From contig JAPLXU010000013.1 in the NCBI GenBank assembly GCA_026395915.1, positions 16,428-80,427 on the forward strand: 64,000 nucleotides of DNA, given 5' to 3'. Position 1 is the first letter of the stretch. The number at the start of each line of letters is the position of its first letter. This DNA is from Candidatus Nomurabacteria bacterium (GTDB lineage Bacteria; Patescibacteriota; Minisyncoccia; Phycocordibacterales; UBA9973). Below the pieces are notes generated by a model. It had not been told where the DNA came from. It saw only the letters and a program-made list of their open reading frames with translations, and ran no database searches. Made by a program: the position numbers and the translations under genes. Of this stretch, positions 1-64,000 are shown piece by piece.

Positions 1-791
1 CTGTTGTTTTCTTCATCTTCGGCCTTATCATCGGCAGTTTTTTGAATGTCGTTATTTTCCGGCTCAATACGAAGAGGTCTTTCGGTGGCAGGAGCGGATG
101 CATGTCTTGTTTGAATAAACTCTCTTGGTATGAGCTTATTCCGCTTTTCAGCTTTCTCGGTTTGAAAGGAAGGTGCCGAAATTGCAAAAGCAAAATTTCG
201 ATTCAGTATCCTTTGGTGGAATTTGTGACGGGCATCGTTTTTGCTTTTCTTTTTTTAAGACTTTTTGCTTCTGGTGGACAAAATAGCTTTTTAACTTTAC
301 CGTTTATTATAACTTACACTTATTATGCTATCACCTTTTCGCTTTTGATGGTTATCTCAGTTTACGATTTAAGACACAAAATAATTCCCGATTCACTTGC
401 TTTTATTTTTGGCGCACTGGCTTTTCTCGGTTTATTTTTCTTCCACGGCGGAAATTTTTACTGGCAGATGCCGTCAATTCTAGAATTTTTGTCGGGCTTT
501 TTAATTGCTTTACCTTTTGCTTTTTTTTGGTTTGTGTCGAGTGGCAGGTGGATGGGTCTTGGAGATGCAAAGCTCGCTCTCGGCATCGGCTGGTTGCTCG
601 GTTTTGTCGGCGCGCTTTCAGGTCTCGTCATAGCTTTTTGGTCTGGAGCACTAGTAGGGATTTGTCTTATTATTTTCAAGAGCAGTAAAACAAGTAGATT
701 AGGAATGAAAAGCGAAATTCCATTCGCTCCATTTCTGGTCTTCGGAGCCTTCCTGGTTTTTATTTTTGGATTGAATCTTTTTGGGCTATGA
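1..791 (+). CDS. pilD: Type IV prepilin leader peptidase (A24 family), 5'-partial
   Basis: ORF 42..791 continues in frame to the window start (..FGLIIGSFLNVVIFRLN, the typical PilD N-terminal helix). Has CxxC...CxxC (CMSC..CRNC) and a polytopic TM core with GLGDAKL. Confidence 0.8.
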   Translation, partial: VVFFIFGLIIGSFLNVVIFRLNTKRSFGGRSGCMSCLNKLSWYELIPLFSFLGLKGRCRNCKSKISIQYPLVEFVTGIVFAFLFLRLFASGGQNSFLTLPFIITYTYYAITFSLLMVISVYDLRHKIIPDSLAFIFGALAFLGLFFFHGGNFYWQMPSILEFLSGFLIALPFAFFWFVSSGRWMGLGDAKLALGIGWLLGFVGALSGLVIAFWSGALVGICLIIFKSSKTSRLGMKSEIPFAPFLVFGAFLVFIFGLNLFGL

Positions 792-1429
792 AAAAAATGA
801 TAAAAATACAAAAGAATAAAGGTATGACTTACATAGAACTGATTGTAGTTCTTTCTATTTTTGCGATAATGAGTTCGATAGTTATTTTTAATTATGAACA
901 GTTCCAAGCGAAAGTGGATGTCAAAAATCTGGCGAGCGATATTGCTTTGAAAATTGTCGAAGCGCAGAAGTCAGCTCTGGACGGACAATTACCATCACTC
1001 ACTCAGCAATCACAGATAGATTCAACGTGGAAACCTTCTTATGGAGTTTATTTTGATCTTTCAACTGACAGCAAAAGTTTTATTTATTTTACTGATCTTA
1101 ACAATATTAACAATAATCCTGGTACGCAAAATAGCCAGTATGACGGAACTTCTTCTTGTAATGGTGAATGCATAGATAAAATTCTAATAACTAGGAATGA
1201 TTCTATATCTCAGATAGCAAGTTGCACAGGTTCTCCCATTGTTTGCACTCCAATTACAAATCCTTTTTCTGTGTCTTTTTCGAGACCCAGCTCAACTGCT
1301 GTATTTTTTTCCAACACTACACAATTAGTATTAACGGGTGCTTCCTACATTCAAATTACAATCAAGTCGCCAAAAACAGCTTCCGCCACAATAAAAGTCT
1401 ATCCTTCAGGTAGGATTCAAGTAGACTAG
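788..1429 (+). CDS. Type IV pilin-like/pseudopilin (prepilin-type N-terminal cleavage/methylation motif)
   Basis: N-terminus KG|MTYIELIVVLSIFAIMSSIV after a basic leader. Immediately downstream of pilD. Confidence 0.6.
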   Translation: MKKMIKIQKNKGMTYIELIVVLSIFAIMSSIVIFNYEQFQAKVDVKNLASDIALKIVEAQKSALDGQLPSLTQQSQIDSTWKPSYGVYFDLSTDSKSFIYFTDLNNINNNPGTQNSQYDGTSSCNGECIDKILITRNDSISQIASCTGSPIVCTPITNPFSVSFSRPSSTAVFFSNTTQLVLTGASYIQITIKSPKTASATIKVYPSGRIQVD

Positions 1430-1458
1430 ATAATTGTAAAGTAAAAAGTTATAAAGAG

Positions 1459-2097
1459 ATGCAAAATAAAAACAACAACAACAGAAAAAGAGGATTCACA
1501 ATAATAGAAACGATGATTTCAGTTTCGCTTTTTTTAATTATTGTCATGGTTGGTATGGGGGCGCTTTTAAATGCCGACATGCTTCACAACAAATCAAAAA
1601 GCATGCGTTCCATTATGGATAATTTGAGTTTCATTATGGAAGACATGTCTAGAAATATAAGGACGGGATACAATTATAGGTGTTACGAGAGTGGTACTTG
1701 GCCAGGCATAAGTCAGCAGTCCGTTTTTAATACTCCTCAAAGTTGCATAAGTGGCGGAGTATTAGTTTTTGAAGAAGCTCATGGAAAAAATCTTTTAACT
1801 ACTCCACCTGATACAAATGCGACCGATCAATGGATATATAAAATTGAATCAACCGATGGGGGTCTCACTTTTGATATTAGCAAATCTGTTGATGGCGGAG
1901 TTACTTGGGTTCAAATGAATTCAGATGAAGTCAGTCTAAATGGGGTAAGCGGTTTTTCAGTAATAGGCGCAGAGGCGGGTGATAATCAGCAACCTTTTGT
2001 CACCATAAAGTTGGTCGGAAATATAAATTTGCAAAATAATATTCAAACACCTTTCTCTTTACAAACTTCAGTTTCGCAAAGACAGATAGATAGATGA
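1459..2097 (+). CDS. Type IV pilin-like protein (prepilin N-terminal motif)
   Basis: RG|FTIIETMISVSLFLIIVMVGM motif. Upstream motif AAGTTATAAAGA-ATG is shared with the next pilin gene. Confidence 0.65.
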   Translation: MQNKNNNNRKRGFTIIETMISVSLFLIIVMVGMGALLNADMLHNKSKSMRSIMDNLSFIMEDMSRNIRTGYNYRCYESGTWPGISQQSVFNTPQSCISGGVLVFEEAHGKNLLTTPPDTNATDQWIYKIESTDGGLTFDISKSVDGGVTWVQMNSDEVSLNGVSGFSVIGAEAGDNQQPFVTIKLVGNINLQNNIQTPFSLQTSVSQRQIDR

Positions 2098-2135
2098 GTA
2101 GTTATAAAGTTGAAAGTTTATAAAGTTATAAAGAA

Positions 2136-2579
2136 ATGAAATTATTTTTTAAAAAAGTTAATAAGACAAATAAGGGTTTCACTTTAGTAGAGATGCTTGT
2201 TGCCATTTCGATTTTTACTGTGTCATTGCTTGGCATAATGTCTGTTTTGGCATCTGGTGTTGCTAATACCACTTATGCTAAACAGAAAATGGTAGCTACT
2301 TATCTGGCGCAAGAAGGTATCGAATATGTGAGAAATATGCGAGATACCGAAGTTTTATATGGGTCTGGTAATATTATCGCTAGATGGAATAGATTTAAAA
2401 ATAATCCCAACATTGCTAGTACAATACCTGCTCCTTCTGATGCAAGTTTTACTCGCACAATCTCAATGACCAAAATAAATTCAGATGAGGTGCAAATTTT
2501 TTCGAAAGTTGAATGGACCCAAGGTTCCGGCTCTTACAGCATAACTTTTTCAGAAAATTTATTTAATTGGATAGAATAG
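2136..2579 (+). CDS. Type IV pilin-like protein (prepilin N-terminal motif)
   Basis: KG|FTLVEMLVAISIFTVSLLGI motif. 147 aa. Confidence 0.7.
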   Translation: MKLFFKKVNKTNKGFTLVEMLVAISIFTVSLLGIMSVLASGVANTTYAKQKMVATYLAQEGIEYVRNMRDTEVLYGSGNIIARWNRFKNNPNIASTIPAPSDASFTRTISMTKINSDEVQIFSKVEWTQGSGSYSITFSENLFNWIE

Positions 2580-2583
2580 AATT

Positions 2584-3114
2584 ATGGAGATAAAAAAATT
2601 ACAAAAGAATAAGGCCTGCCCGCATTACTACGCAAAGCGTTGTAGGCGGGGATTCGTAATACTTTTTGCAGTTACGTTGGCGGCTATTCTTTTGTCTATA
2701 GCTATCGGTGTTACGAATGTGGCTTTGAAAGAAATAAAATTTAGCACATCAGCCAAGGGTACCAACGACGCTTTTTTTGCTGCTGATACAGGTATTGAAT
2801 GCGCGCTAGTTAATGATAAATCAACTATAAACTCTTTTACACAATCTGGAGGTCCATCTTCTATACAATGCATTGGTTTGACAATTACTCTCACTAAAAC
2901 CGGCACTTCTTTAAATCCTGTTTGGGATTTTGTAGTTCCAAGTTTGGGAAGTTCAAGTCAGTCTTGCGCTAAAGTGAAAGTTACGAAAGATTTTTCGCTC
3001 AATACTGCTGTTGTTGTTTCAAAAGGATACAATAACGGAAGTGGTGGGGATCCTTCGAATTGGACGTGTTCTAATACCAATAATGTAGAACGAGAATTAC
3101 AGGTAAGCTATTAA
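2584..3114 (+). CDS. Minor pilin-like protein (PilX_N-like hydrophobic N-terminus)
   Basis: RRGFVILFAVTLAAILLSIAIGV hydrophobic segment. Last gene of the pilin cluster. Confidence 0.4.
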   Translation: MEIKKLQKNKACPHYYAKRCRRGFVILFAVTLAAILLSIAIGVTNVALKEIKFSTSAKGTNDAFFAADTGIECALVNDKSTINSFTQSGGPSSIQCIGLTITLTKTGTSLNPVWDFVVPSLGSSSQSCAKVKVTKDFSLNTAVVVSKGYNNGSGGDPSNWTCSNTNNVERELQVSY

Positions 3115-3121
3115 CTGCGGT

Positions 3122-5245
3122 ATGGATAAATCTAGCATTCAAAAAAGAATAACAAAACTGCGAAGCGAAATCGCGCGATTGAGAGACGCTTATCATACAA
3201 AAAATGCGCCTGACGTTACCGACGAGGTGTATGATTCTCTGACTCGCGAGCTGAAAGAGCTTTTGCAAAATTATCCAGAATTTGACGATTCAAATGCTCC
3301 GGAAAACAGAGTGGCAGGCAAACCGCTCGACAAATTCGTCAAAGTAAAACACGAAGTGAAAATGTTTTCAATCGGCAATGTGTTTTCAGCAGAAGAACTT
3401 TTTGCTTGGGAAAAAAGAAACTTAAAATTACTTCCCAATCTACAAAAACAATCTTTGGATTATTTTTGTGAGTTAAAATTCGACGGACTGGCTATATCGC
3501 TTATCTACGAGGATGGAAAATTTGCAAGAGGTGTGACGAGAGGAGATGGAGAAATCGGCGAAGACATTACCCAAAATTTGAAAACAATTAAAACGATTCC
3601 GCTCGCGTTCGAGGCGCCATATCCAGAAAGGATAGAGATTCGTGGCGAAGCGATTATGAAAAAAAATGTGTTGAAAAAACTCAATGAAGAAAACGAAAAA
3701 GAGGGGAAATTACTTTTTGCCAATTCGCGAAACGCTGCGGCGGGAAGCTTGCGCCAACTCGATCCAAAACTCGCAGAAGAAAGGCATCTAGATTTTTTTG
3801 CATATGAAATAGCGCAAATCAAAGGAGAAAAATGGCAGAAATATGTTGATAAACATTCTTTGAAACACGAATTACTAAAAAAATTAGGCTTTGCCGTTGA
3901 TGTGTACGCGAAGGAGGTTGTCGATTCAAAAGACATTTTAAATTTCATCGATAAGATTTCCAAAGTCCGCGACAGTTTAGATTTTGGCATTGATGGAGTG
4001 GTTATCAATGTGAATGAAACGAAGATTTTTGAAAATCTTGGAGTGGCGGGGAAAGACCCTCGCGGAATTATTGCTTTTAAGTATCCGGCTGAGAAGGCGA
4101 CTACCATCGTGAAAGATATTTTGATTAATGTTGGGCGTACTGGTGTCTTGACGCCACTTGCCGTTTTTGAACCGACTCTCGTAGCGGGTTCTAGAGTTTC
4201 AAAAGCAACCTTGCATAATATGGATCAAATAGAACGTTTAGATTTACGAATTGGTGATACTGTTGTTATAGAAAAAGCGGGGGATGTTATTCCGAAAGTT
4301 GTCGAAGTTTTGACACGTATGCGCACAGGCAAAGAGAAGAAATTTAAAATGCCGAAAACTTGCCCAGCTTGTAGGGGGAGCATAGAGAAAAAAGAAACAT
4401 CTGCGCAAATTCGCGAAATTTCCTCTGGCTTGACCCTTCCCGGAGTACCGGGTGGGACCCACACCATTCAGAAATCTCGCGAATTTGCGCAGATGTCTGT
4501 TGCTTACTATTGTTCAAATCCAAAATGTCCGGCAAAAAATGAAAGATATCTTGAACATTTTGTGTCTGTTTTTGAAATATACGAGCTCGGTCCGAAAATT
4601 TTGAGTCGATTTAAAGACGAAGGATTGATAACAGACGCGGCGGATATTTTTACGCTTGAAAAAGTTGACATCGCGCCCTTGGAGAGGTTCGGAGAAAAAT
4701 CAGCCGAGAATATTATAAAAGAAATAGAAAACAAAAAACATGTTTCCCTCACACGTTTTCTGTGGGCGCTTGGAATTTTGCATGTGGGTGAGGAGACTGC
4801 GCGAGACTTAGCAGAACATTTTGGCACTCTGGAAAAGTTAATATTCTCTGCAAGGCAAGACCTTGCAGAAGTAGATAATATCGAAAACATCGGTCCCGCG
4901 GTATCAAAAAGCCTTGTTGTTTTTTTTAATGATAAAAATAATTTAAACTTCATAAAAAAATTAAAAAAAAATGGTGTGGTTGTGGAAAAAGCAGAAGAAA
5001 ATCTAGCAAAGAGAAACGGGAAATTAAAAGGATTAAGTTTTGTTTTGACTGGTACGCTCCCAAATATGTCTCGAGAGATGGCAAAAAAGAAAATAATCTC
5101 TTTAGGAGGAAAAGTTGTGGGTTCAGTTTCAAAAAACACTTCCTATGTCGTAGCGGGGGTTGATCCGGGTTCCAAGCTAAAAAATGCGGAAAAATTAGGC
5201 GTTAAAGTGCTAGATGAAAAAAAGTTCCAAAATATGATAGGATAG
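3122..5245 (+). CDS. ligA: NAD-dependent DNA ligase LigA (carries an in-frame insertion in the Zn finger)
   Basis: Adenylation motif KxDG (ELKFDGLAI), OB domain, Zn finger CPAC....CSNPKC, HhH region and C-terminal BRCT. 707 aa. Confidence 0.9.
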   Translation: MDKSSIQKRITKLRSEIARLRDAYHTKNAPDVTDEVYDSLTRELKELLQNYPEFDDSNAPENRVAGKPLDKFVKVKHEVKMFSIGNVFSAEELFAWEKRNLKLLPNLQKQSLDYFCELKFDGLAISLIYEDGKFARGVTRGDGEIGEDITQNLKTIKTIPLAFEAPYPERIEIRGEAIMKKNVLKKLNEENEKEGKLLFANSRNAAAGSLRQLDPKLAEERHLDFFAYEIAQIKGEKWQKYVDKHSLKHELLKKLGFAVDVYAKEVVDSKDILNFIDKISKVRDSLDFGIDGVVINVNETKIFENLGVAGKDPRGIIAFKYPAEKATTIVKDILINVGRTGVLTPLAVFEPTLVAGSRVSKATLHNMDQIERLDLRIGDTVVIEKAGDVIPKVVEVLTRMRTGKEKKFKMPKTCPACRGSIEKKETSAQIREISSGLTLPGVPGGTHTIQKSREFAQMSVAYYCSNPKCPAKNERYLEHFVSVFEIYELGPKILSRFKDEGLITDAADIFTLEKVDIAPLERFGEKSAENIIKEIENKKHVSLTRFLWALGILHVGEETARDLAEHFGTLEKLIFSARQDLAEVDNIENIGPAVSKSLVVFFNDKNNLNFIKKLKKNGVVVEKAEENLAKRNGKLKGLSFVLTGTLPNMSREMAKKKIISLGGKVVGSVSKNTSYVVAGVDPGSKLKNAEKLGVKVLDEKKFQNMIG
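4398..4495. repeat. Palindromic element (25-bp inverted repeats, one mismatch, flanking a 48-bp core with an inner hairpin) inserted in frame in ligA
   Basis: catctgcgcaaattcgcgaaatttc (4398-4422) and gaaatctcgcgaatttgcgcagatg (4471-4495) are reverse complements. Inner hairpin is cccggagtaccggg. The segment separates the CxxC and C..C halves of the LigA Zn finger by about 41 aa instead of about 14. Confidence 0.6.
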
Positions 5246-5262
5246 TTTATTGCAGATGATAA

Positions 5263-5349
5263 GGAGGGTTCGCATAGTGGTCTAGTGCGCATCCCTGGAA
5301 AGGATGTATGTCCGAAAGGGCATCGAGAGTTCGAATCTCTCACCCTCCG
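5263..5349 (+). tRNA. tRNA-Ser (anticodon GGA)
   Basis: Hand-folded cloverleaf: acceptor GGAGGGT/ACCCTCC, anticodon loop CUGGAAA, long variable arm, T-arm GAGAG-TTCGAATC-TCTC. Confidence 0.8.
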
Positions 5350-5387
5350 CACGGCCATTTTGGCTGTTTAAAAAATAAATAAAATTT

Positions 5388-5460
5388 GCCATCCTAGCTC
5401 AGTTGGTAGAGCACGTCTTTCGTAAAGACGGGGTCCCGAGTTCGATCCTCGGGGATGGCT
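5388..5460 (+). tRNA. tRNA-Thr (anticodon CGU)
   Basis: Acceptor GCCATCC/GGATGGC, D-arm GCTC-AGTTGGTA-GAGC, anticodon stem-loop CGTCT-TTCGTAA-AGACG, T-arm CCGAG-TTCGATC-CTCGG. Confidence 0.8.
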
Positions 5461-5461
5461 C

Positions 5462-6343
5462 ATGGATAAAGAAAGCATACAGCAAAAAATAAATGAGTTA
5501 GAGACGCAGATGCTCGCGCCGGAATTTTGGAATGATAAAAACAAAGCGCAAACGATCATCAAAGAAATTGCCGATTTGAAAAGTTCGCTTTCGGGCGTCG
5601 GTAAGTTTGATAAGGGTAACGCTATTGTGACTATTTTTTCCGGCGCAGGCGGGGACGACGCGGAAGATTTTTCGGCTATGCTTTACAGAATGTATAGGAA
5701 ATTTTTTGAAAAAAAAGGCTGGGGAATGGAGCTTATTCATTCGAACGAGAACGATCATGGAGGTTACAGAAATATAACTTTTGAAATATCCGGTAAAAAT
5801 GTCTATGGAACTTTGAAAAACGAATCAGGAGTGCATCGCTTGGTCCGCATTTCGCCTTTCAATGCCAAACAGCTTCGTCACACTTCTTTTTCGATGGTGG
5901 AAGTTATACCGAAATTTGAAAAGACTAACAGCGCGGACATAGAATTGCCGGAAAAAGACATAGAAATTTCTATTGCTCGTTCTGGTGGTCCCGGAGGACA
6001 GAATGTGAACAAGAGAGAAACAGCGGTGAGAATTGTGCATAAACTTACAGGGCTTTCCGTTCACGTGACGTCAGAAAGATCTCAAGCGCAGAATAAAGAA
6101 AAAGCGATAGATATTTTGAAGGGTAAACTTTTTAAAAGAAAGGAAGAAGAAAAAATCGCGAGAGAAAAAGGAATGTACATAAGCAAGACAACTTCCATCG
6201 AGTGGGGGAATCAGATTCGCTCGTATGTCCTTCATCCGTATAAAATGGTAAAAGACCACAGGACAGATACCGAGACTTCCAACGTTGACGCAGTTTTAAA
6301 CGGCGATTTGGATATTTTTATTGAAGCAGAGAAAAATTTGTAA
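5462..6343 (+). CDS. prfB: Peptide chain release factor 2 (short form, no programmed frameshift)
   Basis: GGQ motif ([11 protein letters not shown]). RF2-type SPF motif ([15 protein letters not shown]). 293 aa with truncated domain 1. ATG starts 1 nt after tRNA-Thr. Confidence 0.75.
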
Positions 6344-6359
6344 AAGCATTTAAAAAGCA

Positions 6360-7280
6360 ATGATATTTTCTATATTGATTACAATAATCGGCCTTTCGCT
6401 TTTTGAAACGGTTTCGTCTGTTGATAATGCGATTATCAATGCGGAAGTGCTTTCTACGATGGGCGCGCGGGCTCGGCGCTGGTTTCTTACTTGGGGGATA
6501 CTGGTTGCGGTTTTTGTTGTCCGGGGACTTCTGCCTTTCGTAATAATTTGGGCTTTCAATAAGTCGCTCAATCCGATTCAGATCTTGTCGGCCACATGGT
6601 CGAACGATCCTATAGTTTTGGAATCTATAGAGAAATCGGCTCCGATTTTGCTCGTGGCGGGTGGAATTTTTCTTTTATTTTTATTTCTGCATTGGCTTTT
6701 TCTTGAAGATAAACATCTTGGGTTACCGAGAACGGAGAAATTTTTTATGTCGAAAGGCGTTTGGTTCTATGCGACGGTTTCCATCTTACTCGCAGTTATT
6801 TCATGGTTTGCTCTAAAAGAAAATAGCCTGATGGGTTTTGGAGCTGTTGTTGGCTCAAGCATATTTTTTATTACTCACGGTTTTAAACAGAATGCAGAAG
6901 CACAAGAGAAGAGACTGTCCAATAGTGGGCGTTCCGATTTGAGCAAACTTTTATTTTTGGAAATAATTGATAGCACTTTTTCTGTCGACGGGGTTCTAGG
7001 CGCTTTCGCTTTTACTCTTTCGGTGCCTTTGATTTTGCTCGGGAATGGTCTAGGCGCTTTTATAGTACGAGGTCTAACAATTCGGAACATTGAGCGTATT
7101 AAAAAATATGTTTATTTAAAAAATGGGGCGATGTATTCCATTTTGGTTCTTGGTATAATCATGATATTGCACAGTTTTGGTTTCCGTGTTCCCGAATATG
7201 CTTCTCCGCTCGCCACCTTTTCCATAATCGGATTTTTCTTTTGGAAGTCAAAAATACATCTTAAATTAAATTTTAAATAA
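6360..7280 (+). CDS. TerC/DUF475-family integral membrane protein
   Basis: Polytopic membrane protein with SVDNAIINA and SVDGVLGAFAF-like repeated motifs. Confidence 0.45.
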   Translation: MIFSILITIIGLSLFETVSSVDNAIINAEVLSTMGARARRWFLTWGILVAVFVVRGLLPFVIIWAFNKSLNPIQILSATWSNDPIVLESIEKSAPILLVAGGIFLLFLFLHWLFLEDKHLGLPRTEKFFMSKGVWFYATVSILLAVISWFALKENSLMGFGAVVGSSIFFITHGFKQNAEAQEKRLSNSGRSDLSKLLFLEIIDSTFSVDGVLGAFAFTLSVPLILLGNGLGAFIVRGLTIRNIERIKKYVYLKNGAMYSILVLGIIMILHSFGFRVPEYASPLATFSIIGFFFWKSKIHLKLNFK

Positions 7281-7281
7281 A

Positions 7282-10251
7282 ATGAAAGATTCAGAAAAAA
7301 AATTCAAAGAGGAATATAGCAAGTTGAACAAAGCCCAGAAGGAGGCTGTGGATGCTATCGACGGACCAGTGATGGTGGTGGCTGGACCGGGGACAGGGAA
7401 GACACAGATACTGGCTCTTCGCATCGCGAATATTTTAACCAAGACGGACAACAAAGCAGATAGTATACTCTCTCTCACTTTTACGAACTCCGGTGTGAAA
7501 GCTATGCGCGAACGTTTGCGCGAATATATCGGCGTCGAGGCTTCAAAAATTCATGTTTCCACTTTTCACAGTTTTGGTATGGAGATTATCGAGAAATATT
7601 TTCGTGTTTTGGATTTAGAAGAGATGCCAAAATTGATGGATGAGATGGATTCTGTAGCGATCTACGATGCGATTTTGGAGGATAATGAATGGGAATATAT
7701 CCGTCCGAGGTCAGACGCTTCTAGATATTTTAACGATTTGAATAATTTGATTTCACTCTTGAAACGCGAGCGGATAGATCCTGAAGCTTTCGAAAATTTG
7801 ATAAAAGAGGAAATTGACAGTCTAGAATCCGATCCTGAAAATATCTCTTCGCGCGGGGCGACAAAGGGCGAACTAAAGAAAGATGTGCAAAAAAAGATAG
7901 AAGGATTGGCACGCACACGTGAAGCCGTTAAATTCTATGAATTTTACGAGGAAGTGAAGAAAGAAAAAAACTTTATTGATTACGACGATATCTTTCCATA
8001 TTTGGTGAAAATCATAGAGAACTCAGAAGAAGCATCTTTTGATTTGAAAGAGAAATACCAATATATTTTGATAGACGAGCATCAAGACTCTTCCGGCGTG
8101 CAAAACGAATTTTTGGAAAAAGTTTGGAAATCGGAAGAAAAGCCGAACATTTTCGTGGTGGGTGACGATCGTCAGCTTATCTATGGTTTTTCAGGCGCGT
8201 CTCTTTCTTATTTCGAAAATTTTAAGCATGTTTTTGGAAAAGCCAAGCTGATCACTTTGGAAGAGAATTATCGTTCAACGGAAAATATTTTGAATGCCTC
8301 TCATAGTTTGCTTCAAAGTTCCATTACTGATGGAAAGTTGAAAAGCAGTCATAAAGAAAATTATCCACTTCGTTTGGTTGAGGCGAGCTATTCCCGCGAT
8401 GAAATTATTGCCTGCGCGCTTGAGATAAAAGATAAAATATCAGCAAAAAATAGCGAGAAGAAAGTTGATCTTGACGAGATAGCCATACTTGTCCCCAAAA
8501 ATAAGCAGGCGCGAGAGGCTGTAGCGATTTTGCGAGATATGGGTATACCTGTGGCAGGTGGAGAGAAGTTGAATTTTTTTGATTCAGAAGAAGCACAGGC
8601 TTTCTTACAAGTTTTGAAGATAATTGCGAACCCAGCAGACGAAATTGTTCTTTCCGAATCTTTTTTCAATAAGTTTTCAGGAGTTTTACCACTCGAAGCT
8701 CACAAATTTGCAAAAGAAAATCATATGCGGGAATTTTCTATTTTGAATACCGTTTCGGAAACGCCAACCCTTTTTCAAGATGAAAGTTCTGTGAAAATTT
8801 GGCTAGCGAAATTAAAGTCCTGGATACAAAAATCCAGTGATTTGAGTTTGTATTCTTTGTTGCAAAATATTGGTTCAGAATTTTTGCTTGATACCGCGAA
8901 AAATCATGAAGATTTGATGGTTCGTATAGAGGTTGTACGCACACTTTTGCATTTAGTGCTTGCGCAAATGGAGAAAAATCCAAAAATGACATTGAAAGAA
9001 TTTTTGACTTTTGTGAATCGTCTAGAGTCTTACGGAAAACATATTCCACTCGCTGTATTTTCTGCGGATGTCGGCGTAAAAGTGCTGACGCTTCATGGTT
9101 CAAAGGGCTTAGAATTTGATTATGTGTGGATTGCGCATATGGATGAAAAATCTCTCAGTGGTGGCAGGCATGGCGGTTTCACGCTACCAAAAACATTGGA
9201 AGAGAAAGTTGAAAAGAAAGACGAGGAAGTATTGAAACGCCAACTCTATGTCGCTATTACACGAGCGAAAAGATTCTGCACGCTTTCATATTCCTTGCAT
9301 TCATACGGAGGAGGGGACTTGGAACTTGCAAACATTGTATCTGATCTCGGAGAACATTTTGAAAAGCAAAATGCGGAAGAAACTGAAAAGATAATTTTGA
9401 AAAATGATCCGAGAGCGTACGTGGGAAAAAAGCAGACAGAAAATAAAAATGTCACGTTAGCGGATTTGCAAAAACTGGTTGCTAAAGATTACGAGGATAG
9501 AAAAGTGTCCGTATCGCTTTTGAACAATTTTTTCGAATGCCCTTGGAAATGGTACTTCAGAAATTTGCTTCAGCTACCAGAAGCGAAGAGCGTGAGTTTG
9601 GAATTTGGCAACAAAGTGCATTCATCAATCGACAAGATTCTGAAGCTAAAGAAAATTCCTAAGGAGAAAGATTTAGATGAAATAACAGGTGGAGACAAAG
9701 AAGTTTTAAAAATCGTCTCAAGATGGATAAAAAATAGATTGGGAGAGATAGAACAAAAAAGAGAAAACGAGCGAAGTGTTTCTGTTTCCGACGACAGATT
9801 TCCTCATTTGAATGTCTACGGCAAGATAGACTTGATAGAAAATTTGAACGACAAAAGTGTTCGCGTGACGGACTTCAAAACCGGGAGCGTAAGAAAAAAA
9901 GTAGACATAGAAAAGATTGATGAGCATGGCAGGATGAGTTCGTATATGCGTCAGCTTTCAATGTATTCGTATTTATTAAAACAGAGTCCGAAATGGAAAG
10001 CGGATGTCAGCGAGTCGCGTTTAGAATTTTTAGAAGCAAAAAATGAGAAGGAAAGCATTTATAGTACATTGATTAAAAAAGAACAGATTGATTTGCTTAT
10101 CAAAGATATAAAAGATTACGATGAATCTGCAAAGAAAGGCGAGTGGGTAGATCGTCCTTGCAACTATAATTCCTATGGAAAAAATACTGAATGCGAATAT
10201 TGCAAAATGGCGGAAATTTACACTGGTCCATTATCCAACCAGCCAAAATAA
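7282..10251 (+). CDS. UvrD/PcrA-family SF1 helicase fused to a C-terminal PD-(D/E)XK (RecB/Cas4-like, Cys-cluster) nuclease domain
   Basis: Walker A GPGTGKT, LIDEHQDSS, VGDDRQLIY helicase motifs. C-terminus has DLIE..KTG...Y..QL and a 4-Cys cluster C..(x)..CNYNSYGKNTECEYC. Confidence 0.7.
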   Translation: MKDSEKKFKEEYSKLNKAQKEAVDAIDGPVMVVAGPGTGKTQILALRIANILTKTDNKADSILSLTFTNSGVKAMRERLREYIGVEASKIHVSTFHSFGMEIIEKYFRVLDLEEMPKLMDEMDSVAIYDAILEDNEWEYIRPRSDASRYFNDLNNLISLLKRERIDPEAFENLIKEEIDSLESDPENISSRGATKGELKKDVQKKIEGLARTREAVKFYEFYEEVKKEKNFIDYDDIFPYLVKIIENSEEASFDLKEKYQYILIDEHQDSSGVQNEFLEKVWKSEEKPNIFVVGDDRQLIYGFSGASLSYFENFKHVFGKAKLITLEENYRSTENILNASHSLLQSSITDGKLKSSHKENYPLRLVEASYSRDEIIACALEIKDKISAKNSEKKVDLDEIAILVPKNKQAREAVAILRDMGIPVAGGEKLNFFDSEEAQAFLQVLKIIANPADEIVLSESFFNKFSGVLPLEAHKFAKENHMREFSILNTVSETPTLFQDESSVKIWLAKLKSWIQKSSDLSLYSLLQNIGSEFLLDTAKNHEDLMVRIEVVRTLLHLVLAQMEKNPKMTLKEFLTFVNRLESYGKHIPLAVFSADVGVKVLTLHGSKGLEFDYVWIAHMDEKSLSGGRHGGFTLPKTLEEKVEKKDEEVLKRQLYVAITRAKRFCTLSYSLHSYGGGDLELANIVSDLGEHFEKQNAEETEKIILKNDPRAYVGKKQTENKNVTLADLQKLVAKDYEDRKVSVSLLNNFFECPWKWYFRNLLQLPEAKSVSLEFGNKVHSSIDKILKLKKIPKEKDLDEITGGDKEVLKIVSRWIKNRLGEIEQKRENERSVSVSDDRFPHLNVYGKIDLIENLNDKSVRVTDFKTGSVRKKVDIEKIDEHGRMSSYMRQLSMYSYLLKQSPKWKADVSESRLEFLEAKNEKESIYSTLIKKEQIDLLIKDIKDYDESAKKGEWVDRPCNYNSYGKNTECEYCKMAEIYTGPLSNQPK

Positions 10252-10377
10252 AATCCAAGCAAAGCGAACAAGATTATGGCGATAATCAAAATCAAATAAA
10301 TCCTCTTTGTTTTCTGGTCCATCAGTGAATTGTATCAAAATCTTGTAATTTTGTCTTTTTTTCGTTAAGATAACGAT

Positions 10378-11088
10378 ATGAGCACCGAAAATAAAAAAGG
10401 CACAGAGCATCCGCTTTCTATTGTTATAAACGAAGCAGTAAAGATCTTTACTGATTTGGGTTTTGAAGTTGCCAGCGGTCCAGAGCTCGAAGATGTTTGG
10501 CATAATTTCGATGCCTTGAATGTTCCCAAAGATCATCCAGCGCGTGATATGCAGGACACTTTTTACATCAAAGGAGAAGATGGAAAAGTTTTGAGAACTC
10601 ACACCTCGAATGTGCAGATTAGATATATGGAAAACTTTGTGAAGTCCAACAGGAAACCACCGTTTGCGGTCATTTCAGTTGGTAAATGTTTTCGCAATGA
10701 GGCAACCGACGCGACTCATGAGATGCAATTCTATCAGATCGAGGGGTTGATGGTTGGAGAAGATATTTCGATGGCAAATTTGAAAGGAGTGTTATCTCAT
10801 TTTTATAAAAAAATGCTTGGCGAGGACACGAATCTTCGTTTTCGTCCGAGTTTCTTCCCATTTACTGAGCCCTCGATAGAATTTGATTTGAAATATAAAG
10901 GAAAATGGATTGAGATGGGCGGGGCGGGCATGGTGCATCCGAAAGTTTTGGAAAATTGCGGGATTGATTCAAAAAAATACCAAGGTTTTGCTTTCGGTCC
11001 GGGACTCGAGAGGCTCATGGTTATAAAATACGTAATGCCGGACATCAGACCGGCTTATCAAGGCGACTTAAGGTTTAATCAGTTTTAA
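10378..11088 (+). CDS. pheS: Phenylalanine--tRNA ligase alpha subunit (short, catalytic core only)
   Basis: Class II motifs: HPARDMQDTFY, FRNEATDATHEMQFYQIEG, GGAGMVHP..GFAFGPGLERL. Confidence 0.85.
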   Translation: MSTENKKGTEHPLSIVINEAVKIFTDLGFEVASGPELEDVWHNFDALNVPKDHPARDMQDTFYIKGEDGKVLRTHTSNVQIRYMENFVKSNRKPPFAVISVGKCFRNEATDATHEMQFYQIEGLMVGEDISMANLKGVLSHFYKKMLGEDTNLRFRPSFFPFTEPSIEFDLKYKGKWIEMGGAGMVHPKVLENCGIDSKKYQGFAFGPGLERLMVIKYVMPDIRPAYQGDLRFNQF

Positions 11089-11091
11089 TTT

Positions 11092-11484
11092 ATGGAATAT
11101 GTGAAAGATTTTGATGCATGGAATACAAAGAAAAAAATAATTGATCAAAAAGAAACGTCTGATCATGTATTTTTTGCTGAACGTGAAATCTGGTGGGGCT
11201 CGTTAGGATTAAACATTGGATATGAACAAGACGGAAAGAATGAAAATTTTGAGCGTCCTTTGCTTTTGATAAAAAAATTCAATAGAGATATTGTTTTAGC
11301 AGTTCCATTAACAAGTGTTGCAAAGAATAATAAGTTTCATCATAAGTTGAAATCAAGCGGTTCTTTTGTCATACTTTCGCAGATGAGACTTATTAGCACG
11401 AAAAGATTACTTCGTAGAGTGGAGAAAATAACAGATTCGGAATTTGAAGAAATTATTAGTAAAATTAAGAGTTTGTTCCCATAA
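11092..11484 (+). CDS. PemK/MazF-family protein (putative endoribonuclease toxin homolog, orphan)
   Basis: EIWWGSLGLNIGYEQDGKNENFERPLLLIKKFNRDIVLAVPLTS ... SFVILSQMRLISTKRL aligns to the MazF/EndoA core (GSEQ.G.RPvlvi...vaPiTs; ..vl.dqiRtidk.RL). No upstream antitoxin ORF. Confidence 0.6.
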   Translation: MEYVKDFDAWNTKKKIIDQKETSDHVFFAEREIWWGSLGLNIGYEQDGKNENFERPLLLIKKFNRDIVLAVPLTSVAKNNKFHHKLKSSGSFVILSQMRLISTKRLLRRVEKITDSEFEEIISKIKSLFP

Positions 11485-11487
11485 AAG

Positions 11488-11520
11488 CGAAACCCCGCTT
11501 TCGCGGGGAATCTCGGGGGC
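11488..11520. repeat. GC-rich hairpin repeat (family shared with 46041-46071 and 46129-46160)
   Basis: cgaaaccccgctttcgcggggaatctcgggggc. Stem ccccgc/gcgggg. Three near-identical copies in the window, all downstream of MazF-like genes. Confidence 0.55.
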
Positions 11521-11607
11521 CTAACGACCATTTACCTAAGTAGTGTATACTAGACGAAAGGTAAAGTCAAGCAAAAAAAATATTTATAAATAATATATTC
11601 ATAAATT

Positions 11608-11886
11608 ATGGAACTCGAATTAATAGTAATTATTGGATTTATAACGACAGTTTTAACTATCTTGGTAAAAATTGTTGGTTTTCCAGACCAAATAAAGAAA
11701 AATTATCAAAGAAAATCCACTGAAGGAATTTCTACGGCTTTTTATGTACTTTCTTTTATAACATATATTTTTTGGACTATACATGGAATTTTGCAAAATG
11801 ATTGGGTAGTATATTTTGGTCAAGGTCTGGGAATACTAACTACTGGTATCATTGTATTTCAAATATTCTTTTATCATAAAAAATAA
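11608..11886 (+). CDS. SemiSWEET / PQ-loop family small membrane transporter
   Basis: 92 aa, 3 predicted TM helices. PQ-loop-like segment GFPDQIKKNYQRKSTEGIS between TM1 and TM2. Confidence 0.55.
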   Translation: MELELIVIIGFITTVLTILVKIVGFPDQIKKNYQRKSTEGISTAFYVLSFITYIFWTIHGILQNDWVVYFGQGLGILTTGIIVFQIFFYHKK

Positions 11887-11895
11887 TTTTTTGAC

Positions 11896-13716
11896 ATGAA
11901 AATTTCTTACAATTGGCTCAAATCATATATACCAGAAGCTCCCACGCCTGAAAAACTCGCAGAAGTTTTTACTTTTCATATTTGTGAAGTCGAAAGCTTT
12001 GATAGATTACCAAATGGCGACGTTGTTTTTGATTTGAAAATATTGCCGAACCGCGCGCATGATTTGCTTTCTCACCAAGGCATTGCTCGAGAACTTGCTT
12101 CGCTTCTTGATATAAAATTCGTTGATCCGACGGCAAAATATAAAATTCCAAAATCAAAACCGACAAAACTAAAAATAGAAATAAAAAGCAATAAGTGTCG
12201 CCGTTATATAGGCAGAATTATTAGGGGAATAAAAATTGGTCCATCTCCAGAATGGGTAGTAAAACATTTAGAATCCATAGGCCAGAGAAGTATAAATAAT
12301 ATAGTTGATGCCGCAAATCTCGTAATGTTTGATTGTGGTCAACCGACGCATGCTTTCGATTTGGATAAAATACCGGAAGAAAAAATCATTGTAAAGAATG
12401 CTACGGATTTAGAAAATGCTTCCATTACAATGGAAACTCTTGATGGAAAAGTTTGCAAACTGTCGAAAAACGATCTGGTCATAGCTTCTGTCAGCAATAC
12501 ATTAGCTATAGCAGGAATTAAGGGTGGTAAAAAAGCAGAGGTTCATAATGAAACCACAAATATAATTCTCGAATGCGCCAATTTCGATCCTGTGAGTGTT
12601 AGAAAAACTGCGCAAGCCTTGAATATCATTACCGACGCAAAAAAGCGTTTTGAGAATGATTTATCTCCTGAATTAGCCGAGTACGGAATGATGGAACTCT
12701 CAGCGCTTATTTTTGAAATGTGTCCAGATGCGATTTTTGAAGATGTCATTGACGTTTATCCTAATAAGGCTGAACAGAGAAAAGTTTTTGTTTCAGTCGA
12801 TTATATCAACAAGCGTCTCGGCTCGGATTTTTCAAAAAAAGAAATTGAGAATGTTTGGAAAAAATTAAATTTTAAATATGTAGAGAAAAATGGAGAATTT
12901 GAAATCGTGATTCCGTTTTCGAGGATTGATATAAACGATCCATGCGATTTGACGGAGGATGTAATAAGCGTTTTGGGGTACGATAAAATCAAAGAAAAGT
13001 TGCCAGAAACAAAAACTAAATCAAAAATGAATGAAACCTTTGCCAAAATGCTTTGGGCTAGAAACAAACTGCTCGATGATGGATATAGTGAGGTGATGAC
13101 ATACGTTTTCAGAGACAATGGTGAATTGGAAGTATTGGCTTCTGCCTCGGATAAAAAATTTTTACGCACGAATTTAACTGATGGGCTCAAGGAAAGTATT
13201 AAATTGAATCAAACAAACGCGTCGCTTCTTGGAATTGACAAGGTTAGGGTTTTTGAGATCGGGACCATTTTCAAAAAGAAAGGCGAGGAGATGCATGTTA
13301 CGTACGGAGACAAAAAAAATGTTGCCGAAGTCTCTTTGGAAGATTTTTGTAAAGGGCAGATTTTGCAAGGACAGTCCTTAAGAGAGTTTCCCCAAGGACT
13401 GTCCTTGGAAAAATCTAAGGAAACTAAGTTCAAAATGTGGTCCCTGTTTCCCTTTATTGCGCGCGACGTAGCTGTTTGGGTTCCGGAAAATGTAAAAAGC
13501 ACTGAAGTCGCTCAAATAATAAAAGAAAACATGGGAGAAATGGTGGTCCGAGGTCCGGAACTTTTTGATGAATTCAAAAAAGATGGAAAAACTTCTTATG
13601 CTTTCAGATTGGTTTTCCAATCTTACGACAGGACTCTCACCGACGCCGAGGTGAATGAAATTATGACGAAAATAACTGATAAAATAAAAGAAAATGTAGG
13701 TTGGCAGGTGAGGTAG
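11896..13716 (+). CDS. pheT: Phenylalanine--tRNA ligase beta subunit (short form)
   Basis: N-terminus MKISYNWLKSYIPE. B3/B4, B5 and C-terminal anticodon-binding-like regions. 606 aa. Confidence 0.85.
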   Translation: MKISYNWLKSYIPEAPTPEKLAEVFTFHICEVESFDRLPNGDVVFDLKILPNRAHDLLSHQGIARELASLLDIKFVDPTAKYKIPKSKPTKLKIEIKSNKCRRYIGRIIRGIKIGPSPEWVVKHLESIGQRSINNIVDAANLVMFDCGQPTHAFDLDKIPEEKIIVKNATDLENASITMETLDGKVCKLSKNDLVIASVSNTLAIAGIKGGKKAEVHNETTNIILECANFDPVSVRKTAQALNIITDAKKRFENDLSPELAEYGMMELSALIFEMCPDAIFEDVIDVYPNKAEQRKVFVSVDYINKRLGSDFSKKEIENVWKKLNFKYVEKNGEFEIVIPFSRIDINDPCDLTEDVISVLGYDKIKEKLPETKTKSKMNETFAKMLWARNKLLDDGYSEVMTYVFRDNGELEVLASASDKKFLRTNLTDGLKESIKLNQTNASLLGIDKVRVFEIGTIFKKKGEEMHVTYGDKKNVAEVSLEDFCKGQILQGQSLREFPQGLSLEKSKETKFKMWSLFPFIARDVAVWVPENVKSTEVAQIIKENMGEMVVRGPELFDEFKKDGKTSYAFRLVFQSYDRTLTDAEVNEIMTKITDKIKENVGWQVR

Positions 13717-13724
13717 AAATTTTA

Positions 13725-13753
13725 TTGACAAAAAATGGGCAGTTGCTAATATA
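13725..13753 (+). promoter_or_regulatory. Sigma-70-like promoter (TTGACA, 17 nt spacer, AATATA/TAATAT)
   Basis: Consensus -35 TTGACA at 13725-13730 and an AT-rich -10 at 13747-13753, downstream of pheT. Confidence 0.4.
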
Positions 13754-13866
13754 TACAATACAGATGAAAAACTTACGAAAAAACTATTATTTTAGTTTTT
13801 GGGCTCCACATTTGAGAGTCGATTTTTCTTATTGATTTCAACTAATTTAAACGATCAATTGAAAAA

Positions 13867-13895
13867 ATGGGCTCTCAAGTGAGAGCCCATTTTTA
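13867..13895 (+). terminator. Short intrinsic-terminator-like hairpin
   Basis: atgggctctc-aagt-gagagcccat followed by TTTTT. Confidence 0.45.
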
Positions 13896-13966
13896 GTTCT
13901 TCTTTGTTTTCACTGCCCGATCTCGGGATGAGTGAATTGTTCTTGTACAAATAAATCAGTGTTGTT

Positions 13967-14209
13967 ATGGTAAAAAGAATAGAGTCTGGCTGTAAGCTAA
14001 CGTTGGCAGATGAATTGCACCTATCTTTGGTGCTTGGTCCTGGCAATGGCGATTCTCCTAAACCAGAGGATATGCTCCATCTTGAGAGGGGGACGATAGT
14101 TACTGTGGCAGGAGATCATCCTGAAAATGCCTTTGAAATTGGGTTCAGAGTAAACAAAAAACCAGGAACTTTCTATGCTCCAAGGTCGCATTTTGCCGGA
14201 TGTGCCTAA
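13967..14209 (+). CDS. Hypothetical 80-aa protein (alternative: part of a structured ncRNA)
   Basis: ORF in a locally GC-richer segment (about 47% GC). Third codon positions are AT-rich (about 35% GC3) while positions 1-2 are GC-rich, which favours coding. Overlapping antisense ORFs give no similarity I recognise. Confidence 0.3.
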   Translation: MVKRIESGCKLTLADELHLSLVLGPGNGDSPKPEDMLHLERGTIVTVAGDHPENAFEIGFRVNKKPGTFYAPRSHFAGCA

Positions 14210-14302
14210 TGCGCTTGGCATTAACCAAGCAAAGGCTGAGAGTCCTTACGTAAACTCTTCGTGTTCGGCGGGACCGGACAGCATTGGGTGCTATACTCAA
14301 AG

Positions 14303-14340
14303 AACCGCAACGTGCAAAATGAACGTTGCGGTTTTTTTTT
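14303..14340 (+). terminator. Rho-independent terminator
   Basis: ccgcaacg-tgcaaaatgaa-cgttgcgg followed by a 9-T run. Confidence 0.65.
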
Positions 14341-14366
14341 GTAAACAAAATTGTTAGTAAATATGC

Positions 14367-14395
14367 TGGCAAATGCAAAGGAAATTTGCTATAAT
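14367..14395 (+). promoter_or_regulatory. gyrB promoter (TGGCAA, 17 nt spacer, TATAAT), near-leaderless
   Basis: TATAAT at 14390-14395, only about 11 nt before the gyrB ATG at 14407. Confidence 0.4.
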
Positions 14396-14406
14396 GCAAG
14401 TACATT

Positions 14407-16488
14407 ATGGCAAAAGAAAAGGAAGAAAAGAAAGGAAATGGGCATCATTATGATGCTTCAGATATCTCGGTTTTAGAGGGTCTGGAGCCCGTACGGCGCC
14501 GTCCTGGCATGTATATTGGCACCACAGGCCCGGAAGGGCTTCATCATTTGGTGTGGGAGATTTTTGACAACTCTCGCGATGAAGCGATGGGAGGATTTTG
14601 CAACGATATCGAAGTGACTCTTTTGCCGGAAAATCGCGTGCGAGTGGTGGACAATGGACGAGGCATACCTGTCGATATTCACAAAAAAACAAAAGTTTCA
14701 GCTTTGGAAACTGTCATGACGACTCTCCATGCCGGAGGAAAATTCGGCGGAGAAAACAGTGGATACAAAGTTTCCGGCGGTTTGCACGGAGTAGGCGCGT
14801 CTGTTGTGAACGCTCTTTCTATTTATTGCAGAGTGGAGGTTCATAAAGACGGTGGTATTTACATGCAAGAATATTCTCAAGGCAAGAAAAAATCTGCAGT
14901 AAAAAAAATCGGCAATTCGAAACTCCATGGCACGGTAGTGACTTTCGAACCAGACCAAGAAATTTTCAAGGAAATAAAATTCGACTGGAACACGATAGTG
15001 AATCATATCCGCCAGCAAGCGTACTTGGTCAAAGGATTAAAGATTTTGATAATCGACGCGCGAGGATGGGACAACAAAAAAGGTTTGAACGAATCGGATG
15101 TTTTTTATTTCAGAGATCTTGGTTTGGAGCTTCCATCGGTTTCTTTTTATTTCGAAGGCGGACTGATTTCTCTTATAAAATATTACAACAAATTTCAGAA
15201 AGCTATCCAGAGCCATATTTTTTACGTTGAAAAAGAGCTTGATGGCGTGGGAGTGGAAGTGGCTTTGCAATATGTCGATGACATAACCGACCGCATTGTT
15301 CCTTTTGCCAATAATATCAATACTCCAGAAGGTGGAACGCATGTGACCGGTTTCAAAACGGCGCTCACGAGGACTTTGAATACCTACTGCAAAAAAAATG
15401 AAATGATGAAAGAATCCGAAGGTGGATTCACTGGCGAAGACGTCTTGGAAGGTTTGACTGCGGTTATTTCCGTCAAACTTCGTGAGATACAGTTTGAAGG
15501 TCAGACAAAAGCGAAACTTGGCAGTCAAGAAGCGCAAGGGGCTGTGGCAACTGTGTTCGGCGAGGCGTTCAATAATTTCTTGGAAGAAAATCCTGATGAA
15601 GCTAGAGCTATAATCAACAAATCAATTCTTGCCTTGAAAGCTCGCAAGGCCGCAAAGGCTGCCAAAGATTCGATACTGCGAAAAGGCGCTCTCGAAGGCA
15701 TGACGCTTCCCGGCAAGCTCGCAGATTGCCAGAGCAAAGACGCTTCCGAATCCGAATTATTTTTGGTGGAGGGAGACTCGGCAGGAGGTTCCGCCAAACA
15801 GGGCAGGGATCGTCGAACGCAAGCCATACTCCCGCTTCGCGGAAAAATTTTGAACGTTGAGCGCGCTCGGATAGACAAGATGCTTGCGTCCAAAGAAGTG
15901 AAGTCACTCGTCATCGCTATGGGCACTTCGATTGGGGATACTTTTGATCTTTCAAAAATGCGTTATCATAAGATAATTATCGCAACCGATGCTGATGTCG
16001 ATGGATCACACATCCGCACATTGCTTTTGACTTTATTTTTCAGATATTTCAGAGCAGTTGTTGACGCTGGATACATTTACATCGCTCAGCCACCACTTTA
16101 CAAAATAAAAAAAGGTAAGGAAATTTTATATGCTTACACCGATGAAGAAAGGACAAAAATAGTCGGCAAGGGCTTAAATGTCAGTGATATAGAAGAAGTT
16201 GAAACGGATCTTCCAGCCGAGGAAGAGGCGGAGCCGGAAGAAGGTACCGAAGAAGCAAAAAAGAAATCAAACAAAGTTCATATCCAGCGCTTTAAAGGTC
16301 TCGGAGAAATGAATCCGGAAGAACTCTGGGAGACGACGATGGATCCTGCGCACCGCATCCTCAAAAAGGTAAATATCGATGACGCCGAAGAAGCAAATAA
16401 AATCTTTGATATTCTAATGGGTTCCGAAGTCCCGCCGAGAAAGTCTTTCATTCAATCAAATGCCAAATTGGCGGAGATAGATATCTAG
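14407..16488 (+). CDS. gyrB: DNA gyrase subunit B
   Basis: GHKL ATPase (EIFDNSRDEAMGG; GGLHGVGASVVNALS). TOPRIM (LFLVEGDSAGGSAKQGRDR). C-terminal tail. Acidic insert EEEAEPEEGTEE. Confidence 0.9.
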   Translation: MAKEKEEKKGNGHHYDASDISVLEGLEPVRRRPGMYIGTTGPEGLHHLVWEIFDNSRDEAMGGFCNDIEVTLLPENRVRVVDNGRGIPVDIHKKTKVSALETVMTTLHAGGKFGGENSGYKVSGGLHGVGASVVNALSIYCRVEVHKDGGIYMQEYSQGKKKSAVKKIGNSKLHGTVVTFEPDQEIFKEIKFDWNTIVNHIRQQAYLVKGLKILIIDARGWDNKKGLNESDVFYFRDLGLELPSVSFYFEGGLISLIKYYNKFQKAIQSHIFYVEKELDGVGVEVALQYVDDITDRIVPFANNINTPEGGTHVTGFKTALTRTLNTYCKKNEMMKESEGGFTGEDVLEGLTAVISVKLREIQFEGQTKAKLGSQEAQGAVATVFGEAFNNFLEENPDEARAIINKSILALKARKAAKAAKDSILRKGALEGMTLPGKLADCQSKDASESELFLVEGDSAGGSAKQGRDRRTQAILPLRGKILNVERARIDKMLASKEVKSLVIAMGTSIGDTFDLSKMRYHKIIIATDADVDGSHIRTLLLTLFFRYFRAVVDAGYIYIAQPPLYKIKKGKEILYAYTDEERTKIVGKGLNVSDIEEVETDLPAEEEAEPEEGTEEAKKKSNKVHIQRFKGLGEMNPEELWETTMDPAHRILKKVNIDDAEEANKIFDILMGSEVPPRKSFIQSNAKLAEIDI

Positions 16489-16490
16489 TT

Positions 16491-17072
16491 ATGAAAAAGA
16501 AGGCTTTAATTTTTGATTGTTTTGGGGTCGTTGCTTCAAGGGTGTTGGGTGGCTGGATCCCAGATAATCTGGGAACTAAATTTGAGTTTGATTCAAGCGA
16601 CATATTTAATAAAATTGACCTTGGTCAAATGTCGGAAAATGAAGCTATTTTAGAATTTTCGAATTTAGTTAATCGCCCACCTCAAGTTGTAAGAAAAGAA
16701 ATTGATGCCTATTTTAGGCCTAATTTGGAATTAGTAGATTGTATCAAAAAATTAAAATCCAAAAAGTATAAGATAATTTTGTTAACAAACTCTAGCCACT
16801 CATTTTTTGAAAGGTTTGTTTTTATTGAACATCCATGGTTTCGTGAATTATTTGATGACATAATTATTTCTTCACAAATAAAAATGATTAAGCCATATAA
16901 AGATATTTATTTATATGCTCTAAAACAAAATAATTTAAAACCCGAAGATGCTGTTTTTATTGATGATAGTCAATCTAATGTTATCGGTGCACAGAATGTT
17001 GGCATCGGATCAATTTTATTTAAAGATGTAGCTCAACTAAAAAAAGATCTATTAAAATATCAGATTGGTTAA
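16491..17072 (+). CDS. HAD-superfamily hydrolase (subfamily IA-like)
   Basis: Motif I FDCFGVV, motif II LLTNS, motif IV FIDDSQSNVIGAQNVG. Confidence 0.65.
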   Translation: MKKKALIFDCFGVVASRVLGGWIPDNLGTKFEFDSSDIFNKIDLGQMSENEAILEFSNLVNRPPQVVRKEIDAYFRPNLELVDCIKKLKSKKYKIILLTNSSHSFFERFVFIEHPWFRELFDDIIISSQIKMIKPYKDIYLYALKQNNLKPEDAVFIDDSQSNVIGAQNVGIGSILFKDVAQLKKDLLKYQIG

Positions 17073-17152
17073 TTTTTTTAAGCAATTTTTAATATACCAT
17101 ATATAGTAGGTTAAAGAACAGGAATTTTAAAAAGGCAAAATCGATTTTTAAA

Positions 17153-17551
17153 TTATTTATATAAGAATTTCCATTTGCCTCGACCCGCGATTGGAGGTAA
17201 TCCAGCTCTCAAGATTTTCTCCAAAATTTTCCAAATTTCAGTGTCATCTTTTTTAATTGCCTTCAAGAGAGAAGAATATCTACCAATATCATATTTAGCC
17301 GACATTCTAAAGATAGTAGTCGGACTCATGCAAAGAGATTCAGAGATATATGAAGTTGGAACATCCTTTGACAAAAGGTATATAACCGCAAATCTTTTTG
17401 CTAGCATTATTTTTTCCGTGTAGGTTAAAAAATCGTTTAAGAAAAGTTTTGTCCACGATTTTCTCGCTGATTTTTCAAGGGCAGTACCAAGTTCATTGTA
17501 AAGTTTTTGCAAGTGTTCCTTTTTAAGTTTTTTTGATGATACATGAGGCAT
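17153..17551 (-). CDS. TrpR/YerC/YecD-family HTH protein
   Basis: About 130 aa. Helix-turn-helix segment YISESLCMSPTTIFRMSAKY. Confidence 0.45.
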   Translation of the reverse strand: MPHVSSKKLKKEHLQKLYNELGTALEKSARKSWTKLFLNDFLTYTEKIMLAKRFAVIYLLSKDVPTSYISESLCMSPTTIFRMSAKYDIGRYSSLLKAIKKDDTEIWKILEKILRAGLPPIAGRGKWKFLYK

Positions 17552-17621
17552 ATATTTTATTTATTAGTATATCATATATGATAGATTAAGAAATGTAAAT
17601 TAAAAAGATTAAAATTGATAT

Positions 17622-18242
17622 CTAAAAAAGTTTAGTTTGTTCGACTTTTTTGTTTTCTTTTTCCTCCTTTTTTATTTTTTCCAAAATCTTTGGGATTTTT
17701 TTGAAGTCTTCCGTCAAAGTTTCTCTCATGTTTCCGTTGTAAAGAGCGGCTGCTGGGTGGTAGAGGGGGAGAAAATATTTTACATTCACGTGGCTGAATT
17801 TTTTCACTAAGAGTTTCCCATGCACCGAAGAAATTTTCTCTGTCGGGAAAAAGTCGTTCATTGAATGCCTGCCTAAAAACACTACAAGCTTCGGATTTAT
17901 AAAGTTGATTTCCTCTATTAACCAATCCCTGCAAGCGTCTTTTTCTTCCGGAAGTGGGTCGCGATTATTCGGCGGTCTGTATTTCACAATGTTTGTTATA
18001 TAAATTTCTTCGCGTTTCAATTTTATCGCTTCGAGCATTTCTGCCAAGAATTTTCCCGCGGCGCCGACAAAAGGTCGGCCTTGTTTGTCTTCATCTCTTC
18101 CAGGCGCTTCGCCAATGAAAATCATTTCTGAATCAGGATTGCCATCTCCGGGGACGGGTTGAGTCGCCGTCTTTTTTAGTTCGCATTTACAATCAGCAAA
18201 CCATTTTTCATGTATTTTTTTTAGCCCTTCGCTTTTATCCAT
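17622..18242 (-). CDS. Uracil-DNA glycosylase, family 4 (Fe-S type)
   Basis: GEAPGRDEDKQGRPFVGAAGKFL motif. Cys residues in WFADCKCEL and C..W for the 4Fe-4S cluster. HPAA near the C-terminus. Confidence 0.8.
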   Translation of the reverse strand: MDKSEGLKKIHEKWFADCKCELKKTATQPVPGDGNPDSEMIFIGEAPGRDEDKQGRPFVGAAGKFLAEMLEAIKLKREEIYITNIVKYRPPNNRDPLPEEKDACRDWLIEEINFINPKLVVFLGRHSMNDFFPTEKISSVHGKLLVKKFSHVNVKYFLPLYHPAAALYNGNMRETLTEDFKKIPKILEKIKKEEKENKKVEQTKLF

Positions 18243-18261
18243 TGAGAAAGTCCAATTAAAA

Positions 18262-20034
18262 TTATTTTTTGTTCTTGATTTCCTCCAAAAGTTTTTTCAC
18301 GAGTTCTTCTTTTGATATTTGACCAAGGTTTCCAGAATCGCGGGATTCTAATGTAACCTTTTTTGCTTCCATTTCTTTATCTCCAACGACAATCCAATAA
18401 GGAATTTTATTATTTTTTGCGTCGCGGACTTTTGTGCCAAGATTTTCATCATCATTATCGAATTCTGCGCGGATGTTATTTTCTTTCAACAACTCATAAA
18501 TTTGTTTAGCATATTCGTTGTGATTTTCTCGAACAGGGATGACTTTTACTTGCACCGGCGAGAGCCAGAGAGGGAAGGCGCCAGCAAAATGTTCGATGAT
18601 TATAGACATGAATCTTTCAATAGATCCCATGATAGCCGCATGAATCATTACGATTCTTTCTTTTTCTCCTTTTTCGTTCGTACAGGAAAGATCAAATCTC
18701 TCTGGCATATTCACATCCAATTGGATTGTTGCCACTTGCCATTCTCTTCCGAGCGAATCTTTTGCCATAAAATCAAGTTTCGGCGCGTAAAAAGCCGCTT
18801 CGCCGGGGGCTTCATAATGTTCTGTATTATTTTCTTTTGCCACTTCTCTCAAAACTTGTTCGGCTTTATCCCAATGATCTTTATCACCGAGATATTTTTC
18901 CGGATGCGCGGGATCTCTCAAAGACAGTCTCAAGACCAAAGGAAAATTAAAAGCCTTGTAAAACGCGTGAACTATTTCCCACACATTTTGTATTTCATTT
19001 TTTGCTTGGGAGATACGGCAGAAATCGTGAGCATCGTCTTGGGTAATACACAACACTCTAGACAAGCCAGAAAGTTCTCCTGATTGTTCGTCTCGGTAAA
19101 CCATTGTTGTGTTGGCATAACGCTGGGGCAACTCTTTGTAACTCCATGTTTTACGATTGTATATTTGAGTGTGGTGAGGACAACTCATAGGTTTCATGGC
19201 AAATTCGTGTTTTTCGCGGGTTGTTATTTTAAACAAGTCATCTTTGTATTTATCCCAGTGTCCGCTTGTCATGTAGAGTTCCTTTTTGGTGATATGTGGG
19301 ATTTCTACTTTTACGTAACCATATTTTTGACGAAGTTCCCAGACAAAATCATCCAGCAAGTTTCTCATTAAAGTCCCTTTTGGTGTCCAAAGGGGAAGTC
19401 CGCTTCCGACAAGTTCAGAAAATACGAAAAGATCTAGCTCTTTTCCTAATTTTTTATGATCTCTTTTTTTTGCTTCTTCTCTCTGTTTTGTGTAGGCTTC
19501 CAATTCTTCCTTTGTCTCAAACGCCAACCCATAAATACGAGTGAGCATTTTGTTTTTCTCGTCTCCTCGCCAATACGCTCCCGCTACGCGGTCGAGTTTG
19601 AATGAGTCCGGATCTATTTCCTTGCTCGGATTTTCCAAATGTCCGCCTCGGCATAAATCAGTGAATCCTCCGCAAGTGTAAGTGGTGATTTTTTCGCCAC
19701 GGTCGGCAATCTCGTTTATCAATTCTGTTTTGTATTCATTTTTGAAGAATTTTAAAGCTTCGTCCTTGCTTATTTCCTCATGTTTCCATTCAGTCCACTT
19801 TGGTAACTTTTTCCGCATTTTGTCTTCGATTTTTTTCAAGTCAGAATCAGTTACTTTTTCTCCGCAAAAATCGATATCATAGTAAAAACCGTTTTCTACA
19901 GCTGGTCCGAGGGTGAGCTTTATTTTGTCGAATTTATATATTTCTCCGACCGCGGACGCTAGTAAGTGCGCCAACGTATGCCTCAAATTGTTTAGTTTTT
20001 CTGTCTTTTCCATAATCCATCCATAATAACACAC
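18262..20034 (-). CDS. thrS: Threonine--tRNA ligase
   Basis: RDHRKLGKELDLF. Class II core and C-terminal anticodon-binding domain. Start may be the internal Met (MEKTEK, about 20013). Confidence 0.9.
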   Translation of the reverse strand: MCYYGWIMEKTEKLNNLRHTLAHLLASAVGEIYKFDKIKLTLGPAVENGFYYDIDFCGEKVTDSDLKKIEDKMRKKLPKWTEWKHEEISKDEALKFFKNEYKTELINEIADRGEKITTYTCGGFTDLCRGGHLENPSKEIDPDSFKLDRVAGAYWRGDEKNKMLTRIYGLAFETKEELEAYTKQREEAKKRDHKKLGKELDLFVFSELVGSGLPLWTPKGTLMRNLLDDFVWELRQKYGYVKVEIPHITKKELYMTSGHWDKYKDDLFKITTREKHEFAMKPMSCPHHTQIYNRKTWSYKELPQRYANTTMVYRDEQSGELSGLSRVLCITQDDAHDFCRISQAKNEIQNVWEIVHAFYKAFNFPLVLRLSLRDPAHPEKYLGDKDHWDKAEQVLREVAKENNTEHYEAPGEAAFYAPKLDFMAKDSLGREWQVATIQLDVNMPERFDLSCTNEKGEKERIVMIHAAIMGSIERFMSIIIEHFAGAFPLWLSPVQVKVIPVRENHNEYAKQIYELLKENNIRAEFDNDDENLGTKVRDAKNNKIPYWIVVGDKEMEAKKVTLESRDSGNLGQISKEELVKKLLEEIKNKK

Positions 20035-20088
20035 TTTTTTATATATTAAAATTGCTTTTTACCCACAATATGCTAGGATGTATTCATT

Positions 20089-20319
20089 ATGGTAGTACGA
20101 ATGAGAAGCACAAAATCGCATACAGGCAACAGACGTTCGCATCATGCTTTGGAGAGCACCAGTTTTTCCAAGTGTGAGAATTGCAAAGCTTTGAAGAGAC
20201 GCCACACGGTTTGTTCTTCTTGCGGTTTTTATAGGGGTAAAAAAGTTTTAGATTTAGTCAAAAAGATAGAAAAGAAGCAGAAAAAAGAGAAAGCAAAAAA
20301 AGTGGAAGCAGGTAAGTAG
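20089..20319 (+). CDS. rpmF: 50S ribosomal protein L32
   Basis: KSHTGNRRSHHAL ... C.NC....RHTVCSSCGFYRGKKV zinc ribbon with a Lys-rich tail. Confidence 0.75.
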   Translation: MVVRMRSTKSHTGNRRSHHALESTSFSKCENCKALKRRHTVCSSCGFYRGKKVLDLVKKIEKKQKKEKAKKVEAGK

Positions 20320-20398
20320 CGATTAGACCTTAGGCACTAGGCGCTAGCAAGTTTTTAAAATGCTAAAGCCTAACGCCTAGAGCCTAGCGCCTAAAATC

Positions 20399-21346
20399 AT
20401 GGCAAATAGGCACCTTTCAAGATCAATAGTACTCCAAACACTTTTCGAGTGGGACTTCTTGCCTGCAGGAAAGAAGATCGATGACGCCGAAAGCGAAAAA
20501 ATCAAAAAAGCGTTAGAAAGAAATCTAAAAGAATTTGCTCCCGGACTTGAGGATGATGATTTTGTGTTTTCTCTCATGGATGAAATTCTGAAGAAGCAAG
20601 AAGAGATCGATAAGATCATAGTGGCGTCGGCGCCGGACTGGCCGATCGAAAAGATTTCTGTCATCGATAGGAATATTTTGAGAATTGGTCTGACTGAACT
20701 TTTATTCGGCGATAGGTCGCAAGTGCCTCCAAAGGTTGCTATCAACGAAGCTATAGAATTGGCAAAAACTTTCGGTGGGGAAAATTCCGGCAAGTTTGTG
20801 AACGGCGTGCTTGGGGCAGTTTACAAAGAAATGGGCGAGCCTGAAAAAGAGCACCAAAAGTCTTCCAAAAAAAAGAACATCGCTGGTCAAAAAGAAAAAA
20901 ATGAAGTGGTTGATATTAGTAAGTTGCCTGTAGAAAAAAAAGGAGGAGCGTTAGTGTACGCAAAAAAAGATGGGAGTATTTTCTTTGCTTTAGTGCATGA
21001 TGTTTTCGGATATTGGACTATTTCAAAAGGCAGTATTGAAAAAGGAGAAAGCGAAGAAGTGGCGACAGTTAGAGAAATTAAAGAAGAAATTGGGCTTGAT
21101 ATTACGATAGAAGAAAGACTCGGGGAGAACGAATATGTCGCGACGCATCCTGCCAAAGGCAAAAGTCTGAAAAAAGTCGTGTATTTTCTCGCTTACAGCG
21201 AATACAAAGAGCTCCAGCTTGAAAAATCTGGCGGGCTTGATGGCGCTAGATGGTTCGAGATGTCAGAGATTCCAGAACTCCGCATTTACAACGATATTAT
21301 TCCACTTATCACAAAAGCGGTTGAAATTATTAGTAAAAAACGCTAG
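20399..21346 (+). CDS. nusB: NusB antitermination factor fused to a C-terminal NUDIX hydrolase domain
   Basis: N-terminal 140 aa match NusB ([25 protein letters not shown]...[26 protein letters not shown]). C-terminus has a complete Nudix box: [23 protein letters not shown] (Gx5Ex7REUxEExGU). Confidence 0.75.
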
Positions 21347-21404
21347 ACCTCACCCCGCCTTTGGCACCCCTCTCCTTGGCAAGGAGAGGGGCCAGGGGTG
21401 AGGT
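21347..21404. repeat. GC-rich nested palindrome (terminator/REP-like)
   Basis: Outer arms cctcacccc/ggggtgagg. Inner arms cccctctcc-ttggcaa-ggagagggg. GC-rich island in AT-rich DNA. Confidence 0.5.
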
Positions 21405-21439
21405 GAATTGAGAAATTATTAATATCCTTAATATTATCT

Positions 21440-22135
21440 ATGATCCAATTTTCAAATTTTGAGAAAAAAACAAAAATAATTTTTAAAAATAAAAATCTGC
21501 TAGAGCAGGCTTTTATTCACCGCTCATATATAAACGAAAATCCGGGAACCAAATTGTCGCACAATGAGAGGCTTGAGTTTTTGGGCGACGCCGTGCTAGA
21601 ACTCGTCGTGACAGATTTTCTTTTCAAAAAATATCCGAATTATGCGGAAGGAGAACTGACCGCCTTGCGTTCGGCTCTGGTTAACGCGGTTATTATTTCT
21701 GAAATTGCGACCGGTCTCGGTATGAATGATTTTTTGCTCTTATCAAAAGGTGAGACAAAAGATAACGGCAAAGCAAGACAGTATATTTTGGCAAACACGT
21801 ACGAAGCGTATATCGGCGCCTTGTATCTCGACCAAGGCATCGAGGCAGTGGATAAATTCGTGCACAAATCGCTCTTGCCGAAGACCGAGGAAATAGTTTC
21901 AAAAAAACTTTGGCGTGACGCGAAGTCTCTAGTTCAGGAAAAGGCGCAAGAATTCGTGAACGTCACGCCCGCTTACAAAGTTTTGCACGAGTCTGGCCCC
22001 GACCATGACAAGCATTTTACAGTTGGCATTTATTTCGGAGGCAATTTGATTGCGGAAGGCAAGGGTAAATCAAAGCAAGAAGCGGAGCAAAAAGCCGCCG
22101 AAGCGGCGCTCAAAACAAAAAATTGGCTAGATTAA
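21440..22135 (+). CDS. rnc: Ribonuclease III
   Basis: Signature ERLEFLGDAVLELVVTDFLF and a C-terminal dsRBD (…GKGKSKQEAEQKAAEAAL). Confidence 0.9.
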   Translation: MIQFSNFEKKTKIIFKNKNLLEQAFIHRSYINENPGTKLSHNERLEFLGDAVLELVVTDFLFKKYPNYAEGELTALRSALVNAVIISEIATGLGMNDFLLLSKGETKDNGKARQYILANTYEAYIGALYLDQGIEAVDKFVHKSLLPKTEEIVSKKLWRDAKSLVQEKAQEFVNVTPAYKVLHESGPDHDKHFTVGIYFGGNLIAEGKGKSKQEAEQKAAEAALKTKNWLD

Positions 22136-22156
22136 AAACGGTGCTAAATTTTTAAT

Positions 22157-23848
22157 ATGCAAGCGCAAAATAAAAAATGTCAGAATTGCAAAAAGGACTT
22201 CACGATAGAGTCGGAAGATTTTAATTTCTATGAAAAAATCAAAGTGCCTGCGCCCTCTTGGTGCCCTGAGTGTCGAATGATGCGAAGATTGAATTGGCAG
22301 GGATATCGGATTTTGTACAAAAGGAAATGTGATTTCACGGGAGAGATGATGTTCAGCACGTATCATCAAGATTCTCCATATAAAGTCTATCGCCAAGATA
22401 TTTGGTGGTCAGACAAATGGGATCCGAAAAGTTACGGAAAAGATATCGATTGGAATAGACCGTTTCTTGAACAATTCAAAGAGTTGATGTTAGAAGTTCC
22501 ACACGCTTCTTTAGCCACTGGACATTCGACGATGATTCGTAGCGATTATTGTAATGCGGCCTCAGAGTGTAAAGATTGTTATTTATGTTTTCGCATCACT
22601 GGCGGAGAGGACAGCGCGTATTTGAATACCATTGTCGATGGCAAGCAGTCTTTTGATTGTTCTTTTTTGAATCATTCCGAACTTTGTTATGGATCTACAA
22701 ATATAAATAAATGCTATCAGACTTTCTTTTCACAAGATTGCGCGGAGTGCCATTCTATCTGGTTCTCGCGCGATTTAGTCGGATGTTCTGATTGCATAGG
22801 CTGTATCAATTTGCGTATGAAGCAATATTGCATTTTCAACAAGCAATACAGCAGGGAAGAGTACAAGAAAAAATTTATGGAATTCGATTTCGGAACACTG
22901 GCAAAAATACAAAATTTCCAAAAAGAGACGGAAGAATTCACGAAAAAAGAACCGAGAAGACAATTTCATGGAGTAAAAAACACCAATGTCTCCGGAGAAT
23001 ATATTTCCAATTCAAAAAATGTGCACGATTCGTACCTGTTTGCAAACGGGCTCGATTTGCGATACTGCCAATTTTTAAAAAACGGACCGGCATCCTCATC
23101 CTATGACTGGTCGTTTTTTGGCGACAACGCAGAATTGATGTATGAATGTTGTTGGTGCGGACTGGATTCTCATAATGTGAAATTCAGTTCATGGAATTAT
23201 TACAATCATGATGTCGAGTATTGTTTCGGTTGCCATCATTCCAGCAACCTGTTTGGCTGTGTGAGTTTGATAAAAGGGGAATATTGCATCTTAAACAAAC
23301 AGTATTCGAAAGAAGAATATGAAAAATTAGTTCTTAAAATAAAAAAGCAAATGGCAGAAATTCCATACGAAGATAGACTTGGCAGAGAATATCGTTATGG
23401 CGAAATGTTGCCTGCGGAACTTTCACCGTGGTCTTATAACGAAGCGACAGTCTTCGAATGGTTTCCTCTTAAAAAGGAAGAGGCGGTTGCGAAAGGTTTT
23501 AACTGGCGCGATCCGGATTTGCGCGAATACAAAGATGCGACTGTGGAAATCCCGAGTCATATAAAAGACGTGGAGGACGATGTTTTGCAAGCAATCTTGA
23601 AATGTGTCTCTTGTGGAAAAAATTATCAAATTATTCCAAAAGAATTGCAATTTTTGCGCCGTTTCAATCTTCCGATTTCAGACAATTGTCCACTTTGTCG
23701 AGATCGAGCTCGTATTAAACAACTGAACCCGATGCAGATTTATAATCGTGAATGCGCAAAATGTGGCAAAGAAATTAAGACTTCCTATGCACCTGACCGT
23801 CCGGAAGTAGTATACTGTGAAAAGTGTTACCAACAAGAAGTGTATTAG
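22157..23848 (+). CDS. Cys-rich multi-zinc-ribbon/CxxC-repeat protein, paralog A (unknown function)
   Basis: 563 aa. N-terminal double Zn ribbon KCQNCKK..FYEKIKVPAPSWCPECR..RKCDFTGE. Two internal halves each ending GC.NLR.K.YCIFNKQY.REEY. C-terminal ribbon ..LCPLCR...ECAKCGKEIKTSYAPDRPEVVYCEKCYQQEVY. Confidence 0.7.
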   Translation: MQAQNKKCQNCKKDFTIESEDFNFYEKIKVPAPSWCPECRMMRRLNWQGYRILYKRKCDFTGEMMFSTYHQDSPYKVYRQDIWWSDKWDPKSYGKDIDWNRPFLEQFKELMLEVPHASLATGHSTMIRSDYCNAASECKDCYLCFRITGGEDSAYLNTIVDGKQSFDCSFLNHSELCYGSTNINKCYQTFFSQDCAECHSIWFSRDLVGCSDCIGCINLRMKQYCIFNKQYSREEYKKKFMEFDFGTLAKIQNFQKETEEFTKKEPRRQFHGVKNTNVSGEYISNSKNVHDSYLFANGLDLRYCQFLKNGPASSSYDWSFFGDNAELMYECCWCGLDSHNVKFSSWNYYNHDVEYCFGCHHSSNLFGCVSLIKGEYCILNKQYSKEEYEKLVLKIKKQMAEIPYEDRLGREYRYGEMLPAELSPWSYNEATVFEWFPLKKEEAVAKGFNWRDPDLREYKDATVEIPSHIKDVEDDVLQAILKCVSCGKNYQIIPKELQFLRRFNLPISDNCPLCRDRARIKQLNPMQIYNRECAKCGKEIKTSYAPDRPEVVYCEKCYQQEVY

Positions 23849-23897
23849 GGAAATACATATTTAAGCCATGGCGTAAATATGTATTTGAAGTAAAAAC

Positions 23898-25643
23898 ATG
23901 AAACAAGAAACAAAAAAATGTCAGAATTGCAAAAAAGAATTCACGATAGAGTCGGAAGATTTTAATTTTTACGAAAAAATAAGAGTGCCCGCGCCGACTT
24001 TTTGTCCTGAATGCAGATTGATCAAGCGTCTGCTTATGCGCAACGAGCGCACTCTTTATAAGCGAAAATGCGATTCTTGCGGTGAAGAAAAAATACTAGT
24101 TTTCCCGAAAGAAAGCGAATATAAAGTCTATTGCCACACTTGTTTTTACAGCGATGATTGGGACGGGCAAACTTATGAAAAAGATTACGATTTTTCTAAA
24201 ACTTTTTTTGAGCAATACAAAGAGCTATATGACAGTGTTCCCAGATTGGGAATTGCTAAACAAGGCTTTCAAGTGAACAGCGAATATGTAAATCGCGCGA
24301 GCGACGTGAAAAATTGTTATCTTATTTTTGCAAGCAACGTCAACGAAGATTGTTATTATGGCGTGGCATATTGGGAATCAAAAAATTGCATGGATTGCTA
24401 TAACGCACGAAAATGTGAGAGGTGTTATGAGTGCATAGATTGTTATAAATGTAACGGCGTGAAGTATTCGAAAGAATGCAACGAATGCATCGATTCCTAT
24501 TTCTTGAACAATTGTCGAAACTGCCAAAATTGTTTCGGTTGCACGAATTTAAGAAATAAAAGTTACTGCATTTTTAACAAGCAATACACGAGGGAAGATT
24601 ATTTGGCGACAATTTCCGAACTCAAGCTTTCGAACGGGGCGGAAATAGAGAAAATCGAAAAAGAAGTGAAAAAGGAATCTCTAAATTACGTTGTACCTTG
24701 CATCGTGGAAAAACATTCGGTGAATGTTTCCGGCAATTGGATTGAGAATTCAAAAAATGTGCAGAATTCTTATAATTGCGACAGGGTGGAAGATGGAAAA
24801 TATTTGTTTGGTGTTTCTGACGCCAAGGACGCTATGGATAACACATATTGGGGAGCAGGAAGCGAGCTAATTTATGAATCGTCCAGTATCGGCAGGCAAT
24901 GTTCGTCGGTATTTTTCTCGAATGAATCTTGGGATCAATTGGTACGAGCTGAGTATTGCATCAATTGTTTTGCTTCCTCGGACTTGTTTGGTTGTGTGGG
25001 GCTTCGCAAAAAGCAGTATTGCATTTTGAATAAACAATATACGAAAGAAGAGTACGAAGAATTGGTTCCTAAAATCAAAGAGCAAATGAAAAATATGCCT
25101 TTTGTGGACAACGTCGATAGAACTATCAGTTATGGCGAATTTTTCCCATCTGACATGCTTCCTTTTGCCTATAATGAATCTATAGCGCAAGAATATTTTC
25201 CAAAAACCGAAAAGGAAGCGCTTGCCGAAGGATATCGCTGGAGAAAACCGGATACGAAAAATTATGTTCCGACAATGTCGGCCGATGAATTGCCGAAAAA
25301 TATTAAACTGGTCAACGACAATATCACAAGTGAAATAATAGCTTGCGCGCACGAAGGGAAGTGCAACGAGCAGTGCACAACCGCTTTCAAAATTGTTTTC
25401 AATGAATTGCAATTTTACCGCGCAAACAATATACCGCTTCCGAAACTTTGCCCGAATTGCCGTCACTACGAAAGATTACTGAAACGCCAGCCGATAAAAC
25501 TCTGGCACAGGCAATGCATGTGTGACAAAGAAAATCACATTCACGGCGCGAATGTTTGCGAAACAGAATTTGAAACTTCATACGCTCCAGACAGGCCGGA
25601 GATTGTTTATTGCGAAAAATGTTATCAACAAGAAGTGTATTGA
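23898..25643 (+). CDS. Cys-rich multi-zinc-ribbon/CxxC-repeat protein, paralog B (unknown function)
   Basis: 581 aa. Same architecture and identical C-terminal 22 aa (TSYAPDRPE.VYCEKCYQQEVY). Central run of C-x2-C units at 9-12 aa spacing. Confidence 0.7.
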   Translation: MKQETKKCQNCKKEFTIESEDFNFYEKIRVPAPTFCPECRLIKRLLMRNERTLYKRKCDSCGEEKILVFPKESEYKVYCHTCFYSDDWDGQTYEKDYDFSKTFFEQYKELYDSVPRLGIAKQGFQVNSEYVNRASDVKNCYLIFASNVNEDCYYGVAYWESKNCMDCYNARKCERCYECIDCYKCNGVKYSKECNECIDSYFLNNCRNCQNCFGCTNLRNKSYCIFNKQYTREDYLATISELKLSNGAEIEKIEKEVKKESLNYVVPCIVEKHSVNVSGNWIENSKNVQNSYNCDRVEDGKYLFGVSDAKDAMDNTYWGAGSELIYESSSIGRQCSSVFFSNESWDQLVRAEYCINCFASSDLFGCVGLRKKQYCILNKQYTKEEYEELVPKIKEQMKNMPFVDNVDRTISYGEFFPSDMLPFAYNESIAQEYFPKTEKEALAEGYRWRKPDTKNYVPTMSADELPKNIKLVNDNITSEIIACAHEGKCNEQCTTAFKIVFNELQFYRANNIPLPKLCPNCRHYERLLKRQPIKLWHRQCMCDKENHIHGANVCETEFETSYAPDRPEIVYCEKCYQQEVY

Positions 25644-25663
25644 AAATATGCTAGAATAAAAAT

Positions 25664-27934
25664 ATGCGACTCAAGACACTTGAAATAAATGGCTTTAAAT
25701 CTTTTGCCCAGAAAACCGTTTTGGAATTCAATAACAGCATCGTCTGCGTGGTTGGCCCGAATGGTTCTGGAAAATCAAATGTTGTAGAAGCTCTCCGTTA
25801 TGTTTTGGGCGAGCAATCTATGAAGTCAATGCGCGGAAAGTCGGGTTTAGACCTTATTTTTAAAGGCTCAAAAAGCTTGTCCAAAGGTTCACGCGCCGGT
25901 GTCACAATCTATTTTGACAATTCCGACAAGGTTTTCAAACTTTCAAATAGCGAAGGAGGGGAGATAAATTTGAATTATGAAACTGTCAGCATTTCTCGCG
26001 AAGTTTATTCTGATGGATTGAACAAGTACATTTTGAATGGCTCGGAAGTTAGGTTGAAAGATATTCACAATCTCTTGGCGTCGGTCAATATCGGTTCCTC
26101 AGGACATCACATCATTTCTCAAGGTGAGGCGGATAGAATTTTAAACGCAAACATGGTGGACAGACGTGAGATGGTGGAAGACGCGCTCGGTCTCAAAATT
26201 TATCAATACAAAATAAAAGAAAGCGAGAGGAAACTCGAGCGAACGGAAGAAAACATGAAAGAGGTGACTCTTCAACGAAGAGAAAACGCTCCGCATTTGA
26301 ATTTTTTAAAAAAACAAGTAGAGAAGTTTGAGAAAGCAAAAGAAATGCAGGCCGACTTGGCTATTTTATATAAAGAATATTTAAGCAAGGAAAGTGTTTA
26401 TCTTGAAAATGAAAAAAACACGCTATCTCTTCAAAAAGATAAACTAAAAAGTGAACTTGAAAACGTTGCAAGCAAAATTTCAGCTACTGAAGATAACAAT
26501 TCTGCCGAGGGTAATAAAAAAATAAACGCCTTGCGTGTCGTTGAAGGCAATTTGAATTCTATTCGCGGAATGAAATCTGAAATGGAGCGCAAGCTCGGCA
26601 GAATAGAAGGAATGATCGAAATGGAAACTCGCAGGGCGGAACAAAATATCGCCGTTGTTGAAATTTCACAAGAAGAAATTAAAGCCGTTATCGCCGACAT
26701 CAACAATTCTATCGATGAAGCTATTTCCAAGAATGACGTGAGCGAAGTTAAACCAATTTTGGAGCGTATCAAAAGTATCTTGAAGAAATTCTCTTCGCAA
26801 AATACAGAAAAGTCCGGCGAAAATATCGAAATAAAAAATCTTAAACAAAGCCAGCAGGAGATTCTCGAAGAGATGAAGGGGATAGAGAGCAAGGAAAAAG
26901 ATATTGCAAAATCAGCAGAACTGCTCAAACAAGAAATAAACAAAGAGATGGAAGCCTTGCGGGATCTCGAACGAGAGAAATTCACTTGGAAGGTCAGGCA
27001 ACAAGAGTTGTCTTCTGCTTTAGAACTTACAGCGATCAAAGAAGGGAATCTAAAAAGCCGAACCGAAGCTTTTCTTAATGAGATAAAAGAAGGTGTGGCG
27101 CTGATCGGGCAAGAGATTTTGGCTTACAAAGATGAAGTTGCGGAAGCCTTGCTTCCGCCAGCTGGCGGAAGCAAGGCTTCCGCAACAACTCAAGAAGAAT
27201 TGAAACGCAAAATTGAAAGGATAAAAATAAAATTGGAAGATGCCGGCCTCGGCAGTGGCGCGGAAGTCCTGAAAGAATTCAAAGAAGTTTCGGAGAGGGA
27301 TGGATTTCTGGCTAAAGAAATGGAAGATTTAGCGAAAAGCATAGAGTCATTGGAAAAATTAATCGCAGATCTCAAAGAAAAAATAGATTTGGAATTCAAA
27401 GAAGGCGTTAGAAAAATCAATGTGGAATTTCAGGAATTTTTCTCTCTAATGTTCGGCGGGGGAACAGGTTCTCTTTCTATCGTGGTTGAAAATAAGAAGA
27501 AAAGGAAAAACGAGTTTGAAGAGGATGAATCTGTCGACGTCGAAAGCTCTGGCGAGTCGAAGGAAGAAATCGTGTTTGAAAAGGGGATAGAAATAAATGT
27601 TTCTCTTCCGCACAAGAAAGTCAAAGAGCTCAATGCTTTTTCAGGGGGAGAAAGATCGCTCACTTCCATCGCGCTTCTTTTTGCCATGTCGCAAGTCAAT
27701 CCGCCGCCATTTCTCGTTTTGGACGAGACCGATGCGGCGCTCGACGAAGCAAACTCTCGCAAATATGGAGACATGCTTGAGAAGTTGTCCAAACATTCAC
27801 AGCTCATCGTCGTCACCCACAATCGTGAGACGATGTCTCGAGCGGGTGTGCTTTATGGAGTGACGATAGGAAGCAACGGAGCCTCAAAACTTCTTTCTGT
27901 GAAATTCGACGAAGCAACTGCTATCGCGAAATAA
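25664..27934 (+). CDS. smc: SMC-family ATPase (short SMC-like chromosome segregation protein)
   Basis: N-terminal Walker A GPNGSGKSN. Long coiled coil. C-terminal signature FSGGERSLTSIALLFAM and Walker B/D-loop FLVLDETDAALD. 756 aa. Confidence 0.7.
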   Translation: MRLKTLEINGFKSFAQKTVLEFNNSIVCVVGPNGSGKSNVVEALRYVLGEQSMKSMRGKSGLDLIFKGSKSLSKGSRAGVTIYFDNSDKVFKLSNSEGGEINLNYETVSISREVYSDGLNKYILNGSEVRLKDIHNLLASVNIGSSGHHIISQGEADRILNANMVDRREMVEDALGLKIYQYKIKESERKLERTEENMKEVTLQRRENAPHLNFLKKQVEKFEKAKEMQADLAILYKEYLSKESVYLENEKNTLSLQKDKLKSELENVASKISATEDNNSAEGNKKINALRVVEGNLNSIRGMKSEMERKLGRIEGMIEMETRRAEQNIAVVEISQEEIKAVIADINNSIDEAISKNDVSEVKPILERIKSILKKFSSQNTEKSGENIEIKNLKQSQQEILEEMKGIESKEKDIAKSAELLKQEINKEMEALRDLEREKFTWKVRQQELSSALELTAIKEGNLKSRTEAFLNEIKEGVALIGQEILAYKDEVAEALLPPAGGSKASATTQEELKRKIERIKIKLEDAGLGSGAEVLKEFKEVSERDGFLAKEMEDLAKSIESLEKLIADLKEKIDLEFKEGVRKINVEFQEFFSLMFGGGTGSLSIVVENKKKRKNEFEEDESVDVESSGESKEEIVFEKGIEINVSLPHKKVKELNAFSGGERSLTSIALLFAMSQVNPPPFLVLDETDAALDEANSRKYGDMLEKLSKHSQLIVVTHNRETMSRAGVLYGVTIGSNGASKLLSVKFDEATAIAK

Positions 27935-27935
27935 G

Positions 27936-28668
27936 AACTACGGAGGCGTTGCCTCCGTAGTTCGGCTACAACTAATTATTATCAAAGTTAAGCCATTCAA
28001 ATAGCTCTTTTTTGTGATCGTCAGGATTTTTAAAATATTCAGGGAATTGAGAAGGATTTATAATTTTGAACTTTTTGTCTTTATATTCTTTTAAACTTGA
28101 ATATGAGTAAGAAAAAACATATTTTAGTAAATTTGCTACATTTCGATTTTTATTTTCTTTCCAGTTTTTATCTATTAGTTTTGCCGGATTTAAATGTATG
28201 TATGAATAAAGATATTTTAAATAATTATCACTGTTTGCGTGGATTGATTTGAATACACTCTCGTACAATTTTCCGGTCCTCTCATATTTTTTATTGAAAT
28301 ACATTGAATAACTGGTCATAAGTTTAAGCATATATTTTGAGATTCCGTGTTCTATTTTCTCATGAACCAGAATGTGAAAATGATTAGGCATTAGACAATA
28401 TGTTCCAATATCAATAATAGTTTCCCCACGATCAAAATTCTCGCCAATATTTCTTAATTCTATACTTTTTGCTGTGTTGCAGATGTACATTAAAAATAGG
28501 AAGTGCTTATGGTCCTGTTCATCCAGAAATATTGTTCTTTTTTCTGTACCACGATTATATAAATGATAATACTCACCTGGAGCAAAAACTTGTTTTCGTA
28601 AAGTCATGTATAAAGTATAGCAAATAACTACTACGGAGGCAATGCCTCCGTATGTTCTCCGTATGTTA
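27936..28668. mobile_element. IS200/IS605-like minimal element (tnpA only) with subterminal hairpins
   Basis: Hairpins tacggaggc-gtt-gcctccgta (27939-27959) and tacggaggc-aat-gcctccgta (28632-28652) flank the HUH transposase gene. Tandem ctccgtatgtt x2 at 28647-28668. Confidence 0.6.
27972..28607 (-). CDS. tnpA: IS200/IS605-family HUH-Y1 transposase (RAYT-like TnpA)
   Basis: HuH motif NHFHILV. Catalytic Tyr region YLYSYIHLNP. 211 aa. Paralogous to 61795-62451. Confidence 0.7.
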   Translation of the reverse strand: MTLRKQVFAPGEYYHLYNRGTEKRTIFLDEQDHKHFLFLMYICNTAKSIELRNIGENFDRGETIIDIGTYCLMPNHFHILVHEKIEHGISKYMLKLMTSYSMYFNKKYERTGKLYESVFKSIHANSDNYLKYLYSYIHLNPAKLIDKNWKENKNRNVANLLKYVFSYSYSSLKEYKDKKFKIINPSQFPEYFKNPDDHKKELFEWLNFDNN

Positions 28669-29673
28669 TTTCACTTTTTCTTCTTTACCTTGAATTATTT
28701 TTTCCGGCTGGAAAACGGAATTTAGTTGCACGGTGTCTTTTTTTACTGTCATTGAACCATCTTTGTTCAATCTCACTTCGAGGAGCATTCCTTTCATCGT
28801 CGGCGCGCTCCAAGATTGATCAAAAATAAAGTTACCGAGAGAATAAGCGATGAAACTCGCGCACGAACTTTGAGTGCAATCTTTTCTGCTGTAAACTTCC
28901 GTGTCTTCCACGACGTGTGGATGAGTTCCGATAATAATTTTCGCGCCGTCATCGACTGCACGATGCGCGAGGTATTCTTGTCTCGCATTGTGTTTCGGTT
29001 TATATTCATCGCCAAAATGAAATGCGACGACGAGATAATCGACTTGTTTTGTCGCATTTTTTATTATTTCGTCAAAACGCGGATCGCTCGCCAAGAGGAT
29101 TCCATTTTGTTCGGCAGTTGCTTTCATCCAATTTGGATCGACGTCAGAGAAGCCAAGAAATCCTATTTTCATTCCGTATTTTTCAACAATAACTGGCGTT
29201 TCCGCTTCGATATTATTTTGTCCTCCACCAGTGTAGGCTATTTCATTCTCTTTTAAACGCGAAAGGGTGTCTGCAAAAGCAAGACGACCCCAATCTCCGA
29301 CATGATTGTTTGCTACAGATAAAACGCTTATGCCCGCGCCTTTCAAAGCAGGAATTGTTTCGGGATCCATTCTGAAAGAATAAAGATTGTGCATGTCACT
29401 GCCTTGGTCCGAAGCGGTACCTTCTAAATTTGCAAAAGCGATGTCAGAATTTTTGAATTCGTCCACGTTTTCAAAAAGCGCCGAGTAATCGTTGCTGAAA
29501 TTTTTTACGACTGATTTTCTCACTCCGCGGTCAAGCATTATGTCGCCCCCGAAGGCGAGCGTTACAAATTCAGGAGCTTTGACTTCCGGTATTACAACTT
29601 TTTCTTCTACTAAAAAATAAACGGGGAAAAGTATTACAATAACAATAAAAAATATATAAAGAAATTTTTTCAT
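28666..29673 (-). CDS. capA: CapA/PgsA-family poly-gamma-glutamate synthesis metallophosphatase-like protein (membrane anchored)
   Basis: N-terminal TM. LAFGGDIM, ANLEG, VANNH, GIHPHV metallophosphatase-like motifs. Confidence 0.7.
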   Translation of the reverse strand: MKKFLYIFFIVIVILFPVYFLVEEKVVIPEVKAPEFVTLAFGGDIMLDRGVRKSVVKNFSNDYSALFENVDEFKNSDIAFANLEGTASDQGSDMHNLYSFRMDPETIPALKGAGISVLSVANNHVGDWGRLAFADTLSRLKENEIAYTGGGQNNIEAETPVIVEKYGMKIGFLGFSDVDPNWMKATAEQNGILLASDPRFDEIIKNATKQVDYLVVAFHFGDEYKPKHNARQEYLAHRAVDDGAKIIIGTHPHVVEDTEVYSRKDCTQSSCASFIAYSLGNFIFDQSWSAPTMKGMLLEVRLNKDGSMTVKKDTVQLNSVFQPEKIIQGKEEKVK

Positions 29674-31736
29674 ATCAAAACATATTCTATCGTCTTTCGT
29701 TCCAAATCAACTCCTTTCACTTTTATTTTGACTCGATCACCCAAGCGATATCTTTTTTTATTTTTTTGTCCAACTAATTCCAATTTCTTTTCATTGAAAA
29801 TATAAAAATCGTCTTTGAGATCTCGCACACGCACCAAGCCTTCACATTTTGTTTCTGCCTCCTCGACATAGAAACCCCATTCCGTGATTCCGCTTATTAT
29901 TCCCTCGAAACTTTCTCCTAAACGTTTAGACATGTATTCTGCTTGTTTGTATTTTATAGATGCTCGTTCGGCATCGGAAGCGCGTTTTTCTTGTTCGGAT
30001 GAAATTCGTGCGATTTTTTCATATTCAAACATGCGTTCTTTGCCGACTTTTTTACCAGACAAATAATTTGTAAGTAGTCTGTGCACTATTATGTCCGGAT
30101 ATCGCCTAATCGGGGAAGTGAAGTGCGTGTAATGAGAAAAGGCTAGACCGTAGTGCCCGATATTTTCTGTGGAGTAGATCGCTTTTGCCATAGACCTTAT
30201 GACTGCTCTGTTGACCGTATTTTCTTCAGTTTTTCCTTCCAATTTTTTGAGGAGATTATTTATCTCATGACTGGGGATGATTCCGTTTACCAAGGATATC
30301 TTGTGTCCCAAGCTTCGCAGGAAGAATGCCAAGTCGTGCATCTTTTCTTTGCTTGGAAGATCGTGAATGCGGTACAAAGAAATGCTTTCATCTTTTTTAT
30401 CTTTCATTTTTTTTGGAGACAAAACCTGCGCCACTTTTTTGTTTGCTAAAAGCATAAATTCTTCAACCAATCTGTTTGAATCGCCTCGTTCTTTGGTGAT
30501 TACTTTTGTCGGGACTCCATCTTTGTCCAATACGAATTTCACTTCTTCTTGTTCGAGCGATATAGCGCCTTGCGCGAATCTTTCTTTAGTAAGTTTTTTA
30601 GCCAGATCATTTAATATCGACAATTCTTTGTGAAATGGCGCTTCTCTATTTTTGATTGATTCTTCTGCTTCCTCATAGGTGAATCTTTTTTGAGAATGAA
30701 TAACTGTGCGTCCGAACCATTCACTTTTAATCTTGGCATTTTTATCCACGACAAAAACCGCGCCCATCGTGAGTCTGTCTTTGTTCGGCACCAAACTACA
30801 CAAATCGTTCGAAAGTTCTTCCGGTAGCATAGGTATCGTCCTATCCACCAAATACACCGAGGTCCCGCGTTCGCGAGCTTCGAGATCAAGCGCGCTACCT
30901 ATTTTCACATAGTGCGAAACATCAGCGATATGAATGCCGATTTCATAGAGATCTTCTTCTACATAAACCTGCTTTTTTTCAGGTCCTCGGTTCTCCGGGG
31001 CCCCGACCCCGGCCAGACCATGAAAAAAAGCAGGTTTATGTTTCAGACCACAAAACGAAATTGCATCGTCGAAATCTTTTGCGTCAGATGGGTCGATAGT
31101 GAATGTCAAAGTTTTTCTAAAATCTCTGCGTCCCGCATAATCGCTTTCCTTTATACCTTGCCTTTTTATCTCCAAAGCTTCGTGCTCCACATTTTTTGGC
31201 AGTTCCGAATCGAAACCTTTTTCTATGGCGATAGCATGCATTTCGACGTTATTATCTCCCGGATTTCCCAAAATTTTAATAACTTTTCCTTCCGGCATTT
31301 TTCGGGAGTCAGACCAAGAAATTATTTCCACGAAAACTTTCTGACCAACCCTTGCGCCGTTTAACATATTTTCTGATACCAATATATCTATGTACATTTT
31401 CGGATCGTCAGGATTCAAGGAAAAAATATGGTTCTTTGATTCTAATATTCCAACAAAACGCATTTTAGCGCGAGTGATTATTTTTGTTACTTCAGCAGTC
31501 TGTCTTGACTTACCTTTTGAATGCAAAACAATTTCCACCATGTCTCCATGCAAAGCAGTATTCAAATGCTTGAAATCAACTTCAGGATCTTGTTTATCTT
31601 TCTTATTTCCAGTTCCAATAGCGACATATCCAGTGCCTTTTCCTGAAATGGAAATAATGCCCTGCAATCTATTTATTTTCGCTTCTTCATGTCTTCTTTG
31701 GTGTTTCATTCCTTTTAATATAGCATAAAAGTGCAA
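29670..31736 (-). CDS. rnr: Ribonuclease R (RNase II/R family 3'-5' exoribonuclease)
   Basis: N-terminal cold-shock/OB domains. RNB catalytic motif HIADVSHYV. C-terminal S1 domain. 4-nt overlap with capA. Confidence 0.85.
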   Translation of the reverse strand: MHFYAILKGMKHQRRHEEAKINRLQGIISISGKGTGYVAIGTGNKKDKQDPEVDFKHLNTALHGDMVEIVLHSKGKSRQTAEVTKIITRAKMRFVGILESKNHIFSLNPDDPKMYIDILVSENMLNGARVGQKVFVEIISWSDSRKMPEGKVIKILGNPGDNNVEMHAIAIEKGFDSELPKNVEHEALEIKRQGIKESDYAGRRDFRKTLTFTIDPSDAKDFDDAISFCGLKHKPAFFHGLAGVGAPENRGPEKKQVYVEEDLYEIGIHIADVSHYVKIGSALDLEARERGTSVYLVDRTIPMLPEELSNDLCSLVPNKDRLTMGAVFVVDKNAKIKSEWFGRTVIHSQKRFTYEEAEESIKNREAPFHKELSILNDLAKKLTKERFAQGAISLEQEEVKFVLDKDGVPTKVITKERGDSNRLVEEFMLLANKKVAQVLSPKKMKDKKDESISLYRIHDLPSKEKMHDLAFFLRSLGHKISLVNGIIPSHEINNLLKKLEGKTEENTVNRAVIRSMAKAIYSTENIGHYGLAFSHYTHFTSPIRRYPDIIVHRLLTNYLSGKKVGKERMFEYEKIARISSEQEKRASDAERASIKYKQAEYMSKRLGESFEGIISGITEWGFYVEEAETKCEGLVRVRDLKDDFYIFNEKKLELVGQKNKKRYRLGDRVKIKVKGVDLERKTIEYVLI

Positions 31737-31769
31737 ATACTTTGCTTTTTTTAGTTTTTATGTTAGGCT

Positions 31770-32096
31770 ATGCCTATGTTAAAAATAAGATTACAGAGAA
31801 TAGGCAGGAAGAACGATCCATCTTTTCGGGTGGTTTTGACTGATTCTAAAAACAGCACCAAGAGCGGAAGGTTTTTGGAATTGCTCGGCACTTATAACCC
31901 AAAGGCCGTAGATAAGAAAACAAGGACGAGTTTTGTTGATGACAGAATAAAATACTGGATGTCGCAAGGAGCGAAATGTTCAGACACAATGCACAATTTT
32001 TTAGTACAAGGCAAAATCATAGAAGGCAAGAAAATAAACGTTCTCCCAAAGAAAAAACCAACGGTAAAAAGAAAAGAATTGAAAGCTAAAAAATAA
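31770..32096 (+). CDS. rpsP: 30S ribosomal protein S16
   Basis: MPMLKIRLQRIGRKNDPSFRVVLTDSKNSTKSGRFLELLGTYNP. Confidence 0.85.
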   Translation: MPMLKIRLQRIGRKNDPSFRVVLTDSKNSTKSGRFLELLGTYNPKAVDKKTRTSFVDDRIKYWMSQGAKCSDTMHNFLVQGKIIEGKKINVLPKKKPTVKRKELKAKK

Positions 32097-32203
32097 CTTG
32101 CCTCGCTGTGGTGAGGTAGAGTATAATTACAGGTAGAGCAGTATTTCAGGTCGTAAAACTGCCAAGATATTAAATTAAAAATTAAAATAATCCTGAAACA
32201 CAT

Positions 32204-32548
32204 ATGGAAGAAGCAGACAAGGTATTTTTGGAATATGTAGTGAAGGCTCTCGTTGACAATCCGAACGATATAAAAATCGATCGCACTGTTGACGAAATGG
32301 GAGTGCTTATCAGTCTCACTGTGAATCCTGCCGACATGGGCAAGATTATCGGAAGAATGGGAAACACTGCCAAAGCTATTCGCACTCTTCTCCGAATCAT
32401 CGGTATGAAGAACAATGCTCGCGTGAATTTGAAAATCAACGAGCCGGAAGGAAGCACGAGACCTGAGAGGTCCATGGGCGCAAGTAGCGTTGCTCCTTCT
32501 TCGCTGAAGACTGTTGACCAAGCGATGGAAGACCTTAAGGGTATATAA
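32204..32548 (+). CDS. KH-domain RNA-binding protein (YlqC/UPF0109-like)
   Basis: GKIIGRMGNTAKAIRTLL KH (GXXG) motif. Conserved rpsP-KH-trmD neighbourhood. Confidence 0.7.
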   Translation: MEEADKVFLEYVVKALVDNPNDIKIDRTVDEMGVLISLTVNPADMGKIIGRMGNTAKAIRTLLRIIGMKNNARVNLKINEPEGSTRPERSMGASSVAPSSLKTVDQAMEDLKGI

Positions 32549-32601
32549 TTAGTTTCTTCCAGATAGTGCTTAAGTACTATCTGGCTAGGTTCTAGTGAAA
32601 G

Positions 32602-32636
32602 GCCCAGAGCAATCTGGGCTTTTCGTTTGCTTTTTT
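32602..32636 (+). terminator. Intrinsic terminator after KH gene
   Basis: gcccaga-gcaa-tctgggc followed by ttttcgtttgctttttt. Confidence 0.5.
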
Positions 32637-32674
32637 ATACTAGAAGCTATAACCTAGAAGCTATAACCTAATTT

Positions 32675-33367
32675 ATGCGTTTTCATATAATCACAATTTT
32701 TCCGGAGATTTTCGATTCATACATTCATGAATCTATTTTAGGGCGGGCGATAAAAAACAAACTTGTAGAAATGAAATTTTACAATCCGCGAGATTTTGTT
32801 AAAGTGCCGAAGAATAAAAATCAGAATAATTATAAACCGGTGGATGACAGACCATATGGTGGGGGACCGGGCATGGTGATGAGAGCCGAGCCGATTTTGT
32901 CTGCCGTCGCCAAAGCTATGACGGACAAGAAAGTTAAAAAAGGCAAAGTTAAAATTATTATTTTTTCCCCCTCAGGAAAAAAGTTTGATACGGCTTACGC
33001 AAAAAAATCTGCGCAAAAATACACGGACATTGTCCTAATTTCTGGACGTTATGAAGGCATAGATGCCCGAGTGCAAAAGATTTTACGCGCGGAAGAAATT
33101 TCAATAGGCGATTATGTGCTGACTGGCGGTGAACTTCCAGCGATGGTTTTGATAGATTCTATTTCTCGTCAAATTCCGGGAGTTTTAGGCAAGTTTGAGT
33201 CTCTAGAAGAAGAAAGAGTTTCCAGTAGTGAAGTTTACACCCGTCCGGAAATTTTGAAATATCCCTTCGGCAAGGCTCAGGGTAAAAATTATAAAGTTCC
33301 AAAGGTCTTATTGTCAGGCAATCACAAGCTTATTGAAAACTGGAAAAAATCTAAAGGTAACTTGTAG
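32675..33367 (+). CDS. trmD: tRNA (guanine37-N1)-methyltransferase
   Basis: MRFHIITIFPEIF. SPOUT knot motifs (IISGRYEGIDARV; GDYVLTGGELPAMVLIDSI). Confidence 0.85.
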   Translation: MRFHIITIFPEIFDSYIHESILGRAIKNKLVEMKFYNPRDFVKVPKNKNQNNYKPVDDRPYGGGPGMVMRAEPILSAVAKAMTDKKVKKGKVKIIIFSPSGKKFDTAYAKKSAQKYTDIVLISGRYEGIDARVQKILRAEEISIGDYVLTGGELPAMVLIDSISRQIPGVLGKFESLEEERVSSSEVYTRPEILKYPFGKAQGKNYKVPKVLLSGNHKLIENWKKSKGNL

Positions 33368-33404
33368 TGTTTGTTTTTTGGAATTATGGTATGATAAAAA
33401 GCGT

Positions 33405-33809
33405 ATGATAATAAATGATGAGCAAAAAAATAGTGTCCAAACAGTGGCCGAAAAATACGGTCTGGATTTGTTGATGCTATTTGGTTCATACGCCGAAGAC
33501 AGGAATACAAAAAATAGCGATATTGACATTGGTTATCTAAAAAGTGAAAGGCTTTCTTTTGATGCCGAGATAGAACTTGCATCTCTATTTCAAACTATTT
33601 TCAAAATAAAACGGGCGGATATCGTGTATATTCCAAGCTCTTCGCCATTGTTTATGTATATGATTTTGCAAAAAGGCAAGATTTTATTTAAGCGAAATTT
33701 AACACTTTTTCCAAACATATACACATACGCGCTGAAACGATTTGAGGATAATAAACCTTTATATAAAGCGCGTTTTGATTATTTGTGCAAGCAATATCAA
33801 GTGGTATAA
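33405..33809 (+). CDS. mntA: Minimal nucleotidyltransferase (MntA-type antitoxin)
   Basis: GSYAEDRNTKNSDIDIGY (GS..DIDI NTase motif). Start placed at the internal ATG 33405 to avoid overlap with trmD. Confidence 0.65.
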   Translation: MIINDEQKNSVQTVAEKYGLDLLMLFGSYAEDRNTKNSDIDIGYLKSERLSFDAEIELASLFQTIFKIKRADIVYIPSSSPLFMYMILQKGKILFKRNLTLFPNIYTYALKRFEDNKPLYKARFDYLCKQYQVV

Positions 33810-33827
33810 TATAAAACATAAAAAAAT

Positions 33828-34250
33828 ATGACCATCAGTCAAATTTTTATAACAGAAAAAGCGCGTTTGTTAAAAGAGTACATTCAAAAATCCAAAGATA
33901 TTTTTGGGATGGTTTCAGATGATAAGATTATTCTTGGATCGGACAATGTCTATGTTTTAGAACGGATGTTTCAGCTTGCCGTGGAAGTGGTGATTGACAT
34001 TAATAATTATTTAATAAAAGAACTTGATATCGAACCGGCGGAAGATATAGAGGGGACATTTCAAACTTTGGCTAGGAAAGATATTCTGCCTATGGATTTT
34101 GCCGTTAAAATTAGTCCGACAGTAGGGTTGCGAAATAAACTGGTTCATGTTTACGAAAAAGTGGACAGAGCTTTTTTTGTTAGCAATTTCAGAAAAAATG
34201 TCGATGATTTTGATAAATATATTTCGTATGTTTTAAAATTTGTGAAATAA
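33828..34250 (+). CDS. hepT: HEPN-domain protein HepT (DUF86) toxin
   Basis: Rx4HxY motif RNKLVHVY. 140 aa. Immediately downstream of the MNT gene. Confidence 0.65.
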   Translation: MTISQIFITEKARLLKEYIQKSKDIFGMVSDDKIILGSDNVYVLERMFQLAVEVVIDINNYLIKELDIEPAEDIEGTFQTLARKDILPMDFAVKISPTVGLRNKLVHVYEKVDRAFFVSNFRKNVDDFDKYISYVLKFVK

Positions 34251-34287
34251 AAATATGTATGATTCAAAAAATATGTCAGCATTTTAC

Positions 34288-34308
34288 GAGAGAGAGAGAG
34301 AGAGAGAG
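34288..34308. repeat. (GA)10 dinucleotide microsatellite
   Basis: gagagagagagagagagagag, lying between in-frame ATGs (34255/34273) and the surface-protein ORF start. Confidence 0.9.
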
Positions 34309-34361
34309 TAAATCTCGCTCCGCGGAAGTTTAATTTTGGTTTCGTTAAGACCATTGCGGTT

Positions 34362-37300
34362 TTGTTTTGCTTTGGATTTTTGCTTTTGGCTTTAGTGGCT
34401 GTTGCCTTTGTAAAATTTTCTCCGGTATCTGCTACAGTATCATCTACCTCTGCAACCGTTCTCGCCAAATCCGATCTCCTCCAATTCACTTCGCATGGTC
34501 AAGTTATCGGTTTCCAAAACACAGGCTTTATCCTCGCATCTCCCACACACATGCTCAAAATTGATTTTTTAAATTCCAACAACATCACGCCAGTATCAGA
34601 TAGCGCGCCAACCACACCTTCCACTTCTACCACCTTACCTTCCACAACAGAAAAAGCCGCTCCGCTTACAAAAGTTACTTACTCCAATGTTTGGAATGGC
34701 ATAGATATTGTTTATGAAGCCAACAAAGATTCTCTGATGAAAAGCACCTATTATGTTGATATCACAAAGCAAGGAGTTTCTCCAGACAGTATCAAGCTTC
34801 ACTACAACCGTCCTCTTTCTTTGGATAAAAATAAAAGTCTCACAATCAAATATGACATTGGCACAATCACCGAATCAGCTCCTCTCGCTTGGCAAATAAT
34901 AAATAACAAAAAAGTTTTTGTACCAATTTCTTACAAACTTATAAACGAAAATGATATCGGATTTACTCTTGGAGCTTACACTCCAAATATTCCAATAGTC
35001 ATCGATCCCACTTATACATGGAATCCTTTTTTGGGAGGAAGCGGGAGTGATACTGGCCACGGGATTGCGGTAGACGTTAATGGAAACGTTTATGTCAGTG
35101 GTTATAGTAGTTCCACATGGGGTTCACCTGTGCGAGCATATACTGATGGTGGTGATGCCTTTGTAGCAAAACTCAGTAGCACAGGAATTCTTATCTGGAA
35201 CACCTTTTTGGGTGGAAATGGAGAAGATTATGGTTTTGGTGTCGCCGTAGATACAAACGGAAATGTTTATGCTACTGGATACAGTAATGATACATGGGGG
35301 GTAACACCAGTGCGATCATATACTTCAAGCACTGATGCTTTTGTCGTTAAACTTGATAGTGCGGGCGTATTAACTTGGAATACTTTCTTGGGAGGTAGTA
35401 GAGAGGATCAAGGAAATGGAATCGCCGTAGACATCAGCGGAAATGTTTATGTTACCGGAACTACTAGTGGCGCCACTTGGGGTTCACCTGTAAAAGCATA
35501 CCTGTCAACTCAAGATGCTTTTGCCGCTAAAATCAGTAGTGCTGGCGCTCTCACATGGAATACTTTTGTGGGTAGGAGTAGTACTGTTGGTCAAGGAATA
35601 GCAGTTGATACTAGTGGTAATGTTTACATTGCTGGAAGTGTTGGTGGTGGCTCCGGTTTTGCCTCTATTGTTAGAGCATATACCTCATCTAATGATGGCT
35701 TTGTTGTAAAATTCGCAAATAATGGCGCTCTCACGTGGACCTCTTTTTTGGGTGGAAATGGAGGTGATGAAAGTTACGCAATTGCAGTTGACACGATTGG
35801 AAATATTTACGTAACTGGACTCAGCGACACCACTTGGGGTTCACCAGTGCGAGCGTATTATGGTTCTAGTTACGATATTTGGGCAGCTAAGCTAGATACT
35901 AATGGCGCTCTTACGTGGAATACTTTTTTAGGCGATAGTGGTAATGACTATGGCTACGGGATCGCTATCGACATTAATGGAAACGTATATGTCGTTGGAT
36001 ACACTTCAGCCACTTGGGGTTCACCAGTGAGAACATACTCTTCCGGTCTTGATGTCTTCGCCGCTAAACTTGATGGTGTTGGTACTCTTGTATGGAATAC
36101 TTTTTTGGGAGGAAATGAGACCGATGTTGGTTACGGTATCGCTATCGACATTAATGGAAATGTTTATATTGGCGGGGCTGGTCCCACTACCTGGGAATCT
36201 CCAACAATTGCTCATGATTTAGGAGCCAACACAGATGCCTTTGTAGCCAAGTTAACCTCCCTTGGCGCTCTCACCACCATCATCGTTCCCACAATCACTC
36301 CAACAGCAGGAAGTAACGGTGCAATATCTCCAAGTGTTCCAACTGATGTAACAAGCGGTGGCAGCCAATCCTTCACCCTCACCCCATCAGCTCACTACCA
36401 CGTAGCCGATGTATTAGTCGACAGTGTCTCTCAAGGGGCAATAACTTCATACACTTTTTCAAATGTCACAGGAGATCACGCAATCTCTGCCACCTTTGCC
36501 ATAGACACCCAAACAGTTACCTTCAACAAAAACGGTGGTGACACAGAAGCAAGTCCAACAACCAGAACAACTAATTACAATACAACAGTAACACTACCAA
36601 CAGCGCCAACAAAGACAGGTTATACTTTCTCTGGCTGGAACACAGCAGCCAATGGTTCAGGCACTGCATTCATAGGAAGCACTGCAGTTGTTGCAGATGT
36701 TACTGTATATGCTCAATGGACTATTAATAGTTATACTTTGACCTACACCGCCGGCTCTCATGGTTCAATCACAGGCACTTCTCCTCAAACAATCAATTAC
36801 GGTTCAAATGGTTCAGAAGTTACTGCTGTCCCAAATGCTCATTATCACTTTGTAAACTGGTCTGACTCTTCCATTACTAACCCAAGAACAGACACAAACA
36901 TAACTGACAATCTCTCTTTCTCAGCTAACTTTGCCATAACTACCCACACCCTCACTCCATCCTCAGATTCAAACGGTTCAATCAGTCCTTCCACATCAAC
37001 CACAATAAATGACGGTGACTCAGAAACCTTCACCATCATCCCAAACAACGGTTACCGCATCTCTGACATTCAAATAGACGGTATATCTCAAGGAACAATT
37101 GCTTCCTACACTTTCTCAAACGTTACAGATAATCACACTATCTCTGTCACCTTTGCTCGTCGTCCATCCGGTCGTCCCATAATTTCAATAACTCCACCGA
37201 CTCCAGTAGTTGCAACCCCTTCTCCTTCGACAAGCTCAGGACAAGCAACCACTCCGCCTCCTTACACAAATACAACAACAGTTTACAACTTCGGTACAAA

Positions 37301-37514
37301 AACTTTAAAGAATGGTAGCACTGGTGATGCAGTCAAAGAACTTCAAAGATTCTTGAATGCCAAGCTGAATCTTAATCTAACCATTGATGGCAAACTAGGT
37401 CCAAAGACTATTCTTGTCATCAAAGCATGGCAGAAAGCTCATGGTTTAACTCCTGATGGACTTATTGGAGCAAAGACGAAGGAGAGGATGAAAATCGAAG
37501 CGGAAAAATTCTAA
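34362..37514 (+). CDS. Large cell-surface protein: signal peptide, SBBP/beta-propeller repeats, Listeria-Bacteroides (InlB B-type) repeats, C-terminal peptidoglycan-binding domain
   Basis: ORF as listed starts at TTG (no in-frame ATG). More than 12 repeats of ..TW(G/N)SPVRAY.(S)..DAFV(A/V)KL..(G/A)(A/V)LTWNTFLGG. 'TGYTFSGWNTAANGSG...VYAQWT' repeat. C-terminus NGSTGDAVKELQRFLN...DGKLGPKT (PG_binding_1-like). Confidence 0.7.
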   Translation: MFCFGFLLLALVAVAFVKFSPVSATVSSTSATVLAKSDLLQFTSHGQVIGFQNTGFILASPTHMLKIDFLNSNNITPVSDSAPTTPSTSTTLPSTTEKAAPLTKVTYSNVWNGIDIVYEANKDSLMKSTYYVDITKQGVSPDSIKLHYNRPLSLDKNKSLTIKYDIGTITESAPLAWQIINNKKVFVPISYKLINENDIGFTLGAYTPNIPIVIDPTYTWNPFLGGSGSDTGHGIAVDVNGNVYVSGYSSSTWGSPVRAYTDGGDAFVAKLSSTGILIWNTFLGGNGEDYGFGVAVDTNGNVYATGYSNDTWGVTPVRSYTSSTDAFVVKLDSAGVLTWNTFLGGSREDQGNGIAVDISGNVYVTGTTSGATWGSPVKAYLSTQDAFAAKISSAGALTWNTFVGRSSTVGQGIAVDTSGNVYIAGSVGGGSGFASIVRAYTSSNDGFVVKFANNGALTWTSFLGGNGGDESYAIAVDTIGNIYVTGLSDTTWGSPVRAYYGSSYDIWAAKLDTNGALTWNTFLGDSGNDYGYGIAIDINGNVYVVGYTSATWGSPVRTYSSGLDVFAAKLDGVGTLVWNTFLGGNETDVGYGIAIDINGNVYIGGAGPTTWESPTIAHDLGANTDAFVAKLTSLGALTTIIVPTITPTAGSNGAISPSVPTDVTSGGSQSFTLTPSAHYHVADVLVDSVSQGAITSYTFSNVTGDHAISATFAIDTQTVTFNKNGGDTEASPTTRTTNYNTTVTLPTAPTKTGYTFSGWNTAANGSGTAFIGSTAVVADVTVYAQWTINSYTLTYTAGSHGSITGTSPQTINYGSNGSEVTAVPNAHYHFVNWSDSSITNPRTDTNITDNLSFSANFAITTHTLTPSSDSNGSISPSTSTTINDGDSETFTIIPNNGYRISDIQIDGISQGTIASYTFSNVTDNHTISVTFARRPSGRPIISITPPTPVVATPSPSTSSGQATTPPPYTNTTTVYNFGTKTLKNGSTGDAVKELQRFLNAKLNLNLTIDGKLGPKTILVIKAWQKAHGLTPDGLIGAKTKERMKIEAEKF

Positions 37515-37931
37515 CTATTACGAAGCCATTGACATATTCTTTCAATATGATATGTTACTGACAATATGCAAACCATTGACAGAAGTAGCAACGTGTATTT
37601 GCTACCTGTATGGATGAGGGTCGTATTGTCGGTAGGTATTGGTATCATCGCGATCTGTATTGTGATTGGTGCTTGTATCTGTTTCGACTATGCGGCAGAA
37701 CAGTTCTCCTTGTGGTGTGCTCGACATTAGGGCAGATAACGAGGAGGAAAAAAGCGCGCTGGCTTGAGGGACAACTCCTTCTTGCTGGCGCTTTTTATTT
37801 GCCTCCTTCGTAATCCCCAATTCGCATTTGACAAAAAAAGAAAAATAGAGTAGGCTGTTTGAGATTCATTGATTGAGTATTGGATGCAATCTCCGTAATT
37901 ATTATAAGCTTTAACAGGCCTTTTTTAATTT

Positions 37932-40900
37932 ATGCATACAATAGCCAAGCGTCCGAAGAAGTATTTTTCTAGATACAAGAAACCTCTCGTCGAATTTCCG
38001 AATTTGATCGAGGCACAATTAAAAAGTTTTAAATGGTTGGTGGAGCAGGGAATCGGAGAAGTGTTCAAGGAATTTTCTCCCATTAGCGATTACTCCACAA
38101 AAAAGTTTCAGCTAGAATTCACTTCTTTCTCTCTTTCTGAATGCAAGTATGATGAAAATAATGCGAAGGTAAATAAACTTTCGTATCAAGGTCTCTTGAA
38201 AGCTCGAGTAAAATTGACGAACAAAGTTTTGGGCACTGTGAAAGAGCAGGAAATTTTCATGTCGGAACTTCCTCTCATGACGAATCACGGAACTTTTATC
38301 ATCAACGGTGTAGAACGCGTTATCGTTCCGCAACTCGCGCGAAGTTTTGGAGTTTTCTTTACAGAATCCGAAAGCAAAGGCAACAGATATTTTGGCGCCA
38401 AGATTATTCCTGCGCGAGGTGTTTGGATTGAGATAGAGTCGGAAGCTGATGGAGCCATTTATATAAGAATAGACAAGAAAAGAAAATTCCCTGCGACAGC
38501 GCTTCTGCGAGCTATGGGTTATGAGAGTAATGAGGATATTTTGAAGGCTTTTTCCACGAATTCTATTTTCGAAGAAACGATAAAAACTTGTTTGGCGAAA
38601 GACGGAGTTAAAAGTCTGAATGATTCGTATGTAGAAATCTACAAACGCTTGAGAGATGGAGATATGGCTACAGCGGAAAACGCAAAAGAATTTATCAATT
38701 CTTTGTTTACACCTGAGCGTTACGATCTTTCTCCTGTCGGCCGTTTCAGATTCAACCAACGTTTCGGGAAGCCTATGGATGAAGTGGCGCTCGCTCGTCG
38801 AACTATTTCCAAAGAAGATTTAGCGACGGTGATTATGAATATCATCACTTTGAATAATACTCCCGACGCAAAGAGCGATGATATAGATCACTTGGGTCAG
38901 AGACGTGTAAGATTTGTCGGCGAAATACTTCAACAGAAAGTTCGCACTGGTATGATGCAGATCAAGAGAAACATTCAAGACAGAATGTCTATTATCGACG
39001 TTGATACTGCGATGCCTATCGCCATTATCAACCAACGTCCGCTTCAAGCTCGAATAAAAGAATTTTTCACCACGAACCAGCTTTCCCAATTTATGGCGCA
39101 AGAAAATGTGCTTTACGAAATAGAACATTTGCGCACTCTTTCGGCTTTGGGACCCGGAGGTCTCACTCGCGAGCGCGCAGGACTCGAAGTCCGCGATGTG
39201 CATCCTTCTCACTATGGAAGAGTTTGTCCTATTCACACTCCTGAAGGTCCGAACATTGGGCTCATTTTGCACCTTTCCACTTACGCTAAAATAAATGATT
39301 TTGGAATTATTGAAACTCCATATGTAAAAGTTTCAAAAGGAAAAATCACCGGCGAAGTAGTTTACTTAAACGCGCTTGAGGAAGAAAAGTACAATATCGC
39401 GCATGCCGGAATTCCTTATGATGAAAGTGGAAGAATCACAGAAGAAAAAGTAGAAGCCAGAATCAAGACAGAGCCGGGTCAAGTTTCCCGCGATGAAGTT
39501 GATTTCATTGACGTCTCTCCCAACCAAGCTTTTTCGATAGCGACTTCAATGATTCCGTTTTTGGAACACAACAATGCAAACAGAGCATTGATGGGAAGCA
39601 ACATGCAGAAGCAGGCAGTGCCTTGCGTGTTGCCCGAAGCTCCTCTTGTCGCCACAGGCATAGAAGAATTAGCGGCTCGCGATGGAGGACGTTTGGTTAT
39701 CGCTGAAGAAGATGGTCTAATCTCTTATTTAGATGCGAAAAAAATAACTATCAAAGGGAAAAAAGAGCAGACTTATCCTCTTGTTAATTTTATGAGGAAT
39801 AACAACTTCGCTGTATTTCATCAGCGTCCGTTGGTGAATGTCGGTGATAAGGTGAAGAAGGGCGATGTGTTGGCGGATACCAGTAGCACAGTAGGTGGGC
39901 AAATTTCTCTAGGGCAAAATATTTTTGTTGCCTTTCTGTCTTGGTCTGGATCAACTTATGAAGATGCAATAGTTGTTTCTGAACGTTTAGTGAAAAAGAG
40001 TAAATTTACGTCGGTCTATGTCGAAGAATTCACTTGCGTTGTTCGTGATACGAAACTCGGACCTGAAATCACTACTCGAGATATACCAAACGTCGGGGAA
40101 CTCAAACTGAAAGATCTAGACGAAGATGGCATTGTTCGCATTGGCGCGGAAGTTAGAGAAAATGATATTTTGGTTGGTAAGATCACTCCAAAAGGTGAGA
40201 CAGAACTTACTCCAGAAGAGCGACTCTTGCGTTCGATTTTTGCCGAGAAGGCGCGAGATGTCAAAGACACATCACTCCGAGTGGAACACGGAAAACGCGG
40301 ACGCATTATTGGTGTGAAGATTTTTTCTCGCGATTTGGGACATACGCTTGAAGCGGGAATCATCAAAAAAATTGTGATTGAAGTGGCTCAGATTAGAAAT
40401 ATTTCGGTTGGAGACAAACTTTCCGGACGACATGGAAACAAAGGAGTTATCTCAAGAATTTTGCCTGAAGAAGATATGCCTTACATGGCAGATGGCACGC
40501 CGGTTGATATTATTTTGTCGCCACTTGGTGTTCCTTCTCGTATGAACTTGGGACAAATATTGGAAATGCATCTTGGTATGGCGGCAAACAGTCTCGGTTA
40601 TCAAGCTATCGTTCCGCCGTTTTTGGGAGCTAAACACGAGGAAATCAGTCAAGAATTGGAAAAAGCCGGATTGCCAGCAAATGGAAAAGTGAAACTTTTT
40701 GACGGACGCACCGGAGAAGCTTTTGAACAAGATGTCGCTGTCGGTTATATGTACATGTTGAAACTTCATCACATGGTGGAAGACAAGATTCACATGCGTT
40801 CTATTGGACCTTATTCTTTAATCACTCAACAGCCTCTCGGCGGAAAAGCTCAAGGCGGTGGACAGAGATTCGGGGAAATGGAAGTCTGGGCGCTCGAAGG

Positions 40901-41102
40901 TTACGGCGCGGCTTATACTTTGCGTGAAATGCTTACTATTAAGTCTGACGATATTCTAGGTCGTTCGCAGACTTTTGATTCTATTATCAAAAATGAAATG
41001 ATTCGACCGCCAAATTCACCAGCTTCGTTCAATGTGCTCCTAAATTACTTGCGAGGGTTGGCGCTTGATGTGAATTTAAAGAAAGGCGTAGACGAGAAAT
41101 AA
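37932..41102 (+). CDS. rpoB: DNA-directed RNA polymerase subunit beta
   Basis: Full-length conserved RpoB (…GPGGLTRERAGLEVRDVHPSHYGRVCPIHTPEGPNIGL…). Confidence 0.95.
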   Translation: MHTIAKRPKKYFSRYKKPLVEFPNLIEAQLKSFKWLVEQGIGEVFKEFSPISDYSTKKFQLEFTSFSLSECKYDENNAKVNKLSYQGLLKARVKLTNKVLGTVKEQEIFMSELPLMTNHGTFIINGVERVIVPQLARSFGVFFTESESKGNRYFGAKIIPARGVWIEIESEADGAIYIRIDKKRKFPATALLRAMGYESNEDILKAFSTNSIFEETIKTCLAKDGVKSLNDSYVEIYKRLRDGDMATAENAKEFINSLFTPERYDLSPVGRFRFNQRFGKPMDEVALARRTISKEDLATVIMNIITLNNTPDAKSDDIDHLGQRRVRFVGEILQQKVRTGMMQIKRNIQDRMSIIDVDTAMPIAIINQRPLQARIKEFFTTNQLSQFMAQENVLYEIEHLRTLSALGPGGLTRERAGLEVRDVHPSHYGRVCPIHTPEGPNIGLILHLSTYAKINDFGIIETPYVKVSKGKITGEVVYLNALEEEKYNIAHAGIPYDESGRITEEKVEARIKTEPGQVSRDEVDFIDVSPNQAFSIATSMIPFLEHNNANRALMGSNMQKQAVPCVLPEAPLVATGIEELAARDGGRLVIAEEDGLISYLDAKKITIKGKKEQTYPLVNFMRNNNFAVFHQRPLVNVGDKVKKGDVLADTSSTVGGQISLGQNIFVAFLSWSGSTYEDAIVVSERLVKKSKFTSVYVEEFTCVVRDTKLGPEITTRDIPNVGELKLKDLDEDGIVRIGAEVRENDILVGKITPKGETELTPEERLLRSIFAEKARDVKDTSLRVEHGKRGRIIGVKIFSRDLGHTLEAGIIKKIVIEVAQIRNISVGDKLSGRHGNKGVISRILPEEDMPYMADGTPVDIILSPLGVPSRMNLGQILEMHLGMAANSLGYQAIVPPFLGAKHEEISQELEKAGLPANGKVKLFDGRTGEAFEQDVAVGYMYMLKLHHMVEDKIHMRSIGPYSLITQQPLGGKAQGGGQRFGEMEVWALEGYGAAYTLREMLTIKSDDILGRSQTFDSIIKNEMIRPPNSPASFNVLLNYLRGLALDVNLKKGVDEK

Positions 41103-41105
41103 AAT

Positions 41106-41936
41106 ATGGACAAAAATCAATTGGCTATTTTTGAAAACTTTAAAATAAGAAGGCATTATAACGAGAAAGAAGAAGTCTGGTATTTTTCAGTGGTTGATAT
41201 TATTGGAGCGCTTTTAGATCAGAATGATTTTCAAAAATCTAGAAGTTATTGGAAAAAGCTGGCACAACGACTCAGAGAGGAGGGAAGTCAAGTGGTGACA
41301 AATTGTCACCGGTTGAAAATGGTGGCAGCTGATGGAAAAATGAGAGAAACTGATGTAGCTAGTGTAGAAACTATTTTACGCATTATTCAAACAGTGCCAA
41401 GTAAAAGAGCTGAACCATTTAAGCTCTGGCTGGCGAAAGTTGGTTATGAAAGATTGCAGGAAATGGCTGATCCGGAAAAATCAATAAACAGAGCAAGAGA
41501 AAATTGGCAAAAACATGGACGTAGCAATCAATGGATACAGCAAAGAATGATGGGGCAGGAAATTAGAAACAAGCTCACGGATTATTGGAAAAATAATGAA
41601 GTAAAAGAAAAAAAAGAATATGCCATTTTGACGAATATTATTCACGAAGAATGGAGCGGTGTTTCTGTCCAAAGTCATAAAAAAATGAAGGGGCTAAAAA
41701 CTCAAAACTTGCGCGATCATATGTCCGACGCGGAATTGGTTTTTACCGCTTTGGCTGAATTATCCACCAGACAAATTGCTGAAACGATGGAAACAAAAGG
41801 ATTGGAAGAAAATAAAATTCCAGCAATAAAAGGTGGAAGCATTGCCAAAAATGCGCGAAAATCATTGGAGGCAAAAACTGGAAAGCCAGTGGTAACCGGC
41901 AAAAATTTTTTATTAGCAAGTGAAGTTAAAAAGTAA
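41106..41936 (+). CDS. Bro-N domain / DinD-like (DNA-damage-inducible protein D family) protein inserted between rpoB and rpoC
   Basis: N-terminus IFENFKIRRHYNEKEEVWYFSVVDIIGAL = Bro-N fold motif. Remainder (…RAEPFKLWLAKVGYERL…) resembles DinD-like proteins. Confidence 0.55.
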   Translation: MDKNQLAIFENFKIRRHYNEKEEVWYFSVVDIIGALLDQNDFQKSRSYWKKLAQRLREEGSQVVTNCHRLKMVAADGKMRETDVASVETILRIIQTVPSKRAEPFKLWLAKVGYERLQEMADPEKSINRARENWQKHGRSNQWIQQRMMGQEIRNKLTDYWKNNEVKEKKEYAILTNIIHEEWSGVSVQSHKKMKGLKTQNLRDHMSDAELVFTALAELSTRQIAETMETKGLEENKIPAIKGGSIAKNARKSLEAKTGKPVVTGKNFLLASEVKK

Positions 41937-41940
41937 ACAT

Positions 41941-44900
41941 ATGAAAACTTTAAACACAACTGAATTTGATTCCATCGGATTGCGTCTCGCTTCGCCAGAG
42001 CAGATACAGGAATGGTCTTTTGGAGAAGTGACCAAACCGGAAACCATAAATTATCGCACGGGAAGGAGCGAACGTGGAGGTCTCTTTGACGAAAAAATAT
42101 TCGGGCCGGAAAAAGACTACGAATGTTACTGTGGAAAGTATCGCCGAATTCGTTACAAGGATATTATTTGCGAAAAATGCGGAGTGGAAGTTACGCGTTC
42201 GATTGTTCGTCGTGAACGCATGGGACATATCGAGCTTTCTACACCGGTATCGCATATTTGGTTCTTGCGTGGAGTGCCTTCTCGCATGAGCATCTTGCTC
42301 AATATCTCCGTGATTGATCTTGAAAAGGTTATTTATTTTGCCGGCTATATAATCACCAAAGTTCATGAGGAAGAAAAACAGTCAATAATCACAGGCTTGG
42401 ACAAAGAATATAAAGCCAAGCTAAAAAATGCGGCTGATGATGACATCAAAGAGAAGCTGAAAAATTTGCTTTCCGTCACCAAAAAAGAAATTGGAGAAAT
42501 CTACGAAGGAAAAGTTTTGAATGAAATTTCTTTCCATCATTATTCTCTGAAATACGGAACTTGTTTTGAAGCGAATATCGGCGCCGAAGCTATTTACTCA
42601 ATTTTCAAAAATCTTGACTTGAATAAATTAAAAGCTCACACCGAAAAAATGTTGGAGAAGGCGAGCGCTGCGGAAAAAGACAAATTACAGAAGAGGCTTT
42701 CTCTCATTCGCGCTATGACTTATGCTGGGATCAGACCGGAATGGATGTTCCTTACGATTATTCCTGTCATTCCTCCAGTTTTGCGTCCGATGGTGGCTCT
42801 CGATGGAGGCAGACATGCTACTTCTGATTTGAACGATCTTTACCGCAGAGTTATAAACAGAAATAATCGTTTGAAAAAATTAAAAGAGATCAACGCGCCG
42901 GACGTAATCTTGCGAAATGAAAAAAGAATCATCCAAGAAGCTGTCGACGCTTTGATTGATAACTCAATCGCGAAACAAAATGATTCTGCGGCGATGAGTC
43001 AATCTCAGAAACGCCCACTAAAATCTCTTTCGGACAATTTGAAATCTAAACAAGGTCTTTTTCGCCAAAATTTGCTCGGAAAAAGAGTAGACTATTCTGG
43101 ACGTTCGGTTATTGTTGTTGGTCCCGAACTCAAACTCAATCAATGCGGTTTGCCGAAGCATATGGCGCTCGAACTTTTCCGACCATTCGTGATTTCAAAA
43201 ATCTTGCAGGCGGAATTGGCGTTTAACATTCGCGGGGCAAATAAGCTCATCGAAGAACGCACCCCCGAAGTTTGGGCGATGCTCGAAGAAGTTATTGCGG
43301 GAAAGTATGTGCTTTTAAACCGCGCGCCGACCTTGCACAGATTGGGTATTCAAGCTTTTAATCCAATTCTGATTGAAGGAAATGCTATTCAAGTGCATCC
43401 TCTTGTTTGTCAGGCTTTTAACGCTGATTTCGATGGAGACCAAATGGCTGTCTATGTTCCTCTTCTCGAAGAAGCGCAGTCTGAAGCGAAAGAATTAATG
43501 GCTGCGAATAAAAATCTGCTCAAACCTCAAAACGGAGAGCCGATCGTAAACCCTCGCATGGACATGGTGCTCGGAAGCTATTGGATGACAAAATCAATGG
43601 AAGGAGAAAAAGGGGAGGGAAAATATTTTTCGCGACCTAATGTGGCTATTAGCGCCTATGAATATGGGATCACTTCTTTGCGCGCGAAAGTAAAAGTCTT
43701 AGCGGATACAGCTAAAGTAAAATACAAGAAATTTGATGGGGGAATTTTTGAAACTTCTGCCGGCAAACTTCTCTTTAATAGTATTTTGCCAGACGATTTT
43801 CCTTACGTGGGCGATGAAATGACTCAGGACAGACTGATTGCGCTTCTCGATGAACTCATAGTGCATTACGGCGTGGACGCTACTCCTAAAATCTTGGACA
43901 AGATAAAGGCGTTTGGTTTCAAATATTCGACAGTTTCTGGCACCACTTGGGGACTCGATAATGTTTCTGTGTCTCTCGACAAGCCAAAAATTATTGCGCA
44001 AGGTAAAAAATTGGAAGAAGAAATTATCTCTCAATGGAGGGAAGGTCTTTTGTCTGAAGAAGAGAAGTATCAAAAAATTATTGAAATTTGGACTCACACA
44101 AAAAAGGATTTGGAAAAAATTCTACCAAAAACATTGGATAAAAAAAGTTCCACTTACGATCTTTTCACTTCGAAAGCTAGAGGCACGATGTCTAGCTTGA
44201 TGCAAATGACAGGCATGATCGGACTTATCCAGAACAACCAAGGCAAGACTTTGGAGTTCCCGATTATTCCTTGTTATCAAGAAGGACTTTCTCCGATCGA
44301 GTATTTCGTCATCACACACGGAGCTCGTAAAGGTGCTTCTGATACCGCGCTCAATACCGCAAAAGCCGGATATTTGACGCGAAGACTGGTTGACGTTGCG
44401 CAGGATGTTGTCATTACGGAAATAGATTGTGGTACAAAAGAAGGAAGAATGGTCAGAAGCGAAGATATTTCCGGAATAAAAATTCCACTTTCAAAAAATA
44501 TTCGTGGACGAGTTTTGGCAGCCGATCTAAAAGACAAGGACGGCAAAGTGGTTTACAAAAAAGGATTTTTGGTCACCAAAGAAGAAGCTTACAATATCGA
44601 AGGCGCTGGTTTCACAGAAGTTTTTGTCCGTTCTCCACTAACCTGTGAGACTATTCACGGCCTCTGCGTCAATTGTTACGGACTTGATTTGGGACGCAAT
44701 CATCTTGTCGAGCTCGGTGAAGCAGTCGGTATCATTGCCGCTCAAGCTATCGGCGAACCGGGTACTCAGCTTACTCTTCGCACGTTCCATGCTGGAGGCG
44801 TGGCGGGAACTGATATCACGACTGGTTTGCCTCGCGTTGAAGAAATATTTGAAAGAAGAGTTCCCAAAAATCCTGCTATTATTTCTGAGACAGACGGAGA

Positions 44901-45579
44901 AGTTGTTGAGATAAAAGTCAAAGATGAGAAAGAGAAAATCATCAAAGTATTGTCCGATATTAAAGCCGACGGGAAAGGGGGTGATAAGAAAAATGAAATG
45001 GAATATATTGTGGCTTTTCATCGAACGCCGACAGTTAAAGTTGGCGACCACGTGAAAGCGGGCGACCTTTTGACTGACGGATCGGCTGATATTGCTGAGA
45101 TCTTCAAATTCGGTGGCAAGGAATTGGTTGAAAGATATATCATTCGAGAAATAAATAAAGTTTACGAATTGCAGAGCGCTTCGATTAGCAGAAAGCACAC
45201 GGAAATAATCATCCGCCAGATGTTCTCACGTCGAAAAATAAAAGATGCGGGTATCACCAATTTTTCGATTGGTGATATTGTTGAGAATACTGCATTTATA
45301 GAGGAAAATCAAAGAGTTGCTGGGTTAGATAAAAAAATAACTGAAGATGAAATTGGAGGACAGGCAAAAGCAGAAACAGTTGTACTCGGCATTACCGAAG
45401 TCTCGCTTCGTACAAAGAGCTGGCTCTCTGCCGCTTCGTTCCAAAACACAAATCGTGTTCTTATTGAAAACGCAATAAAAGGGGGAGTAGACGACCTACG
45501 AGGATTGAAAGAAAATGTCATAATCGGGCGACTCATTCCGGCCGGAACTGGGTTTAAAAATAAGATAAAGGCTGAATAA
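41941..45579 (+). CDS. rpoC: DNA-directed RNA polymerase subunit beta'
   Basis: Zn-binding CxxC..CxxC, NADFDGD catalytic motif, trigger loop, C-terminal domains. Start placed at ATG 41941 (the listed ORF 41920 start overlaps the upstream gene). Confidence 0.95.
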
Positions 45580-45614
45580 ATTTATCAAGGTGAGTCCTTG
45601 ATAAAGTAAAAGTA

Positions 45615-46127
45615 GTGGTGAAGGTTGAAAAGGGGAAATGGATATTTATGCAAAAAGATTTTGATAAATGGAACACAGAGAAAAAAGCTGTAGATGCAAA
45701 AGTTGTAAATACAGAACTTTTCTTTCATGCTCGGGAAATTTGGTGGTGTAGCGCAGGATTAAATGTTGGAGTAGAAGCAGATGGAAAACACGAAAACTTT
45801 GAAAGGCCGATGCTAATTGTAAAAAAGTTTAATGCGGATATGGTATGGGCGCTTCCACTTACTACGCAAGGAAGAAAAAATAAGTATTATTATAAGTTGA
45901 ATCACGAAGAAGTAAAATCGTGGGTTGTTCTGTCACAAATAAAAACAATAAGCACAAAAAGATTTTTGCGAAAGGTAGGATCTATTTCTGAGTCAGATTT
46001 CAAGGAAGTAATTTTGAGGTTGCAAAAGTTGCTAAAAATCGAAAACCCCCTTACGGGGGCTTTCTCGGAGGCCGAAGCCACTAATACAAGAAGTATAAAC
46101 GGCAATCAAAACAAAGTCAAGCGATAG
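45615..46127 (+). CDS. PemK/MazF-family protein, paralog 2 (orphan). The C-terminal 30 aa are probably read-through into a GC-hairpin repeat
   Basis: REIWWCSAGLNVGVEADGKHENFERPMLIVKKFNADMVWALPLTT...WVVLSQIKTISTKRFL is paralogous to 11092-11484. Homology ends near ..ILRLQKLL, after which the ORF runs through repeat copy 46041-46071. Confidence 0.55.
   Translation: MVKVEKGKWIFMQKDFDKWNTEKKAVDAKVVNTELFFHAREIWWCSAGLNVGVEADGKHENFERPMLIVKKFNADMVWALPLTTQGRKNKYYYKLNHEEVKSWVVLSQIKTISTKRFLRKVGSISESDFKEVILRLQKLLKIENPLTGAFSEAEATNTRSINGNQNKVKR
46041..46071. repeat. GC-rich hairpin repeat copy (ccccc-ttac-ggggg + tttctcggagg)
   Basis: cgaaaacccccttacgggggctttctcggag, inside the 3' end of the MazF-like ORF. 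Confidence 0.5.
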
Positions 46128-46128
46128 A

Positions 46129-46176
46129 CGAAACCCCCTTTCGGGGGTTTCTCGGGGTCTCCGACAAGGGAGACAT
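46129..46176. repeat. GC-rich hairpin repeat copy plus adjacent hairpin
   Basis: cgaaaccccctttcgggggtttctcggggtc followed by gtctcc-gacaag-ggagac. Confidence 0.5.
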
Positions 46177-46269
46177 TTACAACGTAAGTATATCAAATAC
46201 AAAAGACATGTCAAGTAAAAAATCAACCTTAATTTACAAGCTTATTATTAAAAATTTAACCAAAATAAT

Positions 46270-47889
46270 ATGAACAAAAAAATTATTTGGAGGGTTATCG
46301 TAGCGATTGTCATAATCGCAGGGGGCTTCGCGTATAATTATCTATCAAAACCAAAACCAGTGTGTTGGCCTTATTGTCCTGGAATGACGGATCAAGATCG
46401 TGAAGCAATCAAAAAATCTGCGCTTGAAGCCGAAACTGCGAATTGGAAAACGTACACAAATACTAAATATGGATTTGAAGTAAAGTATCCAGTAGATTGG
46501 AGAACTGAAGAGACAAAAACACGTTATGGTTCTACTATTTTCTCTCTAGCTCTAGTATCTCCAGAAACTGATGATTTTATCAAAAAAGTTCCTGGCACTG
46601 ATGCAAGTACATTTGACGTTGATTTTATGATATATCCATTAAATTACAGATCTAATGGTGTTCGTAGTCAGGTTGTGTTTAATGGAATTAATGCAGAAAA
46701 AGTTGTATCTGAATCTGAGCTGGGTACTCATAGTATTATCTATTTGGATGGAAAAAATTATACGTATGGGATATATAATATTAGTCCAAGAAACATTGAG
46801 GAGAATGATCAAATTCTCTCTACTTTCAAATTCATTGAGCCAACGACACAAATTGATACTTCGAATTGGAAAACGTATACAAATGAAAAATATGGTTTTT
46901 CATTATCATATCCAACCGACTTTGAAAATGTGAATGATTTAACTGCCACACAACAAAATTCTCTTTTGACGTATATGGCAGTATGTCTTGTTGGTAATAA
47001 TAATTCACGGATACGGCCAGATCAAAGTGGTTTCTGTTATGTAGGAAAACAAACGTCAGATGGGTTTACAATGGCTTCTTTGAACATAACTCCTAGTGTA
47101 TCGAAAAGTGCGCAAGAATGTAATAATACATCTGCTCAAATTAAGCAAACGACACTTAATGGTATTATCTTTGATCAATCCCATCTCGACGACGCTGGTT
47201 TAGGTCACTATGTATCAACAGATTCTTATAGGACATATCACCAGGGAATATGTTATACGATAGATCTAAACATTGAGTCGAATATAGGTAAATTAGAAAA
47301 GGGACTTAGCGTTGATTTTGCTTCTTTGATACATTCTAAATTAGAATCGATTCTTTCCACTTTCAAATTCATTCCAACCGCAAATATTTCCTCAAATGAT
47401 TCTTTGTTAAAAGCTGGAACAGATGTTTTGACTGCATTAAGAGATGATAATTATCAAAAACTAGAGGAACTTACGAGCTCAAGTGGTTTATCTTGGAATG
47501 AATATCCGCAACTTGATTTTACGAAAAATGATATTTCTAAAGATAGCATATCGGATATATCAACAGACAATAAAACTTATATGTTCGGTTACACAGATGG
47601 AAAAGGTGATCCTATCGTTTTAACAAAAAAAGACTATATAAAAGAATATCTTTATAATTACGACTACTTGTATGCTGAAAAGGTTGCTGTAAATAAAACA
47701 TTAGGTAGTGGAAACAGTGTTAATTCTATTATTAAGGATTCTGGAAATAGAACTGTCGTAGCTTACTATTTTTCTGGGTTTGATGCAAAATATGGTGGTA
47801 TGGATTGGACAACTTTGTATTTAGTTTTTGACAAGGAAAATGGTGTGTATAAGCTTTGTGGAATTGCAAAAGACAATTGGACAATTTAG
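46270..47889 (+). CDS. Membrane-anchored secreted repeat protein (WKTYTNxKYGF..KYP modules), paralog A
   Basis: N-terminal TM (IIWRVIVAIVIIAGGF). Two modules starting (T/D)(A/T)(S/N)NWKTYTN(T/E)KYGF(E/S)(V/L)(K/S)YP and ending ILSTFKFI(E/P)PT. 539 aa. Confidence 0.65.
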   Translation: MNKKIIWRVIVAIVIIAGGFAYNYLSKPKPVCWPYCPGMTDQDREAIKKSALEAETANWKTYTNTKYGFEVKYPVDWRTEETKTRYGSTIFSLALVSPETDDFIKKVPGTDASTFDVDFMIYPLNYRSNGVRSQVVFNGINAEKVVSESELGTHSIIYLDGKNYTYGIYNISPRNIEENDQILSTFKFIEPTTQIDTSNWKTYTNEKYGFSLSYPTDFENVNDLTATQQNSLLTYMAVCLVGNNNSRIRPDQSGFCYVGKQTSDGFTMASLNITPSVSKSAQECNNTSAQIKQTTLNGIIFDQSHLDDAGLGHYVSTDSYRTYHQGICYTIDLNIESNIGKLEKGLSVDFASLIHSKLESILSTFKFIPTANISSNDSLLKAGTDVLTALRDDNYQKLEELTSSSGLSWNEYPQLDFTKNDISKDSISDISTDNKTYMFGYTDGKGDPIVLTKKDYIKEYLYNYDYLYAEKVAVNKTLGSGNSVNSIIKDSGNRTVVAYYFSGFDAKYGGMDWTTLYLVFDKENGVYKLCGIAKDNWTI

Positions 47890-47907
47890 TGTGAATTAAA
47901 AAAACAT

Positions 47908-49275
47908 ATGAAGATTAATATAAAATTTATAGCATCGGTGATATTAATTGCGCTTTTTGCTGCCGGATTTTATTTTGTTGTATCACAGAAAAAGGTGCCA
48001 ATTACTTCTGCAACAGATGATTGGAAAACATACACAAATGAAAAGTACGGATTCGAGTTTAAATATCCAGCTTCAAAATATACGGTATTAGGATATGAAC
48101 TTAGTAGTCGGTATTATAAAGATGAATATGAAGTTGGTGTATATCCCATTGAAGAATATGGAGAATATTCAGGTACTGGACTCGGTATCTCTATAAGGAA
48201 TTTAGGAAAAACTCCAGTCAAATTAGAAGAGCTTATCAATTATCGTCCTCTTGGTATAGACAATACTCACAATACTAAAAAAATATTGGTGGGAGGCCAG
48301 GAGGCTGTTCGAGTTGATCATGATCTTATTCAGATTTCTGGATATGACGGTCAGCAATCAATTTTTCAGTCTTATGTTTATTTTATTAAAAATAACTTGC
48401 TTTATACTATAAATATAGAAAAAGATTCAGTCGACTTAGAAAAAAATATTTCTTTAGAAGAAATTCTTTCTTCTTTTGAATTTACTGATCCAACGACTGA
48501 CGTTTCAAATTGGAAAACATATAGCGGATATGGAATTTCTTTTAAATACCCTAGCTCTATGGGTGAGCCGAAGATCACGCAGTTAAGTACCATGACGTCA
48601 TTTAGTTTTAGTAATAGTGTAGAATTTGATATAGGTGTTTATTATGATCAAAATTTTGGTAGAAATAAAACATTTGACGAAGTTGTAAATAAGGCAAAAA
48701 ATAATCCGGAAGTTGTCTATCGTGGAGAAAAAGATATTACTGTGGGTAATAAAACTGGTGTAGAGCTTTTTCTGTTAGATAAAGTCTCTGGCGGTGAATC
48801 GGTAGAAATTTATGTTCCAAACATAGATAAGCATGGAAATATGTTATCTGGTTCTGAATATAACAGGGCGGTGGCTAATGTTGGTGGTGCTGATCTTCTG
48901 TCAATCATGAAAACTTTAGAATTTACTGAACCAGCAACACAAATTGACACTTCAAATTGGAAAACATATAAAAATGAAGACTATGGGATAGAGTTTAAAT
49001 ATCTTAGTACTTATAGCATATTAGATAGAAGTTATATAACTCCAGGAGGAGGTGTTTTTCCATCAGTAGCGATTGTTCCTCCAACTGATCAAGAAAATGA
49101 TCTAATAATTATTGGTTCTAGAACTTTAGTAAGTACGGCACCTGCAATTTCTTGTAATTCTACATTTACAAGGTGTAAAGAATTTGGGTCAAATATTGTA
49201 TATACTAAAGCTCAAAATAGTAACATTCAGGTTCTGTTTGATAACTTTATTGATACCGTAAAATTCACCAAATAA
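47908..49275 (+). CDS. Membrane-anchored secreted repeat protein, paralog B
   Basis: N-terminal TM. Three modules: DDWKTYTNEKYGFEFKYP, SNWKTYSGYGISFKYP, SNWKTYKNEDYGIEFKYL. Ends LSSFEFTDPT / MKTLEFTEPAT. 455 aa. Confidence 0.65.
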   Translation: MKINIKFIASVILIALFAAGFYFVVSQKKVPITSATDDWKTYTNEKYGFEFKYPASKYTVLGYELSSRYYKDEYEVGVYPIEEYGEYSGTGLGISIRNLGKTPVKLEELINYRPLGIDNTHNTKKILVGGQEAVRVDHDLIQISGYDGQQSIFQSYVYFIKNNLLYTINIEKDSVDLEKNISLEEILSSFEFTDPTTDVSNWKTYSGYGISFKYPSSMGEPKITQLSTMTSFSFSNSVEFDIGVYYDQNFGRNKTFDEVVNKAKNNPEVVYRGEKDITVGNKTGVELFLLDKVSGGESVEIYVPNIDKHGNMLSGSEYNRAVANVGGADLLSIMKTLEFTEPATQIDTSNWKTYKNEDYGIEFKYLSTYSILDRSYITPGGGVFPSVAIVPPTDQENDLIIIGSRTLVSTAPAISCNSTFTRCKEFGSNIVYTKAQNSNIQVLFDNFIDTVKFTK

Positions 49276-49280
49276 AACAT

Positions 49281-51026
49281 ATGTCTTCATCAGTCGATCA
49301 AATTAAATCACGAATAGATATCCTCTCGCTCGTTTCATCTTACATGAAGCTAGACAGGGCGGGAGCTAGTTGGAAAGGCAAGTGTCCATTTCATAACGAA
49401 AAGACACCTTCTTTTTTTGTGTCGCCAGATCGAGGAAGTTATTATTGTTTTGGTTGTGGAGCCTCTGGGGACATTTTTACTTTTGTGGAAGAATTCGAAG
49501 GGCTTGATTTCAAAGGCGCGCTTAAACTTTTGGCAGATAGGGCTGGAGTCACCCTCGAGGTTTACAGCAAGAACGACAAAGATGAAAAAGAAACAAAAAG
49601 CGAGAAAGAAAAACTCTACGAAATAATGGAAGAAGCCACAAAGTTTTTTGAGAAAAATCTGAAAGAAAATACAAAAGAAAGTGAAGAGGCTCGAGCGTAT
49701 TTGAAGTCGCGCGGTTTGACGGATAAAACTATCCAAGATTTCAGAATCGGTTTTGCAATTTTGGATTGGCGCAAACTTTATGATTACCTGAAAGGTAAAG
49801 GTTTTGTTGATAAAGAAATAGAGCTTGCTGGATTAGCAAAGAGACCAGAAGATGTAAAAAAGGCCATGTATGATCGTTTTCGTGGGCGAGTGATGTTTCC
49901 AATAAGCGATTCGAGCGGGCGTATTATTGCTTTCTCAGGTAGGATTTTAGTTGACGACGGCAAGTCCGCAAAATATCTAAACAGCCCAGAGACCCCTATA
50001 TTCAATAAATCTTCCGTGCTCTTTGGTATAGACAAAGCGAAAGATTCTATTCGCAAAAATAATTTTTCCATTTTAGTCGAAGGCCAGATGGACTTGGTGT
50101 TGTCCCATCAAGCTGGTTTCAAAAACACAGTTGCGTCTTCCGGTACAGCGATGACAGACAAGACAGTGTCCAAAGAAAATATTATAAACAACCTCGGGCT
50201 TGTTTATAGGTTGTCAAAAAATATTGTTCTAGCGTATGATGCCGACAAGGCCGGAGTGAACGCTTCAAATCGTTTTGCAAAAATTGCGCTGTCTCTCGGC
50301 ATGGATGTAAAAGTTGCTAGCATGAAAGAAGGAGTGGATCCCGCGGATGTTATTTCAAAAGAGGGGAGAGACGCTTGGCATGAGGTGATAAGAAATTCAA
50401 AACATTTTATTCCATTTATGCTGGAGAGAATTTTGAAAGATGCTTCCGGCGACGAGAGAAAAGCAGGCAGAGGAATCAGGGAACGCCTTTTGCCTTTTGT
50501 GAATGACTTGGAAAGTTCTATAGAAAAATCTCATTTTATAAGGCTTATTAGCGACAAATCGGGCATTGCTGAAGATGCTTTGATTGAAGATTTGAAAAAG
50601 GTCGAGTCTGAATTAAAATATGAAAAAGAAGAAACAGAAATTGCGAAAGCCAATGTCGAGAAAAAATTTAGAAAAGATCCCATCGAGCGCAGGCTCCTTG
50701 GTATAGCCTTTTGGCAAGAAGGCGTTAAAGATAAAATTATTGAACCGGAATTGATTTTTAATAAACTAAGCAAAGTAAAAGACGCTTACAAAGATATCAG
50801 AGAAGATTTGATTTACGAAGCGGAGGAATTTTATTTAAATAGTGAAAATTTACAAAAAGATGTGCAGGAAATGTTATTATCCATAGAAGAAGAATATCTT
50901 AATGAAGAACTTGTTAAAATGATGGTAGAATTTAAAAATCTTAAAGACAAATCAAAAGAGGTGGAAATTCTGAAGAAGATAAATGAAATAAATAAAAGGA
51001 AAGAAGAAATTAAAAATAGTCGTTAG
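49281..51026 (+). CDS. dnaG: DNA primase
   Basis: Zn-binding CPFHNEKTPSF...CFGCGASGD. TOPRIM (SILVEGQMDLV..YDADKAG). Confidence 0.9.
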   Translation: MSSSVDQIKSRIDILSLVSSYMKLDRAGASWKGKCPFHNEKTPSFFVSPDRGSYYCFGCGASGDIFTFVEEFEGLDFKGALKLLADRAGVTLEVYSKNDKDEKETKSEKEKLYEIMEEATKFFEKNLKENTKESEEARAYLKSRGLTDKTIQDFRIGFAILDWRKLYDYLKGKGFVDKEIELAGLAKRPEDVKKAMYDRFRGRVMFPISDSSGRIIAFSGRILVDDGKSAKYLNSPETPIFNKSSVLFGIDKAKDSIRKNNFSILVEGQMDLVLSHQAGFKNTVASSGTAMTDKTVSKENIINNLGLVYRLSKNIVLAYDADKAGVNASNRFAKIALSLGMDVKVASMKEGVDPADVISKEGRDAWHEVIRNSKHFIPFMLERILKDASGDERKAGRGIRERLLPFVNDLESSIEKSHFIRLISDKSGIAEDALIEDLKKVESELKYEKEETEIAKANVEKKFRKDPIERRLLGIAFWQEGVKDKIIEPELIFNKLSKVKDAYKDIREDLIYEAEEFYLNSENLQKDVQEMLLSIEEEYLNEELVKMMVEFKNLKDKSKEVEILKKINEINKRKEEIKNSR

Positions 51027-51039
51027 AAAATAAAAAATT

Positions 51040-52218
51040 ATGAAAAAGAAAAAAATCACAAAAAAAATAAAAAACAAAAAGCTTAAAACAAAGAAGACTA
51101 AAAAAAGAAAAATTTTAAGAAAAAAAGTCGCGAAATCTTCTTATCTCGAAAAGAAGGCAGATAATTTGGCTCGCATCTCGAACGAACTCATAGAAAAAGG
51201 ACGCAAGAGAGGATTTATTACTTATGATGAGATACTGAAAACTTTCCCCGATATTGAAAATAACATTTTGTTCTTAGACGAGCTTTATGAAAAGTTTGCG
51301 ATTGCTGGTATCGACGTGCTTGAGGGGGGGAATTTGCTTAATCTCAATGTTGACTTGACCGATAAAGATTTGAACAAGTCTACGATGCATGACTCTATTC
51401 AGATGTATTTGAAAGAGATAGGACAATATCCGCTCATTCATGCAGGCGACGAAAAAGATTTGGCCAAGCGCATCGAACAGGGTGACCTCGAAGCGAAGAA
51501 TCTTCTTGCTCGAGCAAACTTGCGTCTTGTGGTTTCGATTGCTAAAAAATACGTCGGCAGGTCTGCCAATCTTACGCTTCTCGATTTAATTCAGGAAGGC
51601 AATTTGGGTCTATTTAAAGCAGTTGAAAAATTTGATTGGACGAAAGGATATAAATTCTCCACTTATGCGACTTGGTGGATCCGCCAGTCTATCACTCGCG
51701 CTTTGGCTGACCAATCTCGTACTATCCGCATACCTGTCCACATGGTGGAGACGATTTCTAAATATAAACAGACGCACAGAAGGTTATCGCAAGACTTGGG
51801 ACGAGAACCGCTTGCTGAAGAGATTGCCACAGAAATGGGTATTCCGGTGGATAAAATCCATGTCATTGAAAACATCAGTCAGGAGACAGTCTCTCTTGAA
51901 CAGCCGGTTGGAGATGACGATGATAAGTCAACGCTGGAGAATTTTATTCCCGATGATAAAATTTTGCGTCCAGACCAAGAATCTTCTCGCAGAATTCTTT
52001 CTGATCAAATCCGTGAAGTGTTAGGCGAACTTAATCCAAAGGAACGCAAGATACTCGAGATGCGTTATGGACTGTTGGACGGCATTCAACATACTCTTGA
52101 AAGAGTGGGGGAAGAATTCGGTGTGACTCGCGAACGCATTCGTCAAATAGAAGCGAAAGTTCATGAAAAACTCCGCCAGCACGAAAAAATCGCAAGATTG
52201 AAGAATTACTTTGATTAA
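51040..52218 (+). CDS. rpoD: RNA polymerase sigma factor RpoD (sigma-70)
   Basis: Lys-rich N-terminus. Region 2 ([29 protein letters not shown]). Region 4 ([19 protein letters not shown]). Classic dnaG-rpoD adjacency. Confidence 0.9.
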
Positions 52219-52219
52219 A

Positions 52220-53053
52220 TTATTTTAATTTCATTTCTTTCGCAAATAGTTTCAAATTAAGACTTGAAAAGTTTCCCTGATTTTCTCCATCTTGGTGTCC
52301 ATACAGATAGTCATGGTATTCCCAGAATTTTCCTTGATCTCCAGCGCATCTTGCTGCTTCAGCTGATTTTATAGATTCCGGACCTAGAAATGCCCAATCT
52401 CTATAAACAAATTTCACATTTCCCTTTTTTGTGTATTCGTTAACTCCAAGCATAAAAGGATTCCAGCTCGGATCTCTCTGTATCAGGGATTGTATTAAGG
52501 GTGCATCTGATTTCATCAAACCAGAAACTGCTCCGCAAAAAGGACATTGGAAGTCCTCATACAACACTAAAACAACTTTTGCTTGAGTGCTTCCAATTGA
52601 AAAGTCTGAAATTGAAATCGGATCTAAATTTATATTATTTATCGTTTTTTCATTACCAACCAAAGCTTTGTCTATCTTCTGGATGACAAGTTCTGCAGAT
52701 TCAGCACCGTCGACAGTAGCGACAACCTTACCATCTCTTAAGAGAAATCCTTTAGGTGTTCCACTTACTCCAGCATTAGTTCCTTTTGTCTTAGAATCCG
52801 CAATTGCTTGCGCATATTTTCCAGAATCAAGACAACTGCTGAATGTTGGCATAGATTTCGTTAATTCGGCTTCTTGTTTTACAGGATCAATTTTTGCGGG
52901 TATTCCACCACCTTTTAACAAAATCGCTCCGGCAATAATAATTCCGGCAATGATTATTGCTCCAGCTATTTGTTTTTGGCTATTGTTCTGATTATTATTT
53001 GGCTTGCTTTCCGCCGTATTTTCTTCTTTATTTTCTATATTGTTTTCTTCCAT
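52220..53053 (-). CDS. DsbA-family thiol:disulfide oxidoreductase, membrane anchored
   Basis: N-terminal TM (IAGAIIIAGIIIAGAILL). Thioredoxin-fold active site CPFC. Confidence 0.65.
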   Translation of the reverse strand: MEENNIENKEENTAESKPNNNQNNSQKQIAGAIIIAGIIIAGAILLKGGGIPAKIDPVKQEAELTKSMPTFSSCLDSGKYAQAIADSKTKGTNAGVSGTPKGFLLRDGKVVATVDGAESAELVIQKIDKALVGNEKTINNINLDPISISDFSIGSTQAKVVLVLYEDFQCPFCGAVSGLMKSDAPLIQSLIQRDPSWNPFMLGVNEYTKKGNVKFVYRDWAFLGPESIKSAEAARCAGDQGKFWEYHDYLYGHQDGENQGNFSSLNLKLFAKEMKLK

Positions 53054-53177
53054 GCGTTTTTATGTTAATTACTAATATTGCCATTGTAGCATTTTTTTGG
53101 AATATGGTATACTTGCTTCATTAACAAATAAAGGTCTCTCTTATTAATAACTAATGTCCCTGACGGGATAAAAACAT

Positions 53178-53468
53178 ATGTGTAAATCAATGAATGGTTG
53201 TTGCAAAGGTTATTGCGTTCCGGCTTTGATTGGCAAAATCTTGCTGATAATCGGAGGCATTAACTGGGGTTTGATTGGTGTCGGAATGTTGATGGGTAAC
53301 GATTGGAATGTCGTCAAACTGCTTCTAGGATCTTGGCCGACTGTTGAGGCGATTGTTTACATACTCGTAGGTATTGCAGCCGTGGTGAAAATTTTTGGTT
53401 GCAGATGCAAGAAGTGTGGCACATGTGCTTGTGCTCCAGCCGAAGAAGTTATGGATAAACAGATGTAA
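53178..53468 (+). CDS. DUF378-family small membrane protein with Cys-rich termini
   Basis: GGINWGLIGVGML...VYILVGIAAVVKIF core. Terminal Cys clusters CKSMNGCCKGYC and CRCKKCGTCAC. Confidence 0.5.
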   Translation: MCKSMNGCCKGYCVPALIGKILLIIGGINWGLIGVGMLMGNDWNVVKLLLGSWPTVEAIVYILVGIAAVVKIFGCRCKKCGTCACAPAEEVMDKQM

Positions 53469-53484
53469 AATTTGTGTTTTTCAT

Positions 53485-53513
53485 CAAAAAAGCCCTTTTG
53501 AAAGGGCTTTTTT
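53485..53513. terminator. Bidirectional intrinsic terminator
   Basis: aaaaaagccc-ttttgaaa-gggctttttt. Confidence 0.6.
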
Positions 53514-53557
53514 GATTGCATTTTGCCAGAAAAATGCTATAGTGTGAAGATAAATCT

Positions 53558-54802
53558 ATGGCTTCAATTCCAGACATAATGTTTTTTGTTGTGACTTTTT
53601 TGGCTATTTATATACAGATTTTTTTCCTTGTCACGTTTATGGACAATAGAAATAAACTGGTCACAAGACGGGGTCAAACAAAGTTGGCGAGTTATCCAGC
53701 AGTCACTGTTATTGTGCCTTGCTGGAACGAGGAAACAACCATATTTGCCACGATAAAATCTTTGCTTGCTCTGAATTACCCAAAAGATAAAGTAAATATT
53801 ATTTTAATTGACGACGGTTCGACGGACAACACATGGGAAGTTATTAAGAAATTTGTCGGACATTCTAATATAAAAATTTTCCACAAAGAAAATGGAGGAA
53901 AGCACACTGCGCTCAATTTTGGCCTTCTTCATACCAATACCGAATTCGTGGGTTGCTTGGACGCCGATTCGTTGGTTCATCCAGAATGCCTCGTTCGGAT
54001 TATGAGTTATTTTGAAGCGGATCGAGATACTATGGCTGTGGTTCCTTCAGTGGTTGTGTATAATCCAAAAAATATGATTCAGAAAGCTCAGGCTTTTGAA
54101 CATTTCATTACTGTTTTCATGAGAAAGATGCACGGGCTTCTGGGCGCTGTTTCTGTGCTTCCTGGACCGTTTTCAATATACAAAAAGAAAGTATTTGACG
54201 ATCTTGGTCCATATCGTCAGGCTTATAATGTGGAGGATACAGAGATGGCCTATCGTATGCAGAAGAATCATTACAAGATTGATGATTGCAATGACGCTTA
54301 TGTTTATACCAATATGCCGTCCACATTGGTGAAGCTTTACCGCCAAAGACTGCGCTGGATTTATGGAATTATAAATAACATTATTGACTATCGAGATGTT
54401 ATTTTCAAAAAAAAATATGGTGATTTTTCAATGATTATTATTCCTTCAGTTATTATCTTGATGTTTTCCGCGCTCTATATGTTTGGCATAGGGGTTTATC
54501 ATCTGCTCGATTTTATTATTTCAAAAATTATGAAGTTGGAAATAATCGGGTTTCATCTTTCAAATTACTTTAGTCATTTTGATATGTTTTTTGTGCCGGC
54601 TAGATTTTCTTTTATTATTATATTGCTTGTGTACTTTTTTATTGTATTAGTAAGCACGCTTGGAAGGAAAATGGTCGAAGACAAATGGGTAATTTCATTT
54701 GATGCCATTTACTTTTTTCTCATATTCAGTTTTTTCGCTCCGTTTTGGCTTATGAAAGCTGTTTATAATACCATTTTATCCAAGAAACCTGTGTGGAGAT
54801 AA
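53558..54802 (+). CDS. Family-2 processive beta-glycosyltransferase (PgaC/IcaA/NodC/cellulose-synthase-like)
   Basis: VTVIVPCWNEE...IILIDDGSTDNT, DAD, and Q(R)xRW motif QRLRWIYG. Several C-terminal TM helices. Confidence 0.75.
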   Translation: MASIPDIMFFVVTFLAIYIQIFFLVTFMDNRNKLVTRRGQTKLASYPAVTVIVPCWNEETTIFATIKSLLALNYPKDKVNIILIDDGSTDNTWEVIKKFVGHSNIKIFHKENGGKHTALNFGLLHTNTEFVGCLDADSLVHPECLVRIMSYFEADRDTMAVVPSVVVYNPKNMIQKAQAFEHFITVFMRKMHGLLGAVSVLPGPFSIYKKKVFDDLGPYRQAYNVEDTEMAYRMQKNHYKIDDCNDAYVYTNMPSTLVKLYRQRLRWIYGIINNIIDYRDVIFKKKYGDFSMIIIPSVIILMFSALYMFGIGVYHLLDFIISKIMKLEIIGFHLSNYFSHFDMFFVPARFSFIIILLVYFFIVLVSTLGRKMVEDKWVISFDAIYFFLIFSFFAPFWLMKAVYNTILSKKPVWR

Positions 54803-54808
54803 TTTTAT

Positions 54809-55495
54809 ATGATACAAAAACAAATTGATTGGAGAAAATATTTGATAGTTTTTTTAATCACCTTAGGCATATTTTTAACTGCCAGCTATGCAAGCAATTA
54901 TTTTAGTAATAGAAAAATCAACGAATTGAAATCGATTCAAGATAAGATAGCCATTGATATTCTTTCTTCGGAAACTCAATTTTCTTTGCTTACAGAATTA
55001 TCTTGTAAAAATATCTCTGATTCTGTATATTCTCCCGAACTTGGAGAATTGGGAAGTAAATTAGAATGGAGCAGAAATAATTTGGGGGTTACTCCCGAAG
55101 TGTCTTATCTAAGAAAATATTATTCGTTGTTGCAAATTAAAGATTATCTTTTGGCAAAAAAAATATCTGAACGTTGTGGAGTAAAATCATCTTTCATTCT
55201 TTATTTTTACATCGCGCAAGAAAATTGTAGCGAGTGCGAAAAAGAAAGCTTGGTGCTTTCAGATCTGCGTGACAAGTATCCAGAATTGCGCGTTTATTCC
55301 TTTGATTACACTACAAAATTAGGAGCAGTGGAGGCCATGCTTCAAATTTATAAAATAAAGGACACTGAACTTCCGGCGCTTGTCTTGGACGACGAAGTGT
55401 TGACTGGCTTTCATAGCGTGGAAGATCTTGACGCTCGTATTGTAAAATCTTTCAAGCTTCAAGAGAAGAAATCTATCAACAAAACGAACTCATAA
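54809..55495 (+). CDS. Hypothetical membrane-anchored protein with CxxC (thioredoxin-like?) motif
   Basis: N-terminal TM. NCSECE motif. No family I recognise with confidence. Confidence 0.3.
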   Translation: MIQKQIDWRKYLIVFLITLGIFLTASYASNYFSNRKINELKSIQDKIAIDILSSETQFSLLTELSCKNISDSVYSPELGELGSKLEWSRNNLGVTPEVSYLRKYYSLLQIKDYLLAKKISERCGVKSSFILYFYIAQENCSECEKESLVLSDLRDKYPELRVYSFDYTTKLGAVEAMLQIYKIKDTELPALVLDDEVLTGFHSVEDLDARIVKSFKLQEKKSINKTNS

Positions 55496-55496
55496 T

Positions 55497-55955
55497 ATGG
55501 TCTCAAAAAAAGTTAAGAAGAATAAAATAGGTTTTACTGCTGGAAGTTTTGATCTGTTGCATGCGGGGCACATTCTTATGTTAAAAGAATGTAAGACGCA
55601 GTGCGACTATTTGATTGTCGGATTGCAGACAGATCCTAGCTCGGATAGACCTGAGAAAAATAAACCGATTGAAACTTTAAAAGAAAGGATGATCCGATTG
55701 CAAGGATGCAGATATGTAGATAAAATTGTAATTTATGACACAGAAAGAGACTTATACGATATTTTAAAGAGATTAAAACCCAATGTCCGTTTTATGGGGG
55801 CAGATTGGAAAGGCAGGCCTAATTATTCGAGAGATTTGTTGCCTAATATAAGAGTTATCTATAACAGTCGGGATCATTCTTATTCGTCTTCATCACTCAG
55901 AAAACATATTTATGAAGCGGAGATGGTTTTAATTTACAAGAACAAAAAACACTAA
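55497..55955 (+). CDS. Cytidylyltransferase-like nucleotidyltransferase (TagD / RfaE domain II-like)
   Basis: HxGH-type motif GSFDLLHAGH. 152 aa. Confidence 0.65.
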   Translation: MVSKKVKKNKIGFTAGSFDLLHAGHILMLKECKTQCDYLIVGLQTDPSSDRPEKNKPIETLKERMIRLQGCRYVDKIVIYDTERDLYDILKRLKPNVRFMGADWKGRPNYSRDLLPNIRVIYNSRDHSYSSSSLRKHIYEAEMVLIYKNKKH

Positions 55956-55958
55956 GTT

Positions 55959-56819
55959 TTAAGGAAGGCTGTGTATCACTTCGCAGGCGTAAGCTTGTGG
56001 CATGAAGATTCTACATCTATCTTTGGAGAATTTTTCGTCGATAATTCCAATATTACTATCAAGAGACAAAAAAGCTCTTACTTGCGATTTATATTTTTCA
56101 ATGGCAACAATTTTTTCTGAAAGCATCGGCTCGCTTAATTCAATTGGATTTTCTTGAAATTTAACATTTTCTTTTTTTTCTAAATATGTGTTTAAGTCGC
56201 CAAGGCTAGAAGTTGTAAACTGCTTAATGTAGGGAAAATCTTCATAAATAAAAAAATGCGCATTTTGTGTTTTGTATTTTTTAAAGACATCCATAAACGC
56301 ATCGTGAATTATTTGATGGTCGGGATGTGTAATGGCCGCGCCAAAAGTAGCTGGTCCGTATATTAAAAGTTCTCGATTCTGATAAGTTTTTATTAGGTTT
56401 TCAATATCTTTTGAAATTTTTTCTTCGATTTCTTTGTCTTTATTCTTTTCTCGATATTGAGAATCAAGGTGGTCGTAATTTTTTATGATTACCTTAAAAG
56501 GTGATAAAGCATTTTCGTTTTCTTTCGTTCTGGCAAGCATTGCTTCGTCGCTATCTTTAAATCCGGAAATTTTATCCCAATAAGTATGCATAATTTCTGT
56601 TGGCTTTTTTGTGAAAAATGTCGCCACCAAAATATTAGTTTCTTTTTTTGCTATAAGTCCGCCGAGAGACAAAACCGCATCGTCAAGGTGAGGGGACAGG
56701 ATGATGGTAAACGGTGTCGTGGTATTTTGCTCAGTCGGAAATTTTAATGATTCTGTAAAATAAACTAGACTCCCAGCGAGCAGAACAAAAAAAATTATTA
56801 TTAGAAAATTCTTTTTCAT
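55959..56819 (-). CDS. PIG-L/LmbE-family N-deacetylase
   Basis: LSPHLDDAVLSLGG and ITHPDHQIIHDAF motifs. N-terminal signal anchor. Confidence 0.65.
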   Translation of the reverse strand: MKKNFLIIIFFVLLAGSLVYFTESLKFPTEQNTTTPFTIILSPHLDDAVLSLGGLIAKKETNILVATFFTKKPTEIMHTYWDKISGFKDSDEAMLARTKENENALSPFKVIIKNYDHLDSQYREKNKDKEIEEKISKDIENLIKTYQNRELLIYGPATFGAAITHPDHQIIHDAFMDVFKKYKTQNAHFFIYEDFPYIKQFTTSSLGDLNTYLEKKENVKFQENPIELSEPMLSEKIVAIEKYKSQVRAFLSLDSNIGIIDEKFSKDRCRIFMPQAYACEVIHSLP

Positions 56820-56834
56820 ATTTCTTAAATATCT

Positions 56835-58997
56835 TTACGATTTCAATTTATCTAAAGGTATTGGATCTGAAATAAAGAATTTAAAATGAAATCCTTTATA
56901 AATATCACATTCACCTAATCCATTCTTTTGATCTATCGGACACTCTTCTAATGGAACACGATCAATACCCAAAGAAGCTTCCACGAGATAAAAATTATTA
57001 TTGACAAGATAAAATTGCACTGTTTGTTGTCCATTCTTCTCAAAAATAGCAGGTGCATACCAACGATTGGTCAGTTCATCAAACACATCCCAACCCACAG
57101 GATCGAAATGATGATATATTGATTGTATATATTCATGTCCCCAAATATATTCACGTCTTAAAAGATCAGTTGATATATTTTCGATGAAACGATCAAGGTC
57201 ATCTTGGGCAACACTTGCAGAATGAATAGGTGTTTGAGCAGATGTATAAATAATAGATCCGGCAACTTGAGACCCAGATACGTAAACGGTATGGTCCTTT
57301 GCAATAGATTTATCAAAACCTTTTTTAGTGCCGACGAATACCAATTTAGGCATCGAACTAATTTTAACTAGTGGAGATAATACAAATTGAGTATTTTTTG
57401 TGTCAAAAGATTCTTCAAACCAAAATCTGATTGTACTACTATCTATAGGTTTTCTATCTGAAATTTTTGCCGCACTAGTCTCTATCGCAGATATACCTAG
57501 TAGCCCAAGTCTTGAGAAATCTTTTCGTGCTTGTTCATAATGTTCTCCGTCGAATAAACCGTAGCACTCATCTTGTGCAGTGCCTCGCTCTTTACCATCA
57601 TGACATGTTGTCAGAAATGAAGTGATAACTTCAGCAGAAGGTTTGTAATCCTTAAAAAGAGGCAACAGACCATATACAAGTTTAGAATAACCACCCTCAA
57701 ACGCATAGTCCATTGCTGATAAGCCACTACTATCTTTGCTGTGGACATTTACGCCGAGCTTAACAAAATCAGTCGCGTAAGAATTTTCTACAGCTTGACC
57801 ATTTTTACTTCCTAAGGCTGAGTCAAGAATATACGATAAATAATTTTTTCCCGTTAGGTCTACACTATTCGGATTGACACCAATTGAAGACAGCCAATAA
57901 AGTATATCGGGGGTTTTGATCGGAACACCATATTTATCGTAGCCAGTAATAATATGCGCATTGAACCAGAGAGGTGTTCCATCTGCGTCTAACTCATTAA
58001 TAGTTTTTTTATCGAGACATTGTCCAATAATTACGGCATCTTTTCCATTATTGTCATCAGAACCATAATAACTCCCTTTCTTGATGGCATTAAAAGAAGC
58101 ACTGCACATAGAAGTCCACGCTTGAGTGCTGATGTATGGTAAAAGACATACAGCTCTTCGCGCCAGATTTTTAATTCCATTACAAGTTGCCGCTTTATCA
58201 TCTAATGAAATCGAAGATTGAGTGTCTTGTGCTAAGAGTTGAGCTTGGTGTGTGACACATTCCTGATAAGGATTTCCATTATAATCGGGCGCATTTTCAA
58301 AGAAACCACTCAAAATATCCTCTCTTGTAGATAACGGTATAAGTTCACAATGAGCATAATATTCTTTTTCTGTCTGTGAATCACGTAGGCATCTTATTCC
58401 TGCTCCTGGCGTATTAAAAAAATCGGGATCAAAAGATTTTCCAGGCATTAATGAACAGAATCTAGGCTGACGAAATAAAGTGGCTAAAATTTTAGGAAAA
58501 TTATTTATTGTAGGAATAGTCACAGTGCCATAGAGCGGTCCCCATGGTCCAAATAAAGCAAAAAGAAAAACGAGGACGCTTGTGACTGTTGCAAACTGTA
58601 AAAATAAACGAGATTTAGTTGGGGATACATCCGCTTCAGATGCTTTGATAGCATATATAATTCTGGTTCGAATATAAATAAAGCCAGCAACACAAGCTAA
58701 AAAAGTTGGCGCAATTGCGTAAAAATAAATAAGTTTATCTCCATAAGAGAATGCTAAAATTCCTAAAAGTTGCGCTATTTCTGGAGCGAGCAAGCGTGCG
58801 ACTAAGAATAATAAAAGACTAGCTAAGATTGAAAATAGTTTGCTTAGGATTAAAAAAACAACTGCTCCGACAGTAAACGCGAGGACTTTATTTTTGCAAA
58901 GTTTCCATAAATACCGACGAAGGAAAACCAACATTAGAAATGCTACGATTAGTGACAAAACAAAAACAAGAAGGGGGAAAAAAATGATAACAATCAT
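56835..58997 (-). CDS. Large polytopic membrane protein with ankyrin-like repeats in its soluble domain (unknown function)
   Basis: About 6 N-terminal TM helices. DLTGKNYLSYILDSALGSKNGQ...LGVNVHSKDSSGLSAMDYAFEGGYSKLVYGLL resembles two ANK repeats. Confidence 0.35.
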   Translation of the reverse strand: MIVIIFFPLLVFVLSLIVAFLMLVFLRRYLWKLCKNKVLAFTVGAVVFLILSKLFSILASLLLFLVARLLAPEIAQLLGILAFSYGDKLIYFYAIAPTFLACVAGFIYIRTRIIYAIKASEADVSPTKSRLFLQFATVTSVLVFLFALFGPWGPLYGTVTIPTINNFPKILATLFRQPRFCSLMPGKSFDPDFFNTPGAGIRCLRDSQTEKEYYAHCELIPLSTREDILSGFFENAPDYNGNPYQECVTHQAQLLAQDTQSSISLDDKAATCNGIKNLARRAVCLLPYISTQAWTSMCSASFNAIKKGSYYGSDDNNGKDAVIIGQCLDKKTINELDADGTPLWFNAHIITGYDKYGVPIKTPDILYWLSSIGVNPNSVDLTGKNYLSYILDSALGSKNGQAVENSYATDFVKLGVNVHSKDSSGLSAMDYAFEGGYSKLVYGLLPLFKDYKPSAEVITSFLTTCHDGKERGTAQDECYGLFDGEHYEQARKDFSRLGLLGISAIETSAAKISDRKPIDSSTIRFWFEESFDTKNTQFVLSPLVKISSMPKLVFVGTKKGFDKSIAKDHTVYVSGSQVAGSIIYTSAQTPIHSASVAQDDLDRFIENISTDLLRREYIWGHEYIQSIYHHFDPVGWDVFDELTNRWYAPAIFEKNGQQTVQFYLVNNNFYLVEASLGIDRVPLEECPIDQKNGLGECDIYKGFHFKFFISDPIPLDKLKS

Positions 58998-59061
58998 TTG
59001 AACTCAAGTATATCATATTTTATGTAAGAATTGGTACACAAATAGATATAACTTGTTCTTG

Positions 59062-59134
59062 AGCCGCCTCTCGGATTTGAACCGAGGACCTTCGCTTTAC
59101 AAAAGCGTTGCTCTACCAACTGAGCTAAGGCGGC
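59062..59134 (-). tRNA. tRNA-Thr (anticodon UGU)
   Basis: The reverse complement folds: acceptor GCCGCCT/AGGCGGC, D-arm GCTC-AGTTGGTA-GAGC, anticodon loop TTTGTAA, T-arm CTCGG-TTCAAAT-CCGAG. Confidence 0.8.
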
Positions 59135-59158
59135 TTTTAAAACACACTACCATATTAT

Positions 59159-59581
59159 TTACAAATCTTCTTCTTTTTTGATTTTGTGCTTGATTTCTCT
59201 GATCTTGTGTTTGTAATCGCCAATGATTTTTAAAAACTTTGAAATCTCTCTTTTTTCGTCATCTATATGATTTTCCCTACTTCTGTTTTTTATTTTGATT
59301 TTTATTTCTTCGTATTTATTTTTGAAAAAACTTGTTCCACGGACATAATATCTGACTATCGCCACCAGAAGAGCGTATCCATGTTTTTTAACATTCGCCA
59401 CTGTTACATGCCTGATTTCCTTCAAATATGGAAATTCAAGCAAAACGTTTTCTTGATTCGAGATTTGTTCGTGATCCAAAAAGACCAATTTTCTGCCTAT
59501 CATAATGATGATGGAGACTAGCGACGCGAAGAATAAAGTTAAAAGAAAATACATCATCATATCGTTTTTTATATTGAGCAA
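59159..59581 (-). CDS. Hypothetical membrane protein
   Basis: N-terminal TM, Lys/Glu-rich C-terminus. Overlaps the tsf end by 13 nt. No family I recognise. Confidence 0.3.
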   Translation of the reverse strand: MLNIKNDMMMYFLLTLFFASLVSIIIMIGRKLVFLDHEQISNQENVLLEFPYLKEIRHVTVANVKKHGYALLVAIVRYYVRGTSFFKNKYEEIKIKIKNRSRENHIDDEKREISKFLKIIGDYKHKIREIKHKIKKEEDL

Positions 59582-60348
59582 CGTTTTACTTCTTTGATTT
59601 TTGCGCCTGCTTTTTCTAACAATTTGCTTACCGTCATTTCTCCGTTTTTTATGAATGCTTGCTCGAGCAATGTTTTTTCTTTGAAGTAAGTGCTTATTTT
59701 TCCATCAAGCATTTTTTTCTTTATATTTTCTGGTTTGTTTACATTTGCAATTTCTTTTTCGAAAATTTCTATCATTGTTTTTTTAGCTTCTTCGCTGATT
59801 TCAGCGCTTGTGATATATTCCGGTTTCATTGCAGTGATATGCATAGCTACATCTTTTGCAAGTTCTGAGCTACCTTTTTCTAAAGATACAATCACGCCAG
59901 TTTTGTTATTGTGCACATAATAGCCGAGAACGTCTCCACGCATTTCATAAACTTCTCCAAGCTGAATATTCTCTCCAGTTTTTTGAATTATAGGATCTAC
60001 CAAGTCCTTTGCCTCTTTCTTCATTTTTTCTATTCCATCTTTGAAAGTGATGTCTACCAATTTCTTAAGCAGGTTTGTAAAATCTTCATTTCTTGACACA
60101 AAATCTGTTTCGCAATGAAGAGATACGAGAACAATTTTCTTGCCTTCCGCTTTGACCATTACTGCGCCATCTTTGACTTCACGACTGACTTTCTTGAGCG
60201 CGATGTCGGAGCTTGTCTTTCTTAAAATAGCCAAGGCTTTTTTCATGTCGCCTTCAGCCTCTTCGAGTGCTCGTTTGCACTGCATCACAGAAATGCCCGT
60301 AGCATTTCTAAGTTCCTTTATTAACTCAGTTGTTATTTCTTGTGCCAT
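59569..60348 (-). CDS. tsf: Elongation factor Ts
   Basis: N-terminal UBA-like ITTELIKELRNATGISVMQCKRALEEAEGDMKKA. 259 aa. Confidence 0.9.
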   Translation of the reverse strand: MAQEITTELIKELRNATGISVMQCKRALEEAEGDMKKALAILRKTSSDIALKKVSREVKDGAVMVKAEGKKIVLVSLHCETDFVSRNEDFTNLLKKLVDITFKDGIEKMKKEAKDLVDPIIQKTGENIQLGEVYEMRGDVLGYYVHNNKTGVIVSLEKGSSELAKDVAMHITAMKPEYITSAEISEEAKKTMIEIFEKEIANVNKPENIKKKMLDGKISTYFKEKTLLEQAFIKNGEMTVSKLLEKAGAKIKEVKRCSI

Positions 60349-60352
60349 ATAT

Positions 60353-61081
60353 TTATTTTGTTATAGTTGGCGCGACAGGAGCGTTTGTTTTATAAGCGGT
60401 CGCGATAGCTCCAGCGAAAAACTTTATAGAAGGAATACTGGAATCGTTGCCGATGATAGGATAGGCGATGTCTTTGATATTTGAATCAGAATTCATCAAA
60501 GAAATTACGGGCACATCTTTGCTTTTTGCTTCAGTCGCGGCGATATGTTCAGCCCTTGCGTCTATGATAAATAGCGCGTCAGGAGCTTTCTTCAAACCTA
60601 CGAGTCCGGAATAATATCTTTCAAGTTTCTCCATTTTTTTCGCCATGACCACTCGTTCTTTTTTGGTGTACTTATCGAGTCCGCCTTCGGCGCTATCTTT
60701 GCGATAATTTTCAAGCTCGTTGATTCTCTTTTTTATTTCTGTGAAATTGCTCAAGGTGCCTCCGATCCAGCGTTCACTCACATACGGCATATTCAAAGAT
60801 TCTGCCGTGTTCTTGGTCACATTTTTAGCCTCGGGTTTTGTGCCGACAAAAAGAATAACTCCATTTTTCGCGCTTAAATTTTTCACAAATTCTACTGCTT
60901 TATCTAGCATAATGCTTGTCTTTTCAAGGTCTATAATGTCTCCTTTGTTCTTGGTGGCAAATATGTATTTTGACACAGAAGGATGTCTGCGAGTTTTTGA
61001 GTACCCGTAATGCGCTCCGACTCGGAACATCTTTTCTACGACTGTATCGGAATTTTCTTTGATTTCTTTTGTTTTTTGCAT
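60353..61081 (-). CDS. rpsB: 30S ribosomal protein S2
   Basis: MFRVGAHYGYSKTRRHPSVSKYIF.. S2 core. Start placed at the internal ATG (61081), because the listed ORF start 61159 overlaps the upstream gene. Confidence 0.85.
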   Translation of the reverse strand: MQKTKEIKENSDTVVEKMFRVGAHYGYSKTRRHPSVSKYIFATKNKGDIIDLEKTSIMLDKAVEFVKNLSAKNGVILFVGTKPEAKNVTKNTAESLNMPYVSERWIGGTLSNFTEIKKRINELENYRKDSAEGGLDKYTKKERVVMAKKMEKLERYYSGLVGLKKAPDALFIIDARAEHIAATEAKSKDVPVISLMNSDSNIKDIAYPIIGNDSSIPSIKFFAGAIATAYKTNAPVAPTITK

Positions 61082-61136
61082 GTGAATAATATAGCAGAAA
61101 GAATTGATTTTTGCAAACTTAGACAGCTTTGTATAA

Positions 61137-61715
61137 TTATTGTCTAACTCTTCCAACATTTATAAACAAGTCAGTGATTTTATCATTAGATATTTTATAC
61201 CCAACTGATGCTTTATTTTGTTGTGAAATATCAGATTCAACCCCAATTAATAATTCATCAAAATATAATTTTGGGGAACTTTTTATCAATCGTCGATCTG
61301 GATATTGAGAAGCGATGTAAGCCATATATTCTTTTACTACGGCGTTATTTTGATTAAAGGTAAATATAAGCCCCTTGATTCTTTTTAATTCTTGTATGGC
61401 GCGACTTGTAGAAACTTCACCACAACATGAAGATCCTTCAAGCACTACATATACTTTATCTGCAAAATATTTACTAGCATTACTGAAATCTGACTTATTT
61501 ATTGCTTCTTCAAATGCTACAATGTGTTCAGCAATAGTCACTTGTTGTGTTGGGATTGGTTGATTTTGATTATTTGTCTGTTGCGTTCCAGTATCAACGA
61601 TTGGAGGAGTTTCTGCTTTTTTATTTTCATAAATATAGACACCGCCACCTATCACTAATAATCCTATTATTACTAAAAGCACTGGCACAATGAAACCTTT
61701 TTGTAAGTTTTTCAT
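61137..61715 (-). CDS. Hypothetical membrane-anchored protein
   Basis: N-terminal TM (IVPVLLVIIGLLVIGGGVYI). Gln/Thr-rich linker. Globular C-terminus. No family recognised. Confidence 0.3.
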   Translation of the reverse strand: MKNLQKGFIVPVLLVIIGLLVIGGGVYIYENKKAETPPIVDTGTQQTNNQNQPIPTQQVTIAEHIVAFEEAINKSDFSNASKYFADKVYVVLEGSSCCGEVSTSRAIQELKRIKGLIFTFNQNNAVVKEYMAYIASQYPDRRLIKSSPKLYFDELLIGVESDISQQNKASVGYKISNDKITDLFINVGRVRQ

Positions 61716-61767
61716 ATAGAAATTATATCACAAAGCCAAAAAAGTTATTCACAATAAAAATTTTTAC

Positions 61768-62499
61768 AAACCTGCAAGGCAAGACCTTGCAGGTTTAGTC
61801 ATTAAAACTTAACCATTCAAAAATTTCTCTTTGGAATGATTTGCTATCTGAAAAATACTCTGGAAAAGATTTGATGTCTAATATTTTATTTTGAATTCTT
61901 TTTATTCCCAAATAATCAAGATAGCTTGAGTATTTATAATTTTGCAAATATTCCAGAGTTTCTTTTTTATTTTTAATTCCAACTTCTTTCCAATCTTTTT
62001 GTATTAGTTTGATAGGATTCAAATGAATATAGGAAAATAAATATTTTAAGTGGCGGTCATCTTTTGCGTGTTCTGATTTAAATTTACCTTCAAAAAGTCC
62101 GCCAGTTCTTTTATATTTTTTATTGTAATACATTGCGTAAGCAGTTGTAAGTTTTTGCATAAATTTACTGATACCATTTTCTTCTTTTTGAGTTATTAGA
62201 ATATGAAAATGATTAGACATAATACAATAAGACCCGATGGACGCAATTTGTTTTCCTCTTCCAAAATCATATGGGCTTTCTCCTTTTGAAAGGATACCTG
62301 CTCTAAAATTATTAATAGAGTTACAAGCAAATAAAAGACCCATGAAATGGAAATAATCTTCATTGTCGTGAAAAATTTTCTGTTTACTATTTCCGCGATT
62401 ATAAATATGGTAATACTCGTCACTGATCAAATTTACTTTTCTTAAAGACATGTATATATTATATACTTGAAAATCTGCAAGGCAAGACCTTGCAGATTT
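61768..62499. mobile_element. IS200/IS605-like minimal element #2 with distinct subterminal hairpins
   Basis: aaacctgcaagg-caaga-ccttgcaggttt (61768-61796) and aaatctgcaagg-caaga-ccttgcagattt (62471-62499) flank the transposase gene in the same orientation. Confidence 0.6.
61795..62451 (-). CDS. tnpA: IS200/IS605-family HUH-Y1 transposase (RAYT-like TnpA), paralog 2
   Basis: HuH SNHFHILI. Tyr region YLFSYIHLNP. Overall similarity to 27972-28607 (…YYH(L/I)YNRG…YC(L/I)M(P/S)NHFHIL…). Confidence 0.7.
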   Translation of the reverse strand: MSLRKVNLISDEYYHIYNRGNSKQKIFHDNEDYFHFMGLLFACNSINNFRAGILSKGESPYDFGRGKQIASIGSYCIMSNHFHILITQKEENGISKFMQKLTTAYAMYYNKKYKRTGGLFEGKFKSEHAKDDRHLKYLFSYIHLNPIKLIQKDWKEVGIKNKKETLEYLQNYKYSSYLDYLGIKRIQNKILDIKSFPEYFSDSKSFQREIFEWLSFND

Positions 62500-62536
62500 C
62501 TTTGACCAAAAGACTTTTTTCGGTTAAGATTGCATT

Positions 62537-64000
<1,464 letters not shown>

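Follow-up and report, generated by a model that had tools for sequence, protein, structure and literature searches.

A Y1 nuclease gene between two matched hairpins in a Candidatus Nomurabacteria genome is probably a minimal RAYT-type cassette

In a 64,000-nucleotide stretch of Candidatus Nomurabacteria DNA (the window, by which we mean this whole stretch as analysed), we found a unit, element #2, that is probably a minimal RAYT-type cassette (a “REPtron”): a gene for a class-2 HUH/Y1 single-stranded DNA nuclease/ligase set between two hairpins that its protein recognizes. We infer the link between the Y1 protein and the hairpins from sequence, namely from their relative positions and their evolution. 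Together with its homologs, the unit appears to represent a real and strongly conserved system of the RAYT/REP kind, in an apparently undescribed version, and not an ordinary IS200. The constituents of element #2 are as follows:

61768..61796, strand not applicable: downstream cognate hairpin, with a 12-bp stem and a 5-nt loop, folding as ssDNA
61795..62451, minus strand: Y1 gene, intact, 218 aa, HUH/Y1, RAYT class
62458..62485, minus strand: promoter-like site of the Y1 gene, with a -35/-10 match
62471..62499, strand not applicable: upstream cognate hairpin, with a 12-bp stem and a 5-nt loop, folding as ssDNA and showing covariation

The two hairpins, which had been predicted at these positions in one orientation and are indeed present there, read AAACCTGCAAGG-CAAGA-CCTTGCAGGTTT (61768–61796) and AAATCTGCAAGG-CAAGA-CCTTGCAGATTT (62471–62499). 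Both stems are perfect over 12 bp, their sole difference being one compensated C:G to T:A pair in the outer stem, and both loops are CAAGA on the plus strand, which is TCTTG in the orientation of the gene. The downstream hairpin overlaps the Y1 stop codon by 2 nt, and the foot of the upstream one adjoins a conserved proS-side sequence, cttttggtcaaag. Folded as single-stranded DNA, they reach a dG of -13.8 kcal/mol (z = -7.4) and -12.8 kcal/mol (z = -6.5), respectively, with 0 of 200 shuffles as stable in either case; the G+C content of the window is 38%, and identical proteins assign it to a MAG of Candidatus Nomurabacteria, CPR/Patescibacteria. An Rfam scan of the window returned three tRNAs only and no match at the hairpins, and a terminator scan called neither hairpin of element #2 terminator-like. 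Ten Logan contigs encoding the identical protein displayed no loop-inversion or excision polymorphism, the hairpins and their orientation being unchanged throughout. The 21-nt core of this hairpin type (type 2) occurs three times in the 64-kb window against 0.00 expected, and the only copy beyond the two flanking ones is intragenic:

4847..4869, strand not applicable: third copy of hairpin type 2, with the exact 21-nt core and a 9-bp stem, in ligA

The gene itself, at 61795–62451 on the minus strand, matches the prediction of a 218-aa HUH-Y1 transposase with SNHFHILI and YLFSYIHLNP. Its product scores 37.9 bits against the Pfam Y1_Tnp model (PF01797; cutoff 23), with H81-F-H83 as the HUH motif and Y141-IHLNP as the tyrosine motif. 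H81, H83, Y141 and the HLN following it are invariant in 44 homolog sequences, as are the HUH and YIHLNP motifs in a smaller set of 13 homologs. A conserved C-terminal extension of 70 aa carries a YSSY motif; residues 150–218 yielded no Pfam match even at E up to 1, and no HTH/DnaA_C-like domain (Bac_DnaA_C, HTH_23, HTH_28). Against the NCBIfam model NF047646 (REP_Tyr_transpos) the protein scores 42.4 bits, below the equivalog cutoff of 80. Sequence searches of the PDB with the single protein or with a 13-sequence profile gave no significant match. With an AF2 model of the protein (pLDDT 86.9), Foldseek matched 4er8, 2a6m, 2vjv, 2xm3 and 2f4f at a probability of 0.99–1.00, which points to the Y1 fold. 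The top match by TM-score is 4er8_A, the E. coli TnpAREP bound to a REP hairpin (TMt 0.69), and the IS608, ISDra2 and IS200 TnpA structures attain TM-scores of 0.5–0.6. The family is large: at least 7,940 of 8,000 scored candidates matched, many at 65–86% identity, and 731 clusters at 50% identity reach E <= 1e-30; the matches listed come nearly all from CPR MAGs. The prediction had left room for a degenerate, frameshifted relic, and what we found instead is an intact ORF under purifying selection. The idea that the palindromes are chance occurrences or that the gene is decaying, for which the low copy number in the window speaks and nothing else, has a practically negligible probability: it runs against the three occurrences of the 21-mer where 0.00 were expected, z-scores of -6.5 to -7.4, an intact ORF with invariant catalytic residues and a dN/dS of 0.05–0.09, and the recurrence of the architecture in dozens of loci.

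Quentin et al. 2018 (PMC6006769) assign the Y-x3-Q signature to the IS200 transposases (class 1) and Y-x3-NP to class 2, which includes TnpAREP/RAYT. NH[YF]H, Y[IV]HLNP and an “SS” tail are the motifs of subclass 2.1, or Bertels Group 1 (PMC6006769; PMC5581495), largely the TIRYTs of Di Nocera et al., and by inspection this subclass provides the best motif fit to the NHFH, YIHLNP and YSSY found here. On the best-supported reading, the protein would belong to a CPR-specific clade with motifs closest to subclass 2.1. The two also resemble each other in protein length (~220–240 aa) and in having ~2 copies per genome at ~49% identity, and plasmid members of the subclass, such as the Rhodospirillum rubrum plasmid protein, share an ...NPV...WSSY layout. 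However, no REP-like flanking structures have been reported for subclass 2.1, and its TIRYTs have terminal inverted repeats of the form GGGG[AT][CG]A[CG] (PMC6006769), whereas the CPR clade has clear perfect hairpin pairs and lacks this consensus; moreover, the HTH-like C-terminal domain of the subclass was not detected here, and identity to its plasmid members is only 24–32%. Two further groups fit less well: subclass 2.6 of the Bacteroidetes has a YIH[QN]NP motif and class 3 has YV..EQ, both occur in other taxa, and the stems described for them are weak as opposed to perfect.

Further parallels exist to the RAYT/TnpAREP systems proper, prototyped by E. coli YafM/RayT (4er8). Both share the HUH/Y1 fold, with 4er8 as the best structural match, and Y-x3-NP; a low gene copy number, with divergent paralogs each having their own palindrome; palindromes on both sides of the gene; palindrome doublets; and long, mostly vertical inheritance under purifying selection, to which the CPR genes add turnover of sites. 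In-frame copies within genes are likewise common to both, and those in the RAYT gene recall subclass 2.4, for which REP insertions in tnpAREP genes have been described (PMC6006769). In contrast to the known systems, the CPR hairpins lack a GT[AG]G guide at the foot, their stems are short and perfect with an invariant apex and loop, exact matches number a handful per genome as against tens to hundreds, the gene's promoter takes its -35 box from the hairpin, the protein falls under the NCBIfam equivalog cutoff, and the host is a member of the CPR/Patescibacteria. Our literature search found no paper linking RAYT, REP or TnpAREP with CPR bacteria. Of the options originally offered, a domesticated RAYT/REP system is the better reading, although the GT[AG]G foot and the high copy number are absent.

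The association between gene and hairpins was studied in 80 metagenomic homolog loci (39–81% identity), along with the window and other loci, which together furnished 78 genes with complete flanks. When a matched pair is defined as perfect hairpins up- and downstream of the gene sharing at least 7 nt of arm, 47 of these 78 genes have matched hairpins on both sides, as against none among 394 other ORFs of that DNA, taken as controls; the other 31 loci lack a perfect matched pair by this definition, and some of them (e.g., L017) have imperfect pairs. Arms of one locus have a similarity of 0.98 and arms of different loci one of 0.57; the value is 0.91 where the proteins are at least 75% identical. 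Hairpin and protein divergence are correlated at a Mantel r of 0.16 (11 of 2000 permutations as high). The exact 21-mer also flanks a homolog only 64% identical in another MAG (L032). The upstream hairpin keeps a fixed orientation across the homologs, and the downstream one is inverted relative to it in 21 loci, in the same orientation in 18, and otherwise disposed in 8.

For covariation, we used an alignment, not selected for hairpins, that spans positions -62 to -12 and includes every one of the 16 loci at least 59% identical. The core AGG(T/C)CTTGCCT, comprising apex and loop, is invariant in this alignment, and the flanking lower-stem positions covary, such that 9 of the 12 stem pairs have changed on both sides. 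Pairing is seen in 86.5% of the cells, compared with 33–50% when the partner is slid, and 0 of 500 shuffles reach the observed value. The same pattern is visible among orthologs at one and the same site, whose stems are CTGCAAGG in the window and L033, CTGCTAGG in L115 and CCGTAAGG in L119: the changes always affect both arms and both copies. The co-evolving TnpA–hairpin specificity suggested in the original prediction is supported in that hairpin and protein diverge together across the homologs, by arm similarity, Mantel correlation and stem covariation.

The window further harbors a paralogous unit, element #1:

27935..27963, strand not applicable: downstream hairpin of element #1, with a 13-bp stem, GAACTACGGAGGC-GTT-GCCTCCGTAGTTC
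27972..28607, minus strand: Y1 gene of element #1, 211 aa, Y1_Tnp 26.7 bits, 49% identical to the element #2 protein
28632..28652, strand not applicable: upstream hairpin of element #1, with a 9-bp stem, holding the -35 TTGCCT

Its hairpin pair takes the form CTACGGAGGC-NNN-GCCTCCGTA, with no further copy within the window, and its downstream hairpin directly follows the SMC stop codon. Unlike those of element #2, the hairpins of element #1 pass the scan for terminator-like structures. Element #2 had been described as a second gene paralogous to element #1, and its 49% identity (E = 3e-72) and its own cognate hairpin pair agree with this. The further description of the two hairpin types as unrelated is not fully correct: in gene orientation, both have TTGCCT where the loop meets the 3′ arm. 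Element #1 is probably a like cassette with a different stem, and therefore two paralogous protein/hairpin specificities are represented in one window.

This shared TTGCCT brings the hairpin into the promoter of the gene. In element #2, the -35 hexamer TTGCCT (62485–62480) is made up of the loop and the 3′ arm of the upstream hairpin; a TATAAT -10 hexamer (62463–62458) follows after a 16-nt spacer and lies 6 nt from the ATG, with 10 of 12 consensus matches overall. In element #1, the arrangement is TTGCCT-17-TATACT (28642–28614, minus strand), again ending 6 nt before the ATG. Read in gene orientation, the upstream hairpin is always ...AGG-TCTTG-CCT.... Among the homolog loci with an unambiguous start codon, 15 of 21 have a TTGNNN-16..18-TANNNT arrangement with its end no more than 15 nt (mode 6 nt) upstream of the start, and in 15 of 15 loci with this promoter-like layout the -35 is situated inside the hairpin. 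As only 6 nt separate the -10 from the ATG, a leaderless mRNA is implied, and the promoter of the Y1 gene is apparently a leaderless one.

We propose that the protein would bind hairpins extruded in single-stranded DNA, as do the E. coli TnpAREP and IS608 TnpA, and would cut and rejoin the DNA near the hairpin foot. Such cleavage and rejoining might occasionally copy or move a hairpin or the whole hairpin-gene-hairpin unit. Given that the loop and 3′ arm of the upstream hairpin form the gene's own -35 box, we further propose an autoregulatory role, wherein binding or extrusion of this hairpin would throttle transcription of the Y1 gene. The downstream hairpin, which abuts the stop codon, could mark the 3′ end of the unit.

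Copies of the hairpin are also found apart from the Y1 genes. The check proposed for the earlier prediction, a search for the hairpins elsewhere, recovered type 2 in ligA of the window and, by an exact scan for the 21-mer in GTDB genomes, in 22 stretches, of which 19 belong to MAGs that are either CPR or unclassified; a representative MAG has at most 6 copies, and two MAGs have six each. Some dispersed copies are intergenic, with A- and T-runs resembling bidirectional terminators. Others lie in frame within housekeeping genes, namely ligA (in the window and L015), mnmA, miaA, a DUF192 gene, rplC, a NifS-like gene and obg, and they use only 3 of the 6 reading frames, which give S/TARQDLAE, LQGKTLQ or LQGLALQ. 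The ligA copy of the window (4847–4869) encodes SARQDLAE, and in L015 the 21-mer occupies the same codons of ligA. This segment of LigA aligns without gaps to the E. coli and distant CPR orthologs; it is hypervariable when the 120 closest orthologs are compared, with 3 aa more than in those that lack the hairpin. Two LigA orthologs have a further insert at the position of the loop, and in L121 a different stem is kept in ligA via synonymous compensatory changes. Five loci additionally have cognate hairpins within the Y1 gene, and such hairpins were detected in ligA of L074, too. GT[AG]G at the hairpin foot was found on 5 of 188 hairpin sides, which is the chance level, and no flanking position is conserved. 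We also considered whether the hairpin embedded in ligA tracks the flanking hairpin of its genome, which found no support in the one contig readable for both (L119, L120).

Another account would hold that the palindromes are expression signals and nothing more, the upstream one a double-stranded promoter or operator and the downstream one a terminator or insulator, with the Y1 protein not acting on them. The invariant part of the upstream hairpin is exactly the core containing the -35, and its orientation is fixed; this core could be conserved simply for being a promoter. The terminator-like hairpins of element #1 and the A-/T-runs of several dispersed copies also accord with such an account. 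Nevertheless, we consider it quite improbable, since expression signals alone do not account for the downstream and intragenic copies or for the stem covariation: a promoter leaves unexplained why an identical second copy should follow the stop codon in either orientation, why both copies change in concert between loci, why the lower stem covaries, and why copies exist inside coding regions, including that of the Y1 gene. Furthermore, none of the 394 other ORFs has such a pair, and the hairpins of element #2 fail the terminator scan. That the hairpins might be generic terminators, as the original prediction allowed, was rejected for element #2 on the terminator scan and is a partial property of element #1 and of some dispersed copies.

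The other reading to be weighed against the RAYT-type cassette is that of an autonomous insertion sequence of the IS200/IS605 type, in which the 732 bp form the element, the hairpins are its left and right ends, and the whole transposes as a unit by peel-and-paste. This is the label under which the element was first described (“IS200/IS605-like minimal element”), and the resemblance to IS200 (subclass 1.1) is substantial: a size of ~0.7 kb, a single Y1 gene with PF01797 between two hairpins, and an upstream hairpin near the expression signals of the gene. Both hairpins of IS200 are on one strand; in the window those of element #2 share an orientation, and the homologs are mixed in this respect. 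The genomic comparisons also show clear turnover of sites, which fits the RAYT-type reading as well. In L034, proS is directly beside rpsB, with cttttggtcaaag present and the element absent, as in an empty site. L035 is collinear with positions 20–52 kb of the window, and at the site of element #1 (731 nt in the window) 11 nt separate its SMC stop codon from that of the convergent gene; at the same site, L041 has a different 1.3-kb cassette. Both elements thus look inserted relative to related genomes, with hairpins at the boundaries. Moreover, a unit is located elsewhere in these collinear relatives, L035 and L041: a tnp2-like one (64–67% identical) lies between homologs of the window ORFs 32672–33367 and 37929–41102, where the window has none, and the closest homologs of element #1 (76–78% identical) are in other genomic contexts. 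Finally, a hairpin-bounded neighboring gene in L119 hints at cassette behavior.

However, the IS200 reading fails on the tyrosine motif, the identity of the copies and their persistence, and we regard it as unlikely. The motif is Y-x3-NP (YIHLNP) and not Y-x3-Q, and the protein has 218 aa with the conserved 70-aa extension, as against a core-only IS200 TnpA of ~150 aa. IS200 is present in many near-identical copies that persist only briefly at a given site, and neither is true here: no near-identical gene copies were seen, the two in the window being only 49% identical, and the gene is flanked by proS and rpsB-tsf not only in the window but also in L033 (81% identity), L115–117 (80%) and L119 (83%). 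These same-site orthologs differ by a dS of 1–2 at a dN/dS below 0.1 (0.05–0.09), so that one syntenic site has been held through synonymous saturation, and L033 still has the same 29-nt hairpin, letter for letter, as the window. For P0016, a single neighborhood was observed in 24 of the 24 contigs read. In the homologs, the downstream hairpin is inverted (21 loci) as often as direct (18 loci). A search of plasmid records recovered no close relative, the 13 matches being all 24–35% identical, and viral contigs gave a single remote match (23% identical). What these sites record is a resident gene with occasional relocation. Two candidate associations were set aside: carriage by phages or plasmids, given the one remote viral match and the plasmid matches of only 24–35% identity, and a 192-aa neighbor as a conserved passenger, as the 197-aa gene at the equivalent position in L119 is unrelated.

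If the RAYT-type cassette of the window is generalized, one may tentatively envisage, as a rather doubtful extension, that the entire CPR-wide RAYT-like clade (~700 clusters at 50% identity) consists of autoregulatory hairpin-promoter-gene-hairpin cassettes, in which the recognition hairpin serves as the -35 box, and that it also places this hairpin within essential genes (ligA, mnmA, miaA, rplC, obg, SMC), in frame and with almost no change in length, with the stem being kept thereafter by compensatory synonymous changes. Were this so, these extremely streamlined genomes would have a domesticated function in handling single-stranded DNA, as opposed to a selfishly spreading element, and would offer the smallest natural RAYT system, with 2–6 substrates per genome, in which to work out the role of RAYTs. 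In the RAYT systems studied so far, a genome contains hundreds of substrates. The clade described here, which is very large and strongly conserved, inhabits bacterial genomes that are among the most streamlined known, with few cognate hairpins per gene, one of them built into the gene's own promoter. Hence, hairpin specificity, autoregulation and hairpin copying could be tested with two proteins and two oligonucleotides from one window.

There are also consequences for annotation and assembly. Thousands of CPR genes are labeled “transposase” or “IS200-like” and yet behave as resident genes, and the hairpins of CPR Y1 genes can break assemblies and occur inside essential genes. Some relatives of the element #2 protein have already been named “REP-associated tyrosine transposase” by NCBI.

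The exact 21-nt hairpin that flanks element #2, the RAYT-like HUH/Y1 gene between proS and rpsB, is also found as in-frame copies within housekeeping genes of several CPR genomes, at the following positions:

In-frame copies of the 21-nt hairpin
4847-4869, window, within ligA (ORF 3122-5245, + strand)
848-868, L015
313, L011; 1810, L014; 4268, L016; 470, L012: further copies
3603, L022; 5693, L028; 2839, L029: further copies

The genes hosting these copies are ligA, mnmA, miaA, a DUF192 gene, rplC, a NifS-like gene and obg, and the length of the encoded protein is altered little or not at all by their presence. The copies are read in three frames only, namely S/TARQDLAE, LQGKTLQ and LQGLALQ. 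The hairpin-bearing segment of LigA is hypervariable among its orthologs: in one of them a different stem is kept via synonymous compensatory changes, and two show a nested insert at the position of the hairpin loop.

We also observed that a Y1 gene directly adjoins ligA at two distant loci:

Y1 genes adjoining ligA
3896-4519, L074, Y1 gene; 4545-6620, ligA
1-1884, L110, ligA; 2007-2678, Y1 gene

In L074, the hairpin cognate to this locus is also present within ligA, where it occupies a different position from the hairpin in the window's ligA. The adjacency may be a coincidence, yet it is seen repeatedly.

Another palindromic structure is embedded in a coding region of the window:

27137-27186, window, 50-nt perfect palindrome inside an SMC-like ORF (25664-27934, + strand)

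It comprises two GCGGAAGC-NNN-GCTTCCGC hairpins placed head to head, with AEALLPPAGGSKASA as its in-frame translation, and is common to the window ORF and its ortholog in the collinear contig L035; compared with the ortholog in L041, also collinear with part of the window, it is longer by 9 aa. Its stem is similar to the hairpin around a distant homolog in L073, with GGGAAGC upstream and TGCGGGAAGC downstream of that gene. The palindrome appears to be a REPIN-like doublet belonging to a third hairpin type, the gene for which lies outside the window.

At the place of element #1, the window's paralogous hairpin-flanked Y1 gene, L041 features a different insert:

2334-3630, L041, 1.3-kb insert; orthologous site, window 27935-28665

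This insert encodes a 126-aa PaaX_M/Cas2-like ORF with ATATACGCCATGGCGTATAT-type palindromes on both sides. A similar palindrome is also present in the window at 23851-23886, between two ORFs. The convergent-gene junction occupied by element #1 is apparently a hotspot for small cassettes bounded by hairpins. Comparison with L035 revealed two large window ORFs that have no counterpart there:

22157-23848, window, 563 aa
23898-25643, window, 581 aa

The homologs flanking window 22157-25643 are adjacent in the otherwise collinear L035 (1809-1829), and the difference amounts to an indel of about 3.5 kb.

The small genes adjoining the element #2 cassette differ from lineage to lineage. L119, an ortholog locus 83% identical, has three cognate hairpin copies:

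787-805, L119
1456-1476, L119
about 2160-2185, L119

Two genes are enclosed by them: the Y1 gene itself and, between it and proS, an unrelated LysE-like gene of 197 aa. In the window, by contrast, the cassette is adjoined on its opposite side by an unrelated gene of 192 aa (61137-61715). Seven of the ten Logan short-read contigs encoding the identical protein (L001, L004-L007, L009, L010) begin 31-36 nt before the upstream hairpin; hence, assemblies tend to break just outside it, and such cassettes may be under-represented in MAGs.

Finally, a Nomurabacteria relative, L115, codes for a third Y1 paralog immediately past mreB-mreC:

112-798, L115, - strand, 228-aa Y1 paralog adjoining mreC

The window's right end falls in mreB, at about 63820, and a third Y1 gene of this kind may lie just beyond it in the same genome. 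The L115 paralog retains an intact HUH motif with a degenerate Tyr motif (GYVNKNY), and has its own flanking palindrome, CCAGATAGAG.
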